From Paraspadella gotoi (lineage: Eukaryota > Animalia > Chaetognatha), in NCBI GenBank assembly GCA_051294375.1, contig CM119266.1:16300087-16364086 (forward strand): a stretch of 64,000 nt of DNA, written 5' to 3'. A program made the translations under genes and the position numbers. The notes under the pieces were generated by a model. That model was not told where the DNA came from. It did not search any database and saw nothing but the letters and a program-made list of their open reading frames with translations. Below, piece by piece: positions 1-64,000 of the stretch (position 1 is the stretch's first letter; each line of letters opens with the position of its first letter).

Positions 1-700
1 CACGATTCATTAAGGTTTTCCTTGTTGCAGCTCTCCAGCCGCTATCCGCCCGCCGTAAACGCCGTCACCGAACGCCGTTCAGTCCATTTCCTCCTTTCAA
101 TATTCGCTGGACAATTTAAAGGCACGAATGAGAGAGAGAAGAGAGATTGAAAAGTCGAGAGTCGCTCTTCGAAATGAGCAGGGGACGGTGGTTGAATTGA
201 AAGGGAAAATGTCATTTGTTTTAAAGAGAACGGTTTGATAGTAATGTTCAACGCAAATGAACTAAAGAGAGATTCGTATGTTATATGAACGCGGTTTAAT
301 ATATAATTACTGTATATCGTTATCCAATTTATTTTCTTATTTCTCTTCGAAATTATTAAGCTCAATAGACCTTTCAACATTTTTAATTCTATGAGTTTAG
401 AAAGAAAAAAGACGTTTCAAGAAAGGCTGTTGTCGTCGTCGTCTCGTCGTCATGGTTTGGTTTTGAGTCGGAAGAAAGAAAACCCGAGAATCACTTTAAT
501 AAAGTGGAAGAGAAGGAGAAAGAAAGGCAATTAAAGAAAAGACGCAGAAGGAATGAGGTAGAGAAAGAGAGGGAAATTAAAAAGGAAAAGAAAGGAGGTG
601 AAGAGAGAAGTTAAAGCGAGAGGGAAAGTGCGAACGAGGATCAGATGTGGAAAGCGGAGCGAAAGGGGAACGATAAATAAGGATAGATTAATTATTATCT
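1..700. repeat. Left arm of outer long inverted repeat (pairs with 4648-5369); probably continues beyond the window start
   Basis: Base 1 cacgattcattaaggttttccttgttgcag is the reverse complement of ctgcaacaaggaaaaccttaatgaatcgtg ending at 5369. The match continues with scattered small indels to ggatagattaattattatct (~700) versus agataattaattaatctatcc (~4648). Confidence 0.93.
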
Positions 701-1083
<383 letters not shown>

Positions 1084-1377
1084 ATTTAAAGGTCGTGCCT
1101 GATGGTGTAGTTTGTATACACAATAGCGCTACCGCTATTTAGTAGACACTCGATCACCGTGAGCTTTTATAAATAGATGAGATTACTTCGGAAAACGAAA
1201 TATTTTGTATCTGATAGAGTCGTCATATATAAATTGATACAAAAATTATCCATTCATTTAATGAATAAGCTATCTGGCCCTGACTTTGGACAGGCTTGGT
1301 GGTTTATATGTTATTTTAAGTATTTTTAAGTTTAAGGAACAAATTTATTTGTTTTTATCAACGAATTGTATTATTGG

Positions 1378-1420
1378 TAAGACATGGTTCGACTCTTGAG
1401 TTTTAGAGTCTCATCAGTTA
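1378..1420 (-). ncRNA. Minimal type I hammerhead ribozyme motif in the 3' pseudo-LTR
   Basis: Minus strand reads taa-CTGATGAG-actct-aaaactca-agagt-CGAAc-catg-TC-tta: CUGAUGA core, stem II actct/agagt, GAA(A) box, palindromic short stem III and GUC cleavage triplet. One mismatch to the canonical GAAA. Confidence 0.7.
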
Positions 1421-1582
1421 TGACAATCAATATTTTTTACTCTTTAACTTAGTTTAGAGAGAGAGAGAGAGAGAGAGAGAGAACAAAAAGAGGGAGTTCC
1501 AACAAGAATTGAGCAAAGGACAGTGGTCAGATATGAGGACAGGTGAAGGTAAGATCAGGGAAGAAGTTGGGTGAAATTTGAA

Positions 1583-1620
<38 letters not shown>

Positions 1621-2269
1621 GGGTAAGAGAAAATCTTACATTTTTTTTTGTAATGTATAACAATGATAGAGAAATAAAAGAACAAACTTAATAGTTAAAC
1701 TAATAGTAACATTGTAAAAATAATTAATGAGTAAAGAAGTTGAAATTGAAATAGAAGAATAAGTGATGAGGGATAGGTAAGTAAAGAGTTAGTGAAAATT
1801 AAGTTGAGAGAAAGAGCTCAAAATGAGCTGGCCCCCCCCGGGTTGGCAAAGGTGGGACGTTTGCGATAGGTCGGGTCATTGGCTGTCATGGGCTGAGAAG
1901 ATATGACTGTGGAGTGTGACATTTCGGACCTGGTAGTGATCCTCCTGGAAAATGCCTAACGCCACTCGAATATCTCTCTGGCCTGATAGGCTGCCGATGG
2001 CCCTCTCTCACCTGACGGTGGGTGGGCGATTGCCTGTTCTTGCCTGCTTTGGTGCAGGAGATACAGACTCCTCTCCTCCTCCTGTAGCCGTCGTTTTGGG
2101 ACGACGCCCAGTGTGAGAGAGTCATCCAGGTTGCTACAGGCTGGAGAGGTATCGGTCGTCCATTGCCTGCTGGAGGTCTCCGCCTGACCCGTTTGAGTGG
2201 GGGGCAGGGGAATAACCGTGCGGTTGGGGCGGCTCTGGGCGTTCCACCACCAACTTGATAAGCGAATCA

Positions 2270-3900
2270 TAGCTTGGAGGGGGATCGAAGCGTCTCCATC
2301 ACGGTTAAGAGAGGGCTCGAGGGCTTTGATGTAGATAGCCTCTCTAATACCTCTTGAAAACCAATTTTGGTCATGGACAGCACGAGCAGTCCGTCTCTCT
2401 AAACAGATGGCCAGAGGCTACAGAGTGCTCTGATATGCTGACAGGTAGTTGACCTCGTGAGTCCGGTAAGGTTTCGTATGTTGCTTGAACCGATTGAGAG
2501 AGATTTTCCTGTCTCGCCAAGTATGCTGCTGTGCAGGGTTGGTTTTCCCTTGCCTGCACAGGCGCCAATAGACGGCTCCTGATGTTTTCGTTCTGGGATT
2601 TTGTCTTTCGTTTCACCAGTTGCTCACGTAGAGAACCGCGGGTCGTCACTGAAGTGGAGATCCCCGCTTTGCAGCACCCGCACCAAAGCTTCAGTGATCT
2701 GGTGGTAGGGGAGGGTAATGTGACCACGTTCTTGAGACGCTTCTGCTTATCTCCCATTTGCGCTGTGGTGGGCGGCGTTGGTCTTCAGCAGCAAGGTCCC
2801 GTTCTTCTCCTGGGGGCGGAGGTTGAACCTGCGTTAAGCGGCTACTTGGGCAGCCCCTTGGTGGCCACTGCCTCAGCTTTGGTTCTGCCGGAACCTAGCC
2901 TTCTCGAATGCCTACAGAGGTAACCATTGAGCGCCAAGGCTTTTTTTACATGCTCAAAGCTCGGCGGCTGGAGCTCGGGGGTCGACGGAATCAGAAGAGC
3001 TTCTCCTGGTAAGGGATCTGACTGTGGCGAGCTTGGTTGACAAGGGGGCGTGCGAATCAAAGGGAATTGTATTGATCAGTAGGCGTTGGTTTTGCGATAG
3101 ACAGAAAACTCCAATGAGCCGCCTCTCTTGTGCGCTTTATAAGCACATCGAGCATTGGAATTTTACCATTCTTCCTCTTTTTTCACACGTCACTTGATAC
3201 TCGCTTCGATGCCGTTAATGTGTGTTAGTAAGGGCTCAACGAGATCCCTTTGCACAGCCAGGATGGTATCGTCTGCTTTCCGATACAGAAGAAGAACTGA
3301 CTCTGCCCATGCAGAGATCGAAAGAAGCCAAGCTTCCACCTCATAGTCCTCCATATAGAAATCTGCAGAGGACTTGAGGTTGATTTCCCATCCCTAAGCC
3401 ACCAGGCTGGGCATAGTACGGTCCATCGAACCTGAAGTACGCCAGTTCCAGGCGGCCGCAGGCAGTGCCATGATATCATCCAATTGGATTGGCGTACGCT
3501 CGTGTAACAACCGGTCTCCCTTCAGGCGGCGTTCTGCGGATGCTAACCGCCAAGTCCCTGAGGGATGTTAGTGAATCATACTTTTAAGTCACACGAGACC
3601 AAGAGATGACATATCGGGCACTATGATATGCTGGAGCTTTTCTGTCAGGATCGAGAGAATTTTTGAGGTGGTGTTGGTTTCCGACAAGAGGAGTGAGAAT
3701 GCGTCCCAACTCCTTCGTCATTCATTGAAAATGGAATTGTCGGGCCGATACGATAGGGCGTAACGGTAAATCGGGCTTAGAACCTTCGGCTGACCGAAGA
3801 AAAGAGGCGGCTGCGTTGAGTCAGGTTGACTCTATGGAATACTGCCGGGGAACAGTATTCGCGAATTTTTGCTTGTTTCAACGCGTCTGGATCTTAACTC
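2270..3900 (-). pseudogene. Frameshifted reverse transcriptase + GIY-YIG endonuclease ORF of the Penelope-like element
   Basis: Conserved motifs are spread over several reading frames (ORF-track pieces 3225..3479, 2842..3060, 2371..2757) and there is no continuous ORF. This is either decay or error-rich consensus. Confidence 0.8.
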
Positions 3901-4112
3901 TGTAAGCAAGAGCTTTTCTTAACTTAATTTTCACTTAACTCTTTACTTACCTATCCCTCATCACTTATTCTTCTATTTCATTTCACTTCTTTAACTCATG
4001 TAATTTATTTTAACATGTTACTATTAGTTTAACTATTAAGTTTGTTATTTTATTTCTCTATCATTGTTATACATTACAAAAAAAATGTAAAGATTTTCTC
4101 GTTTACCTGTGT

Positions 4113-4155
<43 letters not shown>

Positions 4156-4337
4156 CAAATTTCACCCCAACTTTCTTCCCCTGATCTTACCTTCACCTGT
4201 CCTCATATCTGACACTGGTCCTTTGCTCAATTCTTTGTTGGAAAACTCCCTCTTTTCTTTTTTGTCTCTCTGCTCTCTCTCTCTCTGCTTTCTCTCTAAA
4301 CTAATGTTAAAGAGTATAATAAAATTGATTAGTCAAT

Positions 4338-4381
4338 AAACTGATGAAGATCTCTAAACTCAAGAGTCGAACATGTCTTAC
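4338..4381 (+). ncRNA. Second, degenerate copy of the minimal hammerhead motif in the inverted pseudo-LTR
   Basis: aaa-CTGATGA-agatctct-aaactca-agagtc-GAA-catg-TC-tta, the inverted copy of 1378-1420 with indels. Confidence 0.6.
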
Positions 4382-4647
4382 CAATAATACATTCGTTGAT
4401 AAAGACAAATAAATTAGTTTTTTCTCCTAAAAACTTCAAAAACGCAACGAAAATTGATAGTTTTACACATAAGTATTTTTTAAGTTCAGGCATGTTAAAT
4501 CGCAGAAATTTTAACTAAGCTAACTAGTATTTAACATGAAAGCATTCTTACGAAAATATTTTTAGTTGCTGGACGATATAAACTAATATTCTATAGTTCA
4601 CTTTCGGTCAGGTCATTCAGTTTTATAGTTATTCTTTTTTTGGCATT

Positions 4648-5369
4648 AGATAATTAATTAATCTATCCTTATTTATCGGTTCCCCTTTCGCTCCGCTTTC
4701 CACATCTGATCCTCGTTCGCACTTTCCCTCTCGCTTTAACTTCTCTCTTCACCTCCTTTCTTTTCCTTTTTTAATTTTTCCCTCTCTTTCTCTACCTCAT
4801 TTCCTTCTGCGTCTTTTCTTTAATTGCCTTTCTTTCTCCTTCTCTTTCCACTTTATTAAAGTTGATTCTCGGGTTTTCTTTCTTCCGACTCAAAACCAAC
4901 CATGACGACGAAGACGACGACGACAACAGCCTTTCTTGGAAACGTCTTTTTTCTTTCTAAACTCATAGAATTAAAAATGTTGAAAGGTCTATTGAGCTTA
5001 ATAATTTCGAAGAAAATAAGAAAATAAATTGGATAACGATATACATGCAATTATATAATTAAACCGCGTTCATATAACATACGAATCTCTCTTTAGTTCA
5101 TTTTGCGTTGAACATTACTATCAAACCGTTCTCTTTTAAACAAATGACATTTTGCCTCTCAATTCAACCACCGTCCCCTGCTCATTTCCGAAGAGCGACT
5201 CTCGACTTTTCAATCTCTCTTCCTCTCTCTCATTCGTGCCTTTAAATTGTCCAGCGAATATTGAAAGGAGGAAATGGACTGAACGGCGTTCGGTGACGGC
5301 GTTTAACGGCGGCGGCGGCGGCGGATAGCGGCTGGAGAGCTGCAACAAGGAAAACCTTAATGAATCGTG
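4648..5369. repeat. Right arm of outer long inverted repeat (pairs with 1-700)
   Basis: Reverse complement of 1-700. ORF-track peptides 42..380 and 5136..5396 come from the two copies. Confidence 0.93.
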
Positions 5370-5957
5370 AAAACGGAACCCGGAATAGTCTCTCATTTAT
5401 GGGAATGAGGCGATTGTTTTTGTTTTTTAGCCTTTTTTTTATTAGAGAGAGATAACACGAACCGAAGCACATGCTGCAATATGTGTACTGTGTAGTGTAC
5501 CGTATATACGATACTAAACTTTGCCTCGCAACTACTGTTATTCCGGAAATACGTCTCTCCAGTCTCCATACGCTTGAGAATTTATTGAATTGCAATACAA
5601 TCAAGGGGGAAAAAACAAGGGGCTAACGCATAATTTTGTGTCAAAATTTATACTTTAATAGATATCTTAGTCTTGCATCTATCTTCTGAACTGATTCTTA
5701 ATTATAGTATGATTTAACATACCTTTAACATACCTTGCACAGTTGTTGAATCTTAAACAAAAACAAAAAGGACAAAAGAGAAGACTTTCAAAAAAGCTCT
5801 TCGTCTTTCCTTTGAACGATTTGTCAAAATTCACGTTTTTCAACAAAAATAACAACTTTCTCTAGCCCCTCTCTCCAGTTGAGCTAAAAGGCGGTGGAAG
5901 GATCATTTTCAGCCATCTGTTCCGGTTAATCAAAAACCGTTCTTTTCATCGAATCGG

Positions 5958-6525
<568 letters not shown>

Positions 6526-7133
6526 GAAGGAAAAAACTAAACGCGACTTTCTTAAAGTGCAACTTCATTCCTATTTCAGTTTATTCATGAATTTCAAATT
6601 CAAAAGGAAGTTTTTTTTTCTTCTTCTTCTTTTTCTTTCTTTCTTTCCTCTTTTTATTTGTCGAAGCCTTTTTTTTTTGCAGGGTTGGGGGGGCGTAGCG
6701 GGGGGGACACGGTTTTCTACCAATCGATGACGAAATGACGTTTTACGACAGCCAATGGGGGAGTGAGAAACCGATTTATGCGCAACGTCGCATAAAATGG
6801 AAGGAAGGAAAGAAAAAATTGCGAATTTAAGCTCATTTTATATAAAAAGGGGAAAAAAGGTTCTCCTTTTTCAAAGTTGGCGATTAAAGGGAATGAGAGC
6901 TTCATTAAAAACTCGTTGAAGGGGCGGCCGGTTTCGGCGACGATGGATCTGAAGATCACGTCGACGTTCGCTTCCGGTCGAACGCAGAGATGAATGATGA
7001 ACAAATAAAAAAGGAATTTAATTTAAAAAAAAAAATTAGAAATTTATTAACAAGAAGCAACAATAACAAAGGATAACGTAGTGGCAGTAAAATCTCAGTA
7101 CGAATCTAAAGACTCAAAAGCGTCGAGTCAGCC

Positions 7134-10100
7134 TCAGGTTTCCCTCTTCACCGCAGTCTCACTCTCCGGAAGGGAGACCGCTTCTCCGTCAACCGCCAAC
7201 GGCGCTGTCGAGGCCGCTGACGACGCTGACGACGCCGATGCCGCCTTCGCCGCCTCCTCCTCCACGAATCTCACACACTTCTTTTTCAGCTTGCACAGGC
7301 GGCACCACTGAGCAAGCCTCAACACTCCGTACACGGCCCGGCACTTCTTGCCCGCCTTGTCCTTGCCCTCGTGAGCCTGAGCCACGTGGGCTCGCAGCCG
7401 AGCGGGCGACCCGACGACGACGCGGCCGCAGATTTGACAGGGGTTCTTGCGGAGGCCCTCGACGCCCTCAATGTCGGGTAGGTTACTTGGTTCGAGAACC
7501 TGGAGAAAGGACGAGGTTATTTGGAGGTGTTATTATTCTTTGGTCCAGAAAGATTTAAAACAAAGACGGACGGAAAGGTCAGAGGCTCAGAACAACGCCT
7601 AATCCGCTCCTCATCCACCGGCCTACCTGCTTTTTATAGACGTCGAGATATTCGGCGATGAGTCTCTTGTCGATCCCCGACTCCCGTTTTCCTCGCGTCG
7701 ACGTCGAAGTAGTCTTGTGCTCGAAAAGGTCGTTCTCGAGCTTCTTGAGGATCCACTCGTCGGAGGCGGCGGCGGACGAAGCAGCGACGGCGGCGGCCAC
7801 GATTTTGGAGGCGTCGAGGTTGGGAGCGTCCGGATCAAGTTTTATTCCTTGCGTCAAGATGTCCGAAGGAATGCGTACGATCGTGTAGCCTGAATAATAG
7901 ATTTCATTTACATCGTTAAATACGCAACTACATAATTACATACATTGCATAATAGTAATATAGTAATCGTAATACTAATAGTAACATAAAAATTGAGAAA
8001 TAACATCTTTAATATCAACAAAAACGTTTGTATTATCACCTGGGAGCTCCTCTGAATCTTCAACTTTTGGCGTCTTCGTCGCCGCGCGGTCCAACTTAGC
8101 CTTTTTTATCGGTGTCATCGCCGACGAGGCTGCCACTGGCGCCGCTGCATCCGTTTTCGAACCGGCCTTCTTTTTAGGAGGAAAGAGACTTTCGTGTCCC
8201 GGATGTAAGGCGTGGATGTGTCGCCGCATATTGGCGTAGAAGCCGAAGGCTTTGGCGCAAACTGGACATGAGAACTTGCGTGGGTGTTTGAGCGTCTGTG
8301 GAGAGTCTGCAGAAGTAGCTGGCGCTGCAGGGGGGTTGTCAGTGGCAGTCTCTGAAGGTTGAGCAGTGATGGAGGTTTTGACTAAACTGTTCAATTTCGT
8401 ATCGTTGTCGCCCGCAGATACAGAAGGCTGAGTTGGCATTTTGAACGCCTGATGAGCTAGAGTCGTCGGCAGAGAACCGTAGGCAGCATTGACAGCACTG
8501 ACGGCGCTCATAGTGCCTATGGCGCTGACGGCGCTGTGGAAGAGAGGTGTGACGGCAAGAAAAGGTTTTCCCTGCTGGTGATTATTTCCGAAATCGACGA
8601 GCGGCGGCGCGAAGACTTGACACGCAAATGAAGTAGCTGGTGCTGCTGCAGGAAGTTCGTCCATCTCGGGCGTTTCAACGTCAACTTCGTCGTCCTCGTC
8701 GTCGTCGCTTTCGTCGTCGTCGTCGTCGTTCTCTGCGGAATAGTCCGGTTCGTCGGTGGGTCGAGTGGGATCGAAAACGGCGTCCATGCATCGCTGCAAG
8801 ATGTTTTCCGATTTGACCTCGATTTTCTTCGACTTCTCGGCGTAAGGACCGACGGGCTTGCGCCGCTTTCGACCCGGACAACCGGTTCGCAAGAAAAAGG
8901 TCATTGCGAGGCCGTCGTCGTCGTCAGTGGCGCCGCCGTCGACGAACCAATCTGCGGCCCGACGAAACGAAGCCGTCGTTGTCGTTGGACGAATGACGAC
9001 GACGGAGCCGCCGCGGACGAAGAACTCGGGCAACGCGAAGGCCGCATCGCGTCGGAATTGAACGTCGACCGCCGCCGACGTCGGTTCCACCAGCCGCAGC
9101 CGACGAGCGTGACCTTCAGCGCCGCATGCCGATTTAATCAAGGCCGTAGAAAAAGGACGCCATGCAGTCGTTCCTAAAGAACAACGAGGCGCCGCTCTCT
9201 TGGCGCTAGAGTGCAGATCAGCGACGCGGGGAGCGAAGAGTCGGAGTAGCGGCGCCAGTTGGTCGGCGGCGAAATCGACGGCGCCGAGAATCGATCCGGA
9301 ACAGTGAGAAGTTTCCGTTTCGGACGAACAACGGCATCCCTCCACGAGACGAGGCTGCTGACCCTCGTCAACCGCGCATGCGCATGCCTCCAGCCTGTCG
9401 TCAGAGATGGGAATCGCATTTCTCGAGCTCAAACGAGAGACGATTGATTCGGACGACGATTTAGACAACGCGTCCCACACGACGAGACAGATGACCCCGA
9501 AGGCGCGGTGACACGAGTGGCCCTCGTGACGAAGCGCCAACAACACCGCCGACTCTTGGGGGGAGGTGCGCTGGATGGCTCCGTGGCTGCTTTCGACGGG
9601 AAAAACCACGTCGCAAAGGGAACCTACAATTTTTTTTTTTGATTGGTAAAAAATAAAGCGAAAAGCCAAGTTTAAAAAAAAGAAGTTTTAAATCATAAAA
9701 TTTTAATTTTTAGACGGATTCCGGCTCTAGGTATAATTTACTTTGCATAATTAATACCATGATGGAAAAAAAATTGTCGCGTTTACTTTCCAGCTATTTT
9801 TTGGCATTTTAATGTGAGAATCGAAAAAAAAGTTACATATCGAAAAACTTTGGCCTTTTGTGATTCATATGAGCTGTCTCATTTATGAAATTGGTACAAC
9901 CAATATAAAAATTATTCATTCATTTAATAAATAAGCTATCTTGTCCCTGACTTTGGACAGGCTTTGGTGGTTTACGGCCTCCATCACACTTACAAGATAA
10001 CATAGCAGGTTTCTGCAAGCTTTCAATCAAGACTCTCTCACAGTCTTATTTATTCACTCCCAGTGAACCTGGCTTCCCTATCAATGAAGTGATATAATAT

Positions 10101-11367
10101 TTCAAAGAATGTTTCAATTGTATGAAAAGACCACTCCCTTAAGTATTAGATCGGTGAATACTATATTTGTACTCCGCACTAGCATCAAAAATACAAGGAG
10201 CTGAATTTTATGATATTGGTACACCAATATAAAAATTATCCATTCATTTAATAAATAAGCTATCTTGTCCTTACTTTGGACAGGCTTTGGTGGTTTAAGG
10301 CCTCCATCACAATTACAAGATAATAACATAGCAGGTTTCTGCAAGCTTTCAATCAAGACTCTCTCACAGTCTTATTCACTCCCAGTGAACCTGGCTTCCC
10401 TATCAATGAAGTGGTATAATATTTCAAAGAATGTTTCAATTGTATGAAAAGAACACTCCCTTATATACGACAAAAAATAAAAGAGTTCAATGCAAAAAAA
10501 AATGAGTTGTCCAAAAAATGCTTCTTTCTTTTTTATCTTTTTTATATCTACACTTTTCATTTATATGCTAATTTCCGGTTCTTTTTTTTATTTTTTGAGT
10601 TAAACCGTTACTATTAAAAATCCGTGCATTTTCTCAGTCTCATGTCAAATAGTTATTGTATCATCTTCATTAGGATAGATTCAGGGATGAATCTTAACTC
10701 ATATATCAAAAAAATAGCAGCATTAAAAATACATTAATGCTCCAGAATATTTTTTTATATTGTAAAGTATCAATAAAAGTTATAATGCTCCAGTAACCTT
10801 TCTATGAACAAAGTTATCATTTTTATTTACCTCTGGATATATTATCAAAACAAAATAGCAAAAATTCCAAAAAATAAAAAATAAAAATTTTGTTAAAATA
10901 AAAAACAATACATCATTACATTATACAACAACTCAAGCCTGGATTATTCTTTTTCACTGCTTGCCAAGGACCATTTTTTGCCTTAAATCTAATAAAAAAT
11001 ATTATGCTAAAGATATAATATTAACAATAATATGAGTAGTCATCTTTATCAAAAAGAGATGAAAACAGTTGAAAACAACCTTTTTTGGAATTATTTCATT
11101 GTATTAAATAATTTTATGCTGTTGAGAAATAATCTTTTTATTCAGTTTTAAGGAGGTTATATTACATATTAAAACTTATTTACCAGCCAAAAAATATATT
11201 TGACAATGAAATTAACCGACTTTTCCAAACCACGACAATTTTTTTCCCTCGTGGTAACTAATCAGATGATTAATTAACTTTTTTTTAAATTGAAAAAGTA
11301 TAAATTAATTGATGAAAAATTAAATTATATCACTTTATCGAGAGCCGATCCGGCATTGTTTGCTTTT

Positions 11368-11421
<54 letters not shown>

Positions 11422-12405
11422 TATGCAATTTTTATGCATGATCATTGATCAATGATCATCGTTGTTGAAAATCTTTGTCTTACCTGAACGTCGTCTCTCC
11501 ACCAGCAAAACGCGTATCGAGTCTCGATCCAATCCCGATCTGACCGCCACGCTTTTGACGAGCGATTCAAGGTCGGACGCGCTCACGAGGTCGCCCACCG
11601 CGTTCACCGCCGCCGCCGATTCAAGTGGCGCTGGACACGATCGCGAATCGCAGGTGATTTCCGTCGACGGGGCGTTGGACGTCTGTGGCGGCTGTGTTGG
11701 CGGAGGACGAGTGGAATCGGACGTGGATTCTTCTCGAGCCGATTCTTCGGAATCAGATTCTTCTTCAATCGACGACGAAGACGGAGAATTGGAACTTTCG
11801 CCCGATTCGAATTCTATTTTCTCGCTCTTTGGAGCGGCGGGAACAGGCGCGCCCGAAGCTGGGGCATTCACTGCGACCAAGGAAGATCCCGCGCCCGGGT
11901 TGAACATCGAAAATGAACCGGAAGGAATTAGCGGCGAGGTATGAACGCCGGGATGAACGCCGGGATGAACGCCGGGCGGGACCGCGCCAACCTTAGCAGA
12001 TGCGTCCACGCTCGCTACAAAGTTGGGGGCGAGAAACATTGGACGCATTGCTGCCGGACCCAGGGGGTGGAACTGCGCCTGATGTTGCGTCGCTTGCTGC
12101 CCGTTGGCCAGAATAACGTAGGGTTGTTGCGGGGGCTGTTGTGGATTCGTTAAGGCCGTTGGATAATTCGATGAACTTTTCGATGGATCCAATTGCGCAA
12201 CTTGGCCGTGTTGAAGAGGCTGAGGTACAAGTTGCACCAAGGCCTGGGCCGGCTGCTGAGGTGGCATCTGTACCAAACGGACGCCTGGCTGCAACATCGG
12301 GGAAATCATCTGAAGCATTTGAGGTTGAGGCGAGCCGCCGACTGGGTTTACCATAGCGAACAATTGCGGAGGTGTGGCGTCTTTTTCTCTTTCTTTGTTA
12401 GACAT
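7134..12405 (-). CDS. TET-like (probably inactive) domain + 2x C2H2 zinc finger + C-clamp protein, ~1044 aa; exons 12405-11484, 9623-8040, 7889-7627, 7499-7134
   Basis: All three introns are GT-AG and phase-consistent (1,1,0), total 3135 nt. TET-like blocks: QRTSPQESAVLLALRHEGHSCHRAFGVICLVVWDAL, EACAC, QLAPLLRLFAP, APRCSLGTTAWRPFS, LAMTFF. Fingers: CPVCAKAFGFYANMRRHIHALH and CQICGRVVVGSPARLRAHVAQAH. C-clamp: KKCRAVYGVLRLAQWCRLCKLKKKCVRF. The N-terminus is Q/P/S-rich. Confidence 0.82.
9891..10463 (+). repeat. Intronic direct duplication of ~250 bp (9891-10141 and 10216-10463); a fragment of the same repeat lies at 1241-1305
   Basis: Both copies run ttggtaca(a)ccaatataaaaattat...ctttggacaggctttggtggttta...tgtatgaaaaga.cactccctta. 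1241-1305 matches their first ~70 bp. Confidence 0.9.
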
Positions 12406-12759
12406 GATTGAATTGTTAGGCGAAATAATTTAAACGTTAAGTGGCACGATACTCGAAGTGAATGCGATGAGAGTCACAGAATTACATTTTCCTCGTCGGT
12501 TTTAACGATCCAATGATTTTTCTGCCTCACTCAATCGGCACATATATCTCACCGACAGCGGTGATGCATACAAAAAAGGGAAGAGAGCGGCTATCGCAGT
12601 CTCGGTTGGACTCGATTTACGGTATTAGTAACGAGGGTTGGACGGACAAGCCCGTTACCGATCGAAAGGGATTGTGACTTACCCTCCGGACGCCTCGCCG
12701 CAGCAGCGCGGCGGTATTATTTTTATTCGGGGAATTTTGGCACGAGGAACAAACAAAAG

Positions 12760-12809
<50 letters not shown>

Positions 12810-12867
12810 TGTTCGAAAACTGACCGAAACCGGGAAGAGTACAACGGAGAGGTTCACTGACCGCGGC

Positions 12868-12936
<69 letters not shown>

Positions 12937-13219
12937 GCTGTTGGGGAGAATAGAGGAAATCTCGTCAACGCTGTGGGAGGGAACAGTCACCGCGGCACGC
13001 CAGGGCGGTTGTACGTCGAAGGGAATATAACAAAGGAGAGCAACAGTGTTATCCCTAGCACTGAAATTGGGTTTTTGAAAAGTCGGATTTAGTTAAAAAG
13101 AGTGCTCTGACAGAGCCCCTGTGCTATGTTTAGCTTTGTAATCTTCCATCGCTATTCTTTTCAAGCTTAGAATTCTCAGCTTAGAGTTCTCAATTTTTAT
13201 ATTTGCTGAAGTTATAAAG
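12406..13219. promoter_or_regulatory. Probable bidirectional promoter between the TET-like gene (-) and the EF-hand gene (+), with opposed (CT)n and (GA)n tracts
   Basis: Start codons at 12405 and 13220 face away from each other. The interval is CpG-rich, with (CT)n ~12763-12809 and (GA)n ~12871-12932. Confidence 0.5.
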
Positions 13220-16200
13220 ATGTTAACGCTACAGTTTCGATTCATTAAGGCCACGATATGTTTAGCGGCCTTGTTGCCACTTTTAGTGCAGTTAGGACTG
13301 ACGGCGATCCACGTTTTGATGTCGAACGTAAGTTTAATAAAGTCGGGCGAGCATTAGGAAAATCGACGGTGACTGTCCGATTGACTCTTATCACTTCACT
13401 GTTCACTTCTCAGGTTCTACTGAAACAGTTTGCGAAGTTTTTTGTCATAATTTCGATCGTGATAACAAAGAACGCTACCGATATAGAGAATAGAAGGATT
13501 TTGGACAGGTACAATTTTGTTTCTTAAATTATGTTTACCTGGCAGAAAAGCAAAGGTATAGAGAAAGCAGTTTTGAATTACTGTAACTAAGGTTATCTTG
13601 TTGTTCACTTCTTTGACAACCTGGACAATAAAATAGTTTCGCGTTTTATGATTGGAAATCAGGATGAAGACGACAGTGAACTCGAAATCTCACAACGAAA
13701 CCGGTTGGACCGCTATGAGGTGAGAGGATAAAATATAGAACTACGTCGTAGTCTACGAATTTGTATTTTACTTAATAAAAAAATAAAAGAAAATTTTTTT
13801 CATAAATTTCTATGGTTGTCAACAGTAAAAAAAATTTGCAGAACTAATACTTAGCTAAATATTTTTGCTCTAAATTCAGTTCGATTGAAGTGAGTTTGTT
13901 TATTAATACTTTTGTTCAATTCTTCCCTTATCTTTAATATCCTTCTCTTTAATTCGTTAAGACGTTTGATGACTCAGCTCATGGAGAAAAACAACGCGGC
14001 TCAAAATCCCCTCGAAATCGACGAAAATGGCGACGGGAGGATCGACGTCGCGGAACTCGTGAGTTTTTCCTCGAATAGCTTTTAATTTCTTCGTAAATTG
14101 CGGTGTCGTATCTTTCTATTTAACGCATGATAACTATCCGTACCGGCGTAAGATAATATGTATAAGTATATTCGATTTAGCTGCGATTTTTTACTCGTCT
14201 CGCCTCTCAAGACGCCGAGTTGAAAAAGATCACCGTGGGAGAGATTAAGAAGCGAGACGGTGGAGTCGGCGGCCAAGGCGTCGGAGGCGTTGCGGAGAAG
14301 GAAGATGAAGAAGAAGTCGAGGAAGTTGTGAGGAAAGTCGTCAAGTGGATTAGAAGCAGAAATATTAAGTGAGATTTCAAATTTTATTTTTTTTTCTATC
14401 GCCTAACTTGCTTTTATCATCTCCTCGATAAATTATTTTGTCTAGAACGAAAAAGAAGTTGAAAGCTCCACCCTCGCCAGTACTGACTACGGATTCAAAA
14501 TCTCCCGGGACCATGGAGTCAACATCCAGCGATACGCCTTCGCGGGCCGCGACGTTGAAATCGCGGCCTGTACCCGACCCGGACGTCACTATCGAAACGC
14601 CCGCCGAAACAGAAGTTCACACGGTGGAACAAATGAAGAACATTTTTGGTTTCATCGACCACAATGGCGACGGAAGGATCGTCTTCAAAGAAATGGTTTG
14701 TAGTCGAACAAAAAAAAAATCGGGTGTTTGGTAATGGCCCTAATGGGTAATTATTTTGTACAATTTTACACACTAAGGTACAATATTTCGACGAGTAATT
14801 TTAATTTTAATTTTGTTCTTTTATATTACTATACTTTTTGTTTTTTAGATTTGACAGTCCACCTAGCAGAAGGACCTACATATTGAGGATTAAAATCATC
14901 ACTCTATAAACAATCAGAAATTTATTTATTGATTCATTTATACATTAGATGAATTCATTAATGAGTTCATGCTATGCATTAATTCGTGAATTAATTATTT
15001 AATCGAAGAATGAATAAATTGATTAAGATCAAATAAAATCCAGCTAATATTATTTCAAAGCAATACTCTTAAAACTACCCTCGGTTCTCACCCTCTCTTC
15101 CAAACCCTTTCCAGTACGCTTGGATCTACATCATTCTCCTCAATGAGGGCCTCGTCACGAAATCGAATCGCGTTGCCGAAGACGCGGACAAAGAGACGGC
15201 GTCGAAAGACGCCAGCGTCATCGATGCCCGGCGATTCGATCACGGCCCGCTTCCAGAAGACGACGCCGCCTTGAACGCTTCGCGAATGAGCGACGATCGC
15301 CGCGCTAGCTACGCCATCTACCTCAAGATGGGCCCGGTCTTCGACGCCATCGATACCGACGCCAACGGTCGGATCACCTTGGAGGAGTTCCTCAAACGAG
15401 GGGTTGGAGAAGGAGGGGGAGACGAGTGGACAACGTTGAGCCTGATCAACAAAGCCATGGTCGAATTGAGGGAAGAGATTCCCGCGATGAACAGGTGCTG
15501 GTTAATTTGCTTATTGGCTCAGCTGGCATGAAGTCTTTTCTTCATTGTTTTCTTCAGTGTCTCGCTGCCTCCTTCCCTCTTTCCTTCCTTTCCTCTCTCC
15601 CTCTCCTCAGGTTTCCCCCGCCTTCCGAATCGGAGCGGAAAGAGAATATCAAACCGGAAGTGAAAGTGGAAACGCGAGCGGAAGTCAAATCGAAAGTGGA
15701 AATGAAAGTGGATTCGGAGGCGGATGGCGGGAAAGAAACGGCGAAGGAAACGAAGCCCGAGCTGGCGTCCAAGATAAAGCATTTGGTCGAAGCATTTCGT
15801 GAGCTGCAGAGCGTGACCAAGCACAAAAAGGTGACCAAGACCGGGAAGTCGGTCCAGATGACGCTGGCAGTAGAGACGAATCAGGTGGACGAGTTGATGA
15901 AAATGCTTGAGACGGGGCGGGCTGACAAGTCGGAGAAGGCGGCCGAGAGGAAGAAGGCGGCCGAGACGAAGAAGGCGGCCGAGACGAGGCGGGCAGCTGA
16001 GGCGAAACGGGCAGCAGGGACGAAACGGGCAGAACAGACGAAACGGGCAGCAGATAAGAAACGGGCAGCAGAGGCGAAACGGGCAGAACAGACGAAACGG
16101 GCAGCAGAGGCGAAACGGGCAACAGAGGCTATGAGGACGGCTAAGAGGACGAAGCCAACACCCGAGAGAACGGCGTCGTTGGTGTACGAATCTTTCGATA

Positions 16201-16541
16201 CCGACGGAGATGGGTTTTTGAATATTCATGAAATTGTAATTTTTGAATATTCTGTTTTTGAATCTTCGACGCTGAGTTTTGACCCGATTCCCTTTCTCTC
16301 TCAACTTCAGAACAATTTGCTGTCGCGCGTAACCGATTCGGGTTTTTTGAAAAAATCTCCGATGGCTTTGCCTTACATCACCGACATGTTTGTGCAAACT
16401 ACCGACGTAGACGGAGACGGGAAAATCTCCAAGACCGAACTTACACGCTTCGTGTCGAAAAATTACCACCTCATGTTCTCCAACTTCAATCCAGAAAATA
16501 AAGACGCCAATGGAAACGAGAAACGGGTCAGACAACCCTGA
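13220..16541 (+). CDS. Multi-EF-hand calcium-binding protein with hydrophobic N-terminus, ~676 aa; exons 13220-13327, 13414-13508, 13663-13719, 13962-14058, 14181-14368, 14446-14695, 15115-15494, 15611-16235, 16311-16541
   Basis: Five canonical loops: DENGDGRIDVAE, DHNGDGRIVFKE, DTDANGRITLEE, DTDGDGFLNIHE, DVDGDGKISKTE. The GT-AG exon chain stays in frame (2031 nt). The first three exons (MLTLQFRFIKATICLAALLPLLVQLG...) are less certain, and the last 75-nt intron is in frame and could be retained. Confidence 0.72.
15931..16150 (+). repeat. Coding 18-bp tandem repeat encoding E[A/T]K[K/R]AA-type hexapeptides
   Basis: Units such as gaggcgaaacgggcagca give AERKKAAETKKAAETRRAAEAKRAAGTKRAEQTKRAA... 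Confidence 0.9.
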
Positions 16542-18039
16542 AAGGAAAGAAATCAGAGTTGTAATCGCGTGTTTCTATGGTGATTGTCTGTCTTTCTGTT
16601 TGTTTTTATCTCTCTATCAGTTGATTAGGATTTTTTACTACAAAATTCTAAAAAAAAAAGATTTTTTTTTATTAATGTTAACCCGTTTGAATTCGGTTTC
16701 AATTTGTGTGTTTTTTTTTTTTTTAATCCGAATTGGCGTTTTTTTTTTTCGTTAATAATTAAAGGGACTGAAAAAAAGTCGTAAAAGTAAACGTGAAATT
16801 GAATCAATTAGCGAGAAATAATTAGTTTTGAGGGAGAATAAAACGGGAATCTATATTATCTTCTTTTTTTATATCGATATTATGATTGATAAGTCCACAC
16901 TCTAGAAGTAGAACGACAAAAACCCATATGAAAAAGCTCATATTGAAATGTCGTTTGTTGTTAGACCTTTCGGACATTCTGGGCGGTAGTGAGGTAGTGA
17001 GCGTTAGTGAAACCATCGAAGAGAAAAATCTAAATCTGACGGGTATGAAATTTTGATGGACGAAAAATTCGACAGCGATTGACTTAGTTTTTGTTTTTTT
17101 GTTTTTTTGTTTTTGTTTTTCAATTCATGATTTAAAGTCTGAGAAAAGGAGACGCCTCGCCATGTGAAAAGTGAAGCTGAAAGGTCAAGGAAACGGTTGA
17201 GAAAAAAGTAGGCGATTCAAATCGATAAATCATCTCGGGTTTTTGGTTCGTTGTTGTAGTTGACATTAATCGTCACTACAGGGAGAGAGCGACCACCCTA
17301 CTCTCTTCTCGTTCATCAGCTAGGACATGGATGGCTCATTGCACTAGTTCCTTCCCTAATTATTTGATAAAAACCACATAGCTTGAATTTACTATATTAA
17401 GATTCTATGCTTTGGGAATGATAATGAAGTAATTTACTCGTGGATTTCCCCTTTTTTCAGCGTCGTTTGCAACCGTAAACCTCAAGGGGTATGGTAGGGT
17501 GCCTTAGTTTCTTCAACTATTATAAAATAACTGACCCTATACGCCGCGGCCTTTTTCTTTTCCGCGTGGCGTTTTGTATCACTGGGCGCGGATCGGGGTT
17601 TCACGCCAAACGCGTCACTCGCTCACCTCGTTTTCGATCACGAGTTCACTAGTCTCGATCACCCGAATTCACGTTCGAACGGGAAATGAGTTGTTTCGTT
17701 TACCAAATCGCCGAAACTCGATAAAAAAATATTTGGGGATTTAATTTCACGACCAATTTGTTCACTTTGATGGAGATGACTCCGTAATCGATGAAGATTT
17801 AGTAAGTGTCAACCTATTATCTCCGTTTGTGTTATATTTTAAATTGATACCTGCTCCTGTAAAATATAAATATAATAACTACTAATGTAAATTTAAACTT
17901 ATTTCTTTACACACGGTTTTTTTTCTTTTTTCTCTTTTTTTCAATTTTTTTTTCTTTGTCAGTCTTTTTTCTTTCTTTAAATTATATATTTTGTATTATA
18001 TTTTTTAATTTGTTTATATTAATTTTTATTATAGACGCC

Positions 18040-20604
18040 ATGTCACCCTCGAATGGACTTTTGGATTCAAAAACCGTCGATTTTGTTTTTCTCTTGACGA
18101 CGCTGCTCACTTGCTCCGGCTCCACCTACGCTTACACTTTTTCGACTATTGCTCCTGTAAAAAACTCCACCGACGTTCGATTCGATGGGAGGGCGCCGGC
18201 GGAAAGAGTGCGGCAGCTCCACGTCCAGATTCCATCTCGTCATTCTGACGAAAACTCTTCGTCAAAACTCGCCGAGGTCTTCGCCCAGGAAGAGCGTCGG
18301 ATTTCGTCGGATTTCGTAGCAGATCCCGCGGACGAACTCGTCGATGTCAGACCCTTCGAGGATGAGACGGCGGCGCGGGTCTCGACGAGCGACTGGGAGG
18401 AAATTCGAGAAGATCGCGTCAAACTTTGGAACGAGTTGAAGGCGATGAAGGCCAAACAGGCGAGAGCGGATAGAGATTCCTCGATTTTCCTGCGCAAGAG
18501 CCGGGCTACGGCGGCGCTGGCGGCGGCGGCGGCGAAAGAAATAAAGTATCTCCGTCACAAAACGGAAGCGTCGATGTCGAGATCGAAGAAGGCGGAGCGC
18601 TTCATCGGCGCCCTGAAGGCCGTCAACGCGGGATTGACGAAGAGGATGACGAAGGTCGAAGACGAGATGCGTCGATTAAAGGAAGCGAAGAAGACGATGG
18701 ACGCGGAAAGTGCGGCGTTGAAGGAAGCAGAGGCTGCGGATGCGTCGAGACTCTGGAACGAGAGACTGGCGATATTCAAGGACATGATCGATTCCTCCGT
18801 CAAAGCCGGCGTGGAAACTTTTGAAAATCGAGTGGATGCGGCGAGGGAGGCTGTCGAGAAAAAAAGCAAAGAGAAAGCGAGGGAATTGGAGAATATCCAA
18901 GAGGAGAGGTTCCAGCTGCAGGAAAGACGCCTCGCGGAGAACCGAGCGGAATTGAAATTGCTCCGCGAGCGAGTTTCCGATGCGGAGTCGACGGCAAAGC
19001 GGCTCGACAAGGGCTTTTCGGAACAAGACAACGCTTTCAACGACTTCGCCGCTCGCGTCGAGACAAACTTCGAAGCTTTCGTCGACGAGGCGGCGCTCCT
19101 AGCGACGGAGATGCGCAACAAGACGGCAGAGACGGAGGCTGGAGTCGAAGTCGTCGACACGGCGCTGCGTCGAATCATGACTAAATTGGACGCCGTAGAA
19201 GAAACGGCGCGAGAAACGCGGCGTCGAGAGACGGAGCGATTGAAGGCCGACGTCCGCACAGTCAACGCCAGCGTGTTTCGAGCCAACCTCTACGTGCAGT
19301 CCTTCGTGGAGGAGTTAAAGCGGCTGGTCGGACGCGACGCCCGCGTTTCGCGCGAATTGATGCGACTGGATCGCGTCGTTGGTGAATTCAAAAACGCCGA
19401 GACGGAGATGCGCGAGCGACTCAGGACGGCGCCGTCGCTCGATGCCCTTGTTGGCCTCAACGCCTCCGTCGACGCCCTCGGCGACCGCGTGAAGGCGTTG
19501 CGGCGCCTGCACGAGGATCAAGCGGCGCGGGATGCCGGAGATTTAGAAGTCGTGCTGGAGCGACACGACGATCTGGATCGACGATTGGAAAACGCCACAG
19601 ACAGCTGGAGAAAGGATTTGACGAGGTTAAGAGGTTTCGCGCGCGAGACGCAGAAAAGGATGAGATTATTGAGGTCTCAAGTCGAGGAGATTTTGGAAAA
19701 TCTCGAGGAAGGCGGCGACTTCGCCGAGCGGTCTCGATACGACGAAGGACGACGACGATTTTCGCCGGTGGATCGTTCCCCGCCTCCCGAGCCGATCCTG
19801 GCCGCTGTGCGGCTGCAGCGACAACGACTCCACCGACTCGACGGCCTCGTCCAGCGTCAGGGCGACGCCATCAGGGATATCGAGAGTGGCCTCGACGCCG
19901 CCGCCAAGGAGCTGAAGCAGACCGGGATGGACGGGATGATGTTCAAGGCAGAGATTCGAAAGTTGGTTGAGAGGAGCGACGCCGGAGAAGCCAGGACGAG
20001 GGAGGTGGAGAGAAGAGTGGAGATGGTGGAGGAGATGGTGGATAGATTGGCGGGAAGGGGGAAGGAGTACAGGGAGGAAGAAGGTCGTCGGAGGGCGTTG
20101 GAAATGTGGAGGAGAAACGCTGAGGAAGTGGAGTCGGTGTCCGAAGGAGGAACAGATCTTGACGGGAATGAAGATGAAAGAGAGAGAAGAAAAAATGATT
20201 TGGAGATAGAGATAGAAAAAAGAATTGAAATGGATTCAGATGAGAAGGAGGCAAGAAGGAGAATGGAGATGGAAATTGAAAGAATGGAATTGTTAGAGGC
20301 GAGAAGGAGAATCGAGATTGATTCGAGGCGAAGAAACGAATTAGAGGCTGGAAGAAGAGATTTTGAAGGAAAACTTAGGAGAACTGAGAAGGAGAACGGA
20401 AGAGAAATATGGGAGGAGGCAGAGGAGAGAAGAGGTATGGAGATAAGGATGGGAAGAACTCCTCCATTGGAAGCGAATAGGAGAACCGAGAGAACGGACT
20501 TTGGCTCGAGACGGAAATCAGGGCTGGAGGAGGCGTGGCAGCGTGTGGCCCGAAACAGACAGCGATCAAAGCGGAGGATGGGCGAAGTCGAAGACGTCCA
20601 GTGA
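18040..20604 (+). CDS. Putative secreted long coiled-coil glycoprotein, 854 aa, single coding exon
   Basis: 2.5-kb uninterrupted ORF with the ATG at 18040 just after a splice acceptor (ttatag, ending 18034). Signal-peptide-like VDFVFLLTTLLTCSGSTYA, E/R/K/A/L heptad-rich body and six N-X-S/T sequons. No globular domain recognised. Confidence 0.8.
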   Translation: MSPSNGLLDSKTVDFVFLLTTLLTCSGSTYAYTFSTIAPVKNSTDVRFDGRAPAERVRQLHVQIPSRHSDENSSSKLAEVFAQEERRISSDFVADPADELVDVRPFEDETAARVSTSDWEEIREDRVKLWNELKAMKAKQARADRDSSIFLRKSRATAALAAAAAKEIKYLRHKTEASMSRSKKAERFIGALKAVNAGLTKRMTKVEDEMRRLKEAKKTMDAESAALKEAEAADASRLWNERLAIFKDMIDSSVKAGVETFENRVDAAREAVEKKSKEKARELENIQEERFQLQERRLAENRAELKLLRERVSDAESTAKRLDKGFSEQDNAFNDFAARVETNFEAFVDEAALLATEMRNKTAETEAGVEVVDTALRRIMTKLDAVEETARETRRRETERLKADVRTVNASVFRANLYVQSFVEELKRLVGRDARVSRELMRLDRVVGEFKNAETEMRERLRTAPSLDALVGLNASVDALGDRVKALRRLHEDQAARDAGDLEVVLERHDDLDRRLENATDSWRKDLTRLRGFARETQKRMRLLRSQVEEILENLEEGGDFAERSRYDEGRRRFSPVDRSPPPEPILAAVRLQRQRLHRLDGLVQRQGDAIRDIESGLDAAAKELKQTGMDGMMFKAEIRKLVERSDAGEARTREVERRVEMVEEMVDRLAGRGKEYREEEGRRRALEMWRRNAEEVESVSEGGTDLDGNEDERERRKNDLEIEIEKRIEMDSDEKEARRRMEMEIERMELLEARRRIEIDSRRRNELEAGRRDFEGKLRRTEKENGREIWEEAEERRGMEIRMGRTPPLEANRRTERTDFGSRRKSGLEEAWQRVARNRQRSKRRMGEVEDVQ

Positions 20605-21349
20605 TCGTGTAAATTTGTATTGCTATTAATTTATTTGTAAACTGTTAATTTGATATCAACATTTGAAAGAATATAATGATTATTGGTGAGCGTAACTTGT
20701 CAACTTATGCTTTCCGCCTTTTCTCGACGAAAGTAAAAGAAAGAAACGTTAGCCAGGAATAAATCGCCTCGAGGCATGGAAGGCAACTTTCGAGTCTCGA
20801 TCTTTCTCTCTCTGCCTTTTCAAAAATCTCTCGGTTTTTTTTTCTTCTTTCAAAAGTTTTTTTTTTCTCCTACTTTTTGAGGTGACGTAAATCATTCATT
20901 TCCATGTGAGAATATTTTTTAACTACTTCTTCATCTGGGTAACATAAAGTCTCGTTATTCGAATATAAGGCCTGACTTATTTCCTATTTCAGGATTAATC
21001 TCATTATCATATTTTGATTTTTGCAACATCATTATTTTCATAGAATTTAAATTTTTACTATTTTGACGTTTTATTAAATTTTCCTATTTCCAAATATATT
21101 GTACTGAAAAATGTTATTTGTTATCGAAAAGTAAAGAAACTCTGTACTCAAAAAGGGTCCGTTGAGCTCGTACGTATTATCGTTAGTAGTCACCTGAACA
21201 AAAAAAAATCCAGTTCCTTTTTTTGTCATTAGCCCGCGAAATCAAACGTGTCATCGTGGTCGTCGCCACGCCTTAACATTTGGAAAAAAAAGTCGACACA
21301 AAGGTTATATTGGCTTTCTTTTCAAAAAGCACCCCGTTTTAGTTACTTA

Positions 21350-21565
21350 ATCCCCTCATTACCTTCTAATTTGTTACCAAAAGCATAACGCAACCCATAT
21401 CTTAATCCCTAAACCCTAATCAGTAATCTATTACTCTAACCTAAACCATAAAACCCTTAACCTTTTATCCCTAAACCTTTTAATCCTTAGCCCTAACCCA
21501 ATCACTAACCAAATCCTTACCCCTAACCTAATCTTTAACCCCTAACCAACAACTTAATCTTTTAA
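21350..21565 (+). repeat. Degenerate (CCCTAA)n telomere-like tract, interstitial
   Basis: Imperfect runs such as ccctaaaccctaat, ccctaaccca, ccctaaccta and cccctaacc over ~200 bp. Confidence 0.7.
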
Positions 21566-22478
21566 CTTGAAAATTAACTGATTTCAAAATTTAAGAAGAA
21601 ATGGGGGCTTTATATACGGAATTTGTAGTTGTTTTTTTTTGTCCAATCTGGGAATGAAAAGGAATTCTTTAGAGGCATAAATTTGTGTATGCAGTTTATC
21701 ATTTATTAGATTTGTCTCACTTAACTCGGTTTTTTAACTTAATCCGAACAACGACTTCTCATTCTTTATTTCTGCTTATCTTAAATCCCTAGATAAAAAA
21801 AAAGAGGATGAATTCAGAGACTGAATCCTGGCAAACAGCTCTTTAACGCCTCCGCAAATTGTTTTAAAACCGGCGACGCCTCAAAAAAAAAAAAAAAAAA
21901 AAAAAGACGGAAAAGAAAACAAGAGAACTAATCTGCGCAGAATATTTTTTTTTCTTTCGGTTCTAAGTTTTGATTATCCGTTGAAAACGCGCGTTAATTT
22001 TCATAAACAACAGAAGCGAGAGGAAAATCGTTTCAGGTTTGAATGGATACTATTAGTTGTGGCTTTTTCTTTCAAATTTATAAATTATACTCTAACGTTC
22101 TTTGCGACATACTTTCAATGATAATCTAGCATATTTTTTAGAGATTAATAGTAGTTGTTGTTTTGGCTTAGATTTCGAACTTTAATGCTGTAACTTACGT
22201 GTATGCAAAACAGTGCAATAATGATTGGCTAATGTCTATGATATAAATCTTTAACACATTGATATTTAAAGCAATGAACCTCGTCCCACTCTAACTCAAC
22301 GACCGGTCACCAGAATGACGAAGGCACATAAGAAAAACTTTAAACTGTCGCCATTTTTTTTCCTGCATTTTTTTTCCCCTTTTTTCCGACATCATTCACT
22401 CGCAGCTCACTTCGACCGGAGTTCAAGCGAATCCTTCTCAAGCTGAATGGGGCACACATCCCAGATTTTTATTCATCC

Positions 22479-22520
<42 letters not shown>

Positions 22521-23719
22521 CTCTCTCTCACACACACACGCTCACACTCAGCAGAAAAAAGGATCGAGTCTGAAAAACGACGGCGACGGAAAAAGCGACG
22601 AGAAATCGAACGACGAATCGAGGACGACGACGATAAAAACTGCTGCTGCTGTCGGCTCCAACCTTTTTCGGAAAGAAAGACGGAAAACTATGAGTTAAAA
22701 GTCTGTCATGGTGCCGAGGGGAATCAGGGTCAGTCTTTCGACGAGGAACGACGGCAAAAGGGAAAGTTGGAACGACGAAGAGAAAAATAAAAGATCGCCT
22801 GAGGTCTAGGTTTATTGCGCGAATTAATGATGGGTTATGATGAGAGAAGACGGAAAACGCATAGAAGTAATGAAATTTAAAATATAACTATTTCCGAAAT
22901 AGAGGAAACAAAACAAAAACAGTTATACCCTAAGAAATACAAGTGACTATCTCTGAATATTTTTTGGGGAAATATATAATTTAGTAATATAATGATTTAT
23001 AACAAACTGAAAAATTAATATCATATTGACAAGAATGGTTTGTGATCGTGTTTTCTGTCGTTAATATTGAAATGGAAAGAGGAAACACACGACAAAATAT
23101 GCCACCCAAAATGTATAAGTTAAATAGAAAAACGAAGGCAAAGGAACTCACAAAAATTTGGTCAACCACGAAAATATATTTAAATTTCCTATTATGCCTT
23201 TTTAAAATCATTATCATTTTTGAAAATAATTGTAGAAAAATATAATTATATAAAAATATAATTATATTATAATATATAAGCCATTGTAAGGTAAGAAAGC
23301 AAAAAATTATCTTAGTTCCCTAAAAATATTTTCAAAATATTTAAGAAAACTCAGAAAGCCCAGCAAACGGAGCTTTGTCATTCTCGACTTTTTTCGGAGT
23401 TGATAATAATCCATTTATCATTCCTGGACACGTTCGGATGAAAAAGGGAAAAAAAAGAAACTAAAAAGCGGCGAAATTAAAGTGACTCCTACAGCTCCTG
23501 CAGTTTTCGTGTGTCAATTCAGGGAAAGATAAACGACTTTCAGAGGGAGAGAACGAGAGAGAGAGGGAAATAAAGAAAGAGAGAGACTTCAATATGCAGA
23601 TAAATATATAAATCAAGTTTCTTGCGCATCTATTTTGCTATTATGTATTTTTTTATTTGTAATAGATCAATAACAATATCACCCTTTTTTCTTCAAACTA
23701 TTTGTAACTAAATGTTTTC

Positions 23720-23728
<9 letters not shown>

Positions 23729-23787
<59 letters not shown>

Positions 23788-23859
23788 GACAGACAGAGAC
23801 GGCCATCTTGGATTTTCCGTCATAAGACGAAATGATTTCGAAAAAGTTATTCTCTCTCT

Positions 23860-23921
<62 letters not shown>
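23729..23921. promoter_or_regulatory. (GA)n - YY1-like motif - (CT)n cassette upstream of the 24145 gene
   Basis: (GA)n ~23729-23783, GGCCATCTTG at 23801-23810 (CCATNTT) and (CT)n ~23851-23921, about 230 bp before the ATG. Function is inferred only. Confidence 0.4.
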
Positions 23922-23925
<4 letters not shown>

Positions 23926-24144
23926 GGGCCGAGGCCAGGATCATTGCACTTCAGCTCGAAGCCGACGAAAGACCGAATCTTATTTTACGATTTAAGAGAA
24001 AAAACAACAACGGACAAAAATTAACGAAATGTTTCAAAACCTCGACCAATTCGCTCCTTTTTACCCCTCCTCGTCGTTTTTTTATTAGAAATAATTAAAA
24101 TTCAGATATTCGCTTGTTTATTAACTGCCAAACGCATTTCAAAT

Positions 24145-26379
24145 ATGTCTGACCCAGCCAATATGGCGGCCCCGGCTGCAACCACTGAATCTTCATCGTC
24201 GTCGGTTTCGTCGTCGTTATCATCATCGTTCGAAGTCGAGCCCGGTAGTAGAGCGATCCGCAGGCGCAGCGAGCTGGAACTCCGCTCGCTCGAAGAAGGA
24301 GCTCCGACAACAGCGATTATGACGACGCCCGCAGCAGCCGCTGCCGCCGCTGCCGGGATCGAATCTGCCGCGGCATCTGAGGCAGCCGCGGAAACAGCTG
24401 TCATTTCGGGCCGTAGGAGAGGCCTGCGCAGCGACAGCTCAGACGGAGGCAGCCGCGGCGAAGCAGGAGAACCTTCCGAAGTCGACGACGAAAACGACGA
24501 CGACGGCAACGATGAAAAAACTTTGGGGATGGAAGAAAGGAAACGAGGGTTCGACTTCGAAAGAAGAAGCCCATCGACTCAAACGAACGAAGAGAGAGAA
24601 AAACAAAGAGACGTCTGCCCACAATCCCCCTCATCTATTTATACCCACAAACCTCCAAATCACGAATCTCGGATCGAAGTCACATCCAACCGGAAGTCTT
24701 CCTCCGCGCCTGTTTCCAAAGACGACGTCCCTGCGTCGTACGACCACGTGGCTTCCGGCGGGAATTGCCAGCGATCCCCGAGTCACGACGATAACGACGA
24801 CGATAGCAGCGACGAAGGGCCGGCTTCCCCGCCGACCCCTCGGCGCTCGTTACGCGCCGCTTCAAGGACGTCGAACTCATCCGAGCACCCGCGAGCGTCG
24901 AAATCTGCGCCGCTACCGCCGCCGAGACTGACAGTCACAAAGGAGTTCACCGTCATGGCGAACATCGATGACGATTTCTTTTCAAACGACTCGGCAACCG
25001 CCACCCCGAGAAATGCCGTTCCCCCTGCCGCCCTCGAACCTGAGTTCATTTCTATCGAAGATCTTCCTCTCCCCATCAAAAAGCCGCCCGACGTTTCCCC
25101 GCCCTCCTCCGGTTCCTCGATGCTCGATGCATCTGCCAAGGTTTCCGGTTCCAAAGTCGGAGGACCGCCCCCGCCCAGTTCCTCGAAGGGCACGGCTACG
25201 ACGACATCACTTAAAAGTGCCACTGAGGCCGCTTCTCTGACTTTCGCCAGCGCTTTCGATCGTTTCTGCGCCTCTGGAAATCCGACTCAGTGGACCCCGC
25301 CACAAAAGGCGCCGCCTTCACCGACCCTGTCGGAGCCGAAGACGACTGCGACTTCGCTTTACAAAAATACGGAAACTTCTTCAATAATTGCCCCAGTAAC
25401 GAGCAAAGAGTCGAGCGACGCTTTGCTTTCTTTTAAACCGTCGTCAGCTGCGTCAAGAGCGTCGGCTTCCGTTAAAGATTTACCCAGCGACAAAATTGGC
25501 GCCGTCAATCGTCGCTCTCCGGCGTCCATGCCCACCTCTAAAATACCTTCGCCTCCGGTGTTGATGACCCCTTCGACTTCAACTGGTCAGAGCTTCCGTC
25601 CTCCCCCGCCGCTGGAGGCGCTGTCCGCCTTCGCCAAGAACAATCTTGGATCTTGGACTAAAGCTTCCCCGGTGGGAGCCTCTTCAGTGGCGGGGACCTC
25701 CTCGAGGGTTCCCGCCCAAGCAAAGCCGCCCTTCCATGCGACCACCAAGATGGTCTCCATCCTGAAGCCGAAACCGACGCCGGCGGTTGTGCCTTCCGCG
25801 ACGTCTAACCTTCTTTCAACAGCCACGATGGCGCCGACTCCAAAGCCTACCACTTCATCTCCCGGAATGAAGGGTTTTGCGTGTCACGCATGCGCAGACG
25901 AATGCCGCTCTATTGTAGCGCTGATGCAACATCACTTTAACACTCACATGACTTATAGGTATTTTTTCGTATATATTATATATATATATATATATTTATA
26001 TATTTTTACATAAGAGAGAGAAAGAGAAAGAAAAAGAAAGAAAGAAACTGACAGACTAGCCCGGTCTGATAAAAAGATTATATGAAGAAATAAATACATT
26101 GAATTAGGAATATATTTTCGAATATCTAATATTTAGTATCACAGACTTTATCATAAATAATCAACATTCGTAATCTAAATCAAATTTAAATCACGATCCA
26201 GATGCACCATTTGCGGTCAAACTTGGGGCATCAAACCAAAGATGTCGCCTGATGGCAGCATGCGCCTCAACCACGCCTGGACTTTAGGCATGACAAAATT
26301 GCATCTTATGCAACGACACTCCAGTGCTTACAGCGCCGCCAAGTGGAAGGAGAAGATATCAACTTGCATAAACGGTTAG
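24145..26379 (+). CDS. Ser/Pro/Ala-rich protein with C-terminal zinc fingers; exons 24145-25958 and 26202-26379 (3' end uncertain)
   Basis: The long low-complexity ORF ends in C2H2 CHACADECRSIVALMQHHFNTH. A phase-2 GT-AG intron leads to CTICGQTWG...TKLHLMQRH (long-spacer, BED-like finger). It either stops at TAG 26377-26379 or splices at gttagt to a further exon (possibly ~26651-26871). Confidence 0.72.
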
Positions 26380-28162
26380 TGAAAAGTGAGATTCTCGTAT
26401 TGCTTATCGTCTTTATCTTGTTTGTATTGTAATATTGCATAATCGTAGAAATAAATCCTTTCCTTATGTAGGATGTTCGTAAAGATGAAATTTTTTTTTT
26501 CTTTTCTTCTTTCTTTCTTTCTTTCATTCTTTATTTCTTTATTTCTTTCAAATGTTTTAGTTTTTTCTTTCTTTCTTTTTTAAAAATATTTTTCTTTTTT
26601 TTTTTCCTTTCTCTCAATACTGAATCAACAATGTTCTGACTACCAACAAGGTTGTACCAAGTCGTCCTTTTGCTCTTTGCTTGCGCCAATCCCCTCTGAA
26701 TGGCACCCCCGCTCCCTCCCCCTAGCTCCCACACCCGATCACGTTCCCTCGCTCCGTCGTTTCGCGAAAAGAGGAAGTAAATCGAGCGTCAGTCGTGAGC
26801 GACGGTTTTTCCCTCGAGAGGCGCCGCCGTCACCGCCGCCGTTTTTAACGACGACGACGACTTCGAATTAAAATCGGTCGCGATTAACATAAAGGCGAGG
26901 CGACCTTACCCCCTCCCTCCACAACGCAGTCACTTCGCTTCTTGATCATTGTGCACTTGATCACTTGATTAATGCGCAGGGTGGCTCACCAGTACATTTC
27001 GTTGTCTGGCGCCGAGACTGATTCTCCAATCTCCGTTCACCTGTCATTGAATTACAGCCGTTGTTCACTAACTTTGGCGCTCTTTTTATTTCTCTTTCTT
27101 CAAAAAATGGCATCCAGGAAAATCTCTATCCATTCTCCCTTTGCCACCTGAAACCTTTTTTTTTTCCACTTTTCCCCATTTTTCGCGCACCCTCTCCTAC
27201 AATTCTCTCGCGACGCCAATTTTTCGCTCGGATAGTTTCCGCAATTAAATTCGCTCGCCACCTTTCTTTTCCCATGACGCAGAGAGGAAAACCGACAGAG
27301 AGAAGGGGATGAAGGGAGGAAAGAGAGAGACGGAGAGGTTTGGGTGTTCTTCCGAGTTAAAAATTCAACCCACCCTTGCTCTTGCCACAACCTACCCTCG
27401 ACTTACTGGTCTCTCTCGCCATAGTTCGTTCCTCTCTCTCTCTCTCTCTCTTTCTATCTTTTCCCCTCTCCTCCTTTCCCACCTCTTTCTCCCTTTTCCC
27501 CGAGTCGTGACCGGCTTTGATGAATAATTTTCCGATCGACTGGACATCGACTGGGAACCAATCAAGGAAAGGAGGAAAAGGAGAAAGGACGAACGAATGT
27601 TGAAGGAAAGAAAGGAAAATGAAAAAAAAAAAAATCTTACGGAAAACAAGAGGAGGAGGAGAATGGAAGAAAATTGAAAGCGAAAAGCCAAGAAAGCTGC
27701 CATATCCACATTTAGCGGAAATCGTGGAAGTTGGTATTGAGTGGCGACGAGAAAACCAAAACGGATAAATAGTAAAGGGGAAATTGTTTTTCACATCTTT
27801 CTTGACACTACTTTAATACTTTTTCGAAACAGTTTCATGGTCCAATGATTCAAAAATGTTTTTAAGTAATCGACCTAACCGACCTAACAAAATTGTAATT
27901 CTATCTCCGAATTATTATAAACTAAACAAATTTCAAGATTTTAGCTTTTTTTTACTTTTAAATCACACTTAAAATTACATCCTTTATCTAATTTTTTCTT
28001 TGGACGAGGCAAGGAAGATAATTGTAAAATTGTAAATATATAATTGAATTGTATGAATTAAATGAACACAAACATTAAATTAAATAACATTAGTAGTTGC
28101 ATAATATAAAAAACACGCGAGAAAGACATAATTAAAAAAGTAAATAATTACTGCAAGCTGTG

Positions 28163-31100
28163 TTAACATGATATTCTCTCTAAGATCGCACCGACAGTCG
28201 CTCCCCCGAGGACGTCCAGCTGCGACACCGTAACACCCAAAGTCAGGTGGCACCAATTGACGAGCTCGACCGCTGTGAGAGAGTCTACGCCATAATCGGT
28301 CATGGGCGTAGTCAACGATACTTTTTCAGGGGTGACACCCAAAAGTTCGCCGAGTTTTTCTCTTAGCAATGACGCCGCTTCCTCCGGCGTCAGTCGATCG
28401 TTTTTAACGGAGGCTTCTGTCGAAGCGCCGTCGAGTTTGGGAATGGAGAGATGGGAGAAGAGGAGGGAGTTTTTGGAGGCAAAGCGAGCGACAGTTGACC
28501 AATTCTGTTGAGTTTAAAAAAGAAGGATTTTAATTACTACATACGGTTTTTGTTTTAATTTCTTTTTCCCTCTAAAATTTAAAAAATAAATCTCACCTGA
28601 TTAGCCACACATACGACCGCTGGGATTGCGTCTTTAGCGCACATTAGTTTTTTGAGGGCTGTCCATATTTCCTGCGAATGAAGCGTCTTCATGCCTTTTG
28701 CTTCCAGCATCTTCATTGTTTCCAAGTTCTTCTCCAAAAATCCGGCGCCACGTACTGCTCCCATTTGAAGAGAGAGGGCGTTCGCCCCGCGATGCCGGCG
28801 GCGTTGAGCCAAAGCGTCAAGAGCAGAATTTGCAGCACAGTAGCAAGGCTGAGCAGGTTGACCCCAAGATGCTACCACGGAGGAAAATAGGACAAAGTGA
28901 TCCAATTCCATTCCTTCGGTACCCTGATCCAGTGCGAGGGCTCCACGTACCTTGGCAGCCATAATTCGTTCTATTTGTTCATCATTTAATGTATCAAAGC
29001 TTTCGTTTTCTATAACTCCGGCCATATGGAAAACTCCTTTCAGGGGATATTTCTTCTCTTTTTTGACAGTTGCTACCATTTCAAACACTTTATTTTCGTT
29101 TGCCATATCAACAACATAATTTTTGACGTTTATACCTTGCTGTTCTAATTCCAGTAACAGGCGCTGAGCTGCTGACGTTTTTATCTTACTCCTTGATGTA
29201 AGAATTAAATTCTTGGCCCCCATTTCAACTAACCAGCGAACAAAGGATTGACCAAGACCCCCTAACGCCCCTGTCACCATATAACACACCTCACTATCCA
29301 GTATTTTGGTAGCAGATTTAAGGTTCAAGGGCTGAAAATTTTCAGGAATAGTCAAAACGTTTTTACCGATATGCGATCCTCTTGTCATTGTTTGGAAAAC
29401 AGACTTATAATCTTTGATATTAAAGACTGTGGTTTTAACTGGCTTAAGTGTACCACTTTCAATAAAATTCAGTATTTCCTTTAAAGTATTTTTTAGGGTT
29501 TCAGGTTCAGTTTTTGTCATGAGATCAATCTGGCAGGAAATGAAGCTTTTGTTTTGAAAGAGTAATTTTGTCGCAAGGTTAACGTTGTTTAGCAAATCTT
29601 TCTTTCCGATTTCCACAAATCTACCACCCGGTGCAAGGATTTCAATGCCTTTCATCATTAAATCGCCACTAAGAGAATTTAAAACTACATCGACTCCTCT
29701 GCCATTAGTCCATTCTAAAACATCTTGTACAAATCGTTCACTTCTAGAATCAGTTGTGTAATGTATATTAAATTCGTTTGTTAAAAAATTTCTTTTTTCT
29801 TCTGATCCAGCAGAGCAAATTACTTTAGCCTTACAAAGATTAGCAACATTTATTGCTGCGAGGCCGACTCCGCCACAGGCTGAGTGGATCAAAACTGTTT
29901 CATTTTCCTTCAAATTTGCCTTCTTACATAAAGCTGTAAATGCTGTCGTATATACTATAGGTAAACCGGCAGCCTCCTCCCAGGACAAAAATTTAGGTTT
30001 TTTTATAACGAGATTTGCATCACAGAGTGCATGGCTCCCCAGACAGTGAGTTCCAATAGCGATTACTTCATCTCCACATTTCAAGTTCTTTACATTAGGA
30101 GCAACCAGATCTATAATTCCAGAGCATTCGATACCAAACCCACTTGCTGTTTCAAACTCAAGTAAATCATCCAGTAAGCCAAGTGATTTCATGACATCCT
30201 TGAAGTTCATAGCAACAGCTTTGACCTGGATTCTGACTGTTCCAGCTGATGCGTGACAGTTTTTTACTTCTTGCATCTCCATAGACTCAATATTTCCATT
30301 CAAATTTTGGTCTACCCTCCAAACATTCTTTGGAGAAATTTTGCAGTCAGGAAAATCCATTGAGCATATTCGTGGGACCATTGCGACACCATTTTCTATT
30401 ATGTACTCACACTCAGGAGAGATACTTTCCATCACTGTAAAAGCAGCTAATGTATCTTGCTCATAGTTGACACTTTCTTTTAGAAAAATAGTATGCAAAG
30501 AAATCTCTGTTAAGTAATTTGAAACAGAGCGAAGTAGACCTTGAATCCCACTTAAATCAGAATTGTCCTTCATTTTGCATATTATGAAAATTCTATCAAT
30601 CTCAGAGGAACTATCACATTTTTGCAGATAATGAATCAATTTTTTTAAGCTTCTGTCTTTTGAATTGTCATGCAGATATACAATTCTTTCTTTGTTTTTC
30701 TCCCCGTCCCTCGATAGAGCTCTTACAAGGCTGTTTTTTGTGTTTTTTTCTCTTTTAAACTGTTGTTTAAAGCTTTTGTCATCGTTTTCATTTTCCTGAG
30801 TACCAACAAATAACCAATGATATTGAGAATTATGAAACAACTTTGGTTTCCAGCCAATGAGAATGGAATGTACAAATTCCTTTGGAGTAGAAAAAGTTGT
30901 TACAACATCAAGTCCAACGTTTTCCATACATTCCTTGTAACTATTCTTATCAGCCCAGCATCTCACTTTTCTAAAGTCATTAAATGTCCAGCAAACCTCT
31001 AATGCTCCAAACCATAATTCTGTCAAATTAAATGTATTTGTTGCTTCGAGAATGACCAATGCTCCGCCATCACAGAGCAGTCTTTTGAGGTTTTTAATGC

Positions 31101-34100
31101 AGTTTTCTAAAGAAACTGACGCATGAATTGTATCCAAGTTAATTACAATGTCAAAACTCTCAAGCTTAAAATTCTGATCTTTCGGGTTTTTCTCAGGATT
31201 AAATTGCTGGTATCTAATAAAGTCAAATTCTTTCAGATTCTCCTGTGCTTGTTGGAACCACGTTGAGCTTACATCTGAGAAATAATATTCAACTTTGCTT
31301 GTTTGTTTATTTTGTGTCAGAACTTCCATAATTTTCTTGGTCATTCCTCCAATTCTTCCACCCAACTCAAGAATTCTGACGGTTTCCTTCTTGCATCCAT
31401 CTATGAACAATTTTATGAAATTAGCAACAGCTTCGTAATAGATCCTTACACTGATGCTGTCCCAAAAAAATGAATCAAGACACTCTGATGAGAACATGTA
31501 AGGAAGAATTGAGGCCGGATCTTTTAGAGTGTCTGGTAATCTTTCTCCGAATTGCTTGGTCATTTCAAGCTCTTGTCCGAAATCAGGAGCAGTGCATTTT
31601 AATTTTTCTATCAAATTTGATACCTCATTAATATTGTATGGGGTTTTTAGTTCTGAAATATCTTGAAATCTCTCATAGTATCTTCCAGAGCTATTGTAGC
31701 AAGCCTCTTTTGGAACACTTTCAATTGCATGCTTTACATATGTTGTTATGATGTTCTTTAACTTAGGGAGTAGATTCTCTGCAACTGTAATCGCTTTTCC
31801 TTCCTCACTGGATAATTTTGTATTAAAAAAATTAGTCATCTTATCAAACATAAAATCTTTTGGAACATCACAGGTAGATTGTTGCAGCTTAGTCGTAAAC
31901 AGGGAGGACTTTTCATCAATATAACTTTGAAAACCAGTCACATTTTTTGCTTCAAAACCGTCTACTTTTAATACAGCTTTCCCATCTTCGGTAGTGACGA
32001 ATAAATCTATGATTATCTTATGCTCGCTTAAGTGTTTTACCTTGGAATAAACCAGAAATCGTTCTTTTAAAGGTATGCTGTAAGACATCATCTCCAGTTT
32101 TTGTATTGCAGCTGGCAAGTAAAGACAAGAACCTCCTACTGTCGCAAGAGCAACTTGGAAAATATTGTCAAGAAGCATTACATTGATTCTCTGAGTTTCG
32201 TCATTGCAGGCTGAGACATATGCCAAGGCTGATTCATTTGCTAAAATAATTTTTTCTATTTTTTGAAAATTCGGTCCATAAATTAAGCCAAGATTTTCAA
32301 AATTATTATAAATCTCCTCCTTATTCATTATTTTGCTTGTGTTATCATTTTGAAAAAAATGAATGGAACTCAGTTTCCCTTGAGAAAAATCTAGGCTTGC
32401 CTCAAAGTGCTTGACTGGTGATAAAACATAAATCTTTGATCCTTGTTGTTTACATTCTAATGAAATTGAAGATTTCTTATTTTTGAATAACAAAACATTG
32501 GTAAATTTTATATCTTTTAACTGGGGATAAGCCGATTCATCTTGGAAAAATGTTTGAATGGCAAATTCAACATATCCTGCTCCAGGAAAGACAATCTGGT
32601 CTTGAACTACATGGTCTAAAAAAAATGGAAACATTTCCAAAGAAAGTATACCATTCTGGCCAGAAAAACTACGGTCTTCTAATCCAAGACGCCTCATTTG
32701 TCTTTCCTCGGGTTCAGACCAGTATTGCTCATGTTTCCAACAATATGTTGGTATTCCTGTCCAAAGAGGATTCGAAGCGCATATATTGCGCCAGTTTAAT
32801 TCATTGAAACCTTTACAGTACATTTTTGCGACGCTTTGAAGAAAGCTAAAGGCATCATTCTGATCTCTTTGTCCAGATGATATGGTAATTGGTTGTTTTT
32901 TCCCGAGATTTGAATATATTTGACCAATACAGGACGTCAAAGTAGCAGAAGCACCTAATTCTATGTAACAAGTAACATTTTCATGACAAATTTCCTCAAT
33001 TGCGTTTTGAAAAAGGACAGGTTGCCGAATATTTTTCCACCAATAAGATTCTTTAAAGTCTCCATTGTACAACTTTCCAGTAACTGTCGAGTAAAAGGGA
33101 ATATTTGCTGTTTTAGGCTCAATCTGGTCATTCAATGCATCACAAAATGGTTTTTCTATAGGATTCATTTCGGGCGTATGAAAAGCACATGTTACTCTGA
33201 GTTTCTTGGCAGTAGAGGGATTTTTTTCTATCAACATATCAATTGTCTGTACTTGGCCTGCTACTGTTACTGCTCTAGGCCCATTGATGGCTGCTATATG
33301 TAACTCATTCTGTGTCTGACAAATCTTCCAGGCCTCTTTTGAATTCATTCGTAATGCCGCCATACGTCCCGTTCCAGTGAGCTTTGCTTGCTGAACACTA
33401 CGATGATGGATGATGAGAACAGCTTCTTCCAATGTCAAGCCACCAGCAGCGTAAGCGGCCGCAAGCTCACCAAGACTGTGTCCAACAATTATGTCCGGTT
33501 GGATGCCAAAATGATTCCATAGCCGGATAAATGCAATTTGCATAAAAAGGATTGCTGGTTGAATAACGTCTACTTCTTGGATGGCGTCACTTGCGTTCAG
33601 TTTGTTCCCTTTGTTAGAACTTTTAAAAAGTCCATAATCATTAATTAAAGATTTTCCACCGCCAATTTGTTTTAAAATAGCGTCACAGTCATTGATTGCT
33701 TCGCGAAAAATCGGTTGAGATCGGTACAGTTCCCGACCCATGTCGGCCCATTGTTGTCCCTGGCCAGGGAATATAAAGCAAATCTTGGGTTTGGAAGTAA
33801 AGGGTTCCTGGTCAATGAATACAACATTTTTAGGGTTTTTGCCATCGATGAAAGACTGTAGGGAAGTCTGGATTTCTTGCTTGGAGTTAGCGATAATAGC
33901 AAGTCTCTTTGAATGGTGTTGACGTCGTATTGCTGTCCATGCAATTGTGGCTGCCAAGGATGTCTCTCTTTGAGAAGGAGCATTTTGGGAATTGGTATAT
34001 GTTATCCATTTTTGGGCAAGATCCATCAAAGAATCATCTGATTTCGCTGATAAAGGGATTATGCGGCATCTATTTCCATTTGTTTCTGTAAAAATATTAA

Positions 34101-36667
34101 AGATGTAATGTAAGTTTTTTCGCAGTAAAAATCACTGTTTTGGTTATTTATTATTGCGATTCTGTTTTTCATCTTTTTCAACGAAAAAATTTTTCTTCTA
34201 AGCATTTTTTTATATTCTCATAAAAAGGTATGTTAATATTCGAAATAGAATGTCTTTATTTTCTCCTCTCTTATGATTATTTTAAAAAAATTGTAAAGAT
34301 TTAACTAACCGGCTTCAAAGTTTTCATTCTTCTTCTCTTCTTCTTCCGGGAGTTTAATGAACGGTGCCTCCTCAAAGATAGCGTGAGCAACGGCGCCGGC
34401 GAACCCAAACGAGTTGACGCCAATAACAATGGGAATATTTGCCTCAACTCCGGTCGATGATCGAAGCTCCGTAAAAGATTCTAACGACGTTTGGATCTGT
34501 TGATTTTTTTTTCAAACACCAGCCTTTAATATTGACTGTATGACAAAAGATATTATTTAATGTTTAATTGGTTATGAGGGGAGTACCTTTATATTTAAGT
34601 CATCAAGGTCGATTTTGGGATTCACTTTTCTGAAGTTGATTGATGGACATAGTTGCTTCCTATCAAGCATCAGAGCCGCTTTGATGGTTGCAACGATTCC
34701 TACACAAGCGAAGAAGATTAATTTGAAGGTGATTATTTTAATTTTATTAACAGTTTCGCAAGTTCTTTATGATTTTATTCATATTACGTAAAACCAAATG
34801 GAGACGAAGGTGCAAGAAAATATAAGTATATTACCTGCCGAACATTCGGTGTGGCCGAAGTTACTCTTGACTGATCCAATCTTAAGGGTCGACGCTCCTT
34901 CTTCTCTCCCTTGTCGGAAGAACCGCCCGATGGCGTTGGCCTCAATTGGGTCGCCCACCGGTGTTCCGGTTCCGTGGGCTTCCACGTAAGAAACACGATC
35001 GAGAGGAATCTTTGCTCGGGAATAGGCATCTCTCATCACCTCCTGGGCGAGCGTAAAACAAGGATGTCAAATATTTGATTGATGTCTCATTTAAGTATGT
35101 AAGTCTTTACAGTTATTTTTAGAAAATTTTTGATTTAAATTTTTTTCATACGAGATGAACGAAAAATTGTTTAAAAATAAGGAAAAACTAATATCACTTT
35201 TAAAATGAACTGATTTTCGCACAACCCTCTTGCTTCCTTTAGTTAAAATAACAAAACGGACTTACCTCTTGAGCATCTCCCAACGGCATTGTGAGACTCT
35301 TGCTGAATCCGTTAGCGGAAACTGCGGTTCCCCGAACAAGAGCATAAACGTGATCGCCATCTTTAGTTGCCGCCGACAGGGGTTTGAGGATGACAGCGCC
35401 GTAGCCTTCGCTGCGGACGTAACCCGAAGCATCATCGCTGAACGGACGACACTTTCCTGAAGGATGACGAGAAAATATTCAAGTTCTTATCCATTCCCGT
35501 TTGACGATAATTTCAAAGTTTTTTCTTATATTAAACAACGAATGTATGTATACGTAAGAATTGAGGCGACCGAGTTTGTTTTTGTTTTTTTTTCTCGTTT
35601 TATCCTTAAAAGAATCTTACCTTCGGGCGAGAGAACGCCGAGCTGACTGAATCCGACCGTTTTCTCAGGAACGATCAGAGAGTTGCTTCCGGCGACGACG
35701 GCGACCTGGCACTCGGCTCCACGAAGTGCGCCGCACGCCAGGTGAAGCGCTGTCATCGACGAGGCGCACGCCGTGTCCACCGCCATGGAAGGGCCTCGCA
35801 GGTCGAAGGCGTAAGATATTCGGTTGGCGTGGGCCGAGTGTGCCGACCCTGCAAAAACGCGAGGTTATTTTTGTTATCATTTTCAAAAACATAAAACCGC
35901 TTCGTGTAACTCACCAGTGAGAGTGTAGGCGTTGATGGATTTGGCGTCAGAGACGTTTTGAATGAGATAGTCGAACATTCCCACACCGATGAAGACGCCA
36001 CATTTTTGCGGCGCCACTTCCGGTCGACGAGGTGAATGAAGTTCTTCGGCGATGATGCCGGCGTCCTCGAACGCTTCCGCCGTCACCTTTGCGAGATTTA
36101 GAGATGAATTTTTAAATTTTTGTCAAGTATTGTTTTATGGTGACCTCTTCACTACGAGAAACTCATGAGGCCTCACCTCAAGCAGATGCCGCTGCTGCGG
36201 GTCCATCGCAGACGCCTCTTTAGGCGAAATTTTGAAGTAGGCCGCGTCGAAGCCGTTGTTATCGTCTATGAATCCGCATCGCCGCGTCACCATTTTGCCG
36301 GGCTGTGGAGACGGAAAGGGCGGGGAGATTTATAACGCGATTAACTTCTTGGTACATCCTTTCTCATTGGCCGGGTCTGTATGATTTCCGTTCGATGTCA
36401 ACCTGTCCTTACCTTCGTCGCATCCTCGTCGTGCCAGGCGTCGATGTTCCATCTCTCCATCGGAACTTCAGTGACGCAATCAATGCCTCCAGAGATGACT
36501 GTCCAAAAATCGTCCGGAGTGTTGGTTCCGCCGGGAAGTCGGCAACCTTTTGAGTAAAAAAAATCTAATTTTTTGCCCGGGCTAAATTTCAATAAAAATC
36601 ATTAAAACGATTTCGATGTAACGTTTGACTGTGACTGACCTATTCCGACTATTGCGATTGGTTCCAT
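28163..36667 (-). CDS. Iterative type I polyketide synthase, KS-AT-DH-MT-ER-KR-ACP with no thioesterase, ~2405 aa; exons 36667-36640, 36546-36413, 36302-36177, 36086-35915, 35848-35621, 35456-35266, 35042-34835, 34699-34587, 34496-34310, 34085-28597, 28504-28163
   Basis: KS: [53 protein letters not shown]: [18 protein letters not shown]: [16 protein letters not shown]: [17 protein letters not shown]: [12 protein letters not shown]: [17 protein letters not shown]: GVDSL. All ten introns are GT-AG and in phase, total 7218 nt. Confidence 0.95.
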
Positions 36668-37386
36668 TTCTGTGGTAAACGATCTCAAATTTGAATTAAA
36701 TTTGATAAATGTCAGAGTTAAATTTTTGAAATTGACGGAATAAGTATTGTCATTTTATATTTTAGAGGTTTTTCGTTTATAGGTTTTGTTGTTATTTATT
36801 TTTCGTTGTTCAAATTTTGTTTCAAACTTATTTTCTTCGTTTCTTTTTTCGTGATTGATTCTCGTATTTTTTTTCGATCGAAACATTTTCTTCGCCTTTT
36901 ATACGTTTTATTATCTTCATTGGATCGAAAAAATTTAAATTCCTCGTCAGGTGAAGCGAAATTGAGAAATCCTCGACGACGACGACGACGACGTCACTGT
37001 CTGTGATTCATTCTTATTTTAGTCGTAGATCTTCGAAGGGAAAGGTCTCGCGTTCGATCCCTGACATCTTACTTAAATGATTTCTTTATCACGAAAAACA
37101 CATAAACGTAAAACCCCGTATTTTATTTAAGTTATTACTTTAATAAAATGATAAATATATTTTCTAATATTTAAAAAAAATCCTTTAGATATATAGTAGA
37201 ACAAGTAATCTTGTAACTTTCATAAATATTATGATTATTTTTTCCTTATTTTTTGTTTTATTCATTGTTCCTGGGTGTTCTACTCCGGTTGCGATAGCTG
37301 GAAACGAGTCACAAAACAGAACTTCCCTGTTACTATTTTTAATTCTTCCAGGCAGGATCTAAGAAACGAGTCACCTTTTCGATCAG

Positions 37387-37474
<88 letters not shown>

Positions 37475-37813
37475 GTGAGTTTGGAGTTCTCGGAATTTAT
37501 TTTTTTATTGTAAAATGATTGTTTCACTAAAATAGAAATTTAGTCATCGCTCAATTCTAAACTTTCACATCCAGACTTTTTTAAATTTTTGTTTCTTTTT
37601 TTTTATTAGTTTGTAGTTTCTTGTAATCTTTAAAATTTAAAATTTAAAATCTTTTAGTCTTTAAAATTTTTTTTTTCTTCCGTTTATTCATTCTCTAATT
37701 AAATTACGGATGTTCCTAATCAATCTGCGGACAGTCAAATTAGCTTACAAATTGATTTGTAGATGATTTAAACCAATTGGATATTCCTTACCTCCCCCCC
37801 TTCCCGTCCACAG

Positions 37814-38403
37814 GCGTTCCTCTCTGCTCCTCCGCCGAATTCGATGGGGACTTTTCTCGATCGACGGTCGAGGAAAATGTCATCGTCAATCTGCCGGCCA
37901 ACGAGTGCGAGGAGCCAATTGCTGTCCACTTCAAGGTGATCATTTTTAATTTAATAACATTATCATTTTGGTATTATGTCGAATTTCAATGGCTCCTGCT
38001 CTTTTTTTTTAGATAAAATTCATCGAATGTTCCAAAGCTTCGACGCCTGTTGGCCGCGCACCGGGCAAGGTCTGTTACATTTCCTACAGCCTGAAGCCCG
38101 AAAACGCGGACACCGGCAAAGACTCTTCTGCCAAAGAATCCAGATCTAAAATCACCAGAGGTGAGTTTTCTTTTCATGTTTTAAGTAACGAAGTAAGGTT
38201 TGTGCGGGACATTTACTTTATTGTTTACCTTGTATATTTGTCGAAAAACTACGACAGCAAAGTCTCTTCGGCTCCGTCTAGACGCCATCACCGGATCGTT
38301 AGCTCTTTTTAATTTCCTCCGTCGCCTGACCTTCGATCGAAACCGTACCACCCGAAACGGCGATTCGCCGAATCGCCAGATGGCACCAAACTGCGTCCGA
38401 TGA
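37814..38403 (+). CDS. Candidate small spliced gene of unknown function, 5' end not found; exons 37814-37935, 38013-38160, 38258-38403
   Basis: Three GC-richer islands bounded by AG/GT sites join in one open frame (GVPLCSSAEFDGDF...VHFK / IKFIECSK...KITR / AKSLRLRLD...NCVR*). No recognisable domain and no start codon assigned. Confidence 0.35.
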
Positions 38404-41400
38404 CGAAAGTGGCGCCGCGTGAGTCGTGAACCGGCCGAGCGTGAATGGAAGGAATTTTTAGAGGAAGAAGGTTGGCCACGGAAATGGAATCATGGGTCAT
38501 AGACGAGAACCGAGAAGCACTATAATTGGCGTGGTAGAATCTGTGGTAGAATCTGGCATCCACTTTGCGGTTTTTTGTTGTTGTTGTTGTTTTTTTTTTT
38601 GTTTTGTTTTTTTTTTTTTTACTGCTTTTCTTTCCGGTTAATGCTACTCACGATAAGCTGGGAGAGAGACAGAGAGAGTGAGAGAGAGAATAAGCCGATG
38701 CCTAGCCAAAGTACGTAATAGGAAAAAAAGAAGTTGGGCCATAACCATAAACTAAGGGAAGCGGTGCACCGGTCGGTGGAGTTGGTCAAGCGTCGCGGCT
38801 CCTTCTCTCCCCCTCCGGCCCTCCCCCACCCCACCGACCGGCGTATTCCCGGTCGGCGCCGCCTAAACCTATCATTCAAGGCGCCGGATTGACCAAAACA
38901 CGCCGGGGCGAAACGAATGGCGCTGCCGGAAAAGCAGGGGAGTAAATTTCCGGGATTTACGATGAGATAGAAGGTCAAGGGGCTTGATTTCCCAGGCGCG
39001 AGCACATGCGGTGCTCTCCTCAATTCCTTTATTTTTCTTTTTTTTTTTCTTCTTTTTTTTTCTTTTTTTTTTCAATTTTTTTCTCTTCTCTCCTAGCCTT
39101 TTATTCTCTATCCCTGTTCTATCCTTTTTTTATACGTCTCGTGTTCTGTCAATCAGTCATTTTTCTTTCACCCTTCCCCAACTAATTTTCTTCCCACGCC
39201 CAACTTCACTTTTTCCTAAAGGTATGTGGTCAAAACTCGAAAGAATAGCTTCTTGGATGCCAAAAAGTGAAAAACAGAGACAAAGACAAAAACAGAGACA
39301 CAGATATCCTGACAGACACACAAAAAGAAAAAGGTTATCAGAATGTAAGGATGTATTATCCTGCGTTTAAAATAATGCGGACAGACCAGCTCTCGTGCGC
39401 TTTCGTTTTCACCCGCTCATTACTTAGAAATGATTCGCTCTCCGTCTCTATCTCTTTTCCCCTGTCGATATTAAAACATTTGCGGTGGATGTTTTTACGA
39501 TTACGGTTTTTTTTTTCTCTCGTGCATTTCGAGTTATTGCCTCTCAGAAGTAGATGAGGTTTCCGGCCAGGCGACTTAGGGATATGTAGAAAATTATCAA
39601 GGAAGGAAGAGAAAAGATGTGCCTGGAAATCTCAAATATTCTACTCTTTGTTTACCGGCTTGGTACTCGCAAATTTCTACTATTTGCGTCTAGTTTCTGG
39701 CTTTGCCGTCATGTTTGAATACTCTTTCCTGTTGTTACTTCGAGACACGTTCCCTTTCGAGCATTAGTCCTCTCTTTACACGCTCGTCTTCCTTCGTAAA
39801 TTCCTCCACCTTCTCCCTATCGCACTCCCCCTTTCCTCTTCGATCGTTAACGGTGAAAGACGCGAGACGTACCACTTTGTATAAAAGGTCAAGAGTTCGG
39901 TATAAATCTCTCGAAAAGAAAGGGGGTTTATGATTTTTGGCCACTCAGGTTCTGTCTTTCTCTCTCTTTCCACTCCATCTTTGGCTCGTACCCTTTAAAA
40001 CCCCGTTGAAACTTGGATCGGCTCGGAAGCCGCGTCAATGTCCTGATCTTATTTTCGGCAAAGTTTATGGTGTCCGTGAAACGGGCGGTCAACTCATAAA
40101 CAATGACTTAACGGAAAAGAAGAATAGAAGCTGCAGGAAGAGAGAAAGTGTGTGCTGTATAATCTAAAAGATATTTCATGCAGCATGCGGTTAAAATGTA
40201 GTGAAATTTTGCGTGGTTGATCAATGATCATAATCCATATTCATAATCCTTGTTATCCATATTCGATAGTTGTTTAACGATTTAACCACTGTTTCGCATT
40301 CTTTGTTCGATTTTATCGAATGTGCATGGAAAAAAATGAGGGCTCGTTCGTGATGGCAGTTTTTCCTTGTTGGGGTTTTTGCTTCGTATTTTCCACGTTT
40401 CCATAAATCCTTGAAAAGCGGAAATTGGTTTCAAAGGTCTTTCGTGGCAGACGGTGCGAAGGCTGTGGACTAAAGAGGAGGTGTGGAAAGAGAAGCCTAG
40501 AAGGGCAAAGGATGTCTGCGTTGTTATCTTGCTGTCAAAAAAACTTTTCTTGATTGCCCCCCCAAAAAAACAAAAAAACAATTTGTATAATAATTATATG
40601 TATAATATTTTGGTTACTCTTCTAACGAATGCATCCAGTTCTCCGAATTCGTCTTAGCGCCATTTTTTTTTCTATTGTGAAAAAATGTTTTTCCCGGCCA
40701 CGAGGTCGCTCGAGGGCAGGTGCGAGAAGGGTAGAGGCCACAGGTGCCGCAAGGCCAAAATGGTCAACTCATATTCATAAACAACGCGAAAAAAAAAGAA
40801 AACTTGGGCATTAGCTTCTTGGAACTGAAAAGAATGTGAAAGTAGTTGCAGTAGAAAGTATTGAGGGTTTTGATTAAGACGCGGGCTTGTGACACCATTT
40901 CTTTAAGTATAATTCGAAGATTTCAGAATACTTTATTAAACAAAACGCATCGTCGACATTTGCGCAAACCCTCATACTATTTCCTTCCTCTTACATATTT
41001 GAGATTCCCTGGTGATCTCGTTCCTCATTCTTTTTTCATTCATCAGAACTCATAACCGTCCTTTCGCTTCATCGAATCTCGGCGGATTTCCGAAAATCCT
41101 TTGTCTTAAGACAAAGTTAAGTAGAGACAAAGACATAATTTCGAGGACTCGTGATTTACGACGCGACGAAATCTCGCTGGGTTTCATTCGACGTTGGACC
41201 ACTCGTGAGAAATTTAATGCCACCACAAGATCACGTCGACGCGTCAGTGGAAAAAAATGACATAAGGGAAATAAAATTTTGTGATTTTTTTTTTCTGATT
41301 CTTTATTAAGAAAAAATGCCATTCTTTTTCTCTCTCTCCAAACCAGGGGTTAATTTCAATGTACTTCATCCCGTTTCGATGACGCAGTTCCAATTGGAAG

Positions 41401-42351
41401 TTCAAATTTCAAAATGCTCTCTTTACTGACGTCAATCCTTTCGCGAAAGATTTTACCAATTACAATCTCCGATGAGAGATAACCCGGAACTTGGAAGTAA
41501 TATGTTAGCTTTTCACCTTGTATCCTTGATACTCTTCAAGTGAATGCCATTCTTATCTCTCTCTCTCTTCTTTTCTTGAGCGCCTGAGGAACAGAATATT
41601 TACGGAATGCGTTTTTTTGGCATCGGGACTGACGTTAACGTCATGTCTTTTCTGCCAAAATTATCACTAATTTTTTGTTCAGTTTAATTTTTTTTTTTTT
41701 AATTGAAGCCATCTTATCTGTAAAATTTAATGACGGCGACAGCAATAATAATAATAATAGATTAATATTTAGCCTGAACCGCCAATGCTGCACGTGAGTT
41801 TGATTTAAAAAAAAAAAAGACCAAAGATTGTAAACAAAAAATCAAATGAATATCAACTGTTAAAGAATAACAGGTTAGTCCGCTTCTTTGTTGGTTACTT
41901 AACAAACCCTTCCTTAGGATAGCTAATATAATTACAACTAAAAATAATATTTAATCCATTGAATCATATTCTTGTCACGTGTCAGTTAGATACTGTTACT
42001 ATTGCTGCTCCAAACTGACCAATGACGATTGGTCGCTGGCCAGTGATAACTCAAAACTGCCCAGTGCCCACTCCCCACTTCTCGGCGGCATTCTTTTCTA
42101 TTGTCTGATTCCGACCAGAAATAATTTTGTTTACCTTCTTTGCTTCGGCCTTTCCCTCCGCCCATAAATTCTGGCCGGCCTGGCGAGCGCCAAACGGTTT
42201 TTCCCGGTCCGTAAAGGACGACCGAAGAAGGAATATATATATCGACTTTTTTCCTTTATTTGTTGGTCCACAATCCTGCACGCGCTTTCCAATTTACGTC
42301 TCGACGTTTTTGTTGCGAGCGCAAAGACTCTCGCCAGCGGCACTTCGCGTT

Positions 42352-42361
42352 NNNNNNNNNN
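42352..42361. other. Assembly gap (10 N)
   Basis: Run of n. ccag(c/t)ggcacttcgcgtt occurs on both sides of the gap. Confidence 0.99.
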
Positions 42362-43037
42362 AAAAAGAACCGTGTCTCTCCAGTGGCACTTCGCGTTTTA
42401 GTTACTCGGTTGCAGTAAGAAAGAAAAGACGGCATTTCCCGCGCATTCGCCGGATTCGACGGCTTCATTTAAAGACGCGCAGCAAATCCACGCCACGTGT
42501 TCGCTCCTCCTTCGCCTTTCAATACACTTCTGACTCCCAAACCCCTCTGCACACTGTTAGCCTCCCCATATTTTCTTTCGGGTCTTAAAATCATGGGGTT
42601 TATTTCCTATTTTACGGTCGGCTTTGAAGAAGAGCCGTTCCCGCGCATTTGACCAAGGGGGATTTTTTGTTTGGGAAAGGTTTTTTTTTCTTTTTTCGAA
42701 GGGGCAAGAAATATCCGAGTGGGTGGGGTTGTGTGTTCTAAGCTTTAAAGGGTGTTTGCGGTAATAAGTTTGTTTTGTGGCGACGGGGCTTAAATTTGAG
42801 AAGGCGCTTGGGACGAAAGGAGCGAGGGAACGTTTCCATGATTTCTCTTTTCTTATTCCTCCTCCTGCTCTGGTTTTCAATTTTGGCCTCGCTCCTTCCT
42901 CCTTTCCTTTTTTGCTTCCTCCCTTATTTGGTTTGACCTCCTAGTAAGGGCACCGCCCTTGCGGCGCCCTTTTCCCGCCCTTTGCGTAAAGCGGGCTCGC
43001 GTTTCCACGCAAAAACCTGTTTTAACGCTTTAATTCA

Positions 43038-43082
<45 letters not shown>

Positions 43083-43830
43083 ACGCCCGCGCACGTATGC
43101 ACGCACTTTTCATCGCTGTCACGCCCTCCCCTCTCGCCAAACACACTTTCCTCTTTGCCCCCTCCGACCGATTTCCATTTCACGAAATCGAATTTTGAGT
43201 TTCGGCAAAACCGAGATTCGAATTTCCTTTTGCGTCGAACGCGATCCCTTTCTCGTGTTGGGATCGAAAGCTTCGCCGGAAAGTCGCTTAGCAGGCCGCT
43301 CCGCCTCTCCACGGTCACCGTCTCTTTCCCCCGGTTTCGTATTTTCGGTCGGACGATGAAATAAGAAATAAAATCGCGACGAAAAAAGGCTAGAAAATGG
43401 TAAAATTCTGTGTCTGTCACGAATGGGGAAACGCGAGGAGGGGAATAAAAGTCCCTGACGGCGTTGGATTTTCGTCATCGACGAATAATCTTCGCGTTCG
43501 TCGTATTTTCATAAAAATTGTGTATTATACATAAGTATATAATACATAAGTAAAAAAATAATACATTTTCTTGATAAATTGAGCCGGAAACTATTGATGA
43601 AGGATCGAAACACGTTTCTCAACCGAAACTGCGCTCGTGATAAGTCTCAGCATGGCGGAAATAGAGTGTCTGTTTTTTTTTTCTTTTGTGCGCGAAAGAT
43701 GATCCATCGTCTGGACGCGAGCGGCGTTATGGCCAGGTTGTCTGTGGGGGTGGGCGCAGTTATTATTCAAGCGTCTTTGTAACGTTATTATATGTTATGA
43801 ATATCTTAAATCGCCTGGCTGATTTTTTCT

Positions 43831-43865
<35 letters not shown>

Positions 43866-46783
43866 CACACACACACACTCCTTTCGAGCTTAAAATTATC
43901 CATTATTCCCATTCATGCAAATGTCGAATTCCACTTTTAAAAATTTCCTTCTGTATTTCTCTCTATACTTATCTCCCTTTCAGCCTTCAGCTCGTAAAGT
44001 TGTAAACATGTACCTCTATTCTTCACTTTTCCAATAGCGTTTCGTTGCAGAAAAAATATGTGAAAAGATTCTGATATAGATATATCCTGACAGTCGAGAT
44101 TTGCTAACCATAATGCAACACTGGACCTGTCTCCTAATCGACATTTTTTTGTTTTCTTTTCTTTGTTTTTGTTTTGTTTTGTTTTTTCACCATAAGTATT
44201 TATTTTTATGAGCTGGGTTCGGTCTTATATGTAATCCAATTTTTAAAAAAATTTCCCGCCCTTCGGACTAAGTTATTCGGTACTACCTACTATTTCAAAA
44301 CTTTTTTTCTTTTTAAACTGAAATTTCATTTTCTTCTTCGAAAGCAATTTACTATTTTCATCCCTCCAAAAATTTGATATTTTACCCTTTGTATCTTTTA
44401 CTTCCTTTTTTATGGTCGGAATGATAATTCAATAGTGGGAGAAACTCAGAAAGAGGAGGAAGAAGTTGGAAGCTCTTGGCTAATGGTTATCAGATATACA
44501 AGTATAACAGTTTCTTCCGCTGTGTTAAACCTGACCTCATCTATCGCGCGCGCTCGCTCGAACTTCAGCGGCCTGGACGGTGGAGGGTGAGGGGTGATTC
44601 GAGGGGGTGACCGGGTTAAGGGCGGTTCGGGTAGAAGGAATATGTTACAGGGGTAAAAGTAATGGTGGGTGGTAGTGGTAATTAACCAGCGGGCATTAAG
44701 ATTGCAAATTAGTCAATAGTCTATATATTATATATATTATATTTTATATATGAGTTTAATACAAACCGTCACAGGAATTAGTCAACTTTGTGAGATTTCT
44801 GTTGTGACCTTTTTTATTTAACTGAGCTGCTTACTACTTGAGGTGAGTCGTTTAATGACTATATCTGAGAGACTGTGTAGGTGAGTCTTGCGCCGCTCGG
44901 GTCGCCTTGCAGCGGATGGGAAGTCGGATGATTACGATCTGGGGGAGAAAATGATGACGACGACGCCGTCCATCCCGAACGTCTTCGACGATAATCACGA
45001 CGACGATGACCCCGCAAAACAAGTGACCCGAAAGAAAGCCAATGATGCGCTACCGCGGCAACGTCGACCACGACAATATGTAGACGATAAGGACGACGAC
45101 GACGACGAAGGCATCCCGGATCTTTTTTATCCGGAAAGCGGAAATAAAGTATCCAAGCGGCCAAAAATTACCCTTCATCCTTCGCTTTCAACGCTAAAAT
45201 ATTCATCTTACCCTCTTGGCTCTCTCCCAGACAATTTTTTCCCCTCATTTTTATTTTCATTATTTGCTTTATCTTCTTCACTCCTTTATGCATGCGGACA
45301 GATGTAAGTTGGACAGATTTTTTTGCCGCAATGATATTCTAGAAACACGTCTCGGTAATGGCGTTTTTTTCTTTGCTGTCCTCCCATAATATTTCTTTTC
45401 TGCCCTTAAAATTTAGATTTCGTCTCTACGTACTCTGCTACATTTCTTATTTACGTATACGTATTCCTTTTATCCTTATTATAAACTTCTATTTTATACT
45501 TCTTTCTGCCCCGTTCAACTTCTCATTCCATACCCTCGTCACCCTGACCTTCCTCCGTTTCCTTCCCGGCCCGAGGTCCTGAGGTTCAAGACCTTTCCGC
45601 GTTATTTCGCTTTCATTTCGTCACGTGACTGTTTTTCTCTTTTGTTATAATCGTCGTCATCATGATCGTCGTCACGACCATCTTCTTTTTCAAACTTGTA
45701 ACATTACTCTATTTATTTGATTTTGATTTCGTAACTCTATCGCTACCCCAACCAAGAAGCCAAATCTCCTCACCAACACTCCCAATATTTCACCCTTTCA
45801 GTTATACCCCCACACATGCTATTTCTCACCCTCCTCCCACCCTGTCCGGAAATCGTTTCTATCCCTTTGACCTCGTAACTTTTCCTTAGTGACCGTTTGA
45901 TTTCAGATCATTAACTTCGCATCTTCTTTCTTTCCCTCCTTTTCTTTCCCCGAATTTTCTTTTTGTTTATCTTTTTTTTTATAAAAGCTTGATAAAATGT
46001 ATTGAAGCTATTCGAGCGCCACTATTAACAATTCTCCAGTTGCCTCTTGTCCGCAGTCTTTGCCATATAACAATTAGATATAGTACTTAATGCCGGGTCT
46101 TTTTTTTTATTTCGTAATCGTCGTCATCAACCAGGAAACATTAGTCATTATTTAAAAATACACACCTTTTCAAGACTTGACAATTTAGTTCCGGAATCTA
46201 ATTCACTCTCGAGCGGATCATTTTTCTCTTTCTCTTTCTCCATTTTTCATTCTCCATTTTTAAGGTGACTTTTACGGTTCTTGAGTTCTTTCGTTCTGTT
46301 AATAATTCTTTAAAATATTTATATACAGTATGCTGTATATATGTATTTCGTATTTTTTGAATCTCCACGCTCTATATTTACATATTGAGTTTATTTACTT
46401 TTCTGTTCCTTTTTTTCTTAACCTTTTCTTTCTCGAAAACGTTTCCCGTTCCCCCTCAAAGTCAACTCAGCTCTTCCTCACTTAAACTCTCTTCTTCCTT
46501 TCTAAGAATCGGTCTCCACAACAAACCCTTTTCTTCTCTCTACTTTTTTTATCCGTTTTGGCGCGACTTCAAACCCCATGGAAGGCGAAAGCAACCTAAG
46601 ACTTTAATCCTTCTCCGGTTTACATCCTTCTCGGCTAATCTCACGTTCGCGAGAGTGCTTCTTCACGGGTCTAATTTTTGGACAACGTTCCAGTTACGAA
46701 AAAATTGTTTCTTTTAATAAAGATATAGGATATTTATTGTTATTCATGCTTTTAATTCGCGTTCTAAATATCACTGCGTTTCT

Positions 46784-46838
<55 letters not shown>

Positions 46839-49800
46839 GCCCCAAGGTGCCGCCATCTTCCGGTCTGGTCAGTGGTCACATCTCCTGTTTCTTCCAAATT
46901 CTTAGCAAAAAATTAATACAGAATATATGAAGTTAATTTTCACAGCTTTTCATACTACGGATTGTTTCAGTACCCTTGGTCTTGTACGTTGACAATCGAA
47001 CTTTTTCGGGTTAAACCGACTGGGTTCGATTTTCGATAATGTGTCCAAAATCTAAAACGCTCTTCAAAATCTGGCAACCAATCAGGGAGTTGTCACACAT
47101 TGTCTCGATTGAAAAAGGACGTGAAAAAAAGGGGAGAGATGGAAAGAAAGAAAGTTTGATATTAAGGTGAAAGGAGGAAGAGGAGAAGAAAAACCCGCTG
47201 TCGTGAGTTGAGACAGGAACGAAGAAACCTGAGGAAAACGGAAAGAACGTGAGGAAGGAACGGAGGAAAAGAGGCGGAGGAGGAAGAAGAAGAGAGGTCG
47301 GCCCCTTTTGCCGCGGCGCGGGGAATATCGATCCGAAGTTCGCCCAGAGTCGAGACTCGAGAGAGAAAAAGGGAACCGCCAATTCGTCCACCATCTTTTT
47401 ACTTTCAGGATTTAGTGATTACTAATTAGTGAAGTCACTTCAGATGTGTTACATTTTCGGATTCCGTTTTTTTTTCTCTCTCTCTTAAAAATGGTTTGTA
47501 ATATTACAGTCAAAAATTAATTAGTTTTACAACTTCTTCATTTTTTCTTGTTTTTTCATTATTACTCATAATAAAGGTTACTAGTTATTCGCCACTCTAC
47601 GACTTACGAGGTACTTGCGGTCTTTGGAGGAGCTTGTTCGATGACGACTAAAGTTGCGAATTTATAAACGTGAGAAAAGAAATACGTTTTATTGACTTGA
47701 TAAAATTGTATTTATTTTTATAAAAAAAAGGAATTTTATACATCAAATTTTATGTTTTGGCAATGTTTTTGAACCGAATAATGTGCCATTTCGAGGGTAA
47801 ATTTTGAACGTGTGAAGAGCCACTTTTTTCCATCACCACCAATACGACGTCGCTGGACAGAACAGAAGCTAACTTTCCAATTTCCATTTTTCTTTTTTAA
47901 CCTTTTTTAAACGGCATCGGCCTCTCACAACACTTTCTTTCTTTACTATTTCTTTTTAGACTCTAAAGGGGAAAAAATTACCATTTCAAACGTTTTTCTT
48001 CTTTCTGTTTAAACTTTTTGGGGTTCATTTTAGAGGTCATTTCAAGGGCAAAAGGGGAACCGAAAGGCCTTTGGGAAAGGAAGAAAAAGGAGGGAAAGCA
48101 AAGAATTATTTTCCGTGACAACTTTGTGGACATGCAGGGACGCATAATACATTTTACGTTAGCGAGAAAGAAAAAAAGAAAGAAAGATTGATCAATTTAA
48201 AGTTGCGATTGATTAAATTGTCCTCATAACAATCAGAGGTTTAAATAGAATACCTTGGATGTTGGAAAAAGAATTATAACCTTGTTTTCAATGACAACAC
48301 GAAAAAAATATCTTAAAAATCGATTCTTTTTTACTCGAATTACGAGGCCATTTAACGCCTCTCCTACTCACCTAAACGCATTCCAACTACTTCGAAAACT
48401 TTCTTGCTTTATTTCGTTCATCTTTTTTATTTTCTTTTCAATTCTTTTTTTTTTTACTTTATATATGGTTATTATATATAAAAACATTTATTAATTTATT
48501 TTTATTTTATTATCTTGTTGTTTTTTATTGTTGAAGTGCAAGTTCTATTATTTTTATGAAATAAACTCCTCATTATGAACTGATTTTTTTAAGACTCGGT
48601 TAAAATTAGGTTAATTCAATACATTCATTCAATTACATTCTGTTGGTCGCCGCATCATTGTTCTCTGATGTCTCCCTCCCTTTCCATTTCGTTTCACCTC
48701 AGCTCTAACCTCCATTTTCGTCCCACCTTCTTTCGCGTGGGCTGTCGCCCTCCTTCGGCCAGCAGACGCTTCTTTACTACGCAAACCTCATCATCGACTC
48801 GAATATGCAAATGAGATTTTTATTCTCTCTATCTCTCACGCCACGGCCCCGATTTTTCCCATCACAATTTCTTCCACTTTGATGGACACGACGGGATTTT
48901 TTTTTTTTTTTTTTTTGAGGGACGTTGAACTTGATCCTTGAAGATGCGGGGGAATATGGAATATAGATGGCGACTGGGGATCGCGTCTAAGTCCGTCCGT
49001 CAATCTTCAATCTCGGATGTCGAGTCGCGGCGTTTCACCTGTTGAACTTGAAGTCAGTCCTCGCTGCGACACCTCAAATAATTTCGAAAGGCCATCAAAA
49101 CACGATCTTTCTTCGATACCCACTCGATTTAATCAAAACTCGGGTAGTTGGGTAATAGGTATTTTGATTATTTGTTTGTTTGTTAGGTATTTCTATAATT
49201 GTTTGCTTGTTTGTTTGTTCGTTTTGCATACAAATTTGATTTCAAGCAGATGTAAATTTTTTTATCTTTCCGAAAGTCGCTTGCTTGTAAAAAATGATGC
49301 TGCGTCTTTTTTTTTCACACTTCCCTTTTACGTCTAGTATTTCTTATTTATTTTTTCCCCTTTATCCTTCGTCGCTTTTCAGGGTGACGGCCAATTGCGA
49401 TACTTTAGTTCAGTAACGAAAAGGTCAGCGAAAGAAAGGGGGAGATAATGCTCGGACCGATTATCCTTATTGGTGAGAAGGATGGCTCGAGGATGATGCC
49501 AGATTTTGTTCTCCCTATCGATTCTCTCTCTCTCTCTGTCTCTCTCTCTCTCAACAACTTTCTTTTCCTTTTTTGCAAATCGATTTTTCCTTTGGCTGTG
49601 TAATCGTTCTTTCACTCCCACCGTCTTTTTGGCTCTTCTACTTTTTTCGACCTCCTGTTCAACCCTTTCTCTCTCTCCCCCCCATTTATTTCATCTCTTC
49701 TTTGAAAAAAATCTCATTTTTCCTCCCCTTATTCCTTGTCGGTTATTTGGATTAATTTTTATTTACTGTTTAAAAATGTCCCTGAATTAAGATGTGGGCG

Positions 49801-49881
49801 AACATCTTGTGTGTCACGATATACAAATGTTGCTCTCATTCCCGTGTCCATTTATTATTATGTTGGTCTCTTTTTCTTTTT

Positions 49882-49933
<52 letters not shown>

Positions 49934-52900
49934 TCTCTCTCTCTCTCTCCCCCTCCCCCCGCTTTTCCCAGATCTCCTTCTGAGGCCCCACGACAATCTT
50001 CCTTGCCTCTATTATGCGCTGACGAGTCGGTAAATTGCTTTATAACATCCTCCTTTCTTTGGCTATCTTTCTTGTCCTCTCTTTTAACTCTTTTTTTCTT
50101 CCGCCATCTCTCTCTTTTTATCAAGGGAGAAGATGGCATATTTTACATTTCGCCTATCCAAATGGAATTTAATGACATTTTATTATTTCTCATTCAATTA
50201 ACATTTGTTTTTGCTTGTCAGTTTTTCTGTCAGCTGCGTTCCATGTTTCATGTTTGAATATCGGTTTTCTAGTTTTTGTACTCGTAACTTGTCGGCTCCT
50301 TTTCTGTCGGCTTCCCCGATGCTCGTCCTCATCGCACTTTTCCTTTTCTGGTCGCTTATATACAACTTAACGCCCCCCTTTTTCCAATTAAGCTCTTACT
50401 CTTCGGCCTTCCCTAGTTTCTTGCCGAATCTTCTTCTCGATTTCCATTTCCTTTACCTTTTGTTCGCTGATTCTCCGGACGCCGTGGAGGAGAAAGCGTC
50501 TCTGGCGGAAGAAACCGGAAGCGAAATGGCTACGAGAGAAGCTTGAGAGGGGGCGGGTGTTAGAAAGAAAATGCAAGAAAGAGGGGGGAAGGAAGAGGAG
50601 CAAAAAGAAGAAGCGAGAGGAAATATCTTTTTTAACCGAAACGAAAGAAAGAAAGAAAGGTAAAGATAAAAAGAATGAAAAAGATATATATAAAAAAAAG
50701 AAAGCAAGGGCGTATGAAGAAAAAAAAGAAACAAGAAAGGCTGGCGAGAATGATGAAACTTAAAAATTTTCAGAAGGTCAGAGGTCAAAAATCGGAGTCG
50801 AGGATGAGGCAGCAAAACGGGAATCGTCTGGCAAAAATCAAAGGGAAATCAACGGAAAAAGTTCTTGTTGTTCCGAAGTTTTTCGTTTTGTGTTTATAGG
50901 AATCCGATGACCGAGACTCTCGGCGAGAGCGCGTCCCTTGTTTGCGAGGCCTTCTATTCTTCCGATTTTCGGGGGCGTTTTTTATCCCTTCGTCCTGCCA
51001 ACTGCCTTTTCGTTGAGTTCACCGAGATTTCTACTTTAGATAGAAGTCTAAACTCTTTGATGTAAATGACAACAACAAGGGCCCTGATATCTTTCGTTTA
51101 AGACTGCTTTGGACCCTGTAGTGTTTTTTAAACTTACATAATGCATACTCCCATTTGAGTTATTACCCAAAATATCAAATGAAAATTTAATCTAAATAGT
51201 GATTGCATGAGTTCTGTTTCATTTCGTCAAGCTTACGACTATGTTACCCTTACTTGTCCGATCGTATTTTCGTCTTAGCTTTTCTCCCACACACTCTCTC
51301 TCTATCTCTCTCTCTCTCTCTCCGCCCGCTTTGGAAAAGGGATGACGGATTTTTGGCCAGGGAAAAACTTCGGGTCTCGTTAACATTTTCCCCGCGTGAT
51401 GGATGAGACGAATTTAAGCCTGGAGGATTGGAAGATGGGAGGGAGGAGGAAAAGGTTGTGGTGAGATGGGATGAAGAAAAATCGGAGGAAAAGAGAAAAG
51501 ATTAACTAGAAAAAGAAGACGGGGGAAAAGAGGGAGACGAGTGAAAAAAAAGGGGGAAAAAAGCGCGGCGAGGGAGAGCGATGAACGCGAGAGATAAGAA
51601 GAAAAATGAAGGGAGTATGAAAGATGAAAGAGAGATGAAGAGAAGAAGTCGTTAAAAATCTCTTCCTCATGTCCGTATCGAGGGACTCGGGAGGGAAAAT
51701 CACCGAAAGATGGAGACTCTAGCGCCTTCAACGATGTCGCTGGCTCGTGAATGGATCGAGTACTGGGGAATACGAGGTTGTTGATCGTATTCATGTTTCG
51801 TGAGGGGTTCTGAAATTGTATTTTTGAAATTCAGAACGAAAGGGAACTATTTTTGTTTTTGATAGGATCATTTAAACTCATTCTCCGCCCCGGCAACTTG
51901 TTCTTGTGACCAACATTGCTTTTTTCTCCTTTGCTTATCTCTTGGATTTTTTCTGTCTCGCCACCGATTTGTCTTTTCTCGTTCCTTTGTCTTCTTAACC
52001 TCCTGATCCTTAGAAAAAGATTTTTCCTGTCTTCACCTCACTTTTTTTCATCAAAAGTTAAGAACTGAAATGGTATATATAAAACTATATATATATTACT
52101 ATTCTATGACTAAAAATGCTAGCTTTTCCCATATTTCTGTTTTACAAGTGTTTTTTTTTTCTATCTCTGACCTTCGCCTTCTCTTACGCGGTTTCACACT
52201 CAATCTAGTCTCAGTAATCTTCTATTTTCACAGTTTTCACTCCATCGCCCACTCCTTCAACCCACTCAGTCCACCAACCTCACTTCCAAGCATCTCCCTC
52301 GTCATTTTTCCTTCTTCAGATTTTCTTCCGGTTCTGCTTTCTTCGTATCGCCTCGTCATCTTGTCCCTCCTCTGCCAATTAGCTTATCTCTCTTCTCCCT
52401 TTCCCCCCCCCTCAACTTTTGTCTCAACTTTTTGTCTGCTCTCTGGCTTACGGATTTTTTTGTTGTTAAGCTTACAGTCGGTATGATACATAATAAAAAG
52501 AATTAGAAGATTTTTTTCTAATTTACGATGAACTTGATAATTTCATTCCTCTTAATTTTTGTTTATATATATGTACAAATTAAATTTTCAGTTCTCAGTG
52601 GGTTCGTGAGAATGATCGCCGAAATAACTTACTAATTTAAATACAAATTTGCATAATTTTTAAAACGACTGTTCGTTGTAGAATATTAATGTTACGTACA
52701 TATCTGCGTTTGTCATTGGCACAAATCTAAACATTTCACTTGTCGCGACGGTTAAATTAATATATTGTTATAAAATATTTTCGAAAATTAACAAGAAAGA
52801 CAGAAACTGGGATTTAAACAGTAATTACGTCCTGTAACGAAGCCCTTGTCCGTTAAATTAAAACTAAAACTTTTAGAAAAAGAAGCATCAGGAAGGATCT

Positions 52901-53379
52901 CAATAAGATGTCTTTTGTTAGCAGAGAGGCCTCGCATCGGGAAAAAGTGAAAGTTGTGGAAACATAAGAGCGGCGAAAATTCCGAGGAAAAAAATGTTCA
53001 AAGGTATTATAAAATTTAAATTATTATACAAATAGATATGATCAAAATAAATGAATATACAAGTTTTTTTCTTGCCATTTGCCCCTTAGTTACTAATTTT
53101 TTTATGAAGCTTGTTCTTGTTTTAAGAACATGGCCAAAAAGAATTTGTATCCAATCTTGAAAATTAACTATTTCGTCTCTTAAATAACAAATCCGAAATT
53201 ATAAACAGATAATAATATTTAATTATTAAAAGGTAGTAGCCACAATTACTTTCTTTTTGATAACCAGTTTTAATTTTCTTAATAAAGATTGTTCGCTTCA
53301 AATCTCGGTATAATGGTGTATTTTTGTTCAAACGTAACTTTATTTAACACTTAAAACAAATTTAATCAAAACTAAAAAC

Positions 53380-54385
53380 AAAATGGCGAAAAGCGTTTGC
53401 AACGCTGATTTCGTCACCAAACTCCGCCATTTTAGATTCGCTAAATAATTCTGCGTCTCTCTTTCCCTCGTTCTCTCGCGTCCTTTCTTCTCCCCCAACG
53501 AAAAAAAAAGTTGATGATTCATTGTCTTTGTTCGGCGGCAGCGAAGGGCCCGAACGCGCGTCGCTCGCGATTCCGCGCCTTCCGTCAACGAGCGTCGACT
53601 CGATTCCCATCTTCTCTCCTCTCTCGGCGTCACGTGACAGCTTCGTTTCCAAGGCGACGGCCAACCTTTCTTGTCAACGTTGTCGCTCAATTCTGGCCAT
53701 TGCATTGGCACGACGAAGCAACGACCGCGGGGCCAATAGGAGGCGAAGACCTTGCTGCTCGCGCTCTTATTGGATACGTTGTGAGTGTGAGATGGTTCAA
53801 TTTATAAGATGGGAACCTCGTAACTGAGGATAAAGAGTGGAAGAGTTACACGCGCGTGCTTTTACGTCCTTCTCACTGTCGCCTTTGTCGATATAAAATT
53901 GAATCTCTCTCTCCCTCCCTCTCTCTCTCTCTCTCTCGCTTTGCGCGAGAGAAAGGAATCTTCGTCCGATTTCGCCCCCGCTGCCGTCGGTCCGCCGCCG
54001 CGGCTGCACTGACCCACCTGCGGCTTTTTCATCGCTGACTGACTGAAAAGGCGAAGACAGAAGAGATAGCGTGAAAGTGAAAGAAAGAGATATTTTCGTC
54101 GTCCTCGTCGTCCATTCTCGAGGTGGACTTCCTGTTTCACAAAAGGGGAAAAAAAGAGAAAAACTTAACGACGCAAACGCAGAAAATTGTCTGTCTCCCT
54201 TCTTCTCGAGATCTTTCCCGGGTCTCTCTTTCCTTCTCTCTCAATCTCTCCCTCCATTCGATAACTTCGTCTCCGGGAAGGAAGAGGCGGAGGGTGGGCG
54301 TGGCTGCGGTGGCGCGCGCGCTTTCCCGGATGGAGTCGCTCCCGGGACCGAGACGTCGCGACGGCGTCACGTGAACGTGGTGAGT
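53380..54385 (+). promoter_or_regulatory. CpG-island-like putative promoter/first exon, probably for the downstream zinc-finger gene
   Basis: CpG-rich. GTCACGTG E-boxes at ~53629 and ~54366, three CCAAT/ATTGG boxes at 53700-53775, YY1-like AAAATGGCG at ~53380, a (CT)n tract, and consensus donors GTGAGT at 53781 and 54380. Confidence 0.45.
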
Positions 54386-54813
54386 TTATGGACCTCGTTT
54401 TTGACGTCGCTGCCCGCCGGTTATGAACTTCAGCGTTCGTTGTCTATGTCTTAGGGGTTACGTGAAAATGTTTTGACTTTTTTTATCTTTTATCTTATGT
54501 TTGGATACAGATGCGTTTGATGCTCATTTGGTGTCACTTTTTTTTCCCCCCGATTGCTGCTGCTTAGTTTGAAAAAAGCTTTTGTTTGTTGAGAGTTGAG
54601 ACCAATTCTATGTGGGACATTGCTAGGTGGTCACGAATTATACAAAATAGAATATGGAAATATTTCGACGAATTTTTAGCTTATCGGTCCCCTTCTTTGT
54701 CCCTCATCTCTGTCCCTTTCTCTCGTTTCGGTGCGAAAGTTGGAAAAGTTGGATTCTTTGCGAATAGTCTCCCGAGATTCTACCGTTTTCCACCTCATCG
54801 CTTTTTCTTCCCA

Positions 54814-54854
<41 letters not shown>

Positions 54855-56183
54855 TCTCTCTCAAAAGCTCTCTCGTTCTCACGCTCCATCAGTCAAATCG
54901 CGTTAAACACACTCTTTTAAGTCTCCGACGCACGACGAAGGGATAAAAAGTAAACATCACCCCAAAGGTTTGAGAGGCAGGATTTTTTTTATCTTTTTCA
55001 CCAATCAGAACGCGACTTTAGTTTCTTAAGACCAATCCGCGCGTGCTTATGAGAAAGCTTTCCCCCTTTCTTTCATCCGGTTTTCAGTTTTTATTCAGTT
55101 TCTCATTTTCCACTCCATTTTTTAACACGCGAACTTTAACCTGTACTAGCATAAGAGAGGAAAAAATAGAAGAAAAAAAAATAGGTTCAAGTCGGCGTGA
55201 AAACTGTCGGTGATGGAATGGGGGAAAAAGAAGCGAATATTTTTGTGGCTTAACTGAATATTTTGTAACGGTATGTATGTCTGATGTGGTCCTTTGTAGA
55301 AACAATTTTTGTTTCGTCTCTCTGTAAATATTTTACACGAATTTTTCACTTTTCTTTTATTTCCTTCTCTTTCTTTTTTTCCTTCTTGGCTGAATATTTT
55401 TTCCGGTCTATTTCCAGGGTGATCATTTGTTGGTGCTTGACTTCCGGGCCTATCATGCTCCGGGCGGTCGTGAGCGTAATTTTCTTTCAGAAAATATTTA
55501 TATATTTAGGTCGAGATATTAAATTGGTAGGTTTAAAGGGACGGGATCGAAACTATCGAACGTAGTTAGATCGAAGCTTTCTACGCAGTTGCTCCAAGCA
55601 GAATTTTTCTTTCCCAGAGAACTCACCATTTCCCTCCTCTCCACTTCTAGTCCTCCGAATACTTGAAATCCCAATTGGGTTTACGAAATTTAATTTTGTA
55701 GGTGCCTTCTTTTTAAAGACGCACCGAGCGACCCTTCGCTATACTTTTCCTACAAAATTGAAACGTCAATGTTGATATAATTTAATAATAAGTCGTTTTA
55801 AAACTTTTTTGAAACACTATAAATAAATTTGAAGTGAGAAATGTGATAGGGAATAATTTTTTTCAGCTTTTTTTAACAGAGTTTTGACTTGATTCTGCTT
55901 CTGTCTGCATTAAATATTCAATTTTACTCTCCGTATTTTCCAAACCGACTTTCTTACAGTTATTGATTTTTTATTTATTTTCCTAACCTGCTCCACTATA
56001 TGAGGCTGTTTTCAAAAACCTTCATTTTACTCACCAACCTTCCTGAACGGCCCCTCTTCCCTGTACAAAAAAGTATTTTCTAAGAAATGCAAATGGAGGC
56101 GTCAAAATCAATGGAAGACGAAATTATTCAAATCCTTGGCGACTTGTGTTAACGTTGTCACCGATTCTGTCTTGTCCCCCCCC

Positions 56184-56227
<44 letters not shown>

Positions 56228-56617
56228 CTCTTTCTTTCTCTCTTTCTTTATCTTTTTCTTTTTTTTTGTTTCTTTCTTTTCTCTTTTTTTATTTTCTTTC
56301 AATATTTCATTCTTTTCTCTTTTTATAATTCTCTTTCTTTTTTTCTTTTTCCTCACTTTCTCTTTCCTTCTGTCTTCTGGACGGTTCTAATAGGTTCTAT
56401 GTTTCACTTTAATCGGAAGACTCATTTTTTGGAATCTCGTTCTTTATGGAAATAAATATTATTATTTAATTGTTTCAAATTATAACAATCTTGTTGGTTT
56501 TGTTCAGTGAGCGGTGGCAACGACGACTATGACTACGATTGGGAGAGAAGCATCATGATGGCAGACTTTTCTTTTTTTGCCTGGTCATTTTCGATTGCAT
56601 GTCGACAACTGTCCCTC

Positions 56618-56649
<32 letters not shown>

Positions 56650-57838
56650 TTCTCTCTTGAACACAATTACTTTTTTCTCTTTTTTAGCTTTTGCTTTTCC
56701 GCCATCTTGAAATAATCCTATTCGCGGTTTTCTAATTTTGCAGAATGTTTAAAATTCTAGTCGAAATATATACCAAAAAAATATTTATTGCTAATTTTTA
56801 AACATTATTGTTTTTATTATATAACATGTTGCGCTCTCTTTTTGTCATTCTCTCACTCTGCCCCCCCCCCCTCCATTCCCTCTCCCTCCCTCACCCTTTT
56901 TCTTTCTATTCCCCAATTTCCAATCTGCGAATCGTGAGTTCGAATCCGACGGCGGAACACTTTCTCGCCCTATTTTTTCAGAAGTTTTAACCAACCCCCT
57001 TCAACGTGAAGGAATTAGATTATGATTCGTCTGCGTTGAATTCGGATTAGTCATGAGTTGGAGAGACCAGCAGTTGTTTTAGTCAAAAACGGAAGAAATG
57101 AGAGAGGGAAGAGGAAATTCTATGTTGGGACAAGTTTTTTCACTCTGGTCGGTTGTAATGTTCTCTTTTTTTTCTTTTTTTTTTTTTTGGTCTGACACGG
57201 GCCCTTTAGTCTAACTCTAAAGTTTAGAGTTAGACTTAATGCTTGTTTTTCAACAATCGTTCTCGGCACGTAAACTAAACTTTTACTGGTGAGGGAAATA
57301 CCGGTTAATTATCCGAGTTTTTTTATTTCTGCGCATATTATATTTCGGTGTATAATTTTCTTCTGTCGCACTACGAAAAGGCTCAATTATCTGGTGGTCA
57401 CAAGGAAGCTCCTTAAATACCTTCACTTACAAAGAAGAACGAGGGAAAAAAAATGAAAATGGGCCTATTTGATCGCCTAATTCTGTTTTATATTTTTAGT
57501 TCTTCTTACTGAAGAAACTGGATCCAAATTGTCGATTAATGATTATTCGTATCTCGTGTCATGTAAAACCGAAAGGCGTCAGACGTGTTTCTGCTTTTAG
57601 CCCGATATCTCCGAGCATAGCCAAAGTTTTCAACTCGTTAAATTCTCCGTCCCCAATTCAATTCTAGATTTTTACGTATTCGATTTAAAAATAGATCTAA
57701 TTTTTTTTTAATGCTAAAAGTATCACACGCGATTCGGTATGGATATCCCGCACAAACCTCTTCAAAAAGAAATAAATATTGTCACATATTTTAAACTTAT
57801 CTCGTTTAGATTCGACGACTGATCCGATTCAACAACAA

Positions 57839-58064
57839 ATGGAGGAACGACAACAACAGCAGCTCCCTATATCCCGTACGTCCTTGACCATGTCGTCGTC
57901 GTCCGCTCCGCGAGTGCACCATCCCCTTCCCATGACGCTCGCCAATAGCATGAACTATTCGAACTCTAACCCCCCAGTCAACCCGAGGTCCAAATCTTTG
58001 ACTGACCTTTCTTCCAAGCCAAATGCCGTTGAAAGTGCCAGTCTCGGGCTCGGAAAGGGAAAAG

Positions 58065-58140
<76 letters not shown>

Positions 58141-61100
58141 CGAAATAAATTGAATACCTTTTTCTTATATACACTGTATATTATACAGTGCATAATATTT
58201 TTGATACATTTTATAAGACCAAAACCATCAGTCTGAATTCATTTCGTTTGTTTTGACGGGCTACTAATTAACTATTATTAAGTTGTATCTTTATTAAACT
58301 CTTCATTTTAATACTTTGAAAAATGATAATTTTTAACAAACCATTTTTTTTTCTCACGACTCTCTTCCAGAACCGAAGCCAAAGAAAAAGTCGGGCGGCC
58401 TGTTGGACCGCATCGCGGGCAACCTCGCCGCGCGCGCGATCCAAAACGCCTCATCGCCTTTGTCGACGTCCGCTCCGCCGCGTCGGGCGTCTGAATCCGA
58501 CGACGACGCCTCCTCCACGCGCAGCAGCGTCGACCTGACGTCTGGAAGCCGCGCGAGCGTCGAGCGCGAGGAAGACGCACGATCGATTGAAGACGCAACG
58601 CGTCCTCTCCCTGTTCGGCTTCCCGAAACTGCCGCTCTCGGTGCCATCTCCCAAGAAAGAGTAGAAAAACTGCAAGCATTTTTGGCGTCTAAGAAGACGC
58701 CGACCATTGTAGATAGCATTGCTTCCAAGTCATCAGAATCTTCAACTCGTCGAGATTTTATCGGAGACACCCAAAGATCCCTCCGGGACCTGGCGTTGCA
58801 GCGTGGCTTTAAACCCCCGGTCATCAAACCCTCACAGATCGCGACGGCGATACCGGCGCCGACGGCCGTTCCCCGATCGGCTGCTTTGTCTCAGGCACAA
58901 GGAAAGAGTGTCTTAAGCGACGCGAGAAAAGCCAGTGCCTCGACGGAATCGAATTCCGCGCCGGCGATTCATTCGGGTGAGATTTCTCGGGCCGTTGCAA
59001 AAAAAGCAGGTGAAAACCCCATTAACAACAACAACAACGACGCTGGAAAAGCATTCGCGGACTTTCCTCACGAGCGAGCAGGCTTTTCCATCGCTTTTGC
59101 CAAAGCAATGAATCAAGATTGGCGAGCAAACTGTCCGCGTCCCAATTTGGAGCTGGAAACGCGGATCATGGCTGAGAGACTTGGCAAGGCTCAGCGTCGG
59201 TTGGTGCAGTCGTCACAGGCTGCACGATCGGCACCCAGATTGGATGTTCCGGCGCCGGTGTCGGTCGCGAGTCAGGTCCACGAGCCGCCGCCCTTGACTC
59301 CGTTGTCGCAACTCCATCCCGACTTCACAACCAACCACGCCAAAGCGGACAAACTTCGTGATCTTCACATTACGAAGCAAATACAGAGCAATCTTTTGGC
59401 CAACCAACAACAACAGTTGCAACAATCATTAAAGAAATTGCAGATGCAGCATTTGCAGAAAATGACAGAGAAAAATACGGAAATCATTGTTTCAAATAGG
59501 ACAGAAAAGCCTCCGTCCACAGTTTTACAGCATTTCCCCAAGTCAACGTCCAGCGATATTATTGATTTGACAGCGGACGAGGTTGGTCCTAGTTTTCCTG
59601 GCGTTTCGCAGTTCAACTCGTCAACAAAAAGTGGTTCCAGTGATTCTCGAGGAAATCTGGCAGCAGCAGCTGGCTTGTCAGAAAGCATTTTACAGCTACA
59701 TGATATGGTGAGCAGCATGAATTCGATGAAACCTCAAACAAAAATGCAGCATAGCTCGCCGTATTTTGAAGAAACTTTGAAAGGAAATCCACATGAAGTT
59801 TCAGCAAAACGCAACCAGGCAGAACACCTGAAGGTAACCCATGCCGCCATGCGAGATCAGGAGCATGTTAAATATTTGAACGCAGAAATGATTTTGGACG
59901 AATCCGCTCAAAATTTTGTGTGCAAATCTTGTTCAATGACTTATCGTGATCTCTTAGCATATCAACGCCATGTCCATACCCGTCATGGCCAAGAAGCTCT
60001 CTATGTCATTGGATGTAAATATTGTCATGCACTGAAAACTCCTTGTCTTTACAATAGCCTCTATGCACTTCGCCAACATTTTGAAGCTGTTCATAAGCAA
60101 AAGCCTAAGCGGAGTGACTTGTATATTCAACTTATTGGTCCGGTTGGGACCGTTGAGAACTCCTCTTCAAATCTCACAACAAACTCCCAATCAGAGACAT
60201 TACAATGTCAGCCCCCATTTCTTCCTCCGGGACCCCAGTTTCAAACTCTTCATCAAAGCCTAGCCACAGTTCCAACTGAGATTACCATACCCAATAACAC
60301 GGGGACAGTTCCCGATTTAATTCCGAAAAGATTACCAACGCAATGTCGGGTTTGCGGAAAAACCTTTTCATCGGGAATGTTTTTTGAAAACCATTTTAGA
60401 ATGGCTCATGAAAGAGAACCCACAGAGTATGATATGGTTCTGTTGCGTTCCCTTCCAGGAGCACCCGGCTCTTATGCGCCAGTAATAAATCCTGAAGAAA
60501 ACATTCCGGTTCAAAAAGATGACCAAGAAACTAGAGATGAAATTCCTGCGATTGATGAAAATGTTGAAGTTGAATGTAAACGATGCATGGGTAAATTTCC
60601 CAGTCAATTGCATTTATTTAATCATTTTCTTATTGTTCACAAACTTCATCCAACGGTTTCGGACATGGTAATAAGAAAGATAAACAGGACCTCTAATCAG
60701 GAATCACCTAACCTTAATCTTCCAATGGGCATTACAATAAAAAAAGAAATTGAAGATGACTGTATTATACTTGAAAAAGAATTAGAACAAAAAGCTAAAA
60801 ATGTTGAGAATGAGTTAAGCAAAACAGTTTCGGCACCCATGAAATCTGCCATTGAAAGTAAAACAGAAAAGCTGCCTGCACCTAATCCGAAATTGAATAA
60901 TACTTCTGTTATTGAACCCAATGAGGAAAGATACTCTCCTATCCCTCCTACATCTTTGGCCGAATCCAATCATGCTGAAACTGGAAGGATTATATTGAGA
61001 ATCGAGAAAGGGGCAGACGGTAAACGAAGAGCAAGTAGCGAAATTACAACTAGAATTGCAACCGATGCAAAGAAAGATGATTTGAAAAATTCTTCCTCTA

Positions 61101-64000
61101 AGAGCAGCCCTGCGGCTCAAGCTAGCAAGGAATCTTGGTCATTATCGGAAGAAGATGAAATTGGAATTTCTGAAGGAAACTCTAATTCTATAATATTAAA
61201 AAAGCAACAAGATTATTTAAATATTACCTGTAAATTTTGCAAGATTCCGTTTACATTACAAGCTTTGAATATGTATGATAGGCATCTTGTCATGGCACAT
61301 AAAGGCCAGTTGGACAGTGATACTGACTGTAAAGCATTTGAATGCACTTTATGTCCGGCAGCTTTTACATCTTCAACGCTCCTTTTGGAACACATATCAG
61401 AGACCCACAGCGAAATTAACTTAGTTAAATTCACTTGTAAGCATTGTCAAAAAACATTCAAAAGTGCTAACAAGCTTGAGTTCCACATATCTCAAAAGCA
61501 CAGTTCACCAAAATGTTCTTTCTGTGGAATGATATTTCAAAACCACAAACAACATAAACATCATATGAAATCAGTACATGAGAGTAATTTTGGAAAATCT
61601 GTTTCTCCAACAAAACACACAGATTCTCAAGTCTTAGAAGAGACAAGTGAAGAATCTTCTTCATCATCCGAGCTAGTTAACTCGGCTGTCACAGATCGTG
61701 ATAATACCCAAGAAAATATTGTGTCTTCTACTTCTGATGTGTCAAAAACAGGCAAAAAGCCAGATTCTATAAAGATACGAATTCCAAAGAATTCTCTGGG
61801 GCAAGAAAATGAAAAAATACCTGGTGAAGACTCTCAAGATACAAAGGCTACTAAGAATAAATCAGAAGTACCCAACGTGAAGCCGAAATCTCCGCAGGTT
61901 CTTCATTCGTTTTACAAGAAGCGTGTTAATGATGCCTTAAAACGTCAGCGTCAACCTCCACAAGCACCCTCGGGCGTTCCTCTGTTTGGCACCAGAACAA
62001 TCGATACTGAAGGTCGTCAAATCAAATTGCATCTGTCTGCCGAAGAGAAGTCACGCCTGATCTGTCAACAGGCCTTGGAGAGAGCTATGGGAGGATCTGG
62101 TGGGATTATTCCGGGAGCCACAGTATCAGCTGAAGGAAAATTCAAGCCACTTGTTCCGGCTTCAAAAGCCAGACGGACAACTGAAGTGAATGTGTCTAAA
62201 AGCAAAGAAAAATCTGAGGCTCCACTTCTCAACAGAAATGAAGCAAATCATATGGAAGTTAAAAACGTTTCTAACGACACACTTGTAGCTAAAGCAGAAG
62301 AACCCGCGGTGACAAAACCAAAACTAGCAGACGTAGGACACAAAGTGGATCAAGAAAAAGTTTCACTCTCTCCAACTAAAATGGATACAGATGCGATAAC
62401 AGAGAATCAGAATGAAAAACTCGCCGTTTCTCACGAGACTGGCTCTGAAGAGTATATGTTTACTTCTTCCGAGGAACATAAACAAAAGTTTTTGAAAACT
62501 TTAGAACTTGGACAAAAGAGAAAAGTTGAAACACCGGAAAAAATTATTGAGTGCAAAAAACCAAAATTAGATACAAAAGAAATAGAAACAGATGACAAAA
62601 CTCCTAGTGGCAACGCTTCTACTATTTACGAAGACAAACGAACGGTGAAAGACAGGTTGATGGGTCGTGTAACAAGGAGATCCGGTGGCCTCAAAGAAGC
62701 CATCGCATTTACTACTCGAGAGTTGGTAAAACTTGCATCGCAAGGTCCGGTAGAAATACGAAATCTGGTGTCTGATGGAGCAGAATCAGAGACCAACCTT
62801 ATACACGGAATATTAAAAGAGCATGGAATAAGTTCCGATCTCATGACGCCCAAGAAAACACTAAGCAAAGAAGGGCAAAAAATTATGAAAGAGCGCGTCT
62901 TAGCTGCCGAAGAAAATGCATGTGTTGATACAAATAATGAAAATATAGCGACAGACGAGACTTTTGACGAGGAAGATATTGAAGAGAAAGAAGAAGAAAT
63001 GCCGCAAGTCCCTAATTTCAACCCTGAGGATACCCAATGCCATCTCTGTAACAGGAAATTTAGCACGGCATGGCATGCCAAGCGGCATTTTCTATTTACT
63101 CACAAATTTAAATCCGAAGAAGATGATCAACTCGAGGACGATAAAAATGATAAAACAGATAATGAAAAATCGGTGTCAACAGTAACTGTAGTTCACGGCG
63201 AAGAGCAATGTAGACTTTGTAGTAGAACGTTTAGTTCTTTCTGGAATGCCAAAAGACATTATACACTCGTACATAAGGTGAATTTGAAAGTTGTGAGGGA
63301 TGAGATTAAATCTGAACAAAATTCTTCAGTTATGGAAACTGATGAGCCATCTTGCTCTGAAGAATCTGTCAAAACAGATTATTGTGAAACATCATTCATT
63401 GAAGAAAAGCCAAGACAGCAACCAGTGAAAACAAAGAAGATTGAGCTCTTTAATAAGTTGGAGAAAGCTCAGGAAAAACATTTAGAAAACGTTTTTAAGG
63501 ATTCTCCTGAAGAATCTGAACCCCAAGGATCAAGTGAGGAAAATTGTGAAATAGTTGAAACAAACCCTCCGACCCGTGGAAGAAGTAGATTCTCGCAATT
63601 AAAAATTGACGCGAAGCAGACACGGTCGTCATCCAGAGATTCGAGCGGATCGATAACATCTAAAATAGCTAAACCATTGAAGGGCCCTGCTACAAAACAA
63701 AAATCGGGAAAAATTGGAAGACCTAAAATGCTGTCAACTTCAAAGTGTGATACCAAAAATGAAATCACAAAGGCTGTTAGAGTAGCCAAGATAAAGAAAT
63801 CCTTAGTAACTGAAAAAGCTGTTAGGGCAGCTAAAGCAGTGCTCCAAAAAAATCTCAAAAAACCTGATAAAACCATCAAGGGCAAAAAAGCAAGCGCGAA
63901 GAAAGTGATTGTCAAGAAAAAGGCGATTAAAGCTGTGTTAAAATCGAAACACTCGCAAAAAACAATAGCGAAAAAAGGTAAAGGCAAAGAGGTCGTGATC
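57839..64000 (+). CDS. Large multi-C2H2 zinc-finger protein (>1950 aa, 3'-incomplete); exons 57839-58064 (exon starts 57810) and 58371->64000
   Basis: A phase-1 GT-AG intron joins ...GLGKGK to EPKPKKKSGG..., and the frame reads open to the window end, so the ORF track omits it. Ten fingers, e.g. CKSCSMTYRDLLAYQRHVHTRH, CRVCGKTFSSGMFFENHFRMAH, CTLCPAAFTSSTLLLEHISETH, CKHCQKTFKSANKLEFHISQKH, CHLCNRKFSTAWHAKRHFLFTH, CRLCSRTFSSFWNAKRHYTLVH. Lys-rich tail. Upstream coding exons are possible. Confidence 0.88.
58067..58140 (+). repeat. (ATT)n microsatellite directly after the splice donor
   Basis: Directly visible; gives the poly-I and poly-N runs in the ORF track. Confidence 0.97.

Follow-up and report, generated by a model that had tools for sequence, protein, structure and literature searches.

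On the minus strand of a window of 64,000 nucleotides of the chaetognath Paraspadella gotoi (the window being the whole stretch of DNA that was analysed, to which all positions refer), a gene of four exons, 12405-11484, 9623-8040, 7889-7627 and 7499-7134, encodes a product of 1044 amino acids that joins a region of TET ancestry to two C2H2 zinc fingers and a terminal C-clamp. The TET-like domain looks, by its residues, catalytically dead. On balance the protein is probably a nuclear, sequence-specific regulator of transcription or chromatin and not a dioxygenase, with the C-clamp as its reader and the TET-derived domain, devoid of HxD, as a scaffold. That a pseudo-TET, two fingers and a C-clamp sit in one gene was the original prediction, and the TET profile, the splicing and a C-clamp structure match bear it out. 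The span then given, 7134..9623, covers exons 2-4 but omits exon 1, with the 307 amino acids in which the TET-like domain starts.

Gene model and transcript support

The model derives from 15 open-frame models, generated from all GT/GC-AG combinations near the junctions first proposed, and is set apart from the others by a CAG|GT donor at each of its introns. The coding part of exon 1 (11484..12405; aa 1-307) is an open frame with a CAG|GTAAGA donor, and comprises a P/Q-rich N-terminus (aa 1-190), an S/E-rich stretch (aa 191-250) and, at about aa 250-307, the start of a region resembling the TET Cys-rich region. Exon 2 (8040..9623; aa 308-835), one open frame, holds the rest of the TET-like domain, a basic patch, an acidic tract (8674..8730; aa 606-624), an A/P/S-rich linker and the first finger; RKRRKP, at 8854..8871, is a likely nuclear localisation signal. 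Exon 3 (7627..7889; aa 836-923) resembles no known family, its sole Pfam match being at E 0.17, and exon 4 (7134..7499; aa 924-1044 plus the stop) encodes the second finger, the C-clamp and an A/S-rich tail. Within intron 1 there is a tandem duplication, 9899-10463, of ~323 bases with 95-98% identity.

Three public runs were considered, none of them on record as RNA. The RNA nature of the informative one, X1, a single run possibly from the same source as the assembly, is a guess; the other two, X2 and X3, give coverage of the repeat only. In a comparison of X1 contigs with 7060-9630, contig 1 (1353 letters) matches 7098-7497, 7625-7888 and 8039-8727, thereby extending past exon 4 to 7098, and splices out 7500-7626 and 7890-8039, the two 3′ introns, both with GT-AG ends. 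Finger 1, exon 3 (spliced at both of its ends), finger 2 and the C-clamp are carried together by this contig, and the depth in X1 of a bin inside intron 2 is 0. The two 3′ junctions, 8040/7889 and 7627/7499 as foreseen, are shown to be spliced in X1. (Contig 1 departs from the window only at position 8414, where an Ala/Val allele affects aa 711 of the low-complexity linker.)

Contig 6 (2087 letters), which with contig 1 covers exon 2, matches 8698-9625 and then continues for 1159 letters beyond the exon 2 acceptor. Its match runs two letters beyond the acceptor before it breaks off, which is what a preceding exon ending in CAG would produce, and extrapolation from the remainder puts the 5′ end near 12644. 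X1 contains 0.61 of the words of 7000-12500, where 0.575 is expected with exon 1 and 0.395 without it. Together the contig 6 extension and the word share strongly imply the exon 1/2 junction, whose own letters are unread. Contigs 6 and 1 share 30 letters in a GAC repeat within exon 2 and have depths of 17.7 and 17.3; no one X1 contig carries both the TET part and the C-clamp.

TET ancestry and apparent loss of the catalytic site

The confidently TET-derived region, aa 272-468 (9142..11592, minus strand, split by intron 1), runs from the Cys-rich region through a helix and the first strand to RPFS. Its ancestry can be regarded, on sequence comparison, as secure because four approaches agree. 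At E<=10 the first 257 amino acids of exon 2 retrieve nothing but human TET2 from the PDB, in three distinct sequences, with a match at E about 6e-5 (5.8e-5) in two collinear stretches. Among 1,835,955,588 cluster representatives there are four matches at E<=0.001, all four of them Tet_JBP proteins (113-173 bits) and three of them named insect or Hydra TET-type proteins. A profile of the TET cores of these four scores 55.7 bits against the gene model, the maximum of 500 shuffles being 1.1 bits, and matches aa 272-375, a stretch that spans the exon 1/2 junction, as well as aa 425-468. HHalign to TET gives 98.2% and E 3.6e-14. At E<=1 none of the four exon ORFs is matched by the Pfam model Tet_JBP, and identity to TETs over the ~200 in-frame amino acids is about 27%. 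The predicted structure of the exon 2 part has a pLDDT of 35 on a six-row alignment, and it is so poor that a stable fold of the TET remnant is not established. The top five Foldseek rows of that model are TET2 (E 0.04-0.08; VIA Z 5.7-6.3), which is not independent support, since TETs were in its alignment.

With animal TETs (human TET2, PDB 4NM6/5D9Y; insect and Hydra TETs; Pfam PF12851) the protein shares the Cys-rich region, GHxC, the helix and the RPFS strand, collinear over ~200 amino acids. Unlike them it has HxR for HxD, a loop 16 amino acids shorter, a distal His/Arg half that is undetectable and no CXXC; moreover, C2H2 fingers and a C-clamp follow its TET part, whereas none of eight stored TETs (two of them partial) shows either pattern. 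As to the N-terminal CXXC of the TET1/3 type, the exon 1 ORF is without a Pfam match, and a Hydra TET used as control does show zf-CXXC.

At the iron site, ungapped extension from the conserved RPFS leads to a degenerate E477-G-H479-A-R481 (9103..9117) in place of the TET H-x-H-x-D, which in TET2 is H1380-A-H1382-R-D1384 (numbering anchored on T1372 in the chain alignment). H1382 and D1384, together with H1881, are the iron ligands of TET2 as described in PMC6244454. CAHxHxD is kept in 8/8 stored TET sequences. Here the 1044 amino acids contain no H-x-D/E triplet, and aa 480 to 600 are without any His. From the [FE]GC cysteine to the xPL helix there are 26 residues, as against 42 in 4/4 TETs, and the ~16 that are missing after the FGC cysteine we take to be the DNA-contacting loop of TET. 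They include the position of K1299, a residue linked to TET2 activity in PMC6244454. The Arg pair before the CAC motif is lost as well.

For the C-terminal half of the barrel, with the distal His and the Arg for 2-oxoglutarate, no placement rises above shuffles with two TET templates. At the best placements 107 to 477 of 500 shuffles do as well, and in a further test 22/100 do so. At sequence level the second half of the TET fold is undetectable, and a very diverged remnant may persist. Two candidates were rejected in this connection. Exon 3 (HKTT...RLIAEY), considered as the source of the distal His, is equalled by 107 and by 247 of 500 shuffles, and a compact barrel in aa 485-555, seen by eye, is without statistical support.

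In a count made on one alignment with four TET templates, 31 of the 109 invariant TET columns are retained (78/109 lost). Those kept include Cys (6/12), Pro (4/5), GHxC and RPFS; of Lys (0/6), Asp (0/4) and Tyr (0/3) nothing is left. The pattern suggests retention of the fold without the chemistry, and zinc is described as holding the TET Cys-rich domain and barrel together (PMC10415333). Demethylation by this protein appears unlikely. The earlier notion of a C-clamp that stands in for CXXC is unsupported in so far as the clamp would aim a demethylase, because the iron site is broken.

Fingers, C-clamp and CpG setting

Both fingers were found by motif scan and are under the Pfam cut-off. Finger 1 (8203..8268, minus strand; aa 760-781) matches zf-C2H2 at E 0.031, with 15.2 bits against a cut-off of 25.2. 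For finger 2 (7371..7439, minus strand; aa 944-966) a single-sequence model has two strands and one helix at pLDDT 63-79, and its Foldseek rows are mostly C2H2 fingers, none of them at E 0.001. Nine residues further on comes the C-clamp (7263..7349, minus strand; aa 974-1002), with the sequence KKCRAVYGVLRLAQWCRLCKLKKKCVRF at 7349-7266 and the spacing C-x12-C-x2-C-x5-C. Single-sequence modelling of this part gives pLDDT <50. The best PDB match of exon 4 is the C-clamp of SLC2A4RG, 7DTA (E 2.3e-5), gapless over 30 amino acids and with the same cysteine spacing. Scan and match uphold what had been noticed at the outset, namely a C-clamp directly after a C2H2 finger and another finger at ~8203-8268.

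The clamp has its full set of four cysteines and, at K975, R977, K993 and K995-K997, the basic residues of K2/R4 and of the run that separates Cys3 from Cys4; their counterparts in the fly TCF C-clamp are reported in PMC3896468 as required for DNA binding. Where 7DTA has CRWKKAC the clamp here has CKLKKKC, and its motif may differ because Leu replaces the Trp of SLC2A4RG before the Lys pair. In 2021 Duan et al. reportedly told two signatures apart, Arg...Trp-Lys-Lys for HDBP and Arg...Arg-Lys-Lys for TCF, and assigned the reading of unmethylated CpG to the Lys pair. If those signatures are correct, the clamp would keep the CpG-reading Lys pair with a third flank residue, Leu. Binding of unmethylated CG motifs is, on these sequence features, likely. 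The C-clamp draws TCF1E to CpG islands, and in a preliminary EMSA the binding of TCF1E fell strongly when the helper site was methylated (PMC4267635); the methylation sensitivity attributed to C-clamps from the beginning is in that form on record, with CpG methylation reported to block binding. The motifs are also longer than bare CG, being RCCGCC and CCGGCCGG in the accounts of PMC4267635 and PMC11601247.

The group closest in layout comprises ZNF395 (HDBP2/PBF), ZNF704, SLC2A4RG (HDBP1/GLUT4EF) and fly Glut4EF, which have in common C2H2, a C-terminal C-clamp and no HMG box, and the clamp here starts KKCRxVYG, as in 7DTA. In the three human proteins, as described in PMC11601247 and PMC4999783, specificity is apparently in the clamp, with the motif CCGGCCGG. 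As compared with this group, the protein adds an N-terminal pseudo-TET, has Leu for Trp and possesses two fingers, one of them just nine residues ahead of the clamp, where human ZNF395, ZNF704 and SLC2A4RG have one according to PMC11601247. The E-tails of TCF/LEF, and invertebrate TCF/Pangolin, also have the four-cysteine clamp with a basic run. Unlike TCF/LEF, the protein is without HMG box and beta-catenin-binding domain, for which none of the four exon ORFs gives a Pfam match at E<=1. The KKK before its Cys4 presumably resembles TCF. Since those two domains are wanting and the layout is that of ZNF395/704/SLC2A4RG and not of TCF, the connection to Wnt helper sites that had been proposed is unsupported. 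A different type of C-clamp host is Panish of chironomid midges, which is lineage-restricted, is tied to its parent only by a 30-aa C-clamp with substitutions of its own and arose by duplication and promoter capture, as recounted in PMC6783274; unlike the chaetognath protein, it has no TET-derived domain and no C2H2 fingers.

No orthologue was found in protein, metagenome or atlas searches. Word-seeded searches of longer proteins gave nothing for exon 2 (7977 candidates) or for its first 257 amino acids (3239 candidates), and nothing among 36 candidates for finger 2 plus clamp, where even ZNF395 and TCF were missed. Two metagenome scans confirmed 0/600 and 0/431 pattern matches. A protein atlas yielded nothing for the TET part and, for exon 4, rows that are all <0.9, one of which, carrying ZNF704_C at 0.83, amounts to no more than a lead. 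The gene's own product is absent from the 1.84 billion representatives. So, by one exact look-up in the protein collection, is a single-exon ORF of 854 amino acids at 18040-20604 (+), with a hydrophobic N-terminus, a long charged coiled-coil-like body and no Pfam match. These blanks are weak, because known C-clamp proteins were missed and both the gene's own product and that other ORF are absent. The C2H2 and C-clamp layout is already known from ZNF395/ZNF704/SLC2A4RG and catalogued in PMC11601247, and the architecture first described as unfamiliar is so only in its TET half. For the pseudo-TET, C2H2 and C-clamp fusion neither a database match nor a published description was found, in collections and a literature where the lineage is poorly represented. 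The TET fusion is real, combines known parts and is apparently undescribed.

The ratio of observed to expected CpG is 1.22 for the whole window and 1.1-1.7 in the exons of the gene, falling to 0.60 in intron 1 and 0.62 in a polyketide synthase gene, both with raised TpG/CpA. Patchy methylation of an otherwise unmethylated background would fit such CpG-poor stretches, and so would composition alone. As far as base composition can tell, the distribution argues against islands of the vertebrate style. The guarding of CpG islands suggested at first is, in the vertebrate sense, a poor fit to a window that is CpG-rich overall, at 1.22, even if patchy methylation may be marked by some CpG-poor stretches.

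Several neighbours merit mention in their own right; together with the spliceosomal introns and the animal type of the TET, those with many fingers indicate an invertebrate animal as the source. The polyketide synthase, type I and with few introns, occupies 28163-36082 (-). Besides a KS piece near 35.5-35.9 kb it has a main ORF of 1850 codons at 34131-28579, in which AT, DH, methyltransferase, ER and KR domains are encoded, and, at 28513-28163, a piece that resembles an ACP. In contrast to the genes around it, it is rich in AT and poor in CpG, as for a methylated gene body or foreign origin. At 58337-64000 (+) an open frame runs off the window after at least 1887 codons; it encodes nine C2H2-like fingers, and CpG in its middle part is at 0.64. 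A low-complexity S/P/A-rich ORF at 24145-26013 (+), without a Pfam match and with a C2H2-like finger at its end (25882), is probably exon 1 of a further zinc-finger gene. A cluster of EF-hand-like genes lies at 14000-16541 (+), where ORF 15309-16541 has EF-hand matches and a KRAAEA-type repeat. The GC-rich 1900-3700, with short broken ORFs and CpG at 0.72, looks by eye like a decayed retroelement, and six pieces of it are without a relevant Pfam match.

Proposed function and its alternatives

In the reading preferred here, the C-clamp would bind short CG-containing, GC-rich motifs when these are unmethylated, with help from the finger that lies nine residues before it. The TET remnant would stay folded around its retained Cys and His and serve as a protein-docking scaffold, in the manner of catalytically dead Tet1 in mouse cells, and the P/Q-rich and acidic stretches would be effector regions. 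The gene could have originated from a TET duplicate that lost catalysis and captured either a tail with C2H2 and C-clamp like that of ZNF395/704/SLC2A4RG or a C-clamp exon from a TCF gene. Non-catalytic Tet1 recruits PRC2 and Sin3a, as reported in PMC8989540. By analogy that precedent makes a scaffold role possible, without being evidence that this domain has one. However, no partner-binding surface of TETs is known to fall within the part kept here, the Sin3a and OGT sites being elsewhere. A more specific form can be put forward only tentatively: a natural pseudo-TET factor in which catalysis and insert are lost, the scaffold is held by zinc and a clamp of a third signature (Arg...Leu-Lys-Lys) marks unmethylated CG and recruits or titrates the complexes that partner TET.

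The loss of 78 of the 109 invariant columns and of a detectable C-terminal half of the fold can also be taken to mean that the TET part is a decaying passenger left from the duplication by which a divergent ZNF395/704/SLC2A4RG-like or Panish-like factor obtained its promoter and first exons, duplication with promoter capture having its precedent in the Panish of PMC6783274. This is unlikely, since ~200 amino acids remain in frame in which Cys, Pro, Gly and core hydrophobics persist and charged or substrate-side residues have gone, a pattern closer to selection for a fold than to drift. Somewhat less likely again is a non-enzymatic guard, with the C-clamp in place of CXXC, that shields CG-rich regions free of methylation, either by obstructing methyltransferases or by recruiting, or competing with, a real TET. 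The methylation-sensitive binding of C-clamps and their drawing of TCF1E to CpG islands, as described in PMC4267635, would be in keeping with such a role, and the CpG-poor, TpG/CpA-rich stretches (0.62 in the polyketide synthase gene, 0.60 in intron 1) could reflect patchy methylation. However, the window is CpG-rich by default, with no islands evident in the vertebrate sense, and a clamp that needs RCCGCC or CCGGCCGG (PMC4267635, PMC11601247) needs more than CG.

Persistence of enzyme activity, through a rearranged metal site (e.g. E477 plus H479) acting on a nucleic acid or another substrate, is very improbable. H479 does stand at the first iron-ligand position with a Glu two residues before it, and segments of aa 485-555 that are strand-like by eye could form the rest of a compact barrel that has no insert, but those segments lack statistical support, no second His follows 479 in the domain, and neither the Arg pair preceding the CAC motif nor the FGC-adjoining loop downstream of it is left. 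Scarcely credible is that the fusion itself is false, from two separate genes or a mis-assembly. The break of two X1 contigs at the GAC repeat is what could suggest it, but it falls inside one open exon, the 30-letter overlap is as expected for neighbouring unitigs, the depths match and a single letter differs between contigs and window.

For the present the weight of the pseudo-TET regulator is limited by its being known from one genome, with no orthologue found. The share of TET biology that is non-catalytic is debated, and has been studied with engineered point mutants. If the reading is true, a naturally dead TET paralogue on a sequence-specific, methylation-sensitive DNA-binding module would show which parts of the fold are kept without the chemistry; it would serve as a natural test of TET minus chemistry, and its C-clamp would have replaced CXXC by convergence. 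It would also provide C-clamps with a new host architecture, besides TCF, the ZNF395 family and Panish.
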